The notes under the pieces are model-generated. The model was given only the letters and a program-made list of their open reading frames with translations, searched no databases and was not told the origin of the DNA. This document shows, piece after piece, positions 1 to 64,000 of a stretch of 64,000 nt of DNA. Each line of letters opens with the position of its first letter. Positions within the stretch are counted from its first letter, which is position 1. A program made the position numbers and the translations under genes. This stretch comes from an uncultured Gemmatimonadales bacterium (GTDB lineage: Bacteria > Gemmatimonadota > Gemmatimonadetes > Gemmatimonadales > GWC2-71-9): positions 256,001-320,000 of the forward strand of contig CAVOGR010000001.1 in NCBI GenBank assembly GCA_963695555.1, given 5' to 3'.

Positions 1-87
1 GGCTTCGACGAGGCGGCCGAGAGGCGAACGACATGGCCTTAGCTTAGCACTGAGGGGTCTCCCAGGCCAAATCCGGCCGTCAGAGCT

Positions 88-103
88 TGGTACGCCCCAT
101 GCG
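88..103 (+). promoter_or_regulatory. Putative sigma-54 (-24/-12) promoter
   Basis: TGGTACG-CCCC-ATGCG has GG-N10-GC spacing and lies ~120 bp upstream of the GT2 start at 220. The -12 element is imperfect. Confidence 0.4.
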
Positions 104-219
104 TAGCGCGGTCCGAAGATCGGTGGGACGGTAAATGATGAAGGTGCTAGGTACCGTTCAACTCGACCGGTCTCGCTCGGATTCGAACATGAAGGTGGCC
201 GAGGAGGTACAGAGGCGCA

Positions 220-1333
220 TTGGTTCTCATCTCTGTTGTGGCACTCGTGATCTTGCTGATCGGTTGGGTCGGATATCCGGTCATCATCAATCTGTTGGCC
301 AGGTGGCGCCCTCCTATTGGTGGCGGTCCGGGATCACCCACACCGATGGTCTCCGTGGTCGTTGCCACTCGGGACGATCCGTTAGTGGTCGCTCGACGGG
401 CTACGAACATTCTCGAGACGGAATACCTGCTCGAAAGCCTCGAGCTCGTTGTGGCAGTCGACGCAGGTTCGTCGTGGCCGGTTGAGGAGTATCGTAAGGC
501 TCTGCCAGAAGATGTCGTCGTGGTGCCAGGCGACGATCCGGGAGGCAAGGCAAGCGCGCTGAACGCCGGGGTACGTGCCGCGGGGGGAGAGGTGGTGGTG
601 TTCGCAGATTCCCACCAGACCTTTGCCCCGGACACGATTCCGTTGCTGGTTCAGTACTTGGGTGATCGGCGGTTTGGGCGGTGTCCGGCACCCTCGCCTT
701 GGATCGTGAGCATTACGGCCGGACAGTGCTCGGTCTGTGGTGGGAATTCGAGTTGTTTCTGCGTCGTTCAGAGGCAGCCATCCACAGCCTGGTGGGGGTG
801 ACGGGGGCGGTTTATTGCATCCGCCGGTCGCTCTGGACCCCACTGCCAAGGGATCTCATTTGTGACGACCTCTTTGTTCCGTTCAATCTCGCCATGCACG
901 GACATCGTGTCGGCCATTGCGAGCCGGCACACGCGTTCGATCCGAGGAAGTTGAGCCGGCCACGAGGAGTTCCGACGGCGGGTCCGGACGCTGACGGGAA
1001 TTCTGCAGCTGTGCGCTTGGTATCCCTCGATTCTCGTGCCCTGGAGGAATCCGGTCTGGGCCCAGTTCGTCTGTCACAAGCTGCTCCGGGTGGCGACCCC
1101 GTACCTGGTGCTGCTCGTGGTAATCGGCCTCATTCCGTGGCTAGCTCGGACGCCCGGAACGTGGCTTGCTGCAGCAAGTCTGGTACTGCTTATTGTGTCG
1201 CTCGGGTTGTTCATCGTCGCACCATCGAAGGCGAGGAAGTTGGGGTCACAGGTGTTGTGGGCGGCTCGCCTGCTCAGGTGCGCCGGTCAGGGCCAGCCTC
1301 AACGCTCTACGTGGGCGTTGGGACGTGTGGTAA
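220..1333 (+). pseudogene. GT2 glycosyltransferase (CesA/IcaA-like), split by three frameshifts that are probably sequencing errors
   Basis: N-terminal TM, then GKASALN and VFADSHQ. A shift at ~677 (GGG run) continues as VSGTL..VGVTGAVY..CDDLFVP. A shift at ~960 continues as EEFRRRVRTLTG..HKLLR. A shift at ~1280 continues as APVRASLNALRGRWDVW, ending TAA at 1331-1333. Confidence 0.8.
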
Positions 1334-1420
1334 GGCCGTGACCGAATCGGATCGTGGATGGGAATTTGGCGCTATTTTCTCGGACCAACTGTCGATTTCA
1401 GCGACGCAGGGAGATCGGTG

Positions 1421-3167
1421 ATGGAAAAGCCGCCCAGTGATTTCCAGTCCCGGCGTCCCCTTCGCGTCGGCGTTCTGATCGACGGTTTCGACCACCCACG
1501 GTGGGCGCTGTCAGTCCTTCAGGACATTCAATCGAGTTCCTGTGCCGACCTCGTCGTCGTCATCCGAAATATTGCTCCACATCCTTCGCTTTCCTTTCGT
1601 GAGCGCCTTTCGCGAAAATGGCGGTCACTGTTTTACAACCGCTATGTGGCCTGGGACAGCGCGAAGTACACCACATCGAATGACGCGCTAGCCATGGGCG
1701 ATGCCAAGCCGACACTCGGGACGTTACCCCTGATCGATGTCGTTCCCCGCATGACGCTTCATACCGATCGCTTTGAGGAGGATGACGTTCGCCGCGTTCG
1801 CGATTTCGACCTGGACGTTATCCTGCGCTTTGGGTTTCGCCTCCTCCGCGGCCCAATCTTGGATAGCGCTCGATACGGAGTGTGGTCCTATCACCATGGT
1901 GATAATCGATCGTATCGAGGAGGACCTCCGTGCTTCTGGGAGGTTGCTGAAGGGAACAGTGTCACTGGGGTCATCCTTCAGGTGATCACGGATGAACTTG
2001 ACGCAGGACACGTGTTGTATCGCTCGGTGGGGCGAACGGATCCCCTATCCGTTCGAAAGACCCGACAGGAGTGTTATGGAACAGCGCAGCAATTCGTCAT
2101 CAGGAAACTGCAGGACGTATTTCAGCGTGGGCGCGCCGGTCTCAATACCCACACCAACGATCAGCCGTCCTGGGCACCTTACAGCAATCGCCTCTTCATG
2201 GCTCCGACTAACCGGGAAATGCTCCAGTACCTGTTGGTGCTGTTTCGAAGGCGGATCGAGGCGCGGTGGGCGTCGATGTTTCGTCCCAGCCGCTGGATCC
2301 TGGCCTATCGCTTTTCCTCGCCGTCACCCGAGGCCTCCGTCGAGGCACTTCCTGCGCCAGGGACCTCTGTGTTCCATCGACTCAAGCCCATCCTCCCGCC
2401 GAGCGGTCAGCAGTGGGCCGATCCCTTCCCGGCCAAGGTGGATGGACGATTCTACGTGTTCTTCGAGAACTGGCCATTGGGCGGTGGGAAGGGTCGCATC
2501 GAGGTGATGGAATGGCTGGGAGACGATCGGTGGAGTACTCCAGCCGTCGCGTTGGAACGCCCCTACCACCTCTCGTATCCGTATCTGTTCGAGTGGGAGG
2601 GGGAGCGCTACATGGTGGTGGAGAGCGAGGCGAATTCTTCTGTGGAGGTCTATCGGACCACATCGTTTCCAGTCGGGTGGGAGCTCGATCGAGTATTGCT
2701 CAGCGACATTGCCGCCGTCGATCCAACCATCGTTGAGCTCAACGGCCGGTGGTGGATGTTTGTGACGATGGTGAACCCAGGGGGGTCGCCCTCGACCGAG
2801 CTGCGATGTCTACCATGCGGAGAGCCCACTCGGCCCCTGGCTACCTCACGCACTGAATCCTGTCAAATCCGATATTCGGAGCGCGCGCCCGGCAGGACGC
2901 CCATTCATGGTCGACGGCGCCATCTATCGTCCGGCCCAGGATTGCTCGCTGCGCTACGGCGGCGCAATCGTTCTCAATCGCATCGACCTGCTGAGTGACA
3001 CCGAGTATCGCGAAGTGGTCGTTGACCGAATCGACCCACGTTGGGCACCCGGTCTGGTGGGAACCCACACCATCAACTCACACTCTGAGTTGACGGTAGT
3101 GGACGCCCTGGCCCAGGGGTCCCGGTTCGAGAAATGGGCACGGAAGAAGGCGAAACACCGTCCCTGA
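1421..3167 (+). pseudogene. Formyltransferase-like domain fused to a GH43-like/GINT1-type beta-propeller, one frameshift at ~2804
   Basis: ATG at 1421 follows GGAG. Formyltransferase-like motifs GVWSYHHGDNRSYRGGPP and DELDAG are followed by WADPF, HLSYPY and VDPTI. The shifted frame continues DVYHAESPLGPW..ARPAG..RPAQDC..GTHTIN to the stop at 3167. Confidence 0.7.
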
Positions 3168-3294
3168 CCCCGGCTTGGCCCTCCCATGCCTGGCATGGGC
3201 AGTGCCTTTTGACAGTCGCACGTCGGTTTGCACCTCAGGCCCCCCGGTGAGCGCAGAAGCAGGGGAGATCTCTCCCCTCCGGCAATCGCGGCGC

Positions 3295-4869
3295 TCAATC
3301 ACGGCCACCCGTCTGCCGGATCCACTGCAGGAGAAGGGCGCGGTATCGTTGCCGCTCGTCCCTGGTCAAGCAGAGGAACCACGCCCCAACTGCTGCCACC
3401 GGGAGCGCCAGCGCTACCTGGGCAAAGAACACCACGAGGTTGGAGGCCGGCCACTGCCGTTGTATCCCGTATGTGGCGAGGGCAAACGGCATCATCGACA
3501 CCAGCGGCCGGACCCAGGCGTTGAACCAGAAGGCCGTCACCGGGATGCCGAGCACGTGCCTGAGGTACCATGGCATGGCGACCAGGGCGACGACGACTCT
3601 CGGTAGGGTCGTGCCCCACGCCACTCCTTGGATCCCGATGGCCTGGACCAACCAGATGCTCAAGCCGAGGTTGACGGCCGCTTCCGTTCCGAAGATCGGG
3701 ACCAGTCCACGGTGCCGATTCAGTCCGAACATGGTGGAGCCGATGCTGGCAACGCCGCCTTGGCAGGCCAGCGCGATGGAGAGGATCCACAGGATTTCCC
3801 CGGAACGCTCGGCGTAGCTGGGTCCCATCCAGAGGCCGATGAACGTCCCACCCCGGATCATGAACGTCACAATGATCGGGAGGATCACGAGGGTCGCGAA
3901 CCGGGCGCTCTTCAAGACAATGTGCCGCAACTCATCGCTCCGGCCCTGGGCTTGGAGCGCGCTCGTTGTCGGCGTGATGGTGAATGAAATACCGCTGACG
4001 ATTGCCCGCGCGTAGTTCGTCAAATTGACCGCGATGGCAAAGAAGGTCAGGAGCGCGACGGGAAGAAACGCGCTGATCACGATGGAATCGGTGTACGAAA
4101 TGATCTGAGCCGACGCCTGGATCAGAATGGTGTAGATGCTCCAGGAGAAGATGAGCCGAACGGCGCGAGGGTCCCAGTGCAGCCATCGTATTTGGGCTTC
4201 GGGATAGAGCCGCCGGTCGAGGCCGTACGCGATGCCGGCACGAAGGAGTGTCACGGCCAACTGAATGATGGCCAGGGCGATCAGACCCTCTCCGGCACTG
4301 AGCGCCACGACCACCAGCGCCGCCCGCAGGCTCTCGATGGCAATGTTGAGCTTGCTGGTGTAGTCGAATCGTTGTCGGCCGACGAGGATCCCCTCGAAGA
4401 CGCCGTTGATGAGCGTCACCCCGATCGTGACCCCGCCGATGATCGTGACGACCTGGGCCTCGAAGACGAGGGCGGGGGGTATCCGAAACCGGGGAACGAC
4501 AAAGATGGCGAGGATTACGGCCGCCACGATGGCCAGCAGCCCGGTCATGCAGTAGATGATGAATGCCGACGACGCCAATCGGCTCGATTGGAGATGGTCC
4601 CCCTCGGCATGGAACTTGGCGATGAACCGCGTCACCGCACCGCGGACCCCCAGGTCCAGGAGTCCCATGTAGCCCACCAGCGAGCCGAGCAGTACCCATG
4701 CGCCGTACTCGGTGTTGCCGAGGCTTCGGACCACGAACGGTGACAGGAAGAATGCCACCACGGCCGTGAAGAGGAACGAGGTCCAGTTGGCGAAGACATT
4801 CCGCGCCATCCGTGGCTTGGCGTCTACTGCGCGAGGAGTGGGCCGCTCGGGTTGATTGTGGTCTGGCAT
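3295..4869 (-). CDS. Wzx/MOP-superfamily oligosaccharide flippase
   Basis: Many TM helices with NVFANW..SPFVVRSLGNTEYG..LLDLGV and NLGLSIWLV..GIQGVAWGT. Start trimmed to MPDHNQ (alternative ATG at 4809). Confidence 0.85.
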   Translation of the reverse strand: MPDHNQPERPTPRAVDAKPRMARNVFANWTSFLFTAVVAFFLSPFVVRSLGNTEYGAWVLLGSLVGYMGLLDLGVRGAVTRFIAKFHAEGDHLQSSRLASSAFIIYCMTGLLAIVAAVILAIFVVPRFRIPPALVFEAQVVTIIGGVTIGVTLINGVFEGILVGRQRFDYTSKLNIAIESLRAALVVVALSAGEGLIALAIIQLAVTLLRAGIAYGLDRRLYPEAQIRWLHWDPRAVRLIFSWSIYTILIQASAQIISYTDSIVISAFLPVALLTFFAIAVNLTNYARAIVSGISFTITPTTSALQAQGRSDELRHIVLKSARFATLVILPIIVTFMIRGGTFIGLWMGPSYAERSGEILWILSIALACQGGVASIGSTMFGLNRHRGLVPIFGTEAAVNLGLSIWLVQAIGIQGVAWGTTLPRVVVALVAMPWYLRHVLGIPVTAFWFNAWVRPLVSMMPFALATYGIQRQWPASNLVVFFAQVALALPVAAVGAWFLCLTRDERQRYRALLLQWIRQTGGRD

Positions 4870-5205
4870 GAAGTGTGGAGACGCCTCCGGGCGGCACCGC
4901 GCGGGAGAAGCAACAGGCTTTGGGTCTCCCCAGTGGCCTGAAGTCGAAGTTGTTGGGCAGGGAATAAAGAGGACAAGGATTCTGTGAGGCAAGCCTCAGC
5001 GGGACTGACGTTGAGGGAGCGGGCTGTCGGGAGGCGCTCCGGCGCGCGAGGAGGTGCCGGGGGAAGGCCGGCGGGACCAGCGGGGAGTGGCGTCGGCAAG
5101 GTGCTGCGGACTGGCCTGTTTCCTCGCATGGTTGTTGCATCCTCCCACTTAGATTGCATGCCTCGTAGTGGTATCCGGGCATATGGCCGCAGAATCGAGG
5201 GGCAT

Positions 5206-6858
5206 TTGGACCAACCGCAGGCCGCAGGGAGTTGGTTGGACGGGTTCTGGGACTCGCGCCGGCATGACCGTTGGGTGTTCGCGGCAGCCGGGTGCCTGCT
5301 GTTGGTGTACGTCTCCCTCACCTGGTACCTCCGCATTCCCGCGGTGACGACCGGGAATGACGATGCCACGTACCTCCACCTTGCCCGCGCCGTATCTCAC
5401 TTCAACTACCGGGAACTCTGGATAGTCGGCGAGCCGGTCCACTCGCACTACCCCCCGTTCTATCCGATTCTTCTCGCCGCCGTCGGCTTCTTCTCGGGCT
5501 ACCGCCTGGACGCCCTGCTCGTCGTGAACCACCTGTTGGTGATGGCCGCGCTCTGGCTGATGTTCGATGCCGTTCGCCGGTTGTGGTCCCCCGGCCTGGC
5601 GCTCTTGATGCTCGCGATGCTGGTGGTCAATCCCGGGCTGGTTCTGCTCGGTGGCCGTATCATGTCCGAGGCCCCATATCTGGCCCTCTCCTGCCTGGTG
5701 TTGTGGATACCGACGCGAACATCGACTCGTAGGACATGGGTCGGGGTGGCGTTTTGCGCGGCCGCCATCCTGGCCGCGCTGACCCGAAGCGCGGGGATTA
5801 CGCTCCTCGCCGCCGTGTTCGTGCTTTGGGCCCTGGACCGACGGTGGCGGGCACTCGGCGCCTTTACCCTCGCTTCCTCGATTCTGGTCGGATCGTGGCT
5901 GACGATGACCGCTCTCGCTCCGCACACGGTACACGGGTCGCTCTCCTACGTCGCGGACGCGGTACGAGGCCCGGCCGATCGCGGCATGCTCTTCACCCTC
6001 GTGCAACGGCTGGCCACACGGCTGCCGGACTATCTCGCCCGGGTCGTTGCCTGGGAGCTACCCCTGCCGGTGACCTCGAGCACGGTCCTCGACAACATCG
6101 CCTGGGCTCTGCTCCTCGTTGGACTGGGTGGGCTGGGCCTCGTGAGCACGTGGCGGCGTTGGAGGATCCTCCCGCTGTACCTTGGCGCCTATGGCGGGCT
6201 CTTGGCCGTATGGACCTGGGTGATCGGGCGGTTTCTCGCGCCGATCATCCCGATCATCGTCATCACGTTGCTGGCCGGAGCCGATGTGATCCGCCGCCGC
6301 TACGGTGCGCGGCTGGGTACCGCTCTCGCGGTCGGGTTGGCCGCCGTGGTTGTATTCACCGGAATCCGTGCCGATTGGGACGAGATCCGCGCGTTCCGCG
6401 GCTGTGACCGGACGGCGCCGCTCGAATCACCGGGCTGCTTCGATGCCGATCAGCGCAGTCTCTTTGCCGCGAGCCGCTTCGTCGCCGCCAATACGCCGGA
6501 TTCCTCAGTGGTGCTCACCGCGAAAGACGCGGTCTTTGCCCTCTACAGCGGCCGAAAGGTCGTCCGGCCGCGAGCCATCCTGGCGGCTGACCCGGCCGTG
6601 TTCATCGCCCAATTGGCGGAGAGCGGTGCGGACTACGTCTTCCTCGGCAGCACCGTTGGCATCGAACTCAAACCGTACTCCAAATCGCTCTTGCCGGCCT
6701 GTACTGCTCTGGATCTCGTGGAGTCGTTTCCCCCTCGATCCTTCCTTTTCCGGCCGGCTGCGACGATCACCTCCGACACGACGTCGGCGGCATGCCGTGT
6801 CCTGTCCGAGTATCGCGCCTGGGTGCGTGGCGGCGTGAATGAGGACTCCGAGCCCTAG
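5206..6858 (+). CDS. GT-C fold (ArnT/PMT/GT39-like) membrane glycosyltransferase
   Basis: GNDDATY acidic motif in the first loop, plus HYPPFYP, MSEAPY and LTRSAG; multi-TM with a soluble C-terminal domain. A TTG start at 5206 after GAGGGG is my preference; the track ORF begins at 4984. Confidence 0.8.
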   Translation: MDQPQAAGSWLDGFWDSRRHDRWVFAAAGCLLLVYVSLTWYLRIPAVTTGNDDATYLHLARAVSHFNYRELWIVGEPVHSHYPPFYPILLAAVGFFSGYRLDALLVVNHLLVMAALWLMFDAVRRLWSPGLALLMLAMLVVNPGLVLLGGRIMSEAPYLALSCLVLWIPTRTSTRRTWVGVAFCAAAILAALTRSAGITLLAAVFVLWALDRRWRALGAFTLASSILVGSWLTMTALAPHTVHGSLSYVADAVRGPADRGMLFTLVQRLATRLPDYLARVVAWELPLPVTSSTVLDNIAWALLLVGLGGLGLVSTWRRWRILPLYLGAYGGLLAVWTWVIGRFLAPIIPIIVITLLAGADVIRRRYGARLGTALAVGLAAVVVFTGIRADWDEIRAFRGCDRTAPLESPGCFDADQRSLFAASRFVAANTPDSSVVLTAKDAVFALYSGRKVVRPRAILAADPAVFIAQLAESGADYVFLGSTVGIELKPYSKSLLPACTALDLVESFPPRSFLFRPAATITSDTTSAACRVLSEYRAWVRGGVNEDSEP

Positions 6859-6901
6859 GGGTCTGAGGCCGCTCCTCACTATACGATCCCGCCGCCCACG
6901 A

Positions 6902-6917
6902 GGGCGCACTATTTGCT
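6902..6917 (+). promoter_or_regulatory. Putative sigma-54 promoter
   Basis: GGGCGCA-CTAT-TTGCT (GG-N10-GC, with TTGCT) is intergenic and upstream of the 7183-16498 gene run. Confidence 0.5.
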
Positions 6918-7182
6918 ACGTCCCAGGCCGTGGCCCTCGAGCCTGTGCCGGGGCCTGCTCTTCGCGTGGTTCGCACGTCCCTTAACCAGTGCTTTTCCCG
7001 CCCACTTTCGTTATTTGTTCGGGACGGCAACAATACCGAGAGGGATCGTTAGTGACTCAGGAGACTCCGAGTCGGACAAAGTTGTGGCGGGACCCCTACA
7101 ATAGGGGGTTCCCAGCCACTCACCTGCGGCGGCGCCACTCCCGGCCTGAGCCAGGGCTGCCTCGGCGGAACGGCGCGGCCGC

Positions 7183-8076
7183 ATGACGGCGTCGCTCTCG
7201 GTCATCATCCCCTCCGTCAACGGATGGGATGATCTTGCAGGTTGCCTGGAGGCACTCGAAGCCGAGCGCAGCAACCTCGAAATCGAAGCAGTGGTGATAG
7301 ACCGGGTTGGTGAGCCGCTCCGGGCCAAGGTGCGGGCGCGGTTTCCATGGGTGGTGGTGCTCGACGCCCCGCGCGGAACCACCATTCCGGACCTTCGGGC
7401 GATGGGCTTCGCTCGGGCCGAGGCCGAGGCGGTGGCGGTGATCGAGGACCACATCGTGGTCCCACCCGGGTGGGGCCGTCAGATGCTCGAGGCCCAAATG
7501 GCGGGAGCCGACGTGGTGGGAGGAGCCGTCGAGAACCTGGCGACGGAGCGGTTGATCGACCGCGCGGCGTTCTTATGCGAGTACAGCCATCTGCTGCCGC
7601 CTCTCCCCGAGGGCCCGGTCGGGAGCCTCGCGGGCAACAACGTGGTCTACCGTCGCAGCATTCTCGAACGCTACCGGGAGGTCGTCACTGCGGGCCGATG
7701 GGAGAACTACCTACACGACGCGATGAGAGCTGACGGTCTCGAGCTGATCAGCAGGCCCGATATTCGGGTCGGCCATAAGAAGCACTATACCATGCGAGAG
7801 TACGTGTCCCAACGTTTTCTGTATAGCCGTTCCTACGCGGGAGGGCGCACCGAGTCCTGGCCGTGGTTGCGCCGCATGGTATATGGTACGGCGGCGCTTG
7901 GACTTCCGGCGTTGCTCCTTTGGCGGGTCGTGTCCACCGTGTGGCGAAAAGGGGTGAACCGGGTCGAGATCATCCGGGCCCTCCCCTTGCTCCTGGTGTT
8001 TGTGGTGTCCTGGGGAGTTGGCGAGACCGTTGGCGCATGGGCCGGTCAGGGCGATGCCCTGAGCCGGGTCTGCTAG
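7183..8076 (+). CDS. GT2 glycosyltransferase with C-terminal TM helices
   Basis: SVIIPS start, AVIEDH at the DxD position, and VGGAVEN and GNNVVYRR motifs. Paralog of 37594-38511. Confidence 0.8.
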   Translation: MTASLSVIIPSVNGWDDLAGCLEALEAERSNLEIEAVVIDRVGEPLRAKVRARFPWVVVLDAPRGTTIPDLRAMGFARAEAEAVAVIEDHIVVPPGWGRQMLEAQMAGADVVGGAVENLATERLIDRAAFLCEYSHLLPPLPEGPVGSLAGNNVVYRRSILERYREVVTAGRWENYLHDAMRADGLELISRPDIRVGHKKHYTMREYVSQRFLYSRSYAGGRTESWPWLRRMVYGTAALGLPALLLWRVVSTVWRKGVNRVEIIRALPLLLVFVVSWGVGETVGAWAGQGDALSRVC

Positions 8077-8086
8077 GTTACGGCGC

Positions 8087-9580
8087 ATGTTCGCCTCCGC
8101 GCAGCCGAGTAGTCGGCCGGTCACCCAGCTCGCTCCCGACGAACACGTCGTGGTCGTTGGTGCCGGCCCGGCTGGTCTGACCGCGGCCTATCTCCTGACC
8201 AAGCAAGGGCATCGGGTGACGGTGCTCGAGGGCGATGAGGTGGTCGGGGGTATTTCGCGAACCGCCCAGTACAAGAACTACCGTTTTGACATCGGCGGCC
8301 ACCGGTTCTTCACCAAAATCGAACCGGTCGAGGCGCTGTGGCACGAGATCCTGGGAGAGGACTTCATCTCCGTGCCGCGGCTTTCCCGCATTCATTACAA
8401 CGGCAAATACTTCAACTATCCGCTCAAGGCCTCGAATGCCCTGATGGGGCTGGGCATCTGGAACGCGGCGCTCATCCTCGTGAGCTACATCCGGGCCAAA
8501 ATCTGGCCGTCGAAGATCGAAGAGAATTTCGAGCAGTGGGTGACCAACCGGTTTGGTCGCCGGCTCTACGAGACGTTCTTCAAGACGTATACCGAAAAGG
8601 TGTGGGGTATCCCGTGCACGGAGATCCGGGCGGAGTGGGCGGCTCAGCGCATTCAAGGGCTTTCGCTGGCGCGCGCTATTCTCTCGGCTGCTTCGCTCAA
8701 CAAGCGATCCACCAAGATCAAGACCCTCATCAACGAGTTTCAGTATCCACGCCTCGGGCCGGGGCAGATGTGGGAGGCCTGTCGCGACCGGATCGTTGCA
8801 GCCGGCAACCAGGTCCTCATGCAGCACTACGCGACGGCCCTGGAGTTGGTCGATGGCAACGTCGTTGCGGTTCGTGCCCAGACCCCGACCGGGGAGATCC
8901 GCCTCGAGGCGGATCACGTGATCTCCACGATGCCGGTTCGTTCGTTGGTGCGATCGTTCGACCCGCCGGTGCCGCCGCAAATCCGTGAAGCCGCCGAGGG
9001 ATTGAAGTACCGTGATTTCCTGGTGGTGGCGCTCATGCTGGACCGGCCGGATCTGTTTCCCGATAATTGGATCTACATTCACACGCCGGGCGTCAAGGTA
9101 GGCCGTATCCAGAATTTCAATAATTGGAGTGCGGCCATGGTCCCCGAGCCGGGTCGGACCTGCCTGGGACTCGAGTATTTCTGTTTCAAAGGGGATGGGC
9201 TCTGGACCACGTCGGACGACGACCTGATCGCTCTGGCTACTCGGGAGCTCGAACAGCTCGGCCTCGCAGAAGCTGCGGGCGTGGTCGATGGCGCCGTGAT
9301 CCGGATGCCCAAGGCGTACCCCATCTACGATTCACAGTACGCCGACCATCTCCAGATCGTGCGCGAGTTCATCGACCCCATTCCGAACCTGCACACGGTG
9401 GGACGGAACGGCATGCACAAGTACAACAACCAAGATCATTCGATGCTCACGGCCATGATGGCGGTGCAGAACATGAACGGTGCTGAATACGACATCTGGG
9501 CGGTGAACACCGATTTCGAATACCACGAGGAGCAGCGGGTCGAAACGCAGGAGCGAGAACCCGTCGCCACCGGCAGCTGA
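8087..9580 (+). CDS. FAD-dependent oxidoreductase (UDP-galactopyranose mutase/HemY-like superfamily)
   Basis: VVGAGPAGLTAA Rossmann motif, FDIGGHRF, YTEKVWG, AYPIY and GRNGMHKYNNQDHSM. Confidence 0.85.
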   Translation: MFASAQPSSRPVTQLAPDEHVVVVGAGPAGLTAAYLLTKQGHRVTVLEGDEVVGGISRTAQYKNYRFDIGGHRFFTKIEPVEALWHEILGEDFISVPRLSRIHYNGKYFNYPLKASNALMGLGIWNAALILVSYIRAKIWPSKIEENFEQWVTNRFGRRLYETFFKTYTEKVWGIPCTEIRAEWAAQRIQGLSLARAILSAASLNKRSTKIKTLINEFQYPRLGPGQMWEACRDRIVAAGNQVLMQHYATALELVDGNVVAVRAQTPTGEIRLEADHVISTMPVRSLVRSFDPPVPPQIREAAEGLKYRDFLVVALMLDRPDLFPDNWIYIHTPGVKVGRIQNFNNWSAAMVPEPGRTCLGLEYFCFKGDGLWTTSDDDLIALATRELEQLGLAEAAGVVDGAVIRMPKAYPIYDSQYADHLQIVREFIDPIPNLHTVGRNGMHKYNNQDHSMLTAMMAVQNMNGAEYDIWAVNTDFEYHEEQRVETQEREPVATGS

Positions 9581-9583
9581 GTC

Positions 9584-10762
9584 ATGCGGATTGGAGTGGA
9601 TGTCACCTGTTGGGCAAACGAACGTGGGTACGGGCGCTTCACCCGTGAGCTGGTGCCGGCCATGGCGGAGATTGCGGCGGATGACACGTTTCTCTGCTTC
9701 GCAGACCGGCGGGCCGCGGAGCGCTTCGGGTTATCGGCACCCAACGTCGAGCTGATCGAGGTGCCCCTCAAGGCGTCTCCGACGACCGCGGCCGCGGCAG
9801 AGGGCTATCGTTCTCCCGTTGATATGCTCCGGCTCACCCGGGCGGTCTGGCGGTCGGCTCCGGATGTATTTTTCAGTCCGTCCGTGTACACCTATTTTCC
9901 GTTGCCACCGGGCATGCGCGCCGTCGTGACCGTGCACGACACCATCGCCGAGCGCTATCCCGCCCTGACCCTGCCGACGCGTCGCGACCGGCTGTTTTGG
10001 AAACTCAAAGTCGGGCTCGCCTTGAAACAGGCACGGCTCATCCTGACGGTGTCCGATTTTGCCGCACGGGAAATCACCGCCATGCTGGGCGTCGCGCCGG
10101 AACGGCTACGGGTAGCGGTTGAAGCGCCGGCAAGGGCATTTCAGAAGAGCGATTCCCCGGAGCGCGAGGCGGAAGCCGCCGCCCGCGCCGGCCTCCCGAC
10201 GGGTGCCCGCTGGTTCACCTACGTCGGCGGTTTCAACCCCCACAAGCGAGTCGATGTGCTGATCCGCGCGCATGCCGAGGTCGTTCGCCAGTGTGGGAGT
10301 TCTTCCCCCTACCTATTGCTGGTGGGAACCCGGACAGCGGACGTTTTCCATCAATCGGTTACGGATTTGGATCGCCTGGTGACGGACCTCGGGACGAGCG
10401 ACCGGGTCAAGTGGACGGGGTTCGTCGACGACGCGGAGCTCCGGTACCTCCATGCCGGTGCCGTTGCCGCGGTGCTGCCGTCGGAATGCGAGGGATTCGG
10501 CCTGCCCGCCGTGGAAGCGGCCGCATGCGGCACCCCGGTCATTGCCACTCGTGCCAGCCCGCTGCCCGATCTGCTCGAGGGTGGGGGCATCTTTGTGGCA
10601 CCAGGTGAGGCCGAGCCGTTGGCGCGGGCCATGGTGGCCTTGCTGTCCGACTCCGAGCTACGCCGGAGGTTAGGCACGCGTGCCCGGGAACGGGCAGCGG
10701 CACTCGACTGGACCGATGGCGCGCGAGTGGCGGTTGGCGCGCTCCACGAGGCGGCGGAATGA
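9584..10762 (+). CDS. GT4 (GT-B) glycosyltransferase
   Basis: VTVHD, YVGG..HKRVD and EGFGLPAVEAAACGTPVI motifs. Confidence 0.9.
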   Translation: MRIGVDVTCWANERGYGRFTRELVPAMAEIAADDTFLCFADRRAAERFGLSAPNVELIEVPLKASPTTAAAAEGYRSPVDMLRLTRAVWRSAPDVFFSPSVYTYFPLPPGMRAVVTVHDTIAERYPALTLPTRRDRLFWKLKVGLALKQARLILTVSDFAAREITAMLGVAPERLRVAVEAPARAFQKSDSPEREAEAAARAGLPTGARWFTYVGGFNPHKRVDVLIRAHAEVVRQCGSSSPYLLLVGTRTADVFHQSVTDLDRLVTDLGTSDRVKWTGFVDDAELRYLHAGAVAAVLPSECEGFGLPAVEAAACGTPVIATRASPLPDLLEGGGIFVAPGEAEPLARAMVALLSDSELRRRLGTRARERAAALDWTDGARVAVGALHEAAE

Positions 10763-12024
10763 AGCCGCTTCGGTTTTGCTTCCTGACCACCTTCTACCCG
10801 CCATACCATTTCGGTGGCGACGCGATCGGGATTCAGCGATTCGCGCGCGGTCTCGTCGCCCGGGGGCATGAGGTGACGGTGGTGCATGATGTCGATGCGC
10901 ATGCGACCCTGTCCAGCACTCAGCCGGCTGGCACTGAGCCTGAGGCGGACGGGGTTGCCACCATTCCGCTTCGGAGCGGCGCCGGCCCGCTCTCCTCCTT
11001 GCTTACCCAGCAGGTTGGGCGTCCCGTGCTCACCGGGCGGCGAATTCGCCGAATCCTCGACGATGGGCAGTTCGACGTCGTAAACTTTCATAACATTTCG
11101 CTGGTGGGCGGCCCCGGATTACTCTCATACGGCGAGCGGTCGGTTCGCCTCTACATGGCCCATGAGCACTGGCTGGTGTGTCCGAGCCATGTACTGTGGC
11201 GCCACGGCCGCGAGCTCTGCACCGGGCGAGAGTGTCTTCGATGTGTGCTTCACTATCGGCGTCCACCCCAGGCCTGGCGCTACACCGGCTACCTCGAGCG
11301 GCAGCTCGCCAATGTCGACGCGTTCATTGCCATGAGCGAATTCAGCCGACGCAAACACCAGGAGTTCGGCTTCCCGAGGGACATGGAAGTGCTGCCCTAT
11401 TTCCTGCCCGACGATGAGCCCGAGCGGCCCCAGAGCGGGGCTCGGCCGCATCCGAGGCCGTATTTTCTGTTCGTGGGCCGGCTCGAGAAGATCAAGGGGC
11501 TCGATGACGTTATCCCGCTCTTTCGCGACTACCCGGGCGCGGACCTCCTCGTCGCCGGGGACGGGGACTACGCCGAGACCCTGCGCGCTCAGGCCGCCGG
11601 CATCGACCGGGTCCGTTTCCTGGGCCGGATGCCCATGGATACGTTACGATCCTACTATGCGCATGCCTTGGCGTTGATCGTGCCGTCGGTTTGCTTCGAG
11701 ACATTCGGTATCATTCTGATCGAAGCATTTCGGCATACCACGCCGGTCCTGGCTCGGCGACTGGGTCCGTTTCCGGAAATCGTCGAACAGGCGGGCGGGG
11801 GCGAGTTGTTCGAGACGCAAGCGCAGCTCCTCGACGCAATGCGGCGCATGCAGGAGGACCGAGGGTATCGTGACCGGTTGGCCAGTGCGGGCCGCCGGGC
11901 GTTCGAGTCGTATTGGTCGGAAGAGGCGGTCATGCCTCGATATCTCGACATCGTGAGACGGGCGGCTGAGCGACGCCAGCGGCACGATATCATTGAGTCC
12001 CTGGCGCCGGTGGAGGTGGCATGA
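10759..12024 (+). CDS. GT4 (GT-B) glycosyltransferase
   Basis: FYPP..GG, VGRLEKIKG and ETFGIILIEA motifs; ATGA overlap with the upstream gene. Confidence 0.9.
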   Translation: MKPLRFCFLTTFYPPYHFGGDAIGIQRFARGLVARGHEVTVVHDVDAHATLSSTQPAGTEPEADGVATIPLRSGAGPLSSLLTQQVGRPVLTGRRIRRILDDGQFDVVNFHNISLVGGPGLLSYGERSVRLYMAHEHWLVCPSHVLWRHGRELCTGRECLRCVLHYRRPPQAWRYTGYLERQLANVDAFIAMSEFSRRKHQEFGFPRDMEVLPYFLPDDEPERPQSGARPHPRPYFLFVGRLEKIKGLDDVIPLFRDYPGADLLVAGDGDYAETLRAQAAGIDRVRFLGRMPMDTLRSYYAHALALIVPSVCFETFGIILIEAFRHTTPVLARRLGPFPEIVEQAGGGELFETQAQLLDAMRRMQEDRGYRDRLASAGRRAFESYWSEEAVMPRYLDIVRRAAERRQRHDIIESLAPVEVA

Positions 12025-12995
12025 AGGTCTTTATTACTGGAGGGGCCGGGTTCATCGGCTCCCACTTGGCGGAAGCATTACTCGATCGCGGCGACGCGGT
12101 GTTGATGCTGGATGACCTCTCAACCGGCCGCATGGGGAATATCGAGCACCTCATGGGCCGCCAGGGGTTCGAGCACCGCATCGGCTCCGCCACCGATGCG
12201 CCGTTGGTCACGGAATTGGTGGACCGCTGCGACCTGACGGTGCACCTGGCTGCGGCAGTTGGAGTGAAGCTCATCGTGGATCAGCCGGTCCGCACCATCG
12301 AAACCAATGTTCGTGGGACGGAAGTAGTCCTGACCGCGGCGGCGCGGAAGCAGAAGCTCACCGTCATTGCCTCGACCTCGGAAGTCTACGGCAAGGGTAT
12401 CAAGATCCCGTTCAGCGAGGACGACGACCTGCGGCTTGGCCCCACCGCTAACTCGCGCTGGGCCTATGCCTGCTCCAAGGCCTTGGACGAGTGGCTCGCG
12501 CTGGCGTACTGGCGGGAGAAAGGCGTGCCGGTCATCATCCCGCGCTTCTTCAATACGGTGGGCCCGCGCCAGACCGGCCGCTATGGCATGGTGCTCCCGA
12601 CGCTCGTGGCCCAGGCGCTCCGCGGCGAGCCCTTGACCGTGTACGGCACGGGCGAGCAGTCGCGCTGCTTCAGTCATGTACGCGATGTCGTGAAAGCGGT
12701 GTTGGCCCTGATCGAAACTCCGGCAGCCGTTGGCCAAGTGGTCAATGTGGGGAGCGAAGAAGAGGTCAGCATGCTCCGGCTGGCTGAATTGGTTCGGGAA
12801 TTGACCGGGACCAAGTCCGACATCGTGCTGGTCCCGTACACCGAAGCCTATGCGGAGGGCTTCGAGGACATGCAGCGTCGCGTTCCCGATGTGAGCAAGT
12901 TGGAGCGGATGATCGGGTTTCGGCCTCGTACGCCCCTCGAAGAAATCGTCCGCGACGTCATCGTCTACGAGCGCTCACGCCTGGTCGCGACCTGA
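12021..12995 (+). CDS. NAD-dependent nucleotide-sugar epimerase/dehydratase/decarboxylase (extended SDR)
   Basis: ITGGAGFIGSH, ASTSEVYG, YACSK (YxxxK) and RFFNTVGPRQ. Confidence 0.9.
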   Translation: MKVFITGGAGFIGSHLAEALLDRGDAVLMLDDLSTGRMGNIEHLMGRQGFEHRIGSATDAPLVTELVDRCDLTVHLAAAVGVKLIVDQPVRTIETNVRGTEVVLTAAARKQKLTVIASTSEVYGKGIKIPFSEDDDLRLGPTANSRWAYACSKALDEWLALAYWREKGVPVIIPRFFNTVGPRQTGRYGMVLPTLVAQALRGEPLTVYGTGEQSRCFSHVRDVVKAVLALIETPAAVGQVVNVGSEEEVSMLRLAELVRELTGTKSDIVLVPYTEAYAEGFEDMQRRVPDVSKLERMIGFRPRTPLEEIVRDVIVYERSRLVAT

Positions 12996-13002
12996 CGAAC
13001 AG

Positions 13003-13752
13003 ATGCGAGCCATCCTGACCTACCACTCGATCGATTCATCCGGGTCGCCGATTTCGGTGGATGCTGACGCATTCAGCCGGCACGTGGAATGGCTGGTCAC
13101 CGGGCCCGTCCGGGTCGTGGCCCTCGACGCCTTGCTCGACCTGCCGCCTGCGACGGATGCGGTGGCCCTCACGTTCGATGACGGCTTCGAGAATTTCCAG
13201 AGCGTTGCGGCCCCGCTCCTCGCCGCGCGAAACCTGCCGACCACGCTATTTGTGGTCAGCGGACACGTGGGTGGCACCAATGCCTGGGGCGGCAAGTCCC
13301 AACCAGGTATTCCGACACTTCCGCTGTTGGATTGGGATGCCCTCGGACGAGTGGCAGAGCGGGGCGTGTCCCTCGGGGTGCATACCCACACCCACCGACC
13401 GCTCCCCGACCTATCGCCCCAGCAGGTCGAGGAGGAAGTCGAAGAGTGCCGCGAGGCCATCCGCACACATACGGGGCACACGCCGACCACGTTTGCCTAC
13501 CCCTACGGAGCCGTGGACCGCGGCTCCGCCGAGGTCGTGGGGCGCTTGTTCCGACTTGGCTGCACTACGGAGCACCGCACCCTGGAACCCAGCGAGGATT
13601 CCTCGCGCCTGCCGCGGGTGGATATGTACTATTTCCGTCACCAGCCTGGCTTGCCGGGATGGGGTACTCCCGCATTTCGCCGCCGGCTCTGGACCCGCCG
13701 CGCGGCTCGGCGTTTGAGAGGTGCCTTGAGCCAGGCGGGGCTTGGACGATGA
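13003..13752 (+). CDS. Polysaccharide deacetylase (NodB/CE4)
   Basis: ILTYH, LTFDDG, GVHTHTH, FAYPYG and LPR motifs. Confidence 0.9.
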   Translation: MRAILTYHSIDSSGSPISVDADAFSRHVEWLVTGPVRVVALDALLDLPPATDAVALTFDDGFENFQSVAAPLLAARNLPTTLFVVSGHVGGTNAWGGKSQPGIPTLPLLDWDALGRVAERGVSLGVHTHTHRPLPDLSPQQVEEEVEECREAIRTHTGHTPTTFAYPYGAVDRGSAEVVGRLFRLGCTTEHRTLEPSEDSSRLPRVDMYYFRHQPGLPGWGTPAFRRRLWTRRAARRLRGALSQAGLGR

Positions 13753-14897
13753 CGGCACTTCCCTTCCGTCTTTCGGTCATCGTGCCGGTGCATCAAGGAG
13801 CGGTAGTCCTCCCGAAGTCGCTCGGCGCTTTGGTCGAGAGCGATCTGCCTCGGGATGAATGGGAACTCATCGTGGTAGATGATGCCAGCACGGATGGCAC
13901 GGCGGCAGTCGCCGCCCGCTATGCGGATACCGTGGTTACCCTGGGACGCAAGCCGCAGGGGCCTTCCTATGCCAGGAACAGGGGTGTGGAAGCGGCGCGG
14001 GGGGATGTCGTCGTCTTCATCGATGCAGACGTATGCGTGCATCGCGAAACCCTCCGACGATTTGCGAGTGTCTTCGCCGAGAATCCCGGCTTCAGCGCGG
14101 TCTTTGGGTCCTACGATGCGGCGCCGCCGGCTCCCGGGCTGGTCTCCCAATATCGGAATCTTCTCCACCACTGGGTCCACCAACAGAATGGGGGAGAGGC
14201 GGAGACATTCTGGGCAGGATGTGGAGCGATCCGGCGTAACGTGTTCTTCGAAGCCGGCATGTACGACGAATGGCATTTTTCACGCCCGCAGATCGAGGAT
14301 ATCGAACTCGGCCACCGGCTCAAAGAACTTGGGCACCGTATCACCTTGGCACCCGAGATTCAGGCTACCCATCTGAAGCATTGGACGCTCCGCAACATGC
14401 TTACGACCGATCTCAGGGATCGTGGCGTCCCGTGGACCCGGCTCCTCATCCAACGCGGCATCGTATCGAAATCGCAATCGCTCAATCTCCGCTTGATTGA
14501 GCGGGTCAATACGGTACTGGTGTGGACCGCAGCCTTGTTTGCGATCGTTGCGCTGGGCTTCCGGGATGCGCGGTGGCTTCTTCTCAGCGTTGCGTGTGGG
14601 CTACCGGTGCTGTGGTTTAACCGGCACTTGTATGCGTTCTTCCGGCGGGAACGCGGCCTTTGGTTTGCCGTCCGAGCGATTCCCTTGCACTTGATCTACT
14701 ACTTCCTCAACGGTATTGCCGTGGGGTGGGGGTGGTTGGTGCATCACGCGGTCGGTGAACCTCAGCCTGCGGTCGCCGTCGAGGCGTTCTCCGAAGTTGG
14801 GCTTCAGAGCTGGCCCCCGGTTCCACGAAAGGCGCCCGATCGCTCGGCGGACAACGAGGGGCGCGTATCCAGTCAGCGGAGAACCGATGTCACCTGA
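13749..14897 (+). CDS. GT2 glycosyltransferase with C-terminal TM helices
   Basis: True start MTALPF overlaps the upstream stop (ATGA). Motifs VVDDASTDGT, GPSYARNRG, FIDAD and IEDIELG. Confidence 0.88.
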   Translation: MTALPFRLSVIVPVHQGAVVLPKSLGALVESDLPRDEWELIVVDDASTDGTAAVAARYADTVVTLGRKPQGPSYARNRGVEAARGDVVVFIDADVCVHRETLRRFASVFAENPGFSAVFGSYDAAPPAPGLVSQYRNLLHHWVHQQNGGEAETFWAGCGAIRRNVFFEAGMYDEWHFSRPQIEDIELGHRLKELGHRITLAPEIQATHLKHWTLRNMLTTDLRDRGVPWTRLLIQRGIVSKSQSLNLRLIERVNTVLVWTAALFAIVALGFRDARWLLLSVACGLPVLWFNRHLYAFFRRERGLWFAVRAIPLHLIYYFLNGIAVGWGWLVHHAVGEPQPAVAVEAFSEVGLQSWPPVPRKAPDRSADNEGRVSSQRRTDVT

Positions 14898-14915
14898 TCT
14901 TGGGAAGATGTCGCC

Positions 14916-15725
14916 GTGGCGTTGAGGGCAAGGATCGGGCGGGCCATCGAGGCATTCCACCTGCTCTCGATGTATGCCGCGGACTGGGAATCACGCCGTG
15001 CTCTGGCCGCTGCCTATCGCCGCACCCTCAGCACCACAACAGACCCAACCGAGATCGTCGTCCGGCTGCGTGTTGCCGATCTCGTGATTCCATTTCATAT
15101 GAGAATGTGTGATATCTACACCCTGGGCGAGATCCTTCATGAACGGCAATATCAGGTGCGTTCCCCCCTCCCGGAGCGCCCAACGATTATCGATGCCGGC
15201 GCGAATATCGGAGTAGCGACCCTCTGGTTCTTGGGCCAATATCCTGGTGCGAAGCTGGTTTGCGTTGAACCCGACCTCGGCAATTTCCAGTTGCTGCAGG
15301 CAAATTTTGATGCACATGCTGACGTGACCCTCGAGCAGGTTGCCCTCGGCGCGGCTGATGAATCCGTGACACTTCATCTGGCCGCGCATGGTGCGATGCA
15401 TTCAGTGGTAGATACCGAGCCAGCGGTGGGGATGCTCTCAGTTTCCCAGATCAGGCTCGACACCCTCATGGATCGTCATTGTATCAAACAGATTGATCTT
15501 TTAAAGCTCGATGTTGAAGGCAGCGAATTTGACTGCGTCCGGGGGCTCGGCGACCGTCTGGTCAACGTCAAGGTTATTGTGGGAGAGTTTCATGAGCGCC
15601 TCGTAGATGAAGACGCGTTCTACAGCTACCTTGAAGGGTGCGGCTTTCATCAAGTCCACAAGACATATTTCGGAACAGGACGTTCCGACGGCGTTCACGC
15701 ATTCGAAGTAGTCCGTGAAGAATGA
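14916..15725 (+). CDS. FkbM-family SAM-dependent methyltransferase
   Basis: IIDAGANIG, VEPD and LLKLDVEGSE motifs. Confidence 0.88.
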   Translation: MALRARIGRAIEAFHLLSMYAADWESRRALAAAYRRTLSTTTDPTEIVVRLRVADLVIPFHMRMCDIYTLGEILHERQYQVRSPLPERPTIIDAGANIGVATLWFLGQYPGAKLVCVEPDLGNFQLLQANFDAHADVTLEQVALGAADESVTLHLAAHGAMHSVVDTEPAVGMLSVSQIRLDTLMDRHCIKQIDLLKLDVEGSEFDCVRGLGDRLVNVKVIVGEFHERLVDEDAFYSYLEGCGFHQVHKTYFGTGRSDGVHAFEVVREE

Positions 15726-15794
15726 CATGGGTCGTGAACGTCCTAAACGCGTGCACCCGGTGATCGCCGGGGCCGAGCGTCGAGGAGAGGTCTG

Positions 15795-16169
15795 ATGCCC
15801 AACGTCACTCCCAGCGGAGCGGGTGCCACACCGGCACCTCTGGCGTATGCCTTTGCGCCGCTCCACAAGCGTGCCTTCGGCGTCGCGATAGGACTCGCGA
15901 CGGGATTGCTGGTTGCTGGTGCAACAGCTCTGTACGTCCTTCGTGGCCCGGATGTGGGCCCCGGCCTCGCGCTCCTGAGGCACTATTTCGCCGGCTATAC
16001 CGTTTCGTGGGAAGGTGCCATCGTTGGCTTCGGATGGGGATTCCTCTCCGGATTCGTCGCCGGGTGGTTCTTCGCATTTATTCGAAACCTCACGATAGGG
16101 GTCTTGATATTCTTCGTCCGGGTGAGGTCGGAGCTGTTACAGACTCGTGACTTCCTGGACCACATCTGA
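15795..16169 (+). CDS. Small hydrophobic membrane protein (paralog of the next gene)
   Basis: GAGGAGAGG RBS; hydrophobic 124 aa with AFGVAIG..LRGPDVG..LLRHYFAGYTVS. Confidence 0.75.
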   Translation: MPNVTPSGAGATPAPLAYAFAPLHKRAFGVAIGLATGLLVAGATALYVLRGPDVGPGLALLRHYFAGYTVSWEGAIVGFGWGFLSGFVAGWFFAFIRNLTIGVLIFFVRVRSELLQTRDFLDHI

Positions 16170-16204
16170 TCGACTGATCCACTTCGAGACGCGGGCGGTG
16201 ACCG

Positions 16205-16498
16205 ATGGCAAATGACGAAGACGAGATTCTCCAACACGCGCTGCTGCGGCTCAATGCCCGAGCCTGGGGGATCGCATTTGGGCTGCTCCTGGGCGGAGGG
16301 CTCTTCATCGCGACCAATGTGCTGGTGCTCAAGGGCGGGCCGAATGTGGGCCAGCACCTTCAGCTCTTGGCCGTCTTCTTCCCCGGCTTCCAGGTCACCT
16401 TCCTGGGCAGCATTATCGGGTTCATCTACGCATTCGTGGTCGGTTATGCACTCGGCCGCCTCGTCGGCCTGGTGTACAACCGATTGGCAGGCCCCTAA
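16205..16498 (+). CDS. Small hydrophobic membrane protein (paralog of the previous gene)
   Basis: 97 aa with AWGIAFG..LKGGPNVG..LLAVFFPGFQVT, which aligns by eye with 15795-16169. Confidence 0.75.
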   Translation: MANDEDEILQHALLRLNARAWGIAFGLLLGGGLFIATNVLVLKGGPNVGQHLQLLAVFFPGFQVTFLGSIIGFIYAFVVGYALGRLVGLVYNRLAGP

Positions 16499-16501
16499 CA
16501 C

Positions 16502-16527
16502 AGCAGCCGGCTCGGCGGCCGGCTGCT
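16502..16527. terminator. GC-rich hairpin between convergent genes, possible terminator
   Basis: AGCAGCCGGC-tcggcg-GCCGGCTGCT forms a perfect 10-bp stem immediately after the stop at 16498. The U-tract is weak. Confidence 0.5.
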
Positions 16528-16545
16528 TGTCCCCCTAGCATCGAG

Positions 16546-17862
16546 CCGTCCTACTGGGCGGCGATGGTGAGGACTCCGGTCGCGGGGATGCTGGTGACGA
16601 GGGGCTGGCCGGCGCCGAGGGTCACCGCGGGCCGGGCGGTGCGGAGCTCGGCGGCGGTGGTATAGGTCACGATGTAGCTGCCGGCCGGGAGGCCGGTCAC
16701 GCTGAACGAGCCCCCGGCGCCGGCCTTGACCACGACTGTCCAGCGGCCGGTGGTGTTCTTGAAGGCCAGGGGCGCAAAGGTGCCGCTGGTGCTGGTGGCC
16801 TGATAGCGGACCGCGCCGAGCCGCACATCCCGGAAATATTGTTGCAGGTAGCGGGTCCGGCTGTCGGGCCGGATCACCGGCGCCGTCGGGCTGCTCACGT
16901 CGACGTGATAGTACGCCCCCCCACCGTCATCGGTGTTGTTACACCAGCCCAGGATGAACTGCTGCCAGGCCGAGTTGCGCGCCAGGGTCAGATCCTGGTG
17001 CAGGTCCTGATAGCCGCTCCCGATGTGCTCCAGCATGCTGGTGCGGATCCCGGAGGCCTGGGCCCGCGCGCCGATGGTCTGCAGGTTCCCGGTGCTGACC
17101 CCGCCGTAGCGATGGTAGGCCAGGTCGGTGAGGTATTGGGTGGCCCGGGGCACCGCGATCAGCTGGTCGAAATAGGTGATGGCTCCGCCCATGTTGGCGT
17201 TGGAGGGGGCAATGAAATCGGGCCGGTACCCGGCCGCCGCCAGCCGGTCGCCCGCGGCCACCAAGGCCTGGCCGATCTGGGTCCCGGTCCACTGGGCATT
17301 GTCGGGCTCGAGCACGAGCTCCACGGCATCGGGGGTCCAGCCGTACCGGCTGGCCAGATGCTGAAACGCGACGAGGAGGAACTCGGCATACTCGGCCGGG
17401 GCCGTCTTGTGGAACAGGGTGCCCGCCCCTTGGGTGCTGAAATCGGTGTAGTTCAGGTTCACGTAGAGCTGCTCGCCCTGGGCCAAGAGCCGGGTCCGGA
17501 TCGGGGTGACCACGTTGTCGATGTAGTAGTCGAGCTCGGTGAAGTGGAAGCCGGCCGCGTTGGCGGTGGTGGGGCTGGTGTTATCGTTGATCGTGGCATA
17601 GCGCACGGTCCGCCACTCGGCGCGGGTGATCCGCCCCGCCTGGAGATCGGCATAGTAGTCGGTCGGATTCTCGACGCCGCTCCGGACCGGGAGCCGGAGC
17701 CGGTTGATCCCCAGCTCGGTCACCACCCGGTCGTACAGCGGGTTCCGGTAATTGGCGAAGGCGACCGGATCACACTCGTCCTGCCCCGCCTGGGCCGTCG
17801 CCTCCCAGCCCGTCATCGTCTGCAGCGCCGCCGTCGGCACCACCGTGATTACCGGCCCGCTG
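16546..17862. repeat. ~1.3 kb direct repeat, copy 1 (catalytic module)
   Basis: Aligns without gaps to 18603-19901 (offset 2039) and to 20746-22062 (offset 4200), with ~14-15 internal substitutions against each. Confidence 0.97.
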
Positions 17863-18527
17863 ATTGGCGTTGTGATTCTGATGGTGGCAGACCCTGACGA
17901 TTGAGTGCCGGCATGGGTTGCGGTGGCGGCGTAGCTGCCGGACGTCGAGCCGGCAGTGTAATAGCCGCCTGGATCGATGGTGCCGCCGGTCGCGTTCCAA
18001 CTCACGCCTACTGGCACCGTCGACCCGTCGCTCAGGCGACCCTCGGCACTGAACTGTCGTGATTCAGAGGCGTTCAGGGTCGTGGAAGAGGGTGATACGA
18101 TGATTGCTTCCAAATCGGGTGGAGGCGGAGGCACCACCTCGACACCCGAGCTGTCCTTCTTTGCCCTCCCTTTGGCTTTGCCCCGGCCGTTGCCGCTACC
18201 TCGTACCTTCGCCGCGCCGATTGCGGATGAGACGAAGAGCCCGTTGGCGCTGATGTCGCCGTTTTCCGCGCTCCACTCCATGTCAACAGCAACCGAATCG
18301 CCAGTGCCCGTCAATCCGTAGGCCTGGAATTGCAGGGGTTGGTTGACTTCGGCTACAGCTGTTCTGGGGATGATGACGAGTGTGGCGATGTCGGTACTAG
18401 GATCTTCGGGGCCGAGTCCTTCTCGGAGCTCACCAGGAGCGCAGGAGGCCAGGAGGAGCGGGCAGAGCATCCACCCCGCTATTCGAGAAGCGGCCAGCCT
18501 GCGAGACAGCTTGAAGGTATAGGTCAC
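16551..18527 (-). CDS. Lipoprotein with two Ig-like (Big_2-like) domains and a GH30-like glycoside hydrolase domain (copy 1)
   Basis: AGGAG RBS with GTG start; lipobox LLASC; Ig-like W.ATGG.I..G..TAG. Clan GH-A-like motifs LEPDN, AYHRY and SMLEH, and a GH30-like tail QQYFRDVRLGAVR..LAFKN..GRWTVVV. Confidence 0.75.
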   Translation of the reverse strand: MTYTFKLSRRLAASRIAGWMLCPLLLASCAPGELREGLGPEDPSTDIATLVIIPRTAVAEVNQPLQFQAYGLTGTGDSVAVDMEWSAENGDISANGLFVSSAIGAAKVRGSGNGRGKAKGRAKKDSSGVEVVPPPPPDLEAIIVSPSSTTLNASESRQFSAEGRLSDGSTVPVGVSWNATGGTIDPGGYYTAGSTSGSYAATATHAGTQSSGSATIRITTPISGPVITVVPTAALQTMTGWEATAQAGQDECDPVAFANYRNPLYDRVVTELGINRLRLPVRSGVENPTDYYADLQAGRITRAEWRTVRYATINDNTSPTTANAAGFHFTELDYYIDNVVTPIRTRLLAQGEQLYVNLNYTDFSTQGAGTLFHKTAPAEYAEFLLVAFQHLASRYGWTPDAVELVLEPDNAQWTGTQIGQALVAAGDRLAAAGYRPDFIAPSNANMGGAITYFDQLIAVPRATQYLTDLAYHRYGGVSTGNLQTIGARAQASGIRTSMLEHIGSGYQDLHQDLTLARNSAWQQFILGWCNNTDDGGGAYYHVDVSSPTAPVIRPDSRTRYLQQYFRDVRLGAVRYQATSTSGTFAPLAFKNTTGRWTVVVKAGAGGSFSVTGLPAGSYIVTYTTAAELRTARPAVTLGAGQPLVTSIPATGVLTIAAQ

Positions 18528-18592
18528 GAGTGCTTCTCCTGCGGCTGGTGGAGTCAGGAGGCCCTGGGGGAGGGCCTCCCGGGGTGAGGTAC

Positions 18593-20311
18593 TTATTGGC
18601 TAATGGTGAGGACCCCGGTCGCGGGGATGCTGGTGACGAGGGGCTGGCCGGCGCCGAGGGTCACCGCGGGCCGGGCGGTGCGGAGCTCGGCGGCGGTGGT
18701 ATAGGTCACGATGTAGCTGCCGGCCGGGAGGCCGGTCACGCTGAACGAGCCCCCGGCGCCGGCCTTGACCACGACTGTCCAGCGGCCGGTGGTGTTCTTG
18801 AAGGCCAGGGGCGCAAAGGTGCCGCTGGTGCTGGTGGCCTGATAGCGGACCGCGCCGAGCCGCACATCCCGGAAATATTGTTGCAGGTAGCGGGTCCGGC
18901 TGTCGGGCCGGATCACCGGCGCCGTCGGGCTGCTCACGTCGACGTGATAGTACGCCCCCCCACCGTCATCGGTGTTGTTACACCAGCCCAGGATGAACTG
19001 CTGCCAGGCCGAGTTGCGCGCCAGGGTCAGATCCTGGTGCAGGTCCTGATAGCCGCTCCCGATGTGCTCCAGCATGCTGGTGCGGATCCCGTAGGCCTGG
19101 GCTCGCGTCCCGATGGTCTGCAGGTTCCCGGTGCTGACCCCGCCGTAGCGATGGTAGGCCAGATCGGTGAGGTATTGGGTGGCCCGGGGCACCGCGACCA
19201 GCTGGTCGAAATAGGTGATGGCTCCGCCCATGTTGGCGTTGGAGGGCGCGATGAAGGCGGGCCGGTACCCGGCCGCCGCCAGCCGGTCGCCCGCGGCCAC
19301 CAAGGCCTGCCCGATCTGGGTCCCGGTCCACTGGGCGTTGTCGGGCTCGAGCACGAGCTCCACGGCATCGGGGGTCCAGCCGTACCGGCTGGCGAGATGC
19401 TGAAACGTGACGAGGAGGAACTCGGCATACTCGGCCGGGGCCGTCTTGTGGAACAGGGTGCCCGCCCCTTGGGTGCTGAAATCGGTGTAGTTCAGGTTCA
19501 CGTAGAGCTGCTCGCCCTGGGCCAAGAGCCGGGTCCGGATCGGGGTGACCACGTTGTCGATGTAGTAGTCGAGCTCGGTGAAGTGGAAGCCGGCCGCGTT
19601 GGCGGTGGTGGGGCTGGTGTTATCGTTGATCGTGGCATAGCGCACGGTCCGCCACTCGGCGCGGGTGATCCGCCCCGCCTGGAGATCGGCATAGTAGTCG
19701 GTCGGATTCTCGACGCCGCTCCGGACCGGGAGCCGGAGCCGGTTGATCCCCAGCTCGGTCACCACCCGGTCGTACAGCGGGTTCCGGTAATTGGCGAAGG
19801 CGACCGGATCACACTCGTCCTGCCCCGCCTGGGCCGTCGCCTCCCAGCCCGTCATCGTCTGCAGCGCCGCCGTCGGCACCACCGCGATCACCGGCCCGCT
19901 GCCCGGCGCGACGACGGCCACCGTAGCTGACGTCGTGACAGTGCCGTTTGCCACTACGGCTGTGACCTGGAAGTTTCCAACCGCCGGGCCCGCGGTATAG
20001 GTACCGGCAGCGTCGATGGCCCCGCCGGTCGCACTCCAGTCGACAGTGACGCCGACCGAGTCGCCGTTCTGGGTGCGCCCGTATGCTGCGAACGGGATTG
20101 CTTGGTTGGCCTCGACGGTAGCCGAACTCGGCGTCACCACGAGGGCCGAGAGGCCACTCGAATCGGGTCCAATGCCTTCCTTCAAATCTCCCGACGCACA
20201 GGCAGCGAGCAGGCTCAGGAGCGGTCCAATGACGAGCGGGCGTAGTGCCCGTCTTCGTCCGGCCAATTCACTGGGCAACTTCATGGTCACACTTGCTGAA
20301 CCTCGACTCAT
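18593..20311 (-). CDS. Lipoprotein with one Ig-like domain and a GH30-like domain (copy 2)
   Basis: AGGAG RBS, lipobox LLAAC, and the same ~430-aa C-terminal module as copy 1. Confidence 0.75.
   Translation of the reverse strand: MSRGSASVTMKLPSELAGRRRALRPLVIGPLLSLLAACASGDLKEGIGPDSSGLSALVVTPSSATVEANQAIPFAAYGRTQNGDSVGVTVDWSATGGAIDAAGTYTAGPAVGNFQVTAVVANGTVTTSATVAVVAPGSGPVIAVVPTAALQTMTGWEATAQAGQDECDPVAFANYRNPLYDRVVTELGINRLRLPVRSGVENPTDYYADLQAGRITRAEWRTVRYATINDNTSPTTANAAGFHFTELDYYIDNVVTPIRTRLLAQGEQLYVNLNYTDFSTQGAGTLFHKTAPAEYAEFLLVTFQHLASRYGWTPDAVELVLEPDNAQWTGTQIGQALVAAGDRLAAAGYRPAFIAPSNANMGGAITYFDQLVAVPRATQYLTDLAYHRYGGVSTGNLQTIGTRAQAYGIRTSMLEHIGSGYQDLHQDLTLARNSAWQQFILGWCNNTDDGGGAYYHVDVSSPTAPVIRPDSRTRYLQQYFRDVRLGAVRYQATSTSGTFAPLAFKNTTGRWTVVVKAGAGGSFSVTGLPAGSYIVTYTTAAELRTARPAVTLGAGQPLVTSIPATGVLTISQ
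18603..19901. repeat. ~1.3 kb direct repeat, copy 2
   Basis: Near-identical to 16564-17862; differences cluster in one block equivalent to 17053-17369. Confidence 0.97.
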
Positions 20312-20745
20312 TCGCGAACTCCTGTCCTTGTTCGACTCAATCTCACGAATGATGTCGAAGGCGATATGTCATTACAACTTCCAATTATTCAACAGTAGCT
20401 ACAGCAGTCACGGTCACAAGATCATACAAACAATTATCTCATATGATCTTAGCTTGTCCTGCAGTCGTGCCACTCATTGTTAAGAATTAAGACGACCACT
20501 GTCGTCTAGCTCTGCCGGTTTTGCCGCCTGGGTCGTTTCCCGTGCGAACGGCGGAGCTTCTGAATAGCTCTATGCACTGATCATTCCAGACTGGTCAAGA
20601 GACGATAAATATATGATTTGTATACGGTTATCGGTTGGCTCCCGGTCAACTGGGGGCGTCGGAGATTGCCGGATTCCAGGAGTTTTTCCCGGTTTGAGAC
20701 CAAGTCGGAGGGAAACTTGTTCAGGTTCGGAGTCAGGCAGGCATT

Positions 20746-22062
20746 CCGTCCTACTGGGCGGCGATGGTGAGGACTCCGGTCGCGGGGATGCTGGTGACGA
20801 GGGGCTGGCCGGCGCCGAGGGTCACCGCGGGCCGGGCGGTGCGGAGCTCGGTGGCGGTGGTGTAGGTCACGATGTAGCTGCCGGCCGGGAGGCCGGTCAC
20901 GCTGAACGAGCCCCCGGCGCCGGCCTTGACCACGACTGTCCAGCGGCCGGTGGTGTTCTTGAAGGCCAGGGGCGCGAAGGTGCCGCTGGTGCTGGTGGCC
21001 TGATAGCGGACCGCGCCGAGCCGCACATCCCGGAAATATTGTTGCAGGTAGCGGGTCCGGCTGTCGGGCCGGATCACCGGCGCCGTCGGGCTGCTCACGT
21101 CGACGTGATAGTACGCCCCCCCGCCGTCATCGGTGTTGTTACACCAGCCCAGGATGAACTGCTGCCAGGCCGAGTTGCGCGCCAGGGTCAGATCCTGGTG
21201 CAGGTCCTGATAGCCACTGCCGATATGCTCCAGCATGCTGGTGCGGATCCCGGAGGCCTGGGCCCGCGCGCCGATGGTCTGCAGGTTCCCGGTGCTGACC
21301 CCGCCGTAGCGATGGTAGGCCAGGTCGGTGAGGTATTGGGTGGCCCGGGGCACCGCGATCAGCTGGTCGAAATAGGTGATGGCTCCGCCCATGTTGGCGT
21401 TGGAGGGGGCAATGAAATCGGGCCGGTACCCGGCCGCCGCCAGCCGGTCGCCCGCGGCCACCAAGGCCTGGCCGATCTGGGTCCCGGTCCACTGGGCATT
21501 GTCGGGCTCGAGCACGAGCTCCACGGCATCGGGGGTCCAGCCGTACCGGCTGGCCAGATGCTGAAACGCGACGAGGAGGAACTCGGCATACTCGGCCGGG
21601 GCCGTCTTGTGGAACAGGGTGCCCGCCCCTTGGGTGCTGAAATCGGTGTAGTTCAGGTTCACGTAGAGCTGCTCGCCCTGGGCCAAGAGCCGGGTCCGGA
21701 TCGGGGTGACCACGTTGTCGATGTAGTAGTCGAGCTCGGTGAAGTGGAAGCCGGCCGCGTTGGCGGTGGTGGGGCTGGTGTTGTCGTTGATCGTGGCGTA
21801 GCGCACGGTCCGCCACTCGGCGCGGGTGATCCGCCCCGCCTGGAGATCGGCGTAGTGGTCGGTCGGATTCTCGACGCCGCTCCGGATCGGGAGCCGCAGC
21901 CGGTTGATCCCCAGCTCGGTCACCACCCGGTCGTACAGCGGATTCCGGTAATTGGCGAAGGCGACCGGATCACACTCGTCCTGCCCCGCCTGGGCCGTCG
22001 CCTCCCAGCCCGTCATCGTCTGCAGCGCCGCCGTCGGCACCACCGCGACCACCGGCCCGCTG
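20746..22062. repeat. ~1.3 kb direct repeat, copy 3
   Basis: Near-identical to 16546-17862 at an offset of exactly 4200. Confidence 0.97.
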
Positions 22063-22433
22063 CCGGGCGGCACCACGACAACCGTCGCCGAGCCGAGCAG
22101 TCCGTCGGCGCTGGCGGTTACGGAGAAGTTGCCGGCGGTGGCCCCGGCGGTGAAGCTGCCGGACGCATTAATGGCGCCACCGGTGGCCGTCCAGGCCAGT
22201 GTTGGGCAGGCAACGGTCTTCCCGGTCGAGTCCAGGCAATCCGCGACGAAGCTCCGGGATTGACCTGGCTCCATTGCAGCTGCCTCGGGTGAGATCAGGA
22301 TGTGCGCCACGCTCGGACTGGGGCCGTTCAGGCCCGGGGCACCATCGCCGCAGCCGCCGCACGCTCCGATTCCACAGATGAGCGCGGCCAAACTGGCGCG
22401 GAATCTGCTGGTCTTACCACCCGTGAATGACAT
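20751..22433 (-). CDS. Probable lipoprotein with one Ig-like domain and a GH30-like domain (copy 3)
   Basis: Signal peptide with GIGACGGC, and the same C-terminal module as copies 1 and 2. Confidence 0.75.
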   Translation of the reverse strand: MSFTGGKTSRFRASLAALICGIGACGGCGDGAPGLNGPSPSVAHILISPEAAAMEPGQSRSFVADCLDSTGKTVACPTLAWTATGGAINASGSFTAGATAGNFSVTASADGLLGSATVVVVPPGSGPVVAVVPTAALQTMTGWEATAQAGQDECDPVAFANYRNPLYDRVVTELGINRLRLPIRSGVENPTDHYADLQAGRITRAEWRTVRYATINDNTSPTTANAAGFHFTELDYYIDNVVTPIRTRLLAQGEQLYVNLNYTDFSTQGAGTLFHKTAPAEYAEFLLVAFQHLASRYGWTPDAVELVLEPDNAQWTGTQIGQALVAAGDRLAAAGYRPDFIAPSNANMGGAITYFDQLIAVPRATQYLTDLAYHRYGGVSTGNLQTIGARAQASGIRTSMLEHIGSGYQDLHQDLTLARNSAWQQFILGWCNNTDDGGGAYYHVDVSSPTAPVIRPDSRTRYLQQYFRDVRLGAVRYQATSTSGTFAPLAFKNTTGRWTVVVKAGAGGSFSVTGLPAGSYIVTYTTATELRTARPAVTLGAGQPLVTSIPATGVLTIAAQ

Positions 22434-22529
22434 CGAACTTCCTTGTTTCTCGACCTGAAGAGCCGTAAGCTTGGCTCCCAGATGGCCTCAAGTCAATCCC
22501 AGTTTTCACGGCAACGTCATGGAGATTCG

Positions 22530-23429
22530 GTGAACGAGCTAGCACGCGAGAGGTCCACTTGGCGTGACGTGATTCTGCTGGCACGACCGCAGCAGTGGGT
22601 CAAGAACGGCTTCGTTCTGGCGCCGCTCTTGTTCTCGGGGCGAGTCCGGGAGCCGGAGGCAATCGGACTCGCGAGCGGAGCCCTCCTCGCCTTCTGTCTC
22701 GCGGCCAGTTCGGTGTACATGGTCAACGACGTAGTCGACCGCGTCACGGATCAGGCCCACCCCGCCAAACGACATCGGCCCGTAGCTGCGGGCCGTATTT
22801 CGACTCACACTGCACTCGGTATCGGGCTGGCACTGGCGCTCGCCGCGATCTTCCTGGCCTGGGCCGTGCACCCCACCCTGGTCGTGGTGGTCGCGTCGTA
22901 CCTCGGCCTGAACGTGCTGTACACCTTTCGACTCAAACAGGTGGTCATCCTCGACGTCTTTGCGATTGCCGTGTTCTTCCTGCTGCGGCTCCTGGCCGGC
23001 TCTGTTGCCATCGACGTCAGGCCGTCGATCTGGCTCATCCTGTGTGGCGGGCTGCTCGCCCTCTTTCTTGGCTTCGCCAAACGTCGCCACGAGTTGTTGC
23101 TGCTGGGCGATGAGTCGACCGATCACCGGAGCGTTCTCTCGGAATACAGCACCGCATTCCTGGATCAGATGTCCACCGTGCTCCTGGCGGTGACCGTTGT
23201 CACCTACATCATGTACACCGTGTCCACGGAAAAGGTGGGGGAAATTGGCTCCTACGCGCTGGTGTACAGCACCGGCTTCGTCCTCTATGGCGTATTCCGA
23301 TATCTGTATCTCGTCCATCAACGGGATGGCGGCAGTCCCACCGAAACCTTGCTCACCGATCGTGCGTTGCTTGCGGATGTGGTCCTCTGGGTGCTCTACT
23401 GCGGCTGGGTGATCTATCGGCCGGTCTGA
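22530..23429 (+). CDS. UbiA-family polyprenyl-phosphate phosphoribosyltransferase (DPPR synthase-like)
   Basis: RPQQWVKN, YMVNDVVD..D.AHP.K..RP.AAG and FLGFAKRRHE motifs. GTG at 22530 follows GGAG; the track ORF begins at 22443. Confidence 0.88.
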   Translation: MNELARERSTWRDVILLARPQQWVKNGFVLAPLLFSGRVREPEAIGLASGALLAFCLAASSVYMVNDVVDRVTDQAHPAKRHRPVAAGRISTHTALGIGLALALAAIFLAWAVHPTLVVVVASYLGLNVLYTFRLKQVVILDVFAIAVFFLLRLLAGSVAIDVRPSIWLILCGGLLALFLGFAKRRHELLLLGDESTDHRSVLSEYSTAFLDQMSTVLLAVTVVTYIMYTVSTEKVGEIGSYALVYSTGFVLYGVFRYLYLVHQRDGGSPTETLLTDRALLADVVLWVLYCGWVIYRPV

Positions 23430-23430
23430 C

Positions 23431-24825
23431 ACGCTCGTCGGGCGGAATTTTTTCGCCCTGGGGCTCGGCGACGCGCTGGCGCGCGGTATTGCCTTCGGCG
23501 CAACAATCTACCTGGCGCGCGTTCTCGGCGTCGGGGGATACGGGGTCGTTGCTTTAGCGGCTGCTGTCACGCTCTATCTGGCACAACTTGCCGACTTCGG
23601 GGTCGAGACCCTCGGTATCCGTGAAGTCGCCGAAGACCCCAACGCCATCGATGAGCGCGCCCCACCCATTCTCCTAGCTCGAATCCTGATCGCCGCGGGG
23701 TTGATCGTGATCACCCTGCCGGTCGCGCTGCTCGTATTGCCGCAACCGGAAGGCGCCGTGATCGCGGCCTACAGCCTGACGCTCATTCCGATCGCCGCCA
23801 GCACCCGATGGGTCCATCTTGGCCTGGAATCGGCCCGCCCGGTCGGCATAGCGCGCACCATCGGCGAGTCGGTGATGATCGTTCTGGTGCTGATCCTGGT
23901 GCAACGAACTGGCGACATCTGGTCGGTGCCGTTGGCGCAGTTTGCGGGAGAGTCGGCGGCGGCCCTCCTGCTCCTGGGCTTACTCGCGCGCCGAGGCTTT
24001 CGACTTCGAGCCGTCTGGGCCCCCGAACGGGTGCGGCCTGTGTTCCGCCGTGCCTGGCCGCTCGTAGCCCATGGGTTGCTCGGCCTTCTCATCTTCAATT
24101 CGGATCTCGTGTTCCTGCGGCTGTTTCGCGACCTCGCGAGCGTCGGGTACTACGCCGCGGGTTATACCCTCATCAGCTTTCTGTTGAACCTGGGTGTGGC
24201 CTATGGCATGGCCTTGCTGCCGACCTTGACTCGGCTCGGGGCCAGGACGACCGAGGAGCGGAATCTCTACCACACGGCCCAGGCCCAGGTATTCACGACC
24301 GGCCTTCCCGTCGCCTTGGGGGGGGCGCTTCTTGCCGTCGAACTCATGCAGCAGGTGTTCGGCCTGAGCTACTTGCCGGCAGGTGCTGCACTGAAGGTGT
24401 TGATTTGGTCGGTTCCGGTCTCGCTCTTCCGCAATGTCGCCATTTCCGCGCTGGTCGCGCGCGGCCGCCAGGACCAGGTGCTCCGGACCACCACCGGCTC
24501 CACGGTGCTGAACGTGGTGCTGAATGTTCTCCTCATCCCGCGGTACGGGATCATGGGCGCTGCGTGGGCGACTGTGGTCACGGAGCTCCTCCGCACGATC
24601 CTGGCACTCCGATTCGCGGCAGAGGAGGGCCTGGTGGTCCTGCCACTTCGCCGGCTGGGGCGGGCCACGGTGTCGGGGCTAGCCATGGTTGCGCTCCTGA
24701 TTGTGTTCCGCCCAGCGAACCTCTGGGCGGCGATTGCCTTTGGTGGGAGCGCCTACCTCGGCGTCCTGACACTGGTGGGCGGGGTGCAGTTCCGTCGCGG
24801 CCAGCTGCCAGCCCTCCGGGTCTAG
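23431..24825 (+). CDS. Wzx-type flippase (start codon uncertain)
   Basis: The frame is open from 23413 and reads TLVGRNFFALGLGDALAR..IYLARVLGVGGYG..LADFG, then NSDLVFL..VGYYAAG..NVLLIPRYGIMGAAWAT. The first ATG/GTG/TTG is only at 23701. Confidence 0.82.
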   Translation, partial: TLVGRNFFALGLGDALARGIAFGATIYLARVLGVGGYGVVALAAAVTLYLAQLADFGVETLGIREVAEDPNAIDERAPPILLARILIAAGLIVITLPVALLVLPQPEGAVIAAYSLTLIPIAASTRWVHLGLESARPVGIARTIGESVMIVLVLILVQRTGDIWSVPLAQFAGESAAALLLLGLLARRGFRLRAVWAPERVRPVFRRAWPLVAHGLLGLLIFNSDLVFLRLFRDLASVGYYAAGYTLISFLLNLGVAYGMALLPTLTRLGARTTEERNLYHTAQAQVFTTGLPVALGGALLAVELMQQVFGLSYLPAGAALKVLIWSVPVSLFRNVAISALVARGRQDQVLRTTTGSTVLNVVLNVLLIPRYGIMGAAWATVVTELLRTILALRFAAEEGLVVLPLRRLGRATVSGLAMVALLIVFRPANLWAAIAFGGSAYLGVLTLVGGVQFRRGQLPALRV

Positions 24826-24932
24826 GGTACCCCTGGCGCGCCCTTGTGGCGTCAATGCTACATAACGCTTGGCGACTGGTTGCCCTGAGGTCGATTGAGC
24901 ATCGGCGGTGTGCGGTGAATGAGGCCTACACG

Positions 24933-24948
24933 TGGTATGGCATTTGCA
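24933..24948 (+). promoter_or_regulatory. Putative sigma-54 promoter
   Basis: TGGTATG-GCAT-TTGCA closely matches TGGYAYR-N4-TTGCW; it is intergenic and upstream of the small ORF, sulfatase-fold and cys genes. Confidence 0.65.
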
Positions 24949-25078
24949 AATCGTTTGTTGACCTGTGACATTTGACGGCCTGATCGAGGGCTCGAAAGCT
25001 GTTGTCACGCTGCCCCGCTCGGAGTGTTCCGTTAATGAGCCATCACCCGCATCCTTTCGCTGACGCCTCGAGGTAACC

Positions 25079-25243
25079 GTGGGATTGAATCTGTTGAACC
25101 TTGGACTCTTCTATGTCGGGCCTGAGACCCTTCTCCCCCTCACGTCGGTCCTGGGGGCTATTGGCGGTCTCCTCATGATCTTCTGGCGTCAGGTCACGGG
25201 AGCCGTCCGTCGGGTAGTGGGTCTCTTCAGCCGGAAAACCTGA
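25079..25243 (+). CDS. Small 54-aa membrane protein with a YVGP motif (not in the ORF track)
   Basis: GAGGT RBS and GTG start. Translation: MGLNLLNLGLFYVGPETLLPLTSVLGAIGGLLMIFWRQVTGAVRRVVGLFSRKT*, i.e. a TM helix followed by a basic amphipathic tail. Confidence 0.7.
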   Translation: MGLNLLNLGLFYVGPETLLPLTSVLGAIGGLLMIFWRQVTGAVRRVVGLFSRKT

Positions 25244-25395
25244 CTGCTCGTAGTGCGAATCTGGCCCTACGGTGACTCTCTTCCTGCCTGTTTGATTTCA
25301 CCTCACCAACCCAAGCGGTGTGGTGAGCGTGGGTTCGTCGTCTCGGGTCTGTTCGGGATACCGAGAGAGCGACCGATCCAACGCGGGACCGAGCT

Positions 25396-27222
25396 GTGAC
25401 AGGCGCTGTCGGGGCACGTGAGCCTCGTCAAAGCGGTGTGCGTCCGTCACACCTCTTGGCTCTTGGCGCATGGCTGGGTTTGGCCTACGGCTTTCTGGAG
25501 GCACTCGAGTTCTTCGTTCTGGGCCTGGTGCCCGGTGCCCTTGCCTGGCGCAACGGGAACTCCGCGCCCGTCTTCCTCGTCGCGCCAGCATTCTACATGG
25601 CGCTTTATGCGTTCCTTGGCCTCCTGACAGCACTGCTTTCACGAGCGAGGCCCCAGTGGCGGTGGGACATCATCCTGGCCGCCGCGCTCGTCACGCTGTC
25701 GGGATACCTGGGCGCGAGCCTGCAGGGCCAGCTGTTCTCGCCTATGGTGTCCGTCATCTTGGGTGTTGGCATGGGCGCGGTGACCATTCGGACACTGCGC
25801 CGCCACGCGGCTCTGCTTCCCCGGGTGATTCGGTCCCTTCCATGGCTCACGGCAGGGGTCTTGGGCATCGGCGTCCTGGCGGTGGGCAGTGGTGTGGCAC
25901 GGGAACGATTGGCCCTCAGCTCACTCCCAGATCGCGCACCCGACGGGCCCAATGTGCTGGTCCTGGTCCTGGATACCCAGCGGGCCGATCATTTGGGTTT
26001 CCAGGGCTACCGCCGGCCCACGTCGCCCGCCATGGATTCCTTTGCGGCGCAGGGGACCATTTTCACGAATGCAATCAGCAACTCATCGTGGACGCTGCCA
26101 TCGCACGCTTCGCTGTTTACCGGTCGTCCGGTCAGCGAGCATCGGGCGGGTCAATTGCGCCGTCCGTTTCTCGGGCGCGCCTTTCCGACTGTGGCGGAAG
26201 CATTCACGAGGGCAGGTTATGTCACAGCGGGATTCACGGCGAATACGTTTTGGGCGGGACGCCAGACCCGGCTCAATCGCGGATTTGTCCACTGGGAGGA
26301 TTTCTATCGCAAGCCGGGTGACGCGTTGGTTCGCACCGTCCTCGGCCGGAAGATCGCCTACGAGTTCCTTCCCAAGTTCGGCCAGATCGACATTCCTGGC
26401 CGAATGCGCGCCGAGGACATCAATAATCGGCTCTTCCGATGGCTCGATCGAACCAAGCGCCGTCCGTTCTTCGCATTCCTGAACTATATGGACGTACACG
26501 GCCCGTACCTGCCACCAGCCTCCTACGCGGGACGATTTGGCGGGCCGCGCACCCACGTCGGAAAGACCATTGAACTTGGGGCCGTCACAGACGAAACAGC
26601 CCTGCCACCGCCCGAACTCCTACGGGATTGGGTCAATCAGTACGATGAGTCGATCCTGGCGCTCGATGCCGGTGTCGGCGCCTTGCTTCATGGCCTCGAG
26701 AGACGCGGCATCCTGGATAACACGGTAATCGTGCTGACCTCGGATCACGGCGAGAGTTTTGGCGAGCATGGCATGATTTATCATGGGAACGGGCTTCACC
26801 GGGATCAGGTGCATGTGCCGCTCGTTATCCGGTACCGGCCGGCCGTGGCAGCCGGTGTCCGTGAATCGCGCGCCGTGGGAATTCATCAGATCCCGGCGAC
26901 GGTCATGGAACTCGCCGGACTGCCGACGACAGCCTTTCCCGGACCCTCGCTCTTCACCGAGAGCGACGCTCCTGTCTTGGCGGAAGTCGGCTTCCGGCCG
27001 CAAGTACCAACGTCGTGGCCGACGGCACATGGGTGGGTCAAGTCACTGACGACCCGGCGCTGGCATTTTATCCTTCTCGAGAGTGGCCAGGTGGAACTCT
27101 ATGATCTCGCCGTGGACCCGGAGGAGACGACCGACTTGGCTGCTCGCCCCGAGCTTGCGGAGACGGTCGAGGAACTACGGACCCTGGTGGAACGCCGTGC
27201 GCCGGCGGATTTTCGGCCATGA
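25396..27222 (+). CDS. Membrane-anchored sulfatase-fold (alkaline phosphatase superfamily) hydrolase/transferase, Thr-type
   Basis: About 5 N-terminal TM helices, then [42 protein letters not shown] and ELYDL..DP.E. Confidence 0.85.
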
Positions 27223-29099
27223 AGAAAGACGGAGCGACGGGAAGAATGAAGGCTGAGCCTCGGGAAGAGACGCCATCGGTTGCCACACGCGGGGCGACCG
27301 ACACGACTCCGCTGGAGCGAATGCCCATAGTCATTGCCGGGCATGTCGATCACGGGAAGAGCACCATCATTGGTCGCCTGCTCGCGGATACGGGCTCGCT
27401 GCCCGAGGGCAAGCTCGACCAGGTGCGAGCCTCGTGCGAGCGGAATGCGAGGCCCTTCGAGTACGCATTTCTCCTGGATGCGCTCAAGGACGAACAGGCC
27501 CAAGGCATCACCATCGACTCGGCACGCGTTTTCTTTAAGTCGGACCGGCGCTACTACATCATCATCGACGCCCCAGGCCACATCGAATTCCTCAAGAACA
27601 TGGTGACTGGTGCGGCACGGGCCGAGGCCGGATTGCTCGTGATCGATGCCCAGGAGGGCGTGAAGGAAAATTCACGCCGCCATGGTTACATGATGTCGAT
27701 GCTCGGCATCCCGCAGATTGCCGTGCTGGTAAACAAGATGGACTTGGTGAAGTACGACCGCCGGGTGTTTGATGAGATCGTCGCCGAGTACGGCGCATTC
27801 CTGCAGCAGATCGACCTGCGGCCGACCTATTTCATTCCGGTCAGTGGCCGGGAGGGAGAGAATGTCGCCCACGCGGGGGCTCACATGCCTTGGTACGAGG
27901 GCTCCACGGTGCTGCAGGCGCTCGACGAATTCGCAGCCCCTCAGCCTCCGGTAGACGGGCCATTCCGGATGGCGGTCCAGGGCGTCTACAAGTTCACCCA
28001 GCACGGTGATGACCGGCGGATCGTGGCCGGGACCGTCCAGAGCGGCACCGTGCATGTCGGGGACGAGGTGGTGTTCTATCCCTCCGGCAAGAAGAGCCAC
28101 GTCCGGTCGATCGAGGCGTTTCACCGGCCCGAGCAGCACGCGGCGAGGGCCGGACAGGCAACCGGCTTCACCCTCTCGGAGCAGATCTTCGTTTCCCGCG
28201 GCGAAATCGTGGCGCGGGCGTCCGAGGCACACCCGAAGGTGACCAGCCTCATCCGGGCAAATCTGTTTTGGTTGGGGAAGGATTCGCTGATCAAGAACAG
28301 GGACTACACTCTGAAGCTGGGCACGACTCGCGTGCCGATGCGCCTGGAACAGGTCCATCGGGTAATCGACGCCTCGGATTTGAGTGCCATGGCAGACACG
28401 GACCGGATCAACCGCCACGACGTCGCGGATTGTACCCTCAAACTGAAGCGGGACATCGCGTTCGATCTCGCAGAAGATATCGCAGCCACCAGTCGGTTTG
28501 TCGTGGTGGACGGCTACGAAATCCGCGGCGGCGGCATCATCCGGGAAGCGCTCGAGGATCAGCAGGCTTGGGTGCGCGAGAAGGTGCTCCTGAGGAACTA
28601 CAAGTGGGAGCCCAGCATCATCGCGCCGGAGCATCGTGCGGAAAAATATAATCAACGCTCGACACTCATGCTCATCACCGGCGCCCAGGAAGCCGACCGG
28701 AAGTCGGTCGCCAAGGGCCTCGAGTCACGGCTCTTCGATGATGGCCGGGTGGTGTATTTCCTGGGCATCGGCAACGTGCTCTACGGCGTGGACGCCGATA
28801 TCGAGCGGACGGTCGAGAACCGGCAGGAGCATCTCCGGCGGCTGGGCGAGATTGCCAACCTGATGCTCGATGCGGGCGTCATCCTGGTTGTCACTGCCGC
28901 CGAGCTCACGCACCAGGAGCTGCAGCTGATCCGGACGTCCGTCGGCTCGGACCGGATCGAGACGGTGTGGGTCGGGGAGAACGTGACGACCGACCTTGCC
29001 TACGATATTCTTCTGTCCGAGCATGAAACCGTGGACGAGCAGGTGTTCCGTCTCAAGAGCCACCTGCAGGAAGCGGGCATCATTTACCGGCCATGGTGA
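27219..29099 (+). CDS. cysN: Sulfate adenylyltransferase GTPase subunit with a C-terminal degenerate APS-kinase-like domain
   Basis: [19 protein letters not shown] and NKMD motifs. The C-terminal domain has [11 protein letters not shown] where the P-loop would be. Confidence 0.88.
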
Positions 29100-29884
29100 A
29101 ACCATTGGATGCGGGAGCGATGATCGAGATCTCTCACGAGAGCCTCCAGCGGCTCGACGCAATTGCCCGGGAGGCAGGCGCCGCGACGTTGCGGCACTAC
29201 CATTCCGATACCGTGGTGGAGGAGAAGGCGGACCGTTCCCCGGTGACGGCGGCGGACCGGGAGGCACATCGAATCATACAGGCTGCGCTCATCGCGTGGG
29301 ACCCGGCGGTCCCGGTGGTGTCCGAAGAGGGAACAATTCCGGACTACAGCGTGCGCCAAGGCTGGGAACGGTTCTGGCTGGTGGATCCGCTCGACGGCAC
29401 CAAGGAGTTCTTGAAGGGGAATGGCGAGTTCACCGTGAATATCGCCCTGATCGAGCAAGGGGTTCCCGTTCTGGGCGTCGTGTTCGCACCGGCACGGGGG
29501 CTCATGTACACGGCGGGTCGGGGGCTCGGGGCGTGGAAGCGTGACGGCCAGGCAGTCGCCAGCCGAATCCAATCTCAACCACCTGAGCCTGGCACACCGC
29601 TCACGGTGGTGGAAAGCCGCTCGCATCCGTCCGACGCCCTCGAGGCCTATCTCAAGACTATCGCGGTCGGCCGCCGCGTCCAGGCGGGCAGTTCACTCAA
29701 GTTCTGTTGGGTCGCCGAGGGCAAGGCCCATGTGTACCCGAGGCTTGGGCCGACCATGGAGTGGGATGTCGCCGCTGGGGATTGTGTCTTCCGGAATTCG
29801 GCGCCCTCAGGCGAGCGTACTTCGCCGCTACGATACAACATGCCCGATCTCCGTAACCCCTCGTTCGTGATAGGGATCGACTGA
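29093..29884 (+). CDS. cysQ: 3'(2'),5'-bisphosphate nucleotidase
   Basis: [29 protein letters not shown] and TMEWDVAAG. Confidence 0.93.
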
Positions 29885-29914
29885 CGACATGCGCACACCA
29901 ATCCGGCGCCGCCG

Positions 29915-30643
29915 ATGACGGGACCGTACCGTGAATCGCATGCGCGTGCGATCGCCAAGACCATCTCGTGGCGGATTCTCGCCACGTTCACCACCACGCT
30001 CCTGGTCTGGCTGTTCACGCACGAGATCGGCCTGGCTGCCACCGTTGGAGGGTTGGAAGCGATCTCGAAGCTGGTGCTGTACTACGCCCACGAGCGTGGC
30101 TGGGATCACATCCGCTTTGGGCGGCGCGAGATCGAGCCGGCCGTCCTCTGGTTCACCGGCCTCTCGGGCTCGGGCAAGAGCACCATCGCGGAGGAGGTAT
30201 TTGCCCAGCTCAAGCGCCGCGGGTACAAGACGGAGCGCCTGGACGGCGACACGATCCGAAGCATCTTCCCGCAAACGGGGTTCACCCGCGACGAGCGTGA
30301 TGCGCACATCCGCCGGGTGGGCTATCTCGCGAGCAAGTTGGAACAGAACGGCGTGTTCGTCGTGGCATCGTTGGTATCACCGTATCAGGATTCTCGAGAC
30401 TTCGTCCGCAGCCTCTGCCGGAACTTTATCGAGGTGTATATCTCCACGCCGCTCGACGAATGCGAGCGACGTGATGTCAAGGGATTGTATGCTCGCGCTC
30501 GCCGGGGCGAGATCAAGAACTTCACCGGCATCGACGATCCGTATGAATCGCCGTCCGATGCCGAGGTCGTGATCGACACGACCAACGTCAGCGTGGACGT
30601 CGCAGCTGCGCAGGTGTTGTCACAAATACAGATACGCGGTTAG
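29915..30643 (+). CDS. cysC: Adenylyl-sulfate kinase with an N-terminal DUF2061-like membrane domain
   Basis: N-terminal [23 protein letters not shown], then [23 protein letters not shown] and FTGIDDPYE. Confidence 0.9.
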
Positions 30644-30651
30644 AGGGCTCC

Positions 30652-31533
30652 ATGGATCATTTGGATCAACTGGAAAACACGAGTGTTCAGATTCTTCGCG
30701 AGGCGTACGCGAATTTCAAACACCTGGGCATGCTGTGGTCGATCGGCAAGGACAGCACGGTGCTCTGTGGCTAAGCCGGAAGGCCTTCTTCGGCCACGTG
30801 CCGTTTCCGCTCATTCACATCGATACGTCATTCAAGATCCCGGAAATGATCGAGTACCGGGACCGGCTCGTCGCGGAGTGGCACCTCAACTTGATCTATG
30901 GGCAGAACCAGGTCGCGCTCGCCGAGAAGCGTACCTTTCCCGATGGCGCCGTCGACCGGCTCACCTGCTGCGGTCTGCTCAAGACCGAAGCGCTCAAGAA
31001 CACCTTGAGCGGGGCAGTGGCCCCGGTATCGCTTCAATCACGTGAAGAAGACCTACGAACTGGACAGCAATACCGAGCCGTTCACGGGGGTTATCGTTGG
31101 AGCCCGGGCGGACGAAGAGGGCAGCCGGTCGAAGGAACGATATTTCTCTGCGCGGACGGACCAGAACGAGTGGGACGTTGCCGACCAGCCGCCGGAATTC
31201 TGGAATCAGTACAAGACCGAGTTTGCCCCGGGGACCCACGTGCGGATCCACCCCTTGTTGGATTGGACGGAGCTCAATATCTGGGAGTACATCGAGCGGG
31301 AGCAAATCCCAACGGTGTCGTTGTACTACGATCAGGGCGAAGGCAAGCGCTACCGCTCGCTCGGATGCTGGCCGTGCACCAATCCGGTCGATTCCTCAGC
31401 GTCGGATGTTGAACAGATCATCGAGGAGCTCCGCACGGGCAAGTTCGCCAACATCGCCGAGCGATCCGGCCGGGCGCAGGACAAGGACGACGGCGGCGGG
31501 CTGGAAACGCTCCGGCGTGACGGATATATGTAG
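30652..31533 (+). pseudogene. cysD: Sulfate adenylyltransferase subunit 2 with two compensating frameshifts (probably sequencing errors)
   Basis: Begins [25 protein letters not shown] shift at ~30765 continues to IHIDT and [11 protein letters not shown] shift at the GGGG run 31011-31014 continues to [21 protein letters not shown] and YRSLGC. Confidence 0.88.
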
Positions 31534-31740
31534 TCCCAGCCGATCACTTCACCGCGAGCAATGCGACACGAGCGCGTGGAGGATCGGATCCAGGCCCATG
31601 GAGTCCGATGGCGCTCTCGCATGCCGGGAACCATGACCCATCGTGACCCCGTGCCGGCCTCTCTTGGCCCAGGTCACATCGTGTGCTGACGGCCGCTCCC
31701 GCGGGCCGGATCCAGAGCACATTCCTGCCCCAGCATCCGG

Positions 31741-33357
31741 TCATGGAGCAGGAGGGAAGGAGTCAGGGCGGGATTCGCCTCCGGGCAGCAATTGGTAAAT
31801 GTCGATGTCCCCAAACCTTTCCACCTGCCGGTATTTCTGCTGTAACAGGGCGGCAAAAGCGGGAAAGTCCGTGACCGAGTACTCGGCACCCAGGATCATC
31901 TCGCTGAGCTGCCCCACCACGATGATTGCCGGGGGCGAAGCTTTCAGATCGTCCATGAATTCCGTCCGATAGGCCTCACGAATCTTCGTTCCCTCGCCCA
32001 TGAACAGCGGCATGCTGTATCCGAATCGAGTCGGGGACCGTCGACCGCTCTGATAGAGAATCGACGCGTTCCAACCGAGCATTGCCACCGACGCGCTGTC
32101 CGCAGTATGACCCCGCAAGTACTGGGCTGCCCGCAGGTCGTCACCAGGGATTCCGAAGTGCGCGTAATAGGCCTCCTTCGTGGTCGAGCCTGTCGCATAC
32201 CGGAAGAACTCGAAGACCTCCAGCATTGGATGCGTGGTAACGTGAAAGCACATGACGGCGGCAACAATGACCGTAAAGGACAATCTGGAGGAGCCGGCAA
32301 ATTCCACTTTGGCTACCTGCCATACACCGGATGCAACCAACACGGCAATCGGAGGGGACACGATCAGCCAGTGATAGGTGTAGAACCGCCCTTGCACAAT
32401 GACGGCGGCGACGCCGATTGCGAGCCAGATCAGGGTCAGGGTCGCCACGCGGATCGTCGTCGTCCTGAGAGTCCACCACCCGAAGACAGCCAACGGAAGC
32501 GCAACGGCAATCAGCGTTGCCGCTTGCCCAAAGAGGACTAGACCCTTCAGGCGGCCGGAGAGATTCAGCACACCGTGCAATGAGTAAGCCGACGCGGGAT
32601 AGGTGTACAGGGCCTCGATTGCTTGTGGTAGCGCGCCATGGGCCGTGAACCATATCAGGGCGACGAGTGGCAGTAGGGCGGTACCGACCACGGCGGTGGC
32701 CGCGTTCCGAAGCGCGTCGTACCGCCGGCCTTCTCGGAAGTCGAGGAATGCCAGGGAGAGCGGGAGGAAGAGAAACACAGCGTATGGTAGCTTGACGAGA
32801 GCGCTGGCCCCGATGGCCAGTCCAGCCGCGCCCCACTGATGCCAGGGGCGCGAGTCGCCCTTGAGAGCCAACGGGAACAAGCCAATCGCGAGGAACATGC
32901 CCACCCAGCCGTCCGGCTGAGCTGTTTGCCAGTAGGCACCCTCTGCGTACCAAAACGCGTACAGAACGACCGTCCATCGTGCGACGGCTTTCGTGGTGAG
33001 CACGCGCACGAGGCGGAAGAGGGCCGTACAGCACAGGGCGAGCAACAGGATATCCAGAATCCGGATGCCCCACATGTTCCTGCCAAAGATGGTCTGCGCA
33101 AGAGCGAACATGTAATGGGTGAGGGGGCCCTTGATGTCCCACGCGTCCCGGTATGGGAGCCCTCCCTGGGTGATCACGTCTCCTACCCATGCGAAAAGGC
33201 CTTGGTCCCAGCCGAACGGCCAGCTCAGCATCGAGATGAGAACGAGCACCAGCAGGAAAGCGAGGAAGCGAAAGGCCCAGCGTGCGAAACGCGGTGCTGG
33301 GGGGTCGGCGGTGGCCTGGGTACGTGGATCGGATTTGTGCGAGGGAGTCATCGGCAT
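31741..33357 (-). CDS. GT-C fold (ArnT/GT39-like) membrane glycosyltransferase
   Basis: GWDQGLF..GGLPYRDAWDIKGPL, multi-TM, GRFYTYHW and a soluble C-terminal domain. Start uncertain (33351-33408). Confidence 0.78.
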   Translation of the reverse strand: MPMTPSHKSDPRTQATADPPAPRFARWAFRFLAFLLVLVLISMLSWPFGWDQGLFAWVGDVITQGGLPYRDAWDIKGPLTHYMFALAQTIFGRNMWGIRILDILLLALCCTALFRLVRVLTTKAVARWTVVLYAFWYAEGAYWQTAQPDGWVGMFLAIGLFPLALKGDSRPWHQWGAAGLAIGASALVKLPYAVFLFLPLSLAFLDFREGRRYDALRNAATAVVGTALLPLVALIWFTAHGALPQAIEALYTYPASAYSLHGVLNLSGRLKGLVLFGQAATLIAVALPLAVFGWWTLRTTTIRVATLTLIWLAIGVAAVIVQGRFYTYHWLIVSPPIAVLVASGVWQVAKVEFAGSSRLSFTVIVAAVMCFHVTTHPMLEVFEFFRYATGSTTKEAYYAHFGIPGDDLRAAQYLRGHTADSASVAMLGWNASILYQSGRRSPTRFGYSMPLFMGEGTKIREAYRTEFMDDLKASPPAIIVVGQLSEMILGAEYSVTDFPAFAALLQQKYRQVERFGDIDIYQLLPGGESRPDSFPPAP

Positions 33358-33468
33358 AGATCCAGGAAGGACAGTGGAATGTACATGTGATGCCGGATCC
33401 ACGTGCACTATCGTAGGAAGTTATCTATGAATGCTGTCGCCAGCTCTTCGATTGACCAGGTCCGGCCG

Positions 33469-35694
33469 CTACGGTTGAATTGCACCGTCTGGCGGCACCG
33501 TGCCCGGAAGAAAGGGACCGGCCAGGATGCTGACCCGCGTATCGCCATCACGTACGGGACCGATGACCCAGACAGGCCGATCGCTGAAATGGGCGACCAC
33601 CGCCTGACGGTGAGCGTGTCCCGCGTCGAAGGCGTAGATCGTCGCCGAATCTCCCAATGTGCGCGGGTTCAAGTTGAAGGCGCTCTGATAGATCGCCCGG
33701 TCTTGGGCATGCACAAAGACCAGGGCGTGCTCGAATTGATTCCGCTGCGCGAGAAGTCGGATGGCTCCGCCCACGTCACGGTAGCGATAGTATTTCGTAG
33801 CGCTGCGCCAGGGGAGGACAGTGAGTACGGCGCAGAGGCTCGCTGCGACCACGAACACGCCGGTGCGATACATAGGAAGCGGATGATCGCGCCCCGCCCG
33901 TAGGCCAACCGCTTCGGCCCCACGAACAGTCAGCACCACAAGCGGAATGAGTGCCTGGTACCAGTAGCGCGGGCCGAGGTCGGGGCCACCGCTGAACCAA
34001 TAAGCGCTGTGGCCCACGACGACCACAGTCACCAGAAGGATCATCAGCCAATCGGCGCGGCGTCGCTTTAGCAGCGGAAGGGCCACCACCGCCAATAGGA
34101 GCGACCCGCAGGCCCACCCGAAGAGGTCGAAATTGGCCATGAAGAGATTCTTGTTCGCGTTCAACACGACGTCCACGAAGCCGTGGCCGGGAAGCGGGTC
34201 GATGTTGGTCCAGGCAGGAATTCCAATGTGCGGACCGAATCCCAGGCGGTCGACTCCCGGCCCCCAGGTGCGGTCGGTCCACATCATGTGCGGAGCATAC
34301 GAAGGGCTTCCGGTAAGCGCGGCGTTATAGGCGAAGACAATGGCTGCCACGCCAGCCGCCGACACGGCGTACACCAGCATGGAGCGCACACGCGCGCGAG
34401 ATCCGCTCAAACCGACTATCCAGAGCAATGCGACGCTCCCCACCAACATCGCTTCGATCGGGCGCGTCAGAAACAGTGCACCGCTAGCCACGCCCGCCAC
34501 CAGCGCCCATCCGGCCGTGGGACGCCGTCGTTCGAGTTCGACCGCGAGGAGCGTCAAGAGGCCGAAGGCCAAGGCCACGGCATGCCCCATGAACGACGAG
34601 GAAGTGAAAATGAACCACGGAGAGACTCCCAAGAGGCATACCGAGAGGTTGGCAATGCTCCGATCGTACAAGAGGTGGACCACACGATGGGCCACAAGGA
34701 CGGTAAGACCGGCAATTAGTGGATTCACCAGCCACGGGAGGCCCACCAGCGCACCCAGAGCCAGCACGGCCGGCCATCCGGGAAAAGCGTATCCAAACCA
34801 TCTCGGCCCGTCGACAATCGTTTCGGCAACATGGAAAGAAGCCGAGTCAGGCGGAGCCGGGAGAAAGAGCTGCCCGGTGGACAGATACTTGGCCTGGAAC
34901 AGGTACGAGATGCTGTCGTCGATGTGAGGAACGCCCTCCATCACGAACCAGCTCACCAAGGCGGTCACCACCACCACCCATGCCGCGACGCCCCAGGGCA
35001 GGGAGCGATCCCAGGGCCGCAGTTCCTCACGAGTCGCATCCAGTGTCACATGGTGGTCCAGCCACGCGACCGTGCGCCTGAGAGGTTCCGCTGGAGCCAC
35101 GCCGGCGACGAGGAGAAGGTTGAGTAGTCCAATGAGAATGACCCATGCCGCTAAGGCAAATTCTCCGACGGCTCGAGCCGCGCTCTCGGTCGGCACAACG
35201 ATGGCAAACGCGAGGAGCCCGAGGACCCCCAGCGTGAGGAGCAGTCCACGGGGCCCGCTCCCCAGCAACGACCGAGCCACGCTCCGGGCATGAGTGCTGA
35301 CGGTAGGCCATGTCCTGACAGCCAAGACGATGCACACGATCGCTTGGATGGTGAGGATGCCCAGCACGAGCGTCGGGGCCTCGAGCAGGCGGCTCCAGGG
35401 GACGTAGTGTTGGTAGATGGCGTACCGGGGTGCGTCGATCAGCTGGAGCGCGCTGGCCTGGCCGGCGGCCGCGAGTCCTATGAGCGCCGTCATCGATCGC
35501 CACGGGCTCTCCCACATCAGGGCCAGCGCCAACAGCGCCGCACCGCTGACGAGCATCGGCAGGACGGTGGGATCGTAGTCGACGGCAGATGGCAGCGCGC
35601 GCCATCGGGTAACCGCCACCCACAGGCCGATGAGCCCTAGGACGGATAGCCCTCCTCGGTAGAGCCCTGAGAGCGCAGGTCGCCGTGGCGCCAT
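33469..35694 (-). CDS. Large GT-C-like membrane glycosyltransferase (paralog of 50235-52409)
   Basis: PHIDDSISYLFQA, FPGWPAVLA, LTRP, DPLPGHG and GPDLGPRYWY motifs. Confidence 0.75.
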   Translation of the reverse strand: MAPRRPALSGLYRGGLSVLGLIGLWVAVTRWRALPSAVDYDPTVLPMLVSGAALLALALMWESPWRSMTALIGLAAAGQASALQLIDAPRYAIYQHYVPWSRLLEAPTLVLGILTIQAIVCIVLAVRTWPTVSTHARSVARSLLGSGPRGLLLTLGVLGLLAFAIVVPTESAARAVGEFALAAWVILIGLLNLLLVAGVAPAEPLRRTVAWLDHHVTLDATREELRPWDRSLPWGVAAWVVVVTALVSWFVMEGVPHIDDSISYLFQAKYLSTGQLFLPAPPDSASFHVAETIVDGPRWFGYAFPGWPAVLALGALVGLPWLVNPLIAGLTVLVAHRVVHLLYDRSIANLSVCLLGVSPWFIFTSSSFMGHAVALAFGLLTLLAVELERRRPTAGWALVAGVASGALFLTRPIEAMLVGSVALLWIVGLSGSRARVRSMLVYAVSAAGVAAIVFAYNAALTGSPSYAPHMMWTDRTWGPGVDRLGFGPHIGIPAWTNIDPLPGHGFVDVVLNANKNLFMANFDLFGWACGSLLLAVVALPLLKRRRADWLMILLVTVVVVGHSAYWFSGGPDLGPRYWYQALIPLVVLTVRGAEAVGLRAGRDHPLPMYRTGVFVVAASLCAVLTVLPWRSATKYYRYRDVGGAIRLLAQRNQFEHALVFVHAQDRAIYQSAFNLNPRTLGDSATIYAFDAGHAHRQAVVAHFSDRPVWVIGPVRDGDTRVSILAGPFLPGTVPPDGAIQP

Positions 35695-35698
35695 CGCT

Positions 35699-37591
35699 CT
35701 ACCTCGAGCCTCCGACTGATACGGGGAACCAGCGCGATCGTTCCGGCCAGAGAAGATCGAGGCTCGTCCGGTAGGTCACCATGAGGGACTCCATGTCGTC
35801 TACGTTAGCGGCCTCGCGTGGGTCAGCCTCGATTTGATACAGCTCTTCCACGCCGTCCCCATTTCTGATGTAGTGGTACGGGGCCTCGACGAGCGCGCTC
35901 ATGATGCCCCTGGTCGAGGGGAACCATTCCGGCTGATTGGGAGCTGGGCGGAGCCCCGCAAGAAGGGGAGATAGGGTGATCACTGAATCCAGGCTGGAGT
36001 CGACTGTTCGCACCAACGAAGAGCCAGGGATAGAAGCGTCCGCGAGGCCGAGTAAGTCCAGCGCCGTTGCCGGGAGATCTCTCAAGCTGACGTATTGATC
36101 GACCACCGCGGCGGAAGGCAGGCGCGGCGGGTAAGTCATGAGCAACGGCACATGTAAAGTCGGAGCATATAGGCTGTTGCCGTGACCGAACAGATCATGC
36201 TCGCCAAACAATTCACCGTGGTCTGATGTCACCATGACGACGGTATTCTGCAGGAGGCCACGGCGCTCGAGTTCCTCGAACAGCCTGCCGAGTTCCGCAT
36301 CCATGTACGCAATCGCCGCCTCGTAGGCACGCTCCTCGGCGTGGCGTTCGATCTCGGACATCGCTCGTTTGCGCGATCGTTCCGCCATGCGCGGGCTGAG
36401 CTGCAGGATGAGGTTCTCGTCCCGTTCAGCGGAACCGCCGAAGACCGTGTCGAACGGCGGGGGAGGGAGAAACGGCTCGTGTGCGTCGTAGTAGTTGAGA
36501 AAGGCAAAAAATGGCCGGGGCGCCCCGTCTCCCACCCAACGCAGGAAGGCGTTGGTGATGTCTGTGGCGGTCTTTCGCCCGAGGATGTCGTGATATCCGA
36601 TGGCTGCGCGGAACGTCGGATTGTTGACGATAATCCGGCCGAGGGAGGAACTCATGACAATTTCGGACAGGGAAAGCGGTATGTCCTCATAGTGGACGAA
36701 TCCCTGCGCGATCCCGGTTTCTATGGTGCAGTACTGCAGATTGGCAACGAATCCGGCGGTGGCGTATCCATGGGCGGCCAGGACTTCGGCGAGGGTCGTG
36801 TGCTCGGCATCCAACGGCGCGGTCCATCCCGCGTTGAGTTCACTTGGGTAGAGGCCGGTGAACATGGTCAGGTGCGAGGGGAGGGTCCACGGTGACGTCG
36901 CGAATGCGTGTCGAAAGAGGACTCCCCGCTGCGCCCAGCGCTCGAGATGAGGTGTGTTGGCCACGGGGTGACCATAGAGCCCGAGGCTCATGGCCCGGAC
37001 AGTGTCGAGCACGATGAGGAGGAGGTTCGGCGCGTCAGCGGTGGCCTGGCCGAGCGCGGAGACCGCACGGCGTTCCCGCACGGCACCCCACCCCATCGCC
37101 CCTATGGCGAGACAAAGCGTACCGACGACGCCCACCCGGACAAGGCGTCGGGCGACGCGCTGGAACCCGGCGATGCGACCCGTCAGTACCCGTGTTGCCT
37201 GGACCGCAATCCCCAGCGCGAGAATCACGATGGCGACGCGATGGAGCGCTGGGAAGAAGAGGAAGAAGAAACTGAAGGCGCTCACGAGCCCGAGCACGAA
37301 TATCGAGACGCGCGGCGTGACCAGTCGTGGACGTACCCGAGCAGCAATGCTGAGCGCGATGCCGAATGGGAGGAGGAACAACACGTAGGAAAGCGGGGTC
37401 ATCCACGTGACATGGATGTTGACGGCAATGAACTCGTGCTGCAGGAACTTTCTTTGCCCGATGACGATGATCTCGGCGATGCCTGTGAGGAACGCAAAGC
37501 ATACGGCCACGAGGATGGGGAATGTCGCCCCCGCGTGGGGTGGGGTGGAACTCTCGACCTCGAGACCCATACGCTGCATAACGGCCTGCAC
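35699..37591 (-). CDS. Membrane-anchored sulfatase-fold enzyme, Thr-type
   Basis: N-terminal TM helices, then LLIVLDTVRA, SPWTLPSHLTMFTG, FLNYYDAHEPF and TSDHGE. Confidence 0.85.
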   Translation of the reverse strand: MQAVMQRMGLEVESSTPPHAGATFPILVAVCFAFLTGIAEIIVIGQRKFLQHEFIAVNIHVTWMTPLSYVLFLLPFGIALSIAARVRPRLVTPRVSIFVLGLVSAFSFFFLFFPALHRVAIVILALGIAVQATRVLTGRIAGFQRVARRLVRVGVVGTLCLAIGAMGWGAVRERRAVSALGQATADAPNLLLIVLDTVRAMSLGLYGHPVANTPHLERWAQRGVLFRHAFATSPWTLPSHLTMFTGLYPSELNAGWTAPLDAEHTTLAEVLAAHGYATAGFVANLQYCTIETGIAQGFVHYEDIPLSLSEIVMSSSLGRIIVNNPTFRAAIGYHDILGRKTATDITNAFLRWVGDGAPRPFFAFLNYYDAHEPFLPPPPFDTVFGGSAERDENLILQLSPRMAERSRKRAMSEIERHAEERAYEAAIAYMDAELGRLFEELERRGLLQNTVVMVTSDHGELFGEHDLFGHGNSLYAPTLHVPLLMTYPPRLPSAAVVDQYVSLRDLPATALDLLGLADASIPGSSLVRTVDSSLDSVITLSPLLAGLRPAPNQPEWFPSTRGIMSALVEAPYHYIRNGDGVEELYQIEADPREAANVDDMESLMVTYRTSLDLLWPERSRWFPVSVGGSR

Positions 37592-37593
37592 TC

Positions 37594-38511
37594 CTAGGGT
37601 TTGGCGGTCAGATACCCGGCGGATTCACCCAGGCTCCAGGCGAAGAGCAGCGCCGTGACAATGGGCCACGCTACCGCAAGCCTGCCCAGGGCACGGAGCC
37701 TGACGAGTTGGCCGCGGACAATCCGGAAAAACAAGAGCCCTGGCAGGAACGGTGCCACTATTCCAAATATCAGGCGCCGGGTGAGTGTCATCTCGCGTGC
37801 CCGCGTATAGGCAAAGAGACGCCCCCAGCCAAGCCGCTCGCGAAGAAGGGCCGCCAGCCGAAGCGTGCCGCGCACTTGATCAACCACCAGGTCCGGGTGG
37901 AGATAGAGGATTTCGCCCGCCCGTTGAAGCGCCCAATGCACCGTCGTCTCATGGTATCGAGTGGCCCAGAGTTCCCGCGTCGCGTCGAGCACTCGGCGCT
38001 TGTAGCAGATATTGACGTCGGAAACATACTCTCGCGGTCCCGCTTCAAACGGTAACTGGTACCGGCCGAAATCACAGAAATACACCGCCCAATTCAACAG
38101 CCGGTCGCGTCCATTCTCGATGGCGCCGCCGATCACCGCGTGGGGGAGCCTGGCATGCAGTTCCACAGCCACGCGGGCCCAATTGGGGCGGGGGACTCCA
38201 CGGTCTTCCAGGATGGCGATCAACTCTCCCGTCGCGGCCGCCAGGCCGGTCGCACGCCTCCGGTCAAACAGCTCGTGCTGCCCCGCCGCGCTCGAGTTGT
38301 CGCGCTCGGTCGAGACGGCACCCATCGGGAGGAACAGCACCGACGGGTAGCGCGGAGCCAGGCCCGACACGTCGGCCGTCGCATCGTCATAGGGCACGAT
38401 GACTTCGAGCGTTGGCGGATGGTCCTGCTGCTGGAGAGCGTCGAGGCATCGTTCGAGCGCCTGCCCCCCGTCCACCACGGTGACGACCACCGAGAGGAGA
38501 GGCGTGCTCAC
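37594..38511 (-). CDS. GT2 glycosyltransferase (paralog of 7183-8076)
   Basis: LSVVV, AILEDR, IGGAIEN and NICYKR motifs with C-terminal TM helices. Confidence 0.78.
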   Translation of the reverse strand: MSTPLLSVVVTVVDGGQALERCLDALQQQDHPPTLEVIVPYDDATADVSGLAPRYPSVLFLPMGAVSTERDNSSAAGQHELFDRRRATGLAAATGELIAILEDRGVPRPNWARVAVELHARLPHAVIGGAIENGRDRLLNWAVYFCDFGRYQLPFEAGPREYVSDVNICYKRRVLDATRELWATRYHETTVHWALQRAGEILYLHPDLVVDQVRGTLRLAALLRERLGWGRLFAYTRAREMTLTRRLIFGIVAPFLPGLLFFRIVRGQLVRLRALGRLAVAWPIVTALLFAWSLGESAGYLTAKP

Positions 38512-40121
38512 AGCATGACGTCCGCCACCCGAGCCGCATTAGCCATGAGGGTGAACGTCAGGTTCTTTGCGGGTAGAAACGGCAACACGGAGCCATCGAC
38601 GACATAGAGGTTCTCGAAGTCATAGCTCTGGCACGATGGTGAGCATGCCAATGGCGTTGGCCGCGCTGCCATGGGCATTGTGCCGGCGTAGTGAACACTC
38701 GACCCCCGGGGAAGCACCTGCGTCATGCCCGGCGGGACGAAACAGCCGAGTTGTCGAAGTGACTTCCGAAGGGTCCGTTTGACCCGCATGAGGCGCTGAG
38801 TCTCTCCTGGAGGCTCCGAAGCATAGCGAATGACGAGTTCGGTGCGATCGGTACCTTCAATCGGACGGATCGTCACGAAATTGTCTTGACGACGCTCATC
38901 GTGCAACCAGACGTTCGCCACGCCAAGCGCCGCGTGCGCTGTGCGGAACAGTCGACGCGACGCTCGGAGATCGAGCGGGATGTTCTGAATGATAGGATGC
39001 ACGGCACTGGCCTTCAGGGTGGTGATTTGGCCGTGCACGTACGCTCGCGCCTGTTCCGCCCGGATGCCAAGTGCGAGTTGATGGAACTGATAGGTGGCGG
39101 TGTTGACCGGATGGCCTAAGAGGCTGGTATTGACGAAGGGCATCATGATCTGACGGTTGTCCATGAGGCCATGTAGTCGTTCGACCCGCCCAGTCGCTCG
39201 GTAGATAGAATCGAGGATGAGCTTTGAGGTGCAGAGCGTGCCTGCCGCCAAGACAAACCGGTCCGCGGTGAACGTGTGACGCCGACCCTCGTCGAGTGCG
39301 GTTGCGACCAAGGCGGTCATGCGGCCCGACGAATCGTAGCTCAAGTGCTCGGCCAGCATCCCTGGGAGATACCGAAACCCGCTGCGACCCTGCAGTTCAT
39401 CCAAGGTCGTGGATGGCGCGTAGATCGCGTTCCGAGGACACCCCCAGAGACATCGGCCAAGGTAATCGCAGGCCTCCCGTCCTCCGTGGTCCCGGCTCAG
39501 GGTCGCGACCCGCGACCGCCCGAGATAGAAGTCGAGTCGCCGATTCAAGTGCTCCCGGCGCATGGCGTAGCGGTTCAGAAGCCGTTCTGCGTGGGGATCC
39601 AGCTCGAGAGGCTCCTGGTAGTGCGGATCCCAGGGCGAGAACTGGGCGATATCGTCCTGGGCGGCAGAAATTCCGATCCGGCGGGCCACGGTGTGGTAGT
39701 AGCGTTCCAGCGCCGCGTACTCGAAGGGAAAATCGCCGAGGTCGTCGTTGTTGAACGCATACACACCGCCGGTCCATGCCTCGGCCAGGCCACCTCGGGC
39801 GAAGGAAATGAGTGGCTCGAAACCCGTCCCCGTTGCCGCGAATGTCGTTGGAGCGGCGAAGACATACCGCTTACTCGGAGGAAACCCGTAATACTTCGCA
39901 TCGGCGGAGGGATAGACGACGGTCTCGGCGCTGGGGCCAAGGAAGTATGCCACGGGATCGTCCAGCTGTTCCTTGAGCTGGTCGAATGTGGCCGCCGCGA
40001 GGGGCTGAGCCGGTTGGGTGTATCCCACGTCCAGCATCATGACCTCATGGCCCTTGTCGAGTGCCGTGAGGGCAAAGTGAACGCCGCTTGCGCCCGAGCC
40101 GACAACCAGGACCTTAGCCAT
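38508..40121 (-). CDS. GMC-family FAD oxidoreductase
   Basis: Start MAKVLVVGSGASG; GGLAEAW, C..G.C..GCP, LAAGTL, HYAGTMPM and NLYVVDGSVLP..PAKN.TFT.MANA.R. Confidence 0.85.
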   Translation of the reverse strand: MAKVLVVGSGASGVHFALTALDKGHEVMMLDVGYTQPAQPLAAATFDQLKEQLDDPVAYFLGPSAETVVYPSADAKYYGFPPSKRYVFAAPTTFAATGTGFEPLISFARGGLAEAWTGGVYAFNNDDLGDFPFEYAALERYYHTVARRIGISAAQDDIAQFSPWDPHYQEPLELDPHAERLLNRYAMRREHLNRRLDFYLGRSRVATLSRDHGGREACDYLGRCLWGCPRNAIYAPSTTLDELQGRSGFRYLPGMLAEHLSYDSSGRMTALVATALDEGRRHTFTADRFVLAAGTLCTSKLILDSIYRATGRVERLHGLMDNRQIMMPFVNTSLLGHPVNTATYQFHQLALGIRAEQARAYVHGQITTLKASAVHPIIQNIPLDLRASRRLFRTAHAALGVANVWLHDERRQDNFVTIRPIEGTDRTELVIRYASEPPGETQRLMRVKRTLRKSLRQLGCFVPPGMTQVLPRGSSVHYAGTMPMAARPTPLACSPSCQSYDFENLYVVDGSVLPFLPAKNLTFTLMANAARVADVML

Positions 40122-40605
40122 TGGATGGTGCCGATTCGGTGCGGCGGTCGGAGCTGCTGAGGGCTCCGAGAAGATGCGCCGGGCCAAACACGAGCATTGC
40201 CACTGGCAGCCGTACTGCGAACCCAAGTCCCAGCACGACGAGGCCGAGAAATACATACAGGCGCTTCGTGTCCTTCGATCCGCCCATGTCCGAATGAAAG
40301 GAAGGACTGCTCTCGAGTATGGCGGCAAGCAGCACGAGCTTCTGCCTGAGAGGCCCGCTCTGCCGGAAGATGCGGGCATAGGTGTCCGCTATCCACGCCG
40401 GCAACACGCCTCGGCGCGCCACCTTCAACAAGAGTGCATCAATGGGAAGGTTTTCCGCTCCGTTCAGATAGGGAATGACACGATGACCTTGGTGATACTT
40501 GTCCACGACATAGTCGCTTGGCGCCCGGGACAGGAGATACCGGGTGAACGTGTTGGCCTCCCGACGGAGCGGCTCTGCCGAGGGTGTGCGGGTTGACAGG
40601 GTCAC
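40114..40605 (-). CDS. Hypothetical protein with a C-terminal TM segment
   Basis: 163-aa ORF overlapping both neighbours in the operon. Confidence 0.7.
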   Translation of the reverse strand: MTLSTRTPSAEPLRREANTFTRYLLSRAPSDYVVDKYHQGHRVIPYLNGAENLPIDALLLKVARRGVLPAWIADTYARIFRQSGPLRQKLVLLAAILESSPSFHSDMGGSKDTKRLYVFLGLVVLGLGFAVRLPVAMLVFGPAHLLGALSSSDRRTESAPSNG

Positions 40606-41535
40606 GTTGATCGCTTGACGACGTCGAGCATTCCATCGATTGCCGTCATGTGCGGTCGGACTCTGTCGACCAGCGGATGCCGGTCCGCAGTACTATCGTT
40701 GGCGAATGCGGCGAGCTGGCCGGCGCTGAACGGCAAGAGTGGCAGCAGAACCGGCTCGACCGCCCCAACCAGGGTGCGGAGCAAGCCGAGCGGAAGGTGT
40801 AGAAGACCGCCGGACCGGCCTCGCACACGCGCCCGGATCCGGTCGAGCAAGTCGCCAAAGCTCAACCTGCTTGGTCCTCCTGCCTCGATAATATCTCCGT
40901 CCCATGACGCCTGGCTCGACGTCTCCACCAGAATCTCGGCTACATCATCGACATCGATTGGTTGCACCAAGACCTTGCCAGGTCCAAACACGATGCCGAC
41001 TGGGCCTTTGACCAGCTTGATGAGCCCGCGAAGCACCGGGCTTTCTGCGCCGAATACCAGTGTCGGCCGGACGATGACCCAGGCGGGTCCGGCGGCCTTG
41101 ACGATGTGCTCGGCCTCCAATTTGGATTCCGCGTAAGCATAATGACGTCGATCTGGAAATTTGGCGGCGATGCTGCTGACGTACACGATGCGGGCTGTTC
41201 CAGCATGCGCGGCATGCTCCACCAGCGAGCGTGTCCCCTCGACATTGACCCTGGTGAACACCTCGGGGCGCTCCTTGCCCGTTGCCGCCGCGAGATGGAC
41301 GATGGTCTGCGGCGTCAGCCAAGGCCGCGTGGTAGGAGGCCGGGTCGGTGAGGTCGCCGCTGAGGTACCTCCAGCCGGGTTGCAGGGGAACGCCGGCAGC
41401 GATCCGCTCCGGGCGTCGGGAGAGACACGTGACCGCCCGGGCGGGGCCGCGCGCAAGCCGCCGGAGCAGGCTCTGGCCCAAAAACCCGCTCGCTCCCGTG
41501 ATGAAGAGCGAGGTGTTGGGTGCCGACTCCGTCAT
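40602..41535 (-). pseudogene. NAD-dependent epimerase/SDR, frameshift at ~41310
   Basis: ITGASGFLG lies in one frame; HLAAATG, YVSS, YAESK and VRPTLVFG lie in the next. Confidence 0.82.
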
Positions 41536-41550
41536 GTCATCGCAAGGCGA

Positions 41551-42345
41551 CTACGCGACCGTGCGCTTGGACGGCACGCCTCGGGCCACGGTCCGAGGGA
41601 AGATGCTGGTGCGAATGAGCATCCAGCGCAGGCGAAGCACGCCTTTGATGTCTTCCCAGGCTGTGCGAGCGATCTTCACTCGGCTATCGTCGTCCTCGAT
41701 CCATTCGACCGGTATGTCCTTGACGCGGTACCCCTGCTTCTCGGCCAGGACGAGGAGTTCGGTATCGAAGAACCACGACTCGTCCTTGATCTGGGGGATG
41801 ATCTCGTTCACCGCCCGCCGGCTGACCGCCTTGAAGCCGCATTGGGCGTCACTGAACGAGGTCCAGAGCACCGCCTTGATCAGGAGGTTGTAGGTCCGCG
41901 AAATGAACTCCCGGGAGGAACTGCGCGTGGTGCGCGAGGCTTTCATGAGCCGGGATCCAGTCGCGACGTCGTATCCCTCCTCGAGAATCGCGCCGATGAG
42001 CTTGGGGAATGCCGGCAGTTCGGTCGAGAGGTCGACATCGGTGTAACACACAACGTCCGCGTCGCTCTGGGTCCACGCGTACCGGAGTGCCCGGCCCCGC
42101 CCGCGTTGGGTGAGGTGGAGGAATCGGACATCGTCGAACTGATCGGCGAGCCGGCGGCCAACCGCATCAGTGCCGTCGGTCGAGCCGTTGTCGACGATCA
42201 AGACCCGCCAGTCGTACGGAAGATGATCTCGGAGGAAGGTGCGTACCGTCTGGACGCTCTTCTCGAGAACGTGCGCCTCGTTCAAGACGGGGATAACGAT
42301 GTCGGCGCGCGAGCGCGCTGTGCGTTTGGTTGAGTCTTGTGTCAT
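41551..42345 (-). CDS. GT2 polyprenol-phosphate glycosyltransferase (dolichyl-P glucosyltransferase-like)
   Basis: IPVLNE, VDNGSTDGT, GRGRAL, YTDVDLS, DAQCGFKA and WFFDTELL. Start MTQDS follows GAGGGAG. Confidence 0.88.
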   Translation of the reverse strand: MTQDSTKRTARSRADIVIPVLNEAHVLEKSVQTVRTFLRDHLPYDWRVLIVDNGSTDGTDAVGRRLADQFDDVRFLHLTQRGRGRALRYAWTQSDADVVCYTDVDLSTELPAFPKLIGAILEEGYDVATGSRLMKASRTTRSSSREFISRTYNLLIKAVLWTSFSDAQCGFKAVSRRAVNEIIPQIKDESWFFDTELLVLAEKQGYRVKDIPVEWIEDDDSRVKIARTAWEDIKGVLRLRWMLIRTSIFPRTVARGVPSKRTVA

Positions 42346-42534
42346 GCGGTGACTCACTCCCTCGGTCGGACGTTGTGGCGGCGTGGCCCACTGTTGTGGA
42401 TTCGCGACACGGAAGTGGCCCCGTTCGGTTCCTGCCGGTGGTTGTCCGTCAGTCGAACTAGACATAACATATTATGGATCAATAGGTTACACAACTCTGA
42501 CTCACGGTTGGACCTCTCCGCTCCCCCGGGAAAG

Positions 42535-42550
42535 AGCAATATCAGTACCA
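42535..42550 (-). promoter_or_regulatory. Putative sigma-54 promoter
   Basis: Minus strand reads TGGTACT-GATA-TTGCT, intergenic and upstream of the gene starting at 42345. Confidence 0.65.
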
Positions 42551-42562
42551 GTCTTCGGTAGG

Positions 42563-44077
42563 TTAGGGGCTCGGATGGGGCCTTGCCGATGTCCGGCCGA
42601 CCCTCCAAATGGCAAGAACCGCGAGGCCCCCGAGCCCGAGCAGCAGGAATGGGGCAATGCCCGCGGCCGGGCTCTCAGCGTAGCTCGTTGAGGCTCGGGA
42701 AAGGGTGGTCAAGGCTGGCAGCTGAATCCCCTGGGACACGATGGTCTCGAGCACTCCCATGATGCTGCGATCTGGATAGGGCACGCGCACTATCGCCATG
42801 GCCCAGGCCAGCGCGAAGGAGCCTATCCCCACGGGCCAACTGATCCAGCGCGGCAGCCGGATCAATACGGCAATCGTGAGCAGCGTAAGCAACGGAACCA
42901 CCGGGATCACATAGCGAATACCCGTGATGTACTGCAGTTGGGTGTACTGCACCGCACTGAAGAACACGAGATAGGACAGCGCTATTCCGAAGAGCGTCAC
43001 GGTCTCCCGCCATGGGATGATGCTGATGCCCTTGATATTGAGCCATGGGGCGAAGAGGGCGAGCGACAGCGCCGGGGCGGTGATGAAGAGGCCGAAACGC
43101 GGATCGAGCAGGAGCGTCCAAAACAGCTCTTCCTGTGGGCCGGTGACACCTTGGTATCCGAGATTGCTCCATTCAACCGGAGGCATGTGGTGCTGCGGGG
43201 GATAGAACGGAGTGCCGAAGGCCGACCACTGATAGAACCAGAGGAGCAGGATGGGACCCACCGCCCCGAGGCTGTACCAGGCAGCGGCTTTGAGGCCCGT
43301 GGTCCAATCCTCGCGATGACAGTATCGCCACACGGCATAGAGCCCACACAGTCCGACTGCGAGCGCCCCGCTGTAGTCGCAGAGGAGGGCCATCCCGGCG
43401 CAGAGCCCACCCCACACCAGCCGCGTGCGTGTCCCGAGGCGGAACTGCTGTCCCGGATTCCACAACAGAGCGAACGCCACGAAGCCGAAGATCGCAACGG
43501 CCAGATTCTGATTCAGATATCCGGTTCGAAAGAAGATCGGGGTGCCCAACGCATAGAACAGCGCACCGGCGAGCGAGGGAGCGGACCGCAAGCCAGTGCC
43601 AAGAAGTACACGGTACATGATCACTGCGCCGAAGGCGCTGAGCGGCGCCATGAAGAGCACCACCGTGATGAGGCCTACGAGGCCGAACTTGATGTCCAGC
43701 CCCCGCTTCCTCACCTCCTGATAGAACCGCACGCGGGCCGGGCGAAGATCCTGAAAGCGAGCGCGTGCCGTGTCCCCCTCGGCCGACCGGGCAGCCACGA
43801 CCCTCCGGACGATGGGATCGGTAATGGGGCGCAGGAGGAAATAGGGAATGGCGGCCATCATGGAAATGCCGGGGTTCGCTCCGTGATAGGCATGTCCGTC
43901 CGGGAGTTGAAAGATGTCCGGATGTAACCCGTAGTACTCGTCGAGGCGGAAGCTTCCCTGCTCGGCGATGCTGACGACCAGGTAATGCTCTCGGGCGAAA
44001 TCCGTCGCAACATGCAGGCTGAAGATCACCCAACACGTCAGGAACAGACGGATCGCAATCCCTCGTGCAGGCATCAT
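42563..44077 (-). CDS. Multi-pass membrane protein, GT-C-like
   Basis: About 12 hydrophobic segments, a large first loop, and LLLDPRFGLF and GIRY motifs. Confidence 0.6.
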   Translation of the reverse strand: MMPARGIAIRLFLTCWVIFSLHVATDFAREHYLVVSIAEQGSFRLDEYYGLHPDIFQLPDGHAYHGANPGISMMAAIPYFLLRPITDPIVRRVVAARSAEGDTARARFQDLRPARVRFYQEVRKRGLDIKFGLVGLITVVLFMAPLSAFGAVIMYRVLLGTGLRSAPSLAGALFYALGTPIFFRTGYLNQNLAVAIFGFVAFALLWNPGQQFRLGTRTRLVWGGLCAGMALLCDYSGALAVGLCGLYAVWRYCHREDWTTGLKAAAWYSLGAVGPILLLWFYQWSAFGTPFYPPQHHMPPVEWSNLGYQGVTGPQEELFWTLLLDPRFGLFITAPALSLALFAPWLNIKGISIIPWRETVTLFGIALSYLVFFSAVQYTQLQYITGIRYVIPVVPLLTLLTIAVLIRLPRWISWPVGIGSFALAWAMAIVRVPYPDRSIMGVLETIVSQGIQLPALTTLSRASTSYAESPAAGIAPFLLLGLGGLAVLAIWRVGRTSARPHPSP

Positions 44078-45129
44078 GGGCTCTGATGCGCCTCGAGGCT
44101 TACAGCCTTGCCCGAGGCAGTGCTCCGGTACACCGCGTCGGCGATTTCCACGGCGCGAAGCCCGGCGACTCCATCCGCCAGCGGGACACGGTTATCTCCG
44201 CCGAGGAGCTTCACGAAATCCCGAAGCTCGTCCTGGAACGAGATGAGCGCGGTAGAAGTCCAGCTCTTGAGCTTCTCGCGTAGGATGATCTCCGGGTACA
44301 GCTTGATCTGGCGCTTTCGAGGCCCTCCGGGCTTCTCCTGGGTGATCAGGAGATTGAACATCGGAGCGTAGTACCCACGCACCATGCCACGGTCACCATA
44401 GGCTTCCACATGGAAGCGGTACCCCTTCCATTCGGTCCATGTCGCCTGATACACGGCAGGAATGCCCGCGGGGCTCTTGAGGACGGCGATGGCATTGTCC
44501 TCCGAGCCCACGATCTTCCAGATATTATTGCTCGCAAACCCGTAGACCTCGGTTATGTCGCCGAGTAGGTATCGAGCCAGGTCCGTCATATGGATACCGA
44601 CGTCCATCATGGCCCCACCGCCGGAATCCGGAGCCCGATATTGCCAGTCGGCGCGGAAATTGGCGAGACCGTCATGCCCGCCGAAGATGCGGAGGTGGTC
44701 GAGTATCCCGATGCGGCCCTCATCAATGGCCTGCTTCAGGAACTTGATGCAGGGGTAGTACCGGTGGTTGAACCCCACGGCGAGGTGTGCGCCGGTTCCG
44801 GCCGCCGCCGTCAGCATGCGACGGCACGACGCAGTAGAGTTTCCCAATGGCTTTTCGCACAGCACGTGTTTTCCGGCGCTCAGTGCGGCCGTGACCTGTT
44901 CCGCATGGTCTGGCAGCGGACTGGACACGATCACCGCATCGACCGGGGTCTCGAGCAACTGCCGGTAATCCCGGAAGACCTTGGCCTGGGTCCCGCGGGC
45001 TGCGCGTTCCGCGTGCTCGGGCTTCGGATCTGCCACGGCGATCAGTGCGGTATCCGGATTGTCCCGGATGCTCTGTGCGCGAAGCGTGCCGATGATTCCT
45101 GCGCCAATGACACCGAATTGTATAGTCAC
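44074..45129 (-). CDS. Gfo/Idh/MocA-family oxidoreductase
   Basis: GVIGAGIIG, HVLCEKP, VGFNHRY and GGGAMMDVGIH. Confidence 0.9.
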   Translation of the reverse strand: MTIQFGVIGAGIIGTLRAQSIRDNPDTALIAVADPKPEHAERAARGTQAKVFRDYRQLLETPVDAVIVSSPLPDHAEQVTAALSAGKHVLCEKPLGNSTASCRRMLTAAAGTGAHLAVGFNHRYYPCIKFLKQAIDEGRIGILDHLRIFGGHDGLANFRADWQYRAPDSGGGAMMDVGIHMTDLARYLLGDITEVYGFASNNIWKIVGSEDNAIAVLKSPAGIPAVYQATWTEWKGYRFHVEAYGDRGMVRGYYAPMFNLLITQEKPGGPRKRQIKLYPEIILREKLKSWTSTALISFQDELRDFVKLLGGDNRVPLADGVAGLRAVEIADAVYRSTASGKAVSLEAHQSP

Positions 45130-45148
45130 CGCTGCTCCTCCGGTCCAG

Positions 45149-46573
45149 TCAATCCTCTACCACGTGAGTGGCAAAGGTTTCGCGATACCTCTTCCACGAC
45201 GATTGATCGAATCCTGCAGGTCCCAGACAGTCAGCGGCCGCGTACGCCATGGCCAGGGCATGGTGGGTGTTGTCATGGGCAAAGAGGCCCTGACGGCCAT
45301 AGCTCAGCATGTTGGGTAACGACGACGCCCACTGATCGAGGGTCTCGAAGGCGCGCTCATAGCCGGTCACGTAGATCGGGTATGCCTGTTGCAACCGCCT
45401 CACATGAACCCGCGTCGGCGGTGCGGGAAGCGGAATGCCCGCCCGGTCCAGATCGACCGCGATGAGATTCCCGAGGCTCGCTTCGTCCATGGCCCAGCAC
45501 TCGTCGGTGACGGCGCAGGGGAGTTCCGCGCACAACGTCGTCTTCCCGTGCGGCTCCTCGAGCGCGGCGTAGTTCTTGGGCTCCGACATCCGCGTCATGC
45601 GGGTCTCGACCCCGGGGAAATAGTGGGCGTCGAATTCGGTGAATCGGTCGACCGGGAGCTCGAGATAGACCAGAATCATCGCGCGGAACCGAAGCGCGGC
45701 TGCCGCCTCCGCGACAGGGCGCGGCGCCGGTGGACTCATTGCGCGAGCCAAGACGGGAATCGGGATGGTCGACCAGAGGTAATCGGCGTTGACCGTTTGG
45801 ACCTCGCCGTCCCGGCCTGCTTCCACCACCCACCCCTCGCCCGAGCCGCTTCGTCGGGTGAGCTTGGTGACCGGGTGTCCGAAGCGAAACGTGGCGCCTA
45901 GGTCGCGCGCAACAGTGGCGTACGCCTCCGAGATCTGACCGTACCCGTGGCGCGGGTAGTAAAACCGGCCGCTTCCCGGCGGCTTGAAGCCCGGCACGGC
46001 GTTCATCACCTTCCGAATGAGTTTGCCGAAGGAGCCGGCCGACACGCGGCGGCGGGCCTGGATGGCGGACAATTCCTCTGGATCGCACCCCCAGATCTTG
46101 CGGGCGTAGGGGAAATAGAAGTCGTGACAAATGGTGGGGCCGAGGTTCGCCAGCAACACGCCGGCAAAGGTGTCCTCGGTATCGACCGACTGTCGGAGCA
46201 GCTTTCGGACGGCATCGCGCGCCGTTCCGAGGGCGAAGCCAGGGTCCAGTCGCAGCACGAGGTCGATAGGGGTGAGTGGAAAGTGGATCCACTTTCCCCG
46301 CAGGCGAATCCGGCCGTGACGCGGCCGATCCAAGAGATCTTCACCCAGTAGCCGGCGAATGTCGGCCAAGATGGTTGGATCACATGCCGGGTGGAGCCGA
46401 TGGCTGCCGTAATCCAGTCGCTGGCCGCCAGCTTCGAAGCTGGCGGCATTGCCGCCGACCACGGCATGCTGCTCGAGAACTGTGACGCGAGCCTTGGCAA
46501 GACGGCGGAGTTGATAGGCTGCTCCGACTCCGGCCGGCCCGGCGCCGAGGATGACCACATGGGGTTCAGCCAT
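45149..46573 (-). CDS. FAD-dependent oxidoreductase (paralog of 8087-9580)
   Basis: ILGAGPAG, DYGSHR, YARKIWG, AYPIY and GRQGLF.HDNTHH. Confidence 0.85.
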   Translation of the reverse strand: MAEPHVVILGAGPAGVGAAYQLRRLAKARVTVLEQHAVVGGNAASFEAGGQRLDYGSHRLHPACDPTILADIRRLLGEDLLDRPRHGRIRLRGKWIHFPLTPIDLVLRLDPGFALGTARDAVRKLLRQSVDTEDTFAGVLLANLGPTICHDFYFPYARKIWGCDPEELSAIQARRRVSAGSFGKLIRKVMNAVPGFKPPGSGRFYYPRHGYGQISEAYATVARDLGATFRFGHPVTKLTRRSGSGEGWVVEAGRDGEVQTVNADYLWSTIPIPVLARAMSPPAPRPVAEAAAALRFRAMILVYLELPVDRFTEFDAHYFPGVETRMTRMSEPKNYAALEEPHGKTTLCAELPCAVTDECWAMDEASLGNLIAVDLDRAGIPLPAPPTRVHVRRLQQAYPIYVTGYERAFETLDQWASSLPNMLSYGRQGLFAHDNTHHALAMAYAAADCLGPAGFDQSSWKRYRETFATHVVED

Positions 46574-47534
46574 GTGAGGAAACCTTAGCCGAACGCCACA
46601 CCGACTCGCTCACGCCCGCCTCAGAGCCTGACCTACGGAGCACCAACCACAGCAGCCCCCCGAGGAGCCCGCCCGCAATCAGCACGGACTGCCACACCAA
46701 CGAAGCGGCAACACCCACCGACGGTCGAACGCCAAAGGGGACCAGCAAGGCGGCGAGCGTGGCCTCCCGGACCGCGAGCCCGCCGAGGCTGATCGGGAGC
46801 AGGCTAACGACTTTGGCCAGCGGCCAGACGAGGAACCACACCGCAAGCGGGACTCGGATGCCGACGCCCGCGCCGAGCGCGGCGTTGAGCAGCACGAACC
46901 CGCCCTGGATCGTCAGGGAGAGGGCGAGGATGGTGATGGCGGTTCCGGGCCGGCGCGAGATCCGGCGGATCGCGACCATGCTCCGGGCGACATGGCGTCG
47001 GACCTTCTTGGGCCATTTCGCGAGCGGCCGGCGCAGCGCCAAGGGCAAGGCGATGACGGTCACCAACACCCCGATCACACCGGCGAGGCCAAGGAGTTGC
47101 GCCCAGAGCCCTGGGAGGGCGGTGCGGGCGGTGAGTGCACCGGCGGCGACCAACAGGCTTAGGGCGACGACATCGCTCAGTCTATCGACCACGCCACCCC
47201 ACACGGCGGCCTCGGGACGCCGTGTCGCCTTGGCGGCGAGCGCCGCTCGAAGCACGTCGCCGCCGACGATGCTCGGCAGACACAGATTGGCGAAGAGTCC
47301 GGCCGCATAACACTTGGCTCCATCGAGCGCGCCAAGCCCGCCTCGCCCGGCGTTCACCGCGAACCGCCACTTGAACACACCGATCGCGTGCCCGAGGACG
47401 AACCCACCGAGAACACCGAGCCAGAGCGGGGCCGAGAGGCTCGCGAATGCCGTCCGCAGCTCGTGCCACGGCAGAACGACGAGCAGGACCGCGAGTAACC
47501 CCGCGCTCAACGCAACGCGGTGCCACAGTTTCAT
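46566..47534 (-). CDS. Lysylphosphatidylglycerol-synthase TM-domain (flippase-like) protein
   Basis: FANLCLPSIVGGDVLR, VVDR and LPISLGGLAVRE motifs. Confidence 0.82.
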   Translation of the reverse strand: MKLWHRVALSAGLLAVLLVVLPWHELRTAFASLSAPLWLGVLGGFVLGHAIGVFKWRFAVNAGRGGLGALDGAKCYAAGLFANLCLPSIVGGDVLRAALAAKATRRPEAAVWGGVVDRLSDVVALSLLVAAGALTARTALPGLWAQLLGLAGVIGVLVTVIALPLALRRPLAKWPKKVRRHVARSMVAIRRISRRPGTAITILALSLTIQGGFVLLNAALGAGVGIRVPLAVWFLVWPLAKVVSLLPISLGGLAVREATLAALLVPFGVRPSVGVAASLVWQSVLIAGGLLGGLLWLVLRRSGSEAGVSESVWRSAKVSSHG

Positions 47535-48454
47535 CGGTGCATCGCGATCCGCGCGTTTTGGTCTGCCAGAAGCCCGACCGACCAGACGAGCAGCGCACCG
47601 AGCAGGGCGAGCACCGCGCTCTCGGACAGGTTGTCCCTGGTGACATCGAAGGCGAACTTGGCCAGGCCGGCCAGCGCGAGGATGCCACCCAATGGCAGGA
47701 ACACCCGCAGCGGATTGAAGAAGACAATGGTCCGGAGGATGAGCAGCGTGAAGTCGTACGCGTGCCGGGGCCGGATTTTGGACTTCCCGAGCCGGGGGTG
47801 GTAGTTGATCTGATGATAGGCCACCGGGTGCCCGTTACAGGCGGCTGCCAAGGTGATCGTGGTCGTGAACGAGAACCCGTCGGGCAGGAGATGTGCGTAC
47901 CGCTGGACCAGAGACTTTCGCATGAGCCGGAGCCCCGAGTTGATGTCCGGCAGTCGTTCTCCTGCCAGGTAACTGGCCAGCCAGCGCAAGAACCACTTCG
48001 CTGGGCGGCGCACCAGCGGGATCTTGACGTGTTGCCCGGTCCGGGCTCCTACCACCATTTCGTGTGACGGGGCAAGCTCGAGCAGGGCGGGGATCGCGGC
48101 GGCCGGATAGGTGCCGTCCGCATCGGTAATGAGAATCCATTCGTGCCGGGCCGCCTCCACACCCAACTTGAGCGTCGCCCCGTAGCCGCGATTCCGAGCC
48201 CGGCGGAGCACCCGGACCCCCGTGGTGGCCGCGGCCTCGGCGGTGCCGTCGGTCGACCCGTCGTCAACTACGAGAATCTCGTAGGACCACCCGGTGTCTT
48301 GCAGTGCCTGCTCGACTTCCCGGACCCCATCGGCCACATGACCGGCCTCGTTGAAGGCTGGAATGATGACCGAGACCGCCCGCTTCAAGTTTTCGAGGCT
48401 GGTATCGCTGACTTCTTCGATCCTGCTCGGAGCGGGAGAGCCTACGTGTGTCAT
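47531..48454 (-). CDS. GT2 polyprenol-phosphate glycosyltransferase (DPM1/GtrB-like) with C-terminal TMs
   Basis: IPAFNE, VDDGSTDGT, NRGYG, TDADGTY and DINSGLR. Start MTHVG overlaps the upstream stop. Confidence 0.88.
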   Translation of the reverse strand: MTHVGSPAPSRIEEVSDTSLENLKRAVSVIIPAFNEAGHVADGVREVEQALQDTGWSYEILVVDDGSTDGTAEAAATTGVRVLRRARNRGYGATLKLGVEAARHEWILITDADGTYPAAAIPALLELAPSHEMVVGARTGQHVKIPLVRRPAKWFLRWLASYLAGERLPDINSGLRLMRKSLVQRYAHLLPDGFSFTTTITLAAACNGHPVAYHQINYHPRLGKSKIRPRHAYDFTLLILRTIVFFNPLRVFLPLGGILALAGLAKFAFDVTRDNLSESAVLALLGALLVWSVGLLADQNARIAMHR

Positions 48455-50115
48455 CGCGTCACCATTACAACGACGGACCCGCCCCCAATTGTACCGGGGA
48501 ACACGGCCGCCGTGTCGTATGAGGTTTGGAGATGATACCAAATGTCCGGTTGAACGGCCGACAAGCGGACAGGGAAAGTATACAGCACCCACGTCCGCGT
48601 GTGACTCTGCTCGATGGTGCGAAGGGCCTCAATGCTCGCGACGGAGTCCCAGCTTCGGTTCAGGAAGTCCCGGTACGGGTAATTCGTCAAATCGACAGTC
48701 ACGACCGCATCATTGCTTCCCATGGAGGTCTCGACCAGCTCTGCGGCCCCGGCGAAATCCTGTTTTGGTCCCCATGCCCGCGGCACGGTGAGTGCGCTCA
48801 GCAGAGCGACGGTACTCGCGAGACCCGTTGCGACAGCACGGGCGCGGGCAGGCACGAGGGCGTCGCTGATAGCGAAGATACCGCGGATCGCTATGAGCAC
48901 GCCGAATCCTGCCGAGAAGAAGAAAAGCCGCGGCCACAGATTATGAGCAAGCATCACTGCCGCTGCTGCGGTGAGAACCGCCGGCAGCACCATGAGGACG
49001 GCAACCGGTGGGCTCCGGCGCCAGAAGCTCACCCAACCGCTCGCGGCCACCACCAACCCCATCACGAGGATGATCGGCCCCCCGGGGAACCCCGTGCTCA
49101 GCCCACGGAGCGACTCGGTCAGAAGCCAGATGGGGTTTTGCCATTGGGTGGCATGGCTCGGGCCTCCAGATCCCAACAGCGTCCCGGCCAGCTGGGGCAA
49201 CACCAGCGCGTACAAGGTCAGGGAGAAGCTCCCGGCGCAGGCGAGCGCCCACAGTGTGGGCAGGACGGCGGCGCGGGTTGCCTCGCGGCGATTGTGCCAG
49301 ACGAGAACCATCCAGATGACGGCGTGAGCTGCAACCACGAGGACTGCCGTCAAGTGGACGTAGATGGCCAGCGCCATGCTCAGTCCATACCAGAGGATGG
49401 CTCTCCACGTTGGCTGTGCGGTGGACACGAGCCTGAGAAACGCGGCGGTTCCCACCAGTGTGCCCAACAGGAGTCCGGTGTACCCTCGGGCATTTTGGGA
49501 GAACCAGACATGGTGGTAAGAGACCGTGAGGAGTGCAGTGGCCAGGAAGGCCTCCCGCTGCGAGGTGACCCGGCGACCGAATTCGAAGAGGGCCCAGATG
49601 CTCAACACGCCGAGGACGGCGGCCGGTAGACGAAGCGCGAAGGCGCCTTCCCCGAACGTCATCACGGACAGTTTCGCGAGCAACGAGTAGAACAGGTGGT
49701 TGTTCTGGCTATCGTAGGTCGAGATGATGTGGCTCAGTGGATACCGGACGTAGTCAACCAGGGTCTGAATCTCGTCGAACCACAGCCCGCCCCCGAGGTG
49801 GGAGAGACGGAGCAGAGCGGCGACGAGCAGGGTGATTCCCAGGGCAAGCTGCCAGACCGGTTCCCTGGGCGAGCGGGCAATCGGAAGGGGCGTGGCCAAG
49901 GGGCGTTCGACCGAGTGCCAGGGCCCGGTCCGCCAGGCGGCGAGCGCCAGGAGGGCTAGGGTCAGGAGGATTCCCTTGAGCAACCAGACGCCGGTGATCA
50001 GCGTGCCCTCGACGACGCCCGACCCGCCTGCCAACAGCGCGGCCAAGCCGCGGACTGGGAGGGTCAGCGCGACTAAGGCCGAGACGAGGGCGAGACTGAT
50101 CGCAAATGGTTTCAT
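48451..50115 (-). CDS. GT-C fold (GT39/ArnT-like) glycosyltransferase
   Basis: GLWFDE, NNHLFYS, ALRLPA and FSQNARGY motifs. Confidence 0.85.
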   Translation of the reverse strand: MKPFAISLALVSALVALTLPVRGLAALLAGGSGVVEGTLITGVWLLKGILLTLALLALAAWRTGPWHSVERPLATPLPIARSPREPVWQLALGITLLVAALLRLSHLGGGLWFDEIQTLVDYVRYPLSHIISTYDSQNNHLFYSLLAKLSVMTFGEGAFALRLPAAVLGVLSIWALFEFGRRVTSQREAFLATALLTVSYHHVWFSQNARGYTGLLLGTLVGTAAFLRLVSTAQPTWRAILWYGLSMALAIYVHLTAVLVVAAHAVIWMVLVWHNRREATRAAVLPTLWALACAGSFSLTLYALVLPQLAGTLLGSGGPSHATQWQNPIWLLTESLRGLSTGFPGGPIILVMGLVVAASGWVSFWRRSPPVAVLMVLPAVLTAAAAVMLAHNLWPRLFFFSAGFGVLIAIRGIFAISDALVPARARAVATGLASTVALLSALTVPRAWGPKQDFAGAAELVETSMGSNDAVVTVDLTNYPYRDFLNRSWDSVASIEALRTIEQSHTRTWVLYTFPVRLSAVQPDIWYHLQTSYDTAAVFPGTIGGGSVVVMVTR

Positions 50116-50151
50116 ATCTGGGAGTTAGGGAGCCATGACGGGCCAAGTCTC

Positions 50152-50167
50152 AGCAATGTCCGTTCCA
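50152..50167 (-). promoter_or_regulatory. Putative sigma-54 promoter
   Basis: Minus strand reads TGGAACG-GACA-TTGCT, ~40 bp upstream of the ATG at 50115. Confidence 0.65.
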
Positions 50168-50234
50168 CCGCTCTGACCACGCGCTGTGCCGGTCCATGGA
50201 AGGAGAAGTTGTGGCGCAATCGCAACGGTCAAGG

Positions 50235-52409
50235 CTACGGCCTTGGCGAAAACGGCTCGAGCTCCCCGGCGCGGACCGGGCCTTGGATCACCCGATAGCC
50301 TCCGCCGGTCCTGCTTGGACCTTCAACCAGCCAAATCGGCCGGTTGGCGTAGTGGGCGAGAATCGAGTCGCGCACTTCCGGCGTCCTGTCCCAGGCATAG
50401 ACAGGGCCGTCCGCTTCCCAGTCGAGGGAGTTATACACCGCGGCGGAATGGTAGTCGGGATGGCGTTTTCCTTGGATGAGCACCAGGCTCCGCCCGAACC
50501 CTGCCTCCCGGGCCAGATGGGTAATGCCCGGCCTCATGCCCCGGTAGTGGTGGTACTTGTCGATCGCGCGCCAGGGGACAAATGTCACCAGCGCCATAGC
50601 GGAGAGGGTGAGTACGCCAAGGACGACTCGCCGCTCTGCGAACCGGGCTTGAACGAGGTCCGCGAGAATGATGGCCCCTCGCGCCGTGAGTCCAACGCAC
50701 GGAACGAGGATCAGGTACCAGTAGCGGGCGCCAAAATCCGGACCGCCGCTGAACCAATAGAAACTGTGGATTCCGACCACTGCCAAGGCACTGGTCAGGA
50801 GGAGGTGGTCGCTTCGGTTCATGCGTCTGGAAAACACCGCCAGCAGGACGAGTAGCAACGACCCTGTGGCCCATCCAAACAACTCGACGTTGGTTGCGAA
50901 GAGGTTGAAGTTGGCGTTTACCACCACGTCGACGACCCCGTGTCCGGGTAACGGGTCTAGCCCGCTCCATCCGACACCGCGTTCGGGTCCGAAACCGAGG
51001 GCATTGGTCTTCGGGCCATAGAAGGCGTCAAAGTACTCCATGACTGGGAATACTCGCGCCACTCCGGTGAGGGCCTGGTTGTACCACAGGTTCACCAGCC
51101 CTCCGCCGGCTGCTGCTGCGATCATGCCGGTAATGGCGCCGATCGAGAGTCGCTTGCCTCCGAGACCGATGCTCCAAAGGCCCAGCAGTGCCGCCACGAC
51201 GAGCGCATCGAGTGGTCGAACCAGGCTGATGACGCCCATTGCCCCACCTGCAAGCCAGGCCCACCTGGCGTGGCCGGATGCTCGGCAAGCCTGGACACCG
51301 AGGGCCGCGGTGAGGGCGCATGTCAGGGTGAATTGGTGGGCCATGAAGCTCATGGCCAGGAACAAGCTCCAGGGGGAGCAGGCCAGGAGTACCGCTCCCA
51401 TGCGGGCGGTTCTCCGGTCGTACAAGCGGCCAAGAAGGACGTAGGCGAGCACCACGTTGAGCGCGGCCAAGAGGGGATTGACGATCCAGGGCGCTCCCAT
51501 GCGGACGCCCAACGCCAAGATCGCCGGCCAGCCGGGCGGGAATACCGAGTAGACCTTGTCGGCCCCGAAATAGAGCAGATCGACGCTGAATCCCCCCAGC
51601 ACCGGGGGAGGCGGCAGCCAGAGCATTCCCGCGGCGAAGGTGCGGGCCTGGATCAGGTATGCCACTTCGTCCGGCACGTGGGGGTGGCGCTGATAGGAGA
51701 GAAGGGTGAGGGCCAGGCTCACGACCAAGGTGAATGCGGCGGCCAGGAGGACGAACCGATCGACGCGGGCGCGCCCGTCCTCGGGCGTGACATGGTCGAG
51801 CCCGAGTTGGCCGAGACTGGCAAGACGCCCGGATTCGAGCGCGGGGCCGGGAATGGCCCAGACCGCGAGGAGGATCGTTCCCAGAGCAAGGGCCTGGGCG
51901 TATGTAGCAAGTACGAGCTCGGTCACGGTGGTCGTTATCGATCGCGACACGGTCGCGCTGGCGAGCGCGACGAGCATGCCGATGGCGACGACTCGCCAGG
52001 GCCGGAATGAGCGGCCGATCCAGGTGCGGATCGGAGGCCAGCGCCGGGCGATGCCAACCACGACCAGGACGGTCTGTAGGCCCAACCATCCGCTGAGGAG
52101 CGCGTTCGGGCCCGAGGGGAGTTGGCCCAGGGGGACGAAATGCTGGTAGGCAACGTTGGGCCCCGCGCGGATGAGCTGGAGCGTGACGGCCTGGCCGACG
52201 ATCGCAACCGCGAGCCAGAGTCCGGCTTTTCGGAGGTACCCGGCCCACGTCAGCGCGGCGGCGCCCAGCGCCGCGGCGAGGGCGAAGGCCAGGTTTACCT
52301 GGGGGACCAGAGCGTTCTCGGCGTCCCTGAATCGAGGATCGAGAAGGGCCCACGCCAGGGTGAGGACGGCGGCGGTCCAGAAGAGCCACTTGGGAAGTAC
52401 TGGCCTCAT
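50235..52409 (-). CDS. Large GT-C-like membrane glycosyltransferase (paralog of 33469-35694)
   Basis: Start MRPVLPKW; PHVPDEVAYLIQA, FPPGWP, LVRP, DPLPGHG and GPDFGARYWY. Confidence 0.78.
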   Translation of the reverse strand: MRPVLPKWLFWTAAVLTLAWALLDPRFRDAENALVPQVNLAFALAAALGAAALTWAGYLRKAGLWLAVAIVGQAVTLQLIRAGPNVAYQHFVPLGQLPSGPNALLSGWLGLQTVLVVVGIARRWPPIRTWIGRSFRPWRVVAIGMLVALASATVSRSITTTVTELVLATYAQALALGTILLAVWAIPGPALESGRLASLGQLGLDHVTPEDGRARVDRFVLLAAAFTLVVSLALTLLSYQRHPHVPDEVAYLIQARTFAAGMLWLPPPPVLGGFSVDLLYFGADKVYSVFPPGWPAILALGVRMGAPWIVNPLLAALNVVLAYVLLGRLYDRRTARMGAVLLACSPWSLFLAMSFMAHQFTLTCALTAALGVQACRASGHARWAWLAGGAMGVISLVRPLDALVVAALLGLWSIGLGGKRLSIGAITGMIAAAAGGGLVNLWYNQALTGVARVFPVMEYFDAFYGPKTNALGFGPERGVGWSGLDPLPGHGVVDVVVNANFNLFATNVELFGWATGSLLLVLLAVFSRRMNRSDHLLLTSALAVVGIHSFYWFSGGPDFGARYWYLILVPCVGLTARGAIILADLVQARFAERRVVLGVLTLSAMALVTFVPWRAIDKYHHYRGMRPGITHLAREAGFGRSLVLIQGKRHPDYHSAAVYNSLDWEADGPVYAWDRTPEVRDSILAHYANRPIWLVEGPSRTGGGYRVIQGPVRAGELEPFSPRP

Positions 52410-52432
52410 GGAAGCATCACCGCGTGTTGTGC

Positions 52433-52843
52433 TCAGGCCGTCGGGTCGCGGTTCGTGGACCGCGTTCCTGTCGCCTGGACAGCATTCACCGCATCGTCTC
52501 GAGCCTCCGGAGTCCCTCTGGTCGCATCCTGGATAGCCAGGCTTCGGATGATCTCGGTCACATCGGAGTTCAGCTTGCGGTACTTGTGGTAGAAATAGAC
52601 CACGGAGGCCAGGAACGAGAGCGCAATCAAGTACGAGACGAGGTCGGCTCCACGGCCGATCCCGAAGAACCGCGCAATGGTGTTGGTGAGGTCCGGCTGG
52701 GCGATGGTGATTCCGGCCGCGAGCCACAGGACCATGGAGAGCGCGGCGACCCAGCGGTGACCGTCTCTCCGTAGGAACCGCACGCCACTTCGGAGGAAGA
52801 GCAGTGCCGCAATGGGCACCGCGATCAACTGGAACATGGTCAT
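52433..52843 (-). CDS. DUF2304-family membrane protein
   Basis: Start MTMFQL coupled to the GT2 stop; IARFFGIGRGADLVSY..EIIRSLAI. This family is a typical partner of DPM1-like GT2 enzymes. Confidence 0.8.
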   Translation of the reverse strand: MTMFQLIAVPIAALLFLRSGVRFLRRDGHRWVAALSMVLWLAAGITIAQPDLTNTIARFFGIGRGADLVSYLIALSFLASVVYFYHKYRKLNSDVTEIIRSLAIQDATRGTPEARDDAVNAVQATGTRSTNRDPTA

Positions 52844-53541
52844 GGTTTGAGCCTCTCCATCAAGACCTGGGCGGCGATGCGCAGCGCATTCCAGGATGAC
52901 TGGCCCTTGGCGAGGGTCTGGGCTGAGTATCGGATGGTGACGGGGACTTCCCGATAGCGCCACCGGTGCTGGGCTATTTGGTCGAGGATCTCCGAGGCGT
53001 GCGCCATGCGATCCATGGAGATGCGAAGCGACCCGGCTGCTTCTCGACTGAACGCGCGGATGCCGTTGTGCACGTCGGTCACCCGGATTCTGGAAACGAG
53101 GCGGGTAAAGACGATCCCCGCTTTCAGCACCAGCCGTCGTCCGAGCGGCATGTTGTGAGTGTGCCCGAGAAATCGCGAACCCAGCGTCACGTCACAATCA
53201 CCGCTGAGGATCGGCGCAGCCATGGCTTCGATGTCTTCAGGGTCGTGCTGACCATCCGAATCGAAGGTGACGATAACGTCGGCCCCGCGGAGCAACGCGA
53301 AGGTAATCCCGGTCTGCAGGGCAGCGCCTTGGCCACGATTGATCCGATGGCGGAGGAGCATGATCTGGGCGCGGGCAAGAGCCTGGGCGGTCCCGTCGCT
53401 GGATCCATCATCGACGACGATGATGTGCTCGTAGGTTGAGCGGAGCCGATCGATAACTGCTCGGATGGAGGTTGCCTCGTTGAAGGCCGGGACCACGATG
53501 AAGACCCGCGGTCGCTGCGCCACGGGCGAATCATCCGTCAT
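52840..53541 (-). CDS. GT2 DPM1-like polyprenol-phosphate glycosyltransferase
   Basis: VPAFNE, VDDGSSDGT, NRGQGAALQTG, FDSDGQH and GSRF. Confidence 0.9.
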   Translation of the reverse strand: MTDDSPVAQRPRVFIVVPAFNEATSIRAVIDRLRSTYEHIIVVDDGSSDGTAQALARAQIMLLRHRINRGQGAALQTGITFALLRGADVIVTFDSDGQHDPEDIEAMAAPILSGDCDVTLGSRFLGHTHNMPLGRRLVLKAGIVFTRLVSRIRVTDVHNGIRAFSREAAGSLRISMDRMAHASEILDQIAQHRWRYREVPVTIRYSAQTLAKGQSSWNALRIAAQVLMERLKP

Positions 53542-55133
53542 TCGCGCTCCAGATCTAAGGGTCCCGCCGCCGGGATGCGGGTCGGATGGTCGGTCCGGAA
53601 CACGACGATCTCAGCCACATAGTTCCGCGACCGATTGCCGATCAGGCGGTCCGTCAGCCTGTACTCCGGCATCACATAGCCCTCGGGAAAGCGAGCGACC
53701 TCACGATAGTCCGAGGGGCCGCGAAAGACCGCCTGCATCGAGTCGACCCACGCCTGGCCGAAGCTGTCGAAGATATTGCGAGAGTCCCTCGGATAGCTGT
53801 TCGGCCGTCCCATACCGCTCAGATAGTGGTTGGCGTCCTTCATGTCGATGACGAGAATGGCCGGCTTTCCCTTGATGGGATACCGGACGTATTCGTAGTC
53901 CGGTAGACCGGCACCCCGCCACCAGATCGTGGTGCCGGAAGGCACGTTGTTCAGAATCCATGTCGCGGCATCGTTGCGGGGGTCCGCAATGAAGACCCGC
54001 TCGCCGTCGAACACGAATGCGGCGAGGTAGAGAAAGAACGGCACCATCAGGAAGGCCGGATGGACGCCGCGCTTCTTCAGTTGATCTCCCAATCTCATCA
54101 GACTCCACCCTGCTGCGATGGCGAACCATGGAATGAAGGTCAGCAGATGGCGTGGGAAATGATCGAGCTTGAAGGCGACAAAGTAGCCGTGGACCAGGAG
54201 TGGCAGAACGGCGACCAGGAGGATCGGGGGGAGTCGCAACCGGTTCTCGCGAGCCAATGCCCGTCGCGCGAGCAGGAGCCCACCGACGAGGCCGAGGATC
54301 GTGACCGGGAGGCTCACCACGCTCGGCAGTTCGACGAAGTAGAGCAGGATGCCTGAGAGGCGATTGTAGACATAGGGATCGCCAATCCCCGTCTTCAGCG
54401 TCACGTAGAGGTCGTGGGGACTGTACGCGCCGAAGTTGATAATGGCCACGCCCGCGACGAAGAACACCGCGGACCGGGCCATTCTCGCGACTCGCGGACG
54501 ACGGAGCAGCAGGATGAGCCCCAAGGTCGGCAAGCCGGCCACGACCAATTTCATCCCGAACGCGACCCCCATCGCGAAGGCGGCCCAGCCCAGGTAGTCG
54601 CGCCGGTCGCCGGGGTCCCGGCCGAGCTCGCGCAAGAGCAAATAGAGCCCGAGCAGGAGCCAGAAGAGGCCCGCCACGTCGGAGACGAAGAAGTGGCTTT
54701 GGGTCACATGGAGGCCACCCAGCGCCATGATGAGCCCGGCTGCCCAGCCGACGCGCCTGTCGTGGAAGAAGAGATTGGTGATGAGCACCACCACAATGAT
54801 CGTGGCCGCTCCGAAGACCACACTCACCAGACGACCCGCGAGAATGACCGTTCGCTTGTACGGCCACTCGCCACCCTTGATATCGAGTTTTCGCACGGCG
54901 AGGGCCGGCACCGCGACCATGGCCGCGAGCCCCTTGGGGTAGGGATGGGGGGTCCAGGTTCCGAAGGTGGAGGGGTCCAGGAGCAGCTTGGTATTGGTCC
55001 AGTGGGTGAACTCGTCTGGGTGGTGGGACTGCCATCCGCCCGGAAAATTCGATCCCCAGTAGACGCCGGGCAGTCGCGCGGCGAGGCCGAGGATGACCAG
55101 GCCTGCGAGAATGAGAATGGTATGTCGTCTCAT
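53538..55133 (-). CDS. GT-C fold (PMT/GT39-like) glycosyltransferase
   Basis: HHPDE loop motif, YPKG, GRLVSV and HVTQSHF; multi-TM. Confidence 0.8.
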   Translation of the reverse strand: MRRHTILILAGLVILGLAARLPGVYWGSNFPGGWQSHHPDEFTHWTNTKLLLDPSTFGTWTPHPYPKGLAAMVAVPALAVRKLDIKGGEWPYKRTVILAGRLVSVVFGAATIIVVVLITNLFFHDRRVGWAAGLIMALGGLHVTQSHFFVSDVAGLFWLLLGLYLLLRELGRDPGDRRDYLGWAAFAMGVAFGMKLVVAGLPTLGLILLLRRPRVARMARSAVFFVAGVAIINFGAYSPHDLYVTLKTGIGDPYVYNRLSGILLYFVELPSVVSLPVTILGLVGGLLLARRALARENRLRLPPILLVAVLPLLVHGYFVAFKLDHFPRHLLTFIPWFAIAAGWSLMRLGDQLKKRGVHPAFLMVPFFLYLAAFVFDGERVFIADPRNDAATWILNNVPSGTTIWWRGAGLPDYEYVRYPIKGKPAILVIDMKDANHYLSGMGRPNSYPRDSRNIFDSFGQAWVDSMQAVFRGPSDYREVARFPEGYVMPEYRLTDRLIGNRSRNYVAEIVVFRTDHPTRIPAAGPLDLERE

Positions 55134-55178
55134 GGCCCAGCACTCCGGCGTCGGGTGTACGTTATGCCGCTCCTTGGC

Positions 55179-57377
55179 CTATCGTGTCGCAGCGTGGAGG
55201 CTCTCTGAGGAAGACGATGTGCGGATTGCGCTTCGAACACAAGAGAGTGGTGGATCCGATAGCATCCCACCGTCGGCTGGAACGGCCATGGTGTTCAGCA
55301 TGTCCTCGAGGCATTCGCGGACGTGCGGCAGTTCTCGTCGGCCCGCCTCGGTCTGGCTGATGTCGACCCGCTCCCACGGGTCGGTCACGACGTTGTAAAG
55401 CTCTTCCTGGTCGTCCCCGGTCTGGATGTAGTGGAGGTTGTCGAGGACTAACGATTTCAGCGGTCCCTGACTGATAGGTTCCCAGGGAGCCGTCCATTTA
55501 TTGGGATTGACCGACGACAGGATCTGGCTCTGGTGAGAGACGGTGTCGGACCAGTAGCGGGACAGCGATGCACCCGGGAATGGTGAGGCCGTTTCTACGT
55601 TGGCGAATTCCATTACGGTTGCGGGGATATCACGAAGACTAACCGGCGTTTGAATGCGCCTGTTCATGGGAATGTGGGACCCGTACACCATGATGAGTGG
55701 AGTGCGGAGCAGCGGAAGATACAGGCTGTTTCCGTGTCCCATGAGACGACTGTCTCGCTCGCCGAATTGCTCGCCATGGTCGGACGTTAGGATAATCAAG
55801 GTATTCGCTAGGAGGCCTTGCGCTCTGAGATTGTTCAGCAGTGCACCAATCTGAGCATCCAGATAATCGAGAGTATTGTCGTATGAGTTCGTCAATTCCT
55901 GGAGTTCTTGGGGCGAGTAGCCCTCGGGCCGCGACAACCAATAGAGATCTTCGGATTGAGAAAGTCTCGACTCCCATGTCTTTGGTGGGAGATAGGGATC
56001 GTGGCTGTCGAAGTAGTTCAAGAACGCGAAGAAGGGCCTGTTCTGGCTCCGCGCCAGCCAATGGAGAAAGCTGGTGTTGACATCTTCTGCCGACCGTCGT
56101 GCCAGGTCCTGGTGGTTTCGAAAGAGCCGTCTGATCGGCGCCGCCAACCTTCGTGCCAGCCACGAATTGCGAACCAACATCCCGAGAGATATCGGATAAT
56201 CGTCGTACCGGACGAAGCCGCGTGCTAACCCCGTCTCACGTGCTGCATAGTAATAGTTTGCGACAAAGCCAGCTGTTGCATACCCGCGCTCTGCGAGGAC
56301 CTCGGCAAGAGTTGGGAAGGCTCCATTGAGTGGGATCATCCAATCGGCCGACAACTCGTGCGGGTGACGTCCGGTAAGGATGCTGGCGTGTGACGGTAAT
56401 GTCCACGCCGAGGGCGCGATGGCCATCTCGAATGTCACACCTGTGCTCGCGAGCTCCTCGAGGAACGGTGTTGTCGGTCGGGCATAGCCGTAAAGGCTCA
56501 TGTTGCTAGCTCGGACCGTGTCGAGTATTAGGAGGAGAATATTTGGGGCACCGGATGCATGTGCCGGGAGGCGCCGGAGTGCTCGCCATTCGGCGACTTC
56601 TTTGTAGAGACTCATCCCGGCCGCAAGGAGAAAGACGCCTCCAGCCAGCCAACCTGTCGAGAACCGAACGAGACGACGGAATTGGACCGACCGCGAGTTC
56701 GTTAAGCGTGTGGCGCTTATAGCCATGCCGAGTGCGAGAATAAGAACGGAGTAGTTATGGAGCCCGAGTTTGGGGAGCCGTAGGAGGGTGTAAGAAGCTG
56801 CAAACACAAAGAGAAGGACTGCGTAGCCTTGGTGAACCGCGCCGCGCCATCGAACAGCGAGCAGGACCGCCAGGCCACCCAACAGGAAGAGTGTCGCCAT
56901 GGTGATCGGCGCCATCCACAACACGTAGGGCGAATAGGCTCGCGAGGGCGGATTTGCCACAGTCCACCGAGCGTAGACAAAGATCCCCTCGAGAAGTCCC
57001 GCCATCCCACCGAGCCAGGCCGTCATACGGAGGAATTCGGTGCCTCTCAGCGGTATGCGTGTGAGCCATCGGTGGGATTCCAGCGCCTTGGCAACGAGGA
57101 GATGTCGGGCTCGCAGGATGGGATAGAGGAGAACCCCGGCGATTCCCAGAGCAAGCGTTACCGTATTGGCGACACGTCTCCAATGCTCCAAGTACTGATC
57201 GAGGCTGCGTGTCGACTGGCCCGTGATGATGTCATTCAGGACGCCGAGGCTCCGGCCGTGGTAGGAAGCGTCGATGAGGGAGGGCACGACCCAACGCGCG
57301 ATACAAAGCCATGCCAGAATGAGGACCGCAAGACACAGCACGAATACTAGGGTAAAACGCCGTGACCCCTGGCTCAC
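55179..57377 (-). CDS. Membrane-anchored sulfatase-fold enzyme, Thr-type
   Basis: Extended N-terminal TM region, then [34 protein letters not shown] and TSDHGE. Confidence 0.85.
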   Translation of the reverse strand: MSQGSRRFTLVFVLCLAVLILAWLCIARWVVPSLIDASYHGRSLGVLNDIITGQSTRSLDQYLEHWRRVANTVTLALGIAGVLLYPILRARHLLVAKALESHRWLTRIPLRGTEFLRMTAWLGGMAGLLEGIFVYARWTVANPPSRAYSPYVLWMAPITMATLFLLGGLAVLLAVRWRGAVHQGYAVLLFVFAASYTLLRLPKLGLHNYSVLILALGMAISATRLTNSRSVQFRRLVRFSTGWLAGGVFLLAAGMSLYKEVAEWRALRRLPAHASGAPNILLLILDTVRASNMSLYGYARPTTPFLEELASTGVTFEMAIAPSAWTLPSHASILTGRHPHELSADWMIPLNGAFPTLAEVLAERGYATAGFVANYYYAARETGLARGFVRYDDYPISLGMLVRNSWLARRLAAPIRRLFRNHQDLARRSAEDVNTSFLHWLARSQNRPFFAFLNYFDSHDPYLPPKTWESRLSQSEDLYWLSRPEGYSPQELQELTNSYDNTLDYLDAQIGALLNNLRAQGLLANTLIILTSDHGEQFGERDSRLMGHGNSLYLPLLRTPLIMVYGSHIPMNRRIQTPVSLRDIPATVMEFANVETASPFPGASLSRYWSDTVSHQSQILSSVNPNKWTAPWEPISQGPLKSLVLDNLHYIQTGDDQEELYNVVTDPWERVDISQTEAGRRELPHVRECLEDMLNTMAVPADGGMLSDPPLSCVRSAIRTSSSSESLHAATR

Positions 57378-58852
57378 TGGGTGTCGTGTCCAGTTTCGAG
57401 TGGAGGTCCATTCAGCGGACCTGCCTCATCATGGGCGGCCCCGTCCCCGGGTGGCGTCGCCGAGTTAGGAGAGCCACTGCAGAGGACGGCGACGATCAAG
57501 AACGGCAGATACCACTCCACGTAGCTTCCCGCCGCGTGCGTTTTCCAGAGCTGCACCCCGGCCGTGAGCGCCGCCGTGAGTCCCGCCAGTTGCGCCACGG
57601 ACCGACCCCGGGCCAGGAAGAATGCTGCCAGACAGCAGGCAGCGTATACCAGGAACGACGGCTTGAGCAGGGAGGATGTTCCCCACAGCGGGACTTGCCA
57701 GAAGGACGCGAGACCCGGGTGGGTGCCCCAAAACCCGAACGCGCTGGCGCCGTATTGGCGGAGCCCGACACCCTCTTGATGTTCGAGGGTGCTCTGGAGG
57801 AACATGGAGATGGCGTTAGTCCCTTCGGGCGCCGGGGTGAACGCAATGACCAGGATGGCGATCGCAAGGCCGGTTCCCACGAATCCGGCGGCAAACCGCA
57901 TGGCCCCTTCCTTCCGCCACACCCGCCACCCCAACCAGGCGGGGAACACGAAGAGCGGGAAGAAGAGCACGCCGACCGCGGCAGCGAGGAGTACCCCGGA
58001 GAGCACGGGTCGCTTCCAGAACATGAACGCCAAGAGCAGCACCGAGACCGGGGCGATGTGGGAGATGAAGGCAAGCCCGCCGACGACAAACTCGTCCCCG
58101 CCAAGGCCCATCACATATGGGCTTGCGGCATAGAGCCCGACGGCGCCCCACCCAACTGCCGGACTCCGGAGATCCCGGACAATGGCGAATAGTGCTCCCA
58201 GCCCCAAGAGGAAGAACGCAAAACAGGTGAGCTGTGTCGCCGCGATCTTCGGGCGGACATAACCCGGGTCCATCGGGTCGGCGTCCGCCGGATTGGATTT
58301 CGTGCCCAGGAGCCACTGGGCAGGAAGGTGGGACGCGTAGAGCAGTGGGCCGTACGTAGCGGCGGCCCCATATCCCGGGGCAGTGGGGCCCTGGAGCTTG
58401 AGATCGCCGTATGGAAGCACTCCCGTTTCCGCCCAGCGGCGGGCACCGAGGTTGGTGTAGTATCCGGCGTCATCGGGCCTGCGTCCGAAGACGACGACGG
58501 TATTGAGGAGGATGATGAGACCGACCAGGGTGCGCAGGCCACGGAGCGGTAGATTCGGGGTCCACTCGAGGGTACTGCCGCGAAGGGCCAGCGCCACGCC
58601 CCAGATCGCATAGCCCGCGGTGGTCAGGTAAATGGCGGTGAAGCCCACCGCTGCGAATCGGCCATCCGACGCATTACCCCACCTGATGACCTCCAGTAGC
58701 AAGACGGCCTGAACCAGGAGCGCCGCAAGAACGAGGTTCCTTCTTGAGAGCGGCGCGTCGAGGTCACCCATGACAACAAAGGCCACGATTGCACCGATCC
58801 AAAAGGCACCGGCGGGATTGGGAACAAAGAACTGGAGGGCGGCCTCGAGCAC
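57374..58852 (-). CDS. Multi-pass membrane protein, GT87/GT-C-like
   Basis: GTG start after GGAG; RPDDAGYY, GVLPYG, TYGPLLY and YVEWYLPF motifs. Confidence 0.68.
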   Translation of the reverse strand: MLEAALQFFVPNPAGAFWIGAIVAFVVMGDLDAPLSRRNLVLAALLVQAVLLLEVIRWGNASDGRFAAVGFTAIYLTTAGYAIWGVALALRGSTLEWTPNLPLRGLRTLVGLIILLNTVVVFGRRPDDAGYYTNLGARRWAETGVLPYGDLKLQGPTAPGYGAAATYGPLLYASHLPAQWLLGTKSNPADADPMDPGYVRPKIAATQLTCFAFFLLGLGALFAIVRDLRSPAVGWGAVGLYAASPYVMGLGGDEFVVGGLAFISHIAPVSVLLLAFMFWKRPVLSGVLLAAAVGVLFFPLFVFPAWLGWRVWRKEGAMRFAAGFVGTGLAIAILVIAFTPAPEGTNAISMFLQSTLEHQEGVGLRQYGASAFGFWGTHPGLASFWQVPLWGTSSLLKPSFLVYAACCLAAFFLARGRSVAQLAGLTAALTAGVQLWKTHAAGSYVEWYLPFLIVAVLCSGSPNSATPPGDGAAHDEAGPLNGPPLETGHDTQ

Positions 58853-58939
58853 ATAATCTCCAACGGTAGGCAGTAGGCGGTTCTGGCGTGCTATGTATTC
58901 GGCGCAGGCGACTTTTCGTCGCACGAGGCCCACTGTGCT

Positions 58940-58955
58940 AGCAGGAACCGTGCCC
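58940..58955 (-). promoter_or_regulatory. Putative sigma-54 promoter
   Basis: Minus strand reads GGGCACG-GTTC-CTGCT, in the gap upstream of 58852. Confidence 0.5.
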
Positions 58956-58969
58956 AGCCTGGTCCGGGC

Positions 58970-60994
58970 TCAGAAGAGGCGCCAGAGGCCGCGCACCTTC
59001 CCCAGGTCTATTGTATAGCGACCGGCTCGAACTCCCAAAACACTGGACATCTCTTCGCGCGGGATCTCATAGACTCGGCTGCGGTAGTCCGTCCGACTCG
59101 GGCTCGACCGATCGCGTTCCCATTGTGCCAGATCTCTGACATACGCCGCCCCGTCGTCATTCTCAGCGATCTTCGAGAATCCGGGAGGCGGCGCTGACCA
59201 CGGTGGTTGGATGACATAGTTCGTGGCAGCTCCACGCCCTATGCTCTGCTCGGCATAATATACGAGCTCGATGCCCGCGACGAGTTCCGCGGCTGGATCG
59301 GCTACGTCCCAGTCGAGAGGAAACAACGCGGCGAGGAGGTTCCGCCCCTCGTACGATCTTCGGTGCGCTGCAAAATCCTTGCTGCCATAGTCGCCAATGC
59401 GATAGGCCATCGTGCTGCCGATCCGTCGCACGGTCCGATCGATCTCGAAGTGTCTCGGCAGCGATAGCATGAGAGCAATAAGGCCTGCTGCCAGGGTAGC
59501 GCCGATCAGCCACGGGCGACGGTGCTGCATGAGGGCAACGCGCCAGAAGACGATGACAGGGAGCATCATGACCGGCGCGAAGTGGTGGAGATTGGTGAAT
59601 GCCGGGAAGTAGAAAACGAGGAAGTATCCGAGTGTGGCCAGGGAGAGCGACCTGGCGATCCGGTCTTGCCGGCGGACGGCGAAGAGCGCCGCTACGGGAA
59701 GAATGCCTCCAGCGACGACCACCCAGATGACGCGGTGCCAATCATCGACGCGGATGTAGCGGAACCGATCCAAGATGGTGTCGGCGGCGTAGCCCGGTTG
59801 GGCCCCAGCCAGCGATGGGTACAGCATCTCATACCCGACATACACGAGGCCCCAGAGTCCGATGGTCGCAACAAAGAGGCCCGCGGTCCTGCGCCGCCGC
59901 TCGGGCACGACGAGGAAGACGCCGAGTCCCAAGAGGGCGATGAAGAGCAGACCAGTGGGCCGGGCCAGGTAGGACAGCACCGCAAATCCGACGAACCACC
60001 ACGGCTCGTCGGACCACAAGAAGTACGCAGCCCCGACCATCAGCGTGACGGTGAGCGTCTCAAAGGCCCCGGGAGACGAGGCATCGGCGAAATACGAACT
60101 GTAACTTGCACTGTAGCACAACGCGACAACGAAGATTGCCAAGGCAAGAACAATCAAAGCTTCTTCGAAGCGACCGAGGCGTCGCGGTGATCGTAATTCG
60201 ATCAACGCCACGAGGCTGGCGAACAACACCGGAAGATAAAGGATGATCGGCAACCTCGCGGCTGCCTCGATGGGTCCGAACAACATGACGAACCAGTGAA
60301 TCGGGTAGGCCATGGGCAGCATGCCGATGCCGAGGCCCACGAGTCCGCTCTTGGTCAAAAAGCGCGGGAGGACGGTCCAGGAGAGTGACCGGCCGATCTC
60401 GATCGCTTCGAAGCCATCAGGGCTGAGATCCTGCCAGAAGAGGATCGGGAGGAGGACGGCGACAGTGACCACCACGAGGGCGGCCATCCACCCGAGGCGA
60501 CGGTGCGTGATACCGTCGCTCGCGGGCCATCGGAGCTTGCCCGGACGGCGGAGGCGGGTAACCAGGACTCCCCAGGCAACGACCGCGGCACCGATGATGA
60601 GCGCCAGGAAGGTGCCTGGATCGATGGGGCGCGGGAAGAATGTCTTGGCGAGCGCGGTGGTGACGAAGTGGACCGCCAGCGAGACCCCAAGTCCCTTGAC
60701 GACCACGGCCTCGAGGCGTTCATCCCGGCCCTGGGCGAGCACTAAGAATATGCCCGGCAGCATAAGGACAGTCACCGCAGTGAGGCAGGCAAGGGGAAGC
60801 AGCAGATAGAGCAGCGCGGCGTGGCCCGGCACGAAATACGGATTCGCCGGGAGTGCGCCGGGATACAAGTCACGAACCGCCGCCGGGATACCCCGGGTCA
60901 GCAATACGCCCAGCACACTCGCCCCGAGGAACACCCCGGTGAAGACCCCTCGCCGCCTCTCGAGGGACCCCATTACCGAGGCCTCATATGGCAT
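58970..60994 (-). CDS. Large multi-pass membrane protein, possibly GT-C-like
   Basis: More than 12 hydrophobic segments, a QDLSPDGFE loop, AAARLP and LARPTG, and a soluble C-terminus. Confidence 0.6.
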   Translation of the reverse strand: MPYEASVMGSLERRRGVFTGVFLGASVLGVLLTRGIPAAVRDLYPGALPANPYFVPGHAALLYLLLPLACLTAVTVLMLPGIFLVLAQGRDERLEAVVVKGLGVSLAVHFVTTALAKTFFPRPIDPGTFLALIIGAAVVAWGVLVTRLRRPGKLRWPASDGITHRRLGWMAALVVVTVAVLLPILFWQDLSPDGFEAIEIGRSLSWTVLPRFLTKSGLVGLGIGMLPMAYPIHWFVMLFGPIEAAARLPIILYLPVLFASLVALIELRSPRRLGRFEEALIVLALAIFVVALCYSASYSSYFADASSPGAFETLTVTLMVGAAYFLWSDEPWWFVGFAVLSYLARPTGLLFIALLGLGVFLVVPERRRRTAGLFVATIGLWGLVYVGYEMLYPSLAGAQPGYAADTILDRFRYIRVDDWHRVIWVVVAGGILPVAALFAVRRQDRIARSLSLATLGYFLVFYFPAFTNLHHFAPVMMLPVIVFWRVALMQHRRPWLIGATLAAGLIALMLSLPRHFEIDRTVRRIGSTMAYRIGDYGSKDFAAHRRSYEGRNLLAALFPLDWDVADPAAELVAGIELVYYAEQSIGRGAATNYVIQPPWSAPPPGFSKIAENDDGAAYVRDLAQWERDRSSPSRTDYRSRVYEIPREEMSSVLGVRAGRYTIDLGKVRGLWRLF

Positions 60995-61037
60995 CCCATT
61001 GCGGCGGCGGCCCGAAGACCCTCGCCCCCGTGTAGGG

Positions 61038-61054
61038 CGGCATCGATATTGCCA
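61038..61054. promoter_or_regulatory. Overlapping divergent sigma-54-like sites
   Basis: Plus strand reads CGGCATC-GATA-TTGCC and minus strand reads TGGCAAT-ATCG-ATGCC, between divergent genes. Confidence 0.45.
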
Positions 61055-61177
61055 CAGATGTTGCCGTTTGATTGCACACTTGGGCGTGAAGGAGCCATGT
61101 TTCCATTGAGGTAAGAGTCCGTGCCCGCGGGCGGTCGTGCTTTCGTCGCGTCCTCACTCTATTCGTCACTCGCTGCG

Positions 61178-61906
61178 ATGACCAATACTCTGTTACTCTC
61201 CGTTGTCATCCCCGTCTACAACGAGGAGGACTCCGTTTGCGAGCTCATCGCTCGTGTCCTCAGGGCGCCTCTGCCGGACGGGGTTCGTCTGGAAGTTGTG
61301 GTCGTGGACGACGGCTCCACCGACGCGACACGCGACAAGCTCGCCAGCTACCATGATCATGACGTGGTACGCGTCTTCCTCGCTCCACAAAACATGGGCA
61401 AGGGCGCCGCCCTGCGGCGCGGGTTCCAGGAAGCCCGTGGCGACCTGATTCTGATTCAGGATGCGGATCTCGAGTATGACCCCCGTGAATACCGAAGGCT
61501 TCTCACCCCCGTACTCGACGGCAACGCGGACGTGGTCTATGGCTCGCGCTTCATGGGGGGCGATTCGCATCGCGTGCTGTTCTTCTGGCATTATCTGGGC
61601 AACCGATTCCTTACACTGGTTTCCAATGCCTTCACCAATCTCAACCTCACCGACATGGAGACCTGCTACAAGCTGTTCCGCTCCGACGTTCTCCGTCAGA
61701 TCACGATTCAAGAGGATCGATTTGGGTTCGAGCCCGAGATCACCGCCAAGGTCGCCCGCCTCGGGGCCCGCATCTACGAGGTGGGCATCAGCTACGCGGG
61801 CCGCACCTACGCCGAAGGGAAGAAGATCGGCTGGCGAGACGGCGTCCGTGCGCTCTGGTGCATCCTCAAGTACAACCTCTTTGTCAGGACTCGACCGGTC
61901 GGTTGA
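61178..61906 (+). CDS. GT2 DPM1-like polyprenol-phosphate glycosyltransferase
   Basis: [36 protein letters not shown] and RFGFEPE. Confidence 0.92.
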
Positions 61907-61961
61907 CCATGCCGGATGAGGCAGCCGTCGGCCCGTCTCGCGCGACACAGGGAACTGCCTT

Positions 61962-62627
61962 GTGGTAACTGACTGGCTCATGACCCTCCGGCAAGCCCTA
62001 CCTAAGGCCGCGATTCTGGTGCGGCACATGCAGCCGTCGCTCGCACTTCCGGACGTGGGCGCCATCGAACCGGCGCTGTTGGAGTCGCTCGGCATCGAGG
62101 CAGTCATCTGGGACGTCGATGGAACCTTGATGCCGCGCCATGGCCGCGAGGTGGCGGAGCCGTTCCGCTCGTCATTCCGGCGTCTCGTTCTGGCCCCACG
62201 ACTCCGGCACGCCATCCTCTCGAACGCCGATGAATCACGGTACCGGGAACTGGGCACCATGTTCCCAGACATTCCAATTGTGCGCGCCTACGCGACCGCC
62301 AACGGCGTCGTGGGAAGGATTCTCCTTCGGGGGTCCGAGTCGTGGGACCCCAGGGCACTGCCAGCCACCGCGATAGCTACTGCCCGCGCGTTCCGAAAGC
62401 CGAGCACCGAACTCATCGCCGTTGCCCTCAAGGCGCTCAATGCCGATTCCCGCGAGAAGGTCCTCATGGTGGGAGACCAGTACCTGACCGACATTGCCGG
62501 AGCGAATCTCGCCGGTATTCGCTCCCTCAAGGTTCCCACCTACGCACCGGCCAGCTTTCCGGCGTCCGTCCGGATCCTACAGGCCTCCGAGCGGTTGTTG
62601 TACCGGGCCACCCATCTTCGACCATAG
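61962..62627 (+). CDS. YqeG-like HAD-IIIA phosphatase
   Basis: WDVDGTL (motif I), LSN (II), RKP (III) and GDQYLTD (IV). Confidence 0.82.
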   Translation: MVTDWLMTLRQALPKAAILVRHMQPSLALPDVGAIEPALLESLGIEAVIWDVDGTLMPRHGREVAEPFRSSFRRLVLAPRLRHAILSNADESRYRELGTMFPDIPIVRAYATANGVVGRILLRGSESWDPRALPATAIATARAFRKPSTELIAVALKALNADSREKVLMVGDQYLTDIAGANLAGIRSLKVPTYAPASFPASVRILQASERLLYRATHLRP

Positions 62628-62712
62628 TAGCGACTCGCCCGCCTGTGGAGCGCGGCGTCGGTGAATGCCCTGGCATTGAGATGTGCGTTGGGGGCAAGTC
62701 GATGGGAAGGGG

Positions 62713-63510
62713 CTACCAGCCACCACGTCGGAAGAGGATGACCGGAATGGTCTTGAGCATGATCCGCAGATCCTCCGCGAAGCCGCGACGCGAAATGTAC
62801 TCCAAGTCAAACTCGACTTTTCTGCGGACGTCGTCCATGCTCGAGTCGTACGACTGATTGATCTGGGCGAGTCCGGTAATGCCGGGCCGCGTCCGTTGGC
62901 GCCCGGAGTAGTTTTGGATCTTGCCTCGCATGTCCGCAAAGATCGCCGGCCGTTCCGGCCGCGGCCCTACGATATTCATGTCGCCGCGGATGACGTTGAA
63001 CAGCTGCGGCAGCTCGTCGAGCCGGAATTGCCGGAGCACGCGCCCGACCGACGTGACCCGCGGGTCGTCCTCTTGCGCCCACACCGCGCCGGATCCCCGC
63101 TCAGCATTGACCTGCATAGTGCGGAATTTGTAGATGCGGAACGGGGCGCCGCCGAGATCGCGCACCCGCTTCTTCTCGTATTCGTCTCCGCCTTCCTCAC
63201 GACTTCCACTCCGGCGGTCCATGCCGATCCGGGCCTGTCGGTAAAGGACGGGGCCCGGTGAGGTGAGCTTGATGGCGATGGCAATGACGACGAGCAGCGG
63301 CGCGGTCAGGAGCAGGCCCAGCGTCGCGACGGCGATGTTGATCGCCCGCTGGAGCTTCCCGTCTGCTGTGGCGACTGGCGCCGGCTGCTCACTCTGGGGA
63401 GCGGCTGCTCCATCCCGGGCATTCGCACCCGGAATCACGTCTGGCTTGCTCGGCCGGTTTCTGCGACGATCCGAGTACCTCGTCCGGTCCTCAGGAATTG
63501 TGGTATCCAT
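62713..63510 (-). CDS. Priming sugar transferase (undecaprenyl-phosphate glycosylphosphotransferase family)
   Basis: SPGPVLYRQ.RIG, YKFRTM, DDPRVT, LDELPQLFNV, GPRPE and PGITGLAQ. Confidence 0.93.
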   Translation of the reverse strand: MDTTIPEDRTRYSDRRRNRPSKPDVIPGANARDGAAAPQSEQPAPVATADGKLQRAINIAVATLGLLLTAPLLVVIAIAIKLTSPGPVLYRQARIGMDRRSGSREEGGDEYEKKRVRDLGGAPFRIYKFRTMQVNAERGSGAVWAQEDDPRVTSVGRVLRQFRLDELPQLFNVIRGDMNIVGPRPERPAIFADMRGKIQNYSGRQRTRPGITGLAQINQSYDSSMDDVRRKVEFDLEYISRRGFAEDLRIMLKTIPVILFRRGGW

Positions 63511-63518
63511 AGGTTAGG

Positions 63519-64000
63519 TCAAAACACCCGCGAAAGGACCCATAGCAAGGTGAGCGGCGCTGTAACCAGGACCATGACCCCTTGAACGGAGCTTGTGAAA
63601 TTCGACTTGTCGCCCACGTTGATCTCATCACCGCCCTGAATGTTCAGGCGGTCGAGCGTGGTTCCGTATGTCAGAGCAGCCTGAGTCTCATTGCGATTCA
63701 GGAACTCCGACGACTGCCGGCGAACCGTAATCTTCTTGGTGTCCGCGGTGGACACGGGTCCACCGGCGGCCATGATGACGTCACTCAGGAGCGTCTGGGC
63801 AGGAAGGGCGTAATACCCTGGCCGTCCCACGGCTCCGAGAATGGCCACGCGAATCATTGCGACGGCCTCCACCGTGGGTTCTCGGAGATACTTGCCGAGC
63901 TCCGCCGTGAGGTAGTCTTGTACCTCCGAGCGCAGGACGCCGTGGAGTGAGATGTCAGGGATGTTCGGCAGGGTAATGGTGCGCCCTTCCTTGACCGTGA
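63519..64000 (-). CDS. Wza-like polysaccharide export protein (SLBB domain), 5'-truncated by the window end
   Basis: The frame is open to the window edge and reads TVKEGRTITLPNIPDISLHGVLRSE..KYLREPTV..RVAILGAVGRPGYY..AAGG..GGDEINV. Confidence 0.82.
   Translation of the reverse strand, partial: TVKEGRTITLPNIPDISLHGVLRSEVQDYLTAELGKYLREPTVEAVAMIRVAILGAVGRPGYYALPAQTLLSDVIMAAGGPVSTADTKKITVRRQSSEFLNRNETQAALTYGTTLDRLNIQGGDEINVGDKSNFTSSVQGVMVLVTAPLTLLWVLSRVF

Follow-up and report, generated by a model that had tools for sequence, protein, structure and literature searches.

The window considered here is the whole analysed stretch of 64,000 nucleotides, and the assembly that carries it is labelled G000; the host is a sediment-type Gemmatimonadales bacterium. 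A large glycan-synthesis locus in this window includes an array of three tandem genes, g1, g2 and g3, all with intact reading frames and all on the reverse strand, opposite to their neighbours. The gene g1 (16551..18527) encodes a protein of 658 amino acids with a lipobox-like LASC motif (Cys29), two predicted Ig-like repeats and a module with a predicted GH30 fold. The other two proteins each combine a single predicted Ig-like domain with the same module, g2 (18593..20311; 572 amino acids) following a LAAC motif (Cys38) and g3 (20751..22433; 560 amino acids) following an IGAC motif (Cys25). Bacterial lipoproteins begin with a positively charged N-region, a hydrophobic stretch and a lipobox cysteine; the three lipobox-like motifs were identified by eye. 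The Ig-like region of g1 gave a weak match to Big_2 (E 0.036, below the cut-off). The repeats of the array are the C-terminal modules, which are separated by unique spacers of 0.75-0.88 kb. Exact look-up of the three proteins returned matches in this assembly only. Scans for promoters (2 promoter-like sites versus 1.4 expected) and terminators (8 terminator-like sites versus 3.0 expected, half of them the same site within the repeat copies) were unconvincing.

The structure of the module was predicted with high confidence (pLDDT 97) as a (beta/alpha)8 barrel with an appended beta-sandwich that is begun by the N-terminal strand, the arrangement given for GH30 in the excerpt of PMC13431644. In a VIA re-alignment of the top 1000 chains from Foldseek, the 29 best structural matches of the model (residues 1-431) include GH30 entries, with Z scores of 29.5-35.4. 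The resemblance is to GH30 xylanases of clan GH-A, from subfamilies 7, 8 and 10 (PDB 1nof, 7n6o, 3kl3, 4fmv and 8idq), which share the barrel, the sandwich and the glutamates ending strands 4 and 7 (Z 35, rmsd 2.4-3.0 A over 331-385 residues), although sequence identity is only 12-21%. The predicted acid/base glutamate (g1 E407, motif LEPD, after barrel strand 4) is encoded at 17307..17309, 19346-19348 and 21507-21509, and the predicted nucleophile (g1 E500, motif MLEH, after barrel strand 7) at 17028..17030, 19067-19069 and 21228-21230, all on the reverse strand. Both are kept in all three copies and almost throughout the homologs (148/150 and 149/150, respectively). In the predicted model, module residue E180 follows the strand 174-176 and aligns to the NEP motif of 6m5z, and E273 follows the strand 268-271. 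In clan GH-A an asparagine typically stands directly before the acid/base glutamate (NEP), as it does in the aligned GH30 protein. The module departs from this pattern: all three copies have a leucine there, as do 131 of 150 homologs, and only 15 of the 150 carry asparagine.

Pfam searches of the three proteins, up to E 0.1, gave no match to GH30 or to any other GH family. The profile of the module family does match GH30 structures (E 3.6e-13), and the closest Atlas cluster carries Glyco_hydro_30C on 43% of its members. The structural evidence supports the GH30-like assignment made in a first-pass annotation of this DNA, and we predict that the module is a glycoside hydrolase with the GH30 fold; since the best GH30 subfamilies tie in Z, no substrate can be transferred. 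The family is large (1,171 clusters at 50% identity). At 10 of 20 homolog loci it has a glycosyltransferase neighbour, with none among the scanned neighbours at the other 10 and no background rate behind the count. The products of g1-g3 are predicted to be putative surface or periplasmic lipoproteins, retaining glycosidases that would process the glycan of the surrounding locus. As far as the excerpted sources describe them, PslG, PelA and PgaB likewise place a hydrolase gene inside a glycan (exopolysaccharide) biosynthesis locus; unlike them, the genes studied here belong to another family, lie on the strand opposite to their neighbours and are triplicated with differing N-termini.

The three module copies align without gaps at offsets 0, +2039 and +4200. 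Their homogenised stretch of 1,282 nt lies at 16564..17845 in copy 1, 18603..19884 in copy 2 and 20764..22045 in copy 3, again on the reverse strand. Over this stretch copies 1 and 2 differ at 15 sites, copies 1 and 3 at 14, and copies 2 and 3 at 29. Copy 1 has no private site, copy 2 has 15, giving it the longest branch, and copy 3 has 14. The 29 variable sites fall into only 4 runs (exact clustering p 5.1e-6), contrary to random interspersion, and 21 of them occupy third codon positions (p 2e-5), which points to evolved alleles rather than random errors. In block A (16652..17025, limits 16576-17052) copy 1 equals copy 2, and copy 3 differs at 7 sites; in block B (17053..17369, limits 17026-17582) copy 1 equals copy 3, and copy 2 differs at 14 sites; in block C (17583..17742, limits 17370-17845) copy 1 again equals copy 2, and copy 3 differs at 7 sites. 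Block sizes range from 0.16 to 0.56 kb, and the switch from A to B is confined to 28 nt. These blocks, their site counts and the gap-free alignment had all been reported in the first-pass annotation and were reproduced exactly, as was the first private site of copy 1 at 17846.

The edges of the homogenised stretch required some revision. The 3' end at which copy 1 had been said to match copy 3 does include a lone site at which copy 2 differs (16575), outside the three main blocks. The remainder of that end, 16546-16563, was rejected as a conversion tract: it differs by gene position, g2 ending in ISQ and both g1 and g3 in IAAQ, and since P0162, a g2 protein of another lineage, likewise ends in ISQ, we regard it as ancient sequence that goes with the gene position and lies beyond the homogenised part. 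At the 5' edge, the abrupt stop described at the SGPV linker (17846..17862, reverse strand) is sharp for copy 1, whereas the alignment of copies 2 and 3 extends about 45 nt beyond the linker. In another lineage, represented by L045 and L087, similarity continues into the Ig domain for about 100 nt (91% over 200 nt). The lack of private sites in copy 1 was rejected as separate evidence. It is tied to the blocks and adds little, since only 3-4 of these are independent: in 25-50% of orderings one copy or another has no block in which it alone differs, and in 8-17% that copy is copy 1.

Comparison with related genomes indicates that the array is old. Orthologs of the g1 N-terminus occur in L045 and P0163 (92% amino acid identity), those of g2 in G004 (90%) and L045 (57%), and those of g3 in G004 (93%), L087 (69%) and G001 (62%); these position-orthologous N-termini in other lineages imply that the triplication is old. 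G004 holds the 3' half of g1, the N-terminus of g2, and g3, L045 and L087 together span the end of g3, g2 and the start of g1, and G002 has two copies at the same location. No module match was found in G003, whose genome is 94% complete, so that absence is not implied. The assemblies of L044, G004, G001 and L045 are fragmented and break inside the repeat, and their per-copy sequences may therefore be partly collapsed; the 100% matches at contig ends measure 112-127 nt, about one assembly word. The module tree groups sequences by genome, uniting the G000 copies with L044 (100/99) and the two G002 copies with each other (100/100), whereas the tree of the adjacent Ig domain groups them by position (g1 100/99, g2 pair 99/97, g3 pair 99/97); the contrast was reproduced with proteins. 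P0163 (g1 type) and P0162 (g2 type), which represent one lineage but come from different source collections, have modules identical except for the last residues; these modules are about 73% like those of G000, and the Ig domain of P0163 is 94% like that of g1. Similarly, both G004 copies share 31 sites, within about 640 nt, that differ from all three G000 copies, and copy 3 of G004 also carries its own divergent patch (16803-16937).

The N-terminus of g1 has evidently moved between lineages, being 93% identical at the nucleotide level in L045 against 68-77% for the neighbouring parts. Fast or adaptive evolution of the module was rejected: in the L045 lineage the module is 76% identical in nucleotides and its neighbours 68-83%, the g1 N-terminus instead being unusually close. 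The two G002 copies are 89% identical to each other and 71-72% to the G000 modules. This low identity is not specific to the module, since all compared parts from about 15.8 to 22.4 kb lie at 66-78% and the flanking genes at 89-96%; the pattern is that of a segment replacement.

Signs of allele exchange also appear among close strains. The near strain L044, anchored in the unique flank of copy 1 and aligned over 2,260 nt without a gap, differs from G000 at 8 of 1,245 flank nucleotides and at 18 of 1,015 module nucleotides (p 0.016). Nine of these 18 module differences match an allele of copy 2 or copy 3, and leaving them out removes the excess (p 0.63). At the block A sites, L044 carries copy-3 alleles at 5 of 7 in the copy-1 position. 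All four gametes occur at 20 of 231 site pairs, and the G000 alleles are found in other combinations in other strains, as judged from short-read contigs that are possibly partly collapsed. At least 26 of the 29 minority alleles were found in independent sequences. The copy 1/2 alleles of block C are present without difference in a 236-nt contig of run X3, and a linked copy-2-like haplotype of block B was found independently in run X7. Copy 3 is nearest to the sister species, copy 3 of G004 matching it at 21 of 28 block sites, including 6 of the 7 in block C.

The intact genes, the block pattern, the N-termini that follow position and the modules that follow genome are direct observations, and we consider that they are best explained, with a probability of about 0.8, by concerted evolution, with gene conversion still operating among the copies and restricted to the module they share. 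Paralogs of one genome resemble each other more than their position-orthologs in other genomes; synteny and the unconverted parts, which follow position, place the duplication before the genome split; the differences are clustered in tracts, synonymous sites included; and alleles common to several copies are recombined between strains (again in short-read contigs that may be partly collapsed). In this process three old tandem paralogs would retain distinct N-terminal domains while the shared 1.3-kb module is likely homogenised through repeated inter-copy conversion, the blocks of copy 1 being the footprints of the most recent tracts. Homologous recombination would transfer tracts of a few hundred nucleotides, and only between sufficiently similar copies, which may be why exchange reaches no further than the linker on one side and the vicinity of the stop codon on the other. 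Originally copy 1 probably resembled copy 3; it then gained two tracts from copy 2, corresponding to blocks A and C; alternatively, it may have received one long copy-2 tract within which a copy-3 tract (B) was later nested. The donor DNA may have been the sister chromosome or a related strain. Reciprocal double crossover and non-reciprocal conversion are indistinguishable from sequence alone. The segmental conversion with distinct N-termini that had been proposed is supported by the trees of independent genomes and by the recombined alleles, whereas the unequal crossover offered beside it is unsupported as the sole process, since old unique sequence bounds each copy on both sides.

Concerted evolution at the level of the genus could be real while the exact mosaic of copy 1 is a consensus or polishing artefact, with reads from other copies or strains overwriting blocks, although we consider this unlikely. 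The assembly is of metagenome type; outside the array the window contains two or more broken reading frames (in cysD and near 41330), and the assembly has near-duplicate contig pairs (e.g., C9/C5, 96% alike with many one-base gaps), which suggests low depth or a mixture of strains. No site is private to copy 1, and in block A it differs from L044. Position 17019 is C in copies 1 and 2 and G in the close relatives and the four runs compared, so that the C occurs in no independent sequence among close relatives. The full copy-1 haplotype was not found in any independent sequence, whether in the relatives or in the contigs of X1-X5 and X7. These six of 24 public runs yielded short, low-depth contigs from other strains, none spanning the array. 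Among all 24 runs, none contained half of the words of the array (best 0.25) and there was no read or contig spanning the G000 array. Against an artefact, the unique spacers and the 1.14-Mb contig suggest that anchored long reads should phase the copies, the three reading frames are intact, the gap-free alignment with L044 holds, and A switches to B abruptly. In addition, zero private sites are fairly often expected with so few blocks, and G004 too shows patchy sharing.

It appears very unlikely that the copies arose in this lineage through a recent duplication or unequal crossover and then swapped N-termini, with no long-term conversion. The copies are in tandem, the g1 N-terminus has evidently been mobile, and PMC6053082 recognises tandem duplication as a competing explanation where genes lie in tandem, but gene order, N-termini and position-specific C-terminal ends recur in lineages about 75% identical in DNA, so that the identical three-gene layout would have to be rebuilt independently in each, and the contrasting module and Ig-domain trees largely refute it. 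That the triplication itself is an assembly artefact, with one or two real copies, is barely credible: G002 has two copies and short-read relatives break at the repeat, but three distinct N-termini and unique junctions each recur in independent assemblies (L016, L017, L044, L045, L087 and P0163), and Logan contigs of X1 (records 3 and 4) extend across the flank of copy 1 and the junction between g2 and g1. The chimeric assembly once considered is ruled out for the existence of the three copies and their alleles, and a false triplication is already refuted at the lineage level; an artefact limited to the exact phase of copy 1 keeps a small probability. Purifying selection or codon preference alone, without DNA exchange, is virtually untenable even for an enzyme rich in near-invariant residues, since synonymous sites are homogenised too (paralogs at 98-99% nucleotide identity versus 71-79% to the G001 and G002 orthologs), differences are arranged in blocks, lineage-specific sites are shared between copies, as in G004, and same-family tandem pairs of a control lineage (L069, L072, L073 and L117) group by position, with orthologs at 79-97% and paralogs at 75-78%, so that near-identity is not forced by protein constraint.

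Gene conversion confined to one domain is a known mechanism, and the array reveals no new one. The mtrA-1/mtrA-2 genes of Methanococcales and Methanomicrobiales, as described in excerpts of PMC4632066 and PMC6053082, are likewise tandem paralogs of old duplication in which a shared domain is converted and an accessory domain remains distinct. Unlike mtrA, which encodes a core-complex subunit, the genes reported here are predicted to encode an extracytoplasmic glycosidase and number three, and the process is seen in one genus-level lineage and is absent from another with the same family, which makes it far shallower in time. The Salmonella tufA/tufB genes (PMC5485169, in excerpt) resemble the modules as repeats of about 1.2 kb, about 1% apart, with continuous tracts of hundreds of nucleotides bounded by homology, and their conversion walks about 500 nt each way, which the block sizes observed here fit; the tuf genes, however, are whole-gene duplicates, far apart and inverted, whereas the repeats studied here are direct, in tandem and limited to a domain. 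What is newer is the GH30-fold family, which lacks a name as judged by Pfam and structure. Our literature search found no paper on this array or its family and no report of domain-limited conversion in extracytoplasmic glycosidases, and a word search of the main text of PMC6053082, a study of 26 genes, gave 0 matches for 'hydrolase' and 'Gemmatimonad'.

A broader reading is doubtful when all of its parts are taken jointly. The array may act as a set of swappable catalytic cassettes: three distinct lipoprotein N-termini would persist, and even pass from one species to another, while a single version of the module spreads through all copies of a given lineage, so that enzyme specificity tracks the lineage's own surface glycan; the module would then represent an undescribed GH30-fold family (LEPD rather than NEP) with a frequent role in glycan biosynthesis loci and a 2-substituted or sulfated sugar as its substrate. 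As a bacterial example of concerted evolution limited to a domain, the array is clean and well controlled: a single genome displays the recent tracts, and the module family supplies its own contrast, since another lineage escaped homogenisation. Near-identical modules in such arrays need not mean recent duplication or misassembly, and enzyme discovery could reasonably turn to this large GH30-fold family, which is unnamed and has a changed NEP motif.

Each near-identical module is the 3′ portion of an intact gene on the minus strand: copy 1 of g1 (16551-18527, 658 aa), copy 2 of g2 (18593-20311, 572 aa) and copy 3 of g3 (20751-22433, 560 aa). The three copies align without gaps at offsets of 2039 and 4200. 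No other module copy was found in the 3.57 Mb of the assembly (G000; 14 contigs, completeness 87%). The 29 sites that vary over 16564-17845 are private either to copy 2 (15) or to copy 3 (14); copy 1 has none of its own. The block order proposed in the first-pass annotation (1 / 7 / 14 / 7 sites along the module) was reproduced in the three-copy alignment, copy 1 being identical to copy 2 in blocks A (16652-17025) and C (17583-17742) and to copy 3 in block B (17053-17369); four runs among 29 sites correspond to an exact p of 5.1e-6. Third codon positions account for 21 of the 29 (p 2e-5), and only 8 module residues differ between g2 and g3. The same annotation was right that copy 1 lacks private sites, but this adds little beyond the blocks, since it results largely from their structure: with three to four blocks, 25-50% of orderings leave some copy that never stands alone against the other two. 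Its match of copies 1 and 3 at the 3′ end is correct as sequence, but we rejected 16546-16563 as a conversion tract, since this is an old C-terminus that follows gene position (ISQ in g2 and its ortholog P0162 from another lineage, IAAQ in the g1 and g3 types). The abrupt 5′ edge holds for copy 1 but not for g2 versus g3, whose similarity runs ~45 nt past the linker, and ~100 nt past it in another lineage. The A/B switch falls within a 27-nt stretch (17026-17052) that includes the predicted nucleophile codon (17028-17030), probably by coincidence.

Judging from homologous loci, the array is old. The module is present in three of four same-genus genomes and in 24 of 300 genomes of the family. 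In the related genome G004, one contig carries the 3′ half of g1 within its flank and a second has the g2 N-terminus with g3; G002 has two module copies at the same place, and the metagenome contigs L045 and L087 hold the end of g3, g2 and the start of g1 in a lineage ~68-83% identical in DNA. N-termini match by position (in amino acids, g1: 92% to L045; g2: 90% to G004 and 57% to L045; g3: 93% to G004, 69% to L087 and 62% to G001), and paralogous N-termini are only ~40-45% alike.

The modules group by genome. In the DNA tree, the module of L044, a near strain, joins the three G000 copies (100/99), and the G002 copies pair with each other (100/100); the tree of the adjacent Ig domains groups g1 with g1, g2 with g2 and g3 with g3. 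Both trees retained all 10 rows, L045 g2 and G002 joining the g2 pair weakly, and protein trees gave the same grouping for 11 of 17 proteins (six were dropped because the split motif was unmatched). The clearest case is the pair P0163 (g1 type) and P0162 (g2 type), whose modules differ from each other only at the last residues and are 73-74% like those of G000, with a P0163 Ig domain 94% like that of g1. Within ~640 nt, the two G004 copies share 31 sites absent from every G000 copy; 31 sites distinguish one from the other, most of them in a single patch (16803-16937). Protein constraint was rejected as the cause of near-identity, since control tandem pairs in another lineage (L069, L072, L073 and L117) group by position, with orthologs 79-97% and paralogs only 75-78% alike; homogenisation is therefore lineage-specific.

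Alleles are also reshuffled between strains. L044, anchored in the unique flank of copy 1, has 8 differences from the window in 1,245 nt of flank and 18 in 1,015 nt of module (p 0.016); nine of these 18 are G000 copy-2 or copy-3 alleles, without which the excess disappears. When the three copies and L044 are compared, 20 of 231 site pairs show all four gametes, and contigs from sequencing runs X2, X5 and X7 add new allele combinations, one of them a copy-2-like haplotype of block B in X7. In total, independent sequences contained 26 of the 29 minority alleles. Over 28 block sites, G004 copy 3 matches G000 copy 3 at 21 and copy 2 at 7, and L044 is copy-3-like at five of seven block A sites. In the simplest history, copy 1 would have been copy-3-like and then received two copy-2 tracts; an equally short one would place a long copy-2 tract in copy 1 with a copy-3 tract nested inside. 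Tract sizes agree with the walks of roughly 500 nt described for Salmonella tuf conversion (PMC5485169).

It is unlikely that the copy-1 haplotype is a consensus artefact of this assembly. Position 17019 is C in copies 1 and 2 and G in all close relatives, the exact copy-1 haplotype has no independent match, and comparison assemblies break inside the repeat, where partial collapse is possible. None of the 24 runs examined contains half of the region's sequence words (best 0.25), and no contig from the six runs compared in detail spans the array. Elsewhere in the window, cysD (30683-31533) is split over two frames and a second gene (~41330) switches frame relative to G001, probably through consensus errors; near-duplicate contig stretches in G000 (C12/C4, C9/C5 and C6/C1), 91-99% identical and, in C9/C5, interrupted by many one-base gaps, point to strain haplotigs or to contigs of low depth within the bin. 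The cross-species signal would survive even if this haplotype were an artefact.

Other exchanges and duplications were observed. The g1 N-terminal region (17862-18527) is 93% identical in nucleotides to L045, where the module attached to it is of that lineage's own type, whereas neighbouring parts reach only 68-77%; this half of g1 seems to have moved between lineages. In G002 (L015), the parts compared with 14830-22440 are only 66-78% identical, against 89-96% for the flanking genes; two modules were detected there and no fkbM match was found, and we take the segment to have been replaced as a block by that of a more distant relative. Another tandem pair of genes (G000:C1:237751-241337; ~575 and 420+ aa) lies ~15 kb before the window, the first of them with a similar lipoprotein-like start. 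The two are ~88-90% alike across 1.1-1.2 kb, identical stretches reaching 92 nt (permutation p 0.0025), and may be an older pair that has been homogenised in part. A duplicated gene at G000:C1:724777-730022 (92% alike) has repeated CxxCH-type motifs, by eye multiheme cytochrome c-like, and many one-base gaps interrupt its first copy. An Acidobacteriota locus (L125:2026-10835) bears a 4-kb tandem duplication, 93-95% alike, that includes a GH30-fold module; its second copy carries a one-base gap.

Nearly the entire window (1-64000) is one locus of glycan synthesis and modification, with seven GT2, two GT4-type and three PMT-type transferases, epimerases, a deacetylase, a Wzx-type flippase, UbiA, sulfate-activation genes, a priming transferase and three sulfatases. 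Large proteins at 4984-6855, 33472-35694, 50238-52727 and 57377-60994 have no Pfam match. Each of g1, g2 and g3 begins with a lipobox-like Cys (judged by eye), followed by one or two Ig-like domains (Big_2, weak here and detected on homologs). A terminator-like hairpin and two weak sites resembling promoters lie in the AT-rich g3-g2 spacer (20312-20750, 439 nt), so g2-g1 may be transcribed separately from g3; such promoter-like sites are no more frequent than chance predicts.

The 431-aa module matched no Pfam family above cut-off; clustered at 50%, its relatives number 1,171. A structure model built from 108 sequences (pLDDT 97) finds its best matches, over the whole length, in GH30 xylanases (Z 35, rmsd 2.4-3.0 Å), with only 12-21% sequence identity, and the family profile matches GH30 structures at E 3.6e-13. 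Glu180 follows barrel strand 4 and Glu273 strand 7, the catalytic positions of clan GH-A according to PMC13431644. Of 150 homologs, 148 keep the first Glu and 149 the second; Leu precedes the acid/base Glu in 131 of them and Asn in 15. The module is therefore predicted to act like a GH30 retaining glycosidase and is a candidate member of that family. Among 20 long-flanked loci (from 47 genome loci; 79 of 140 called ORFs scanned), 10 have a glycosyltransferase neighbour, a figure without background control, and we can therefore only infer that the enzyme processes its own cell's glycan.

Gene conversion, the mechanism originally put forward, is thus supported: modules follow the genome, N-termini follow position and alleles have recombined between strains. 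The finding is real, but a new instance of an already known process. Its closest precedent is the tandem paralogs mtrA-1/mtrA-2 (PMC4632066, PMC6053082), with a converted shared domain and a differing accessory domain, as here. Our literature search found no report on this array or module family, and the parts most worth following are the uncharacterised GH30-fold family and the apparent transfer of the g1 N-terminal region from one lineage to another.
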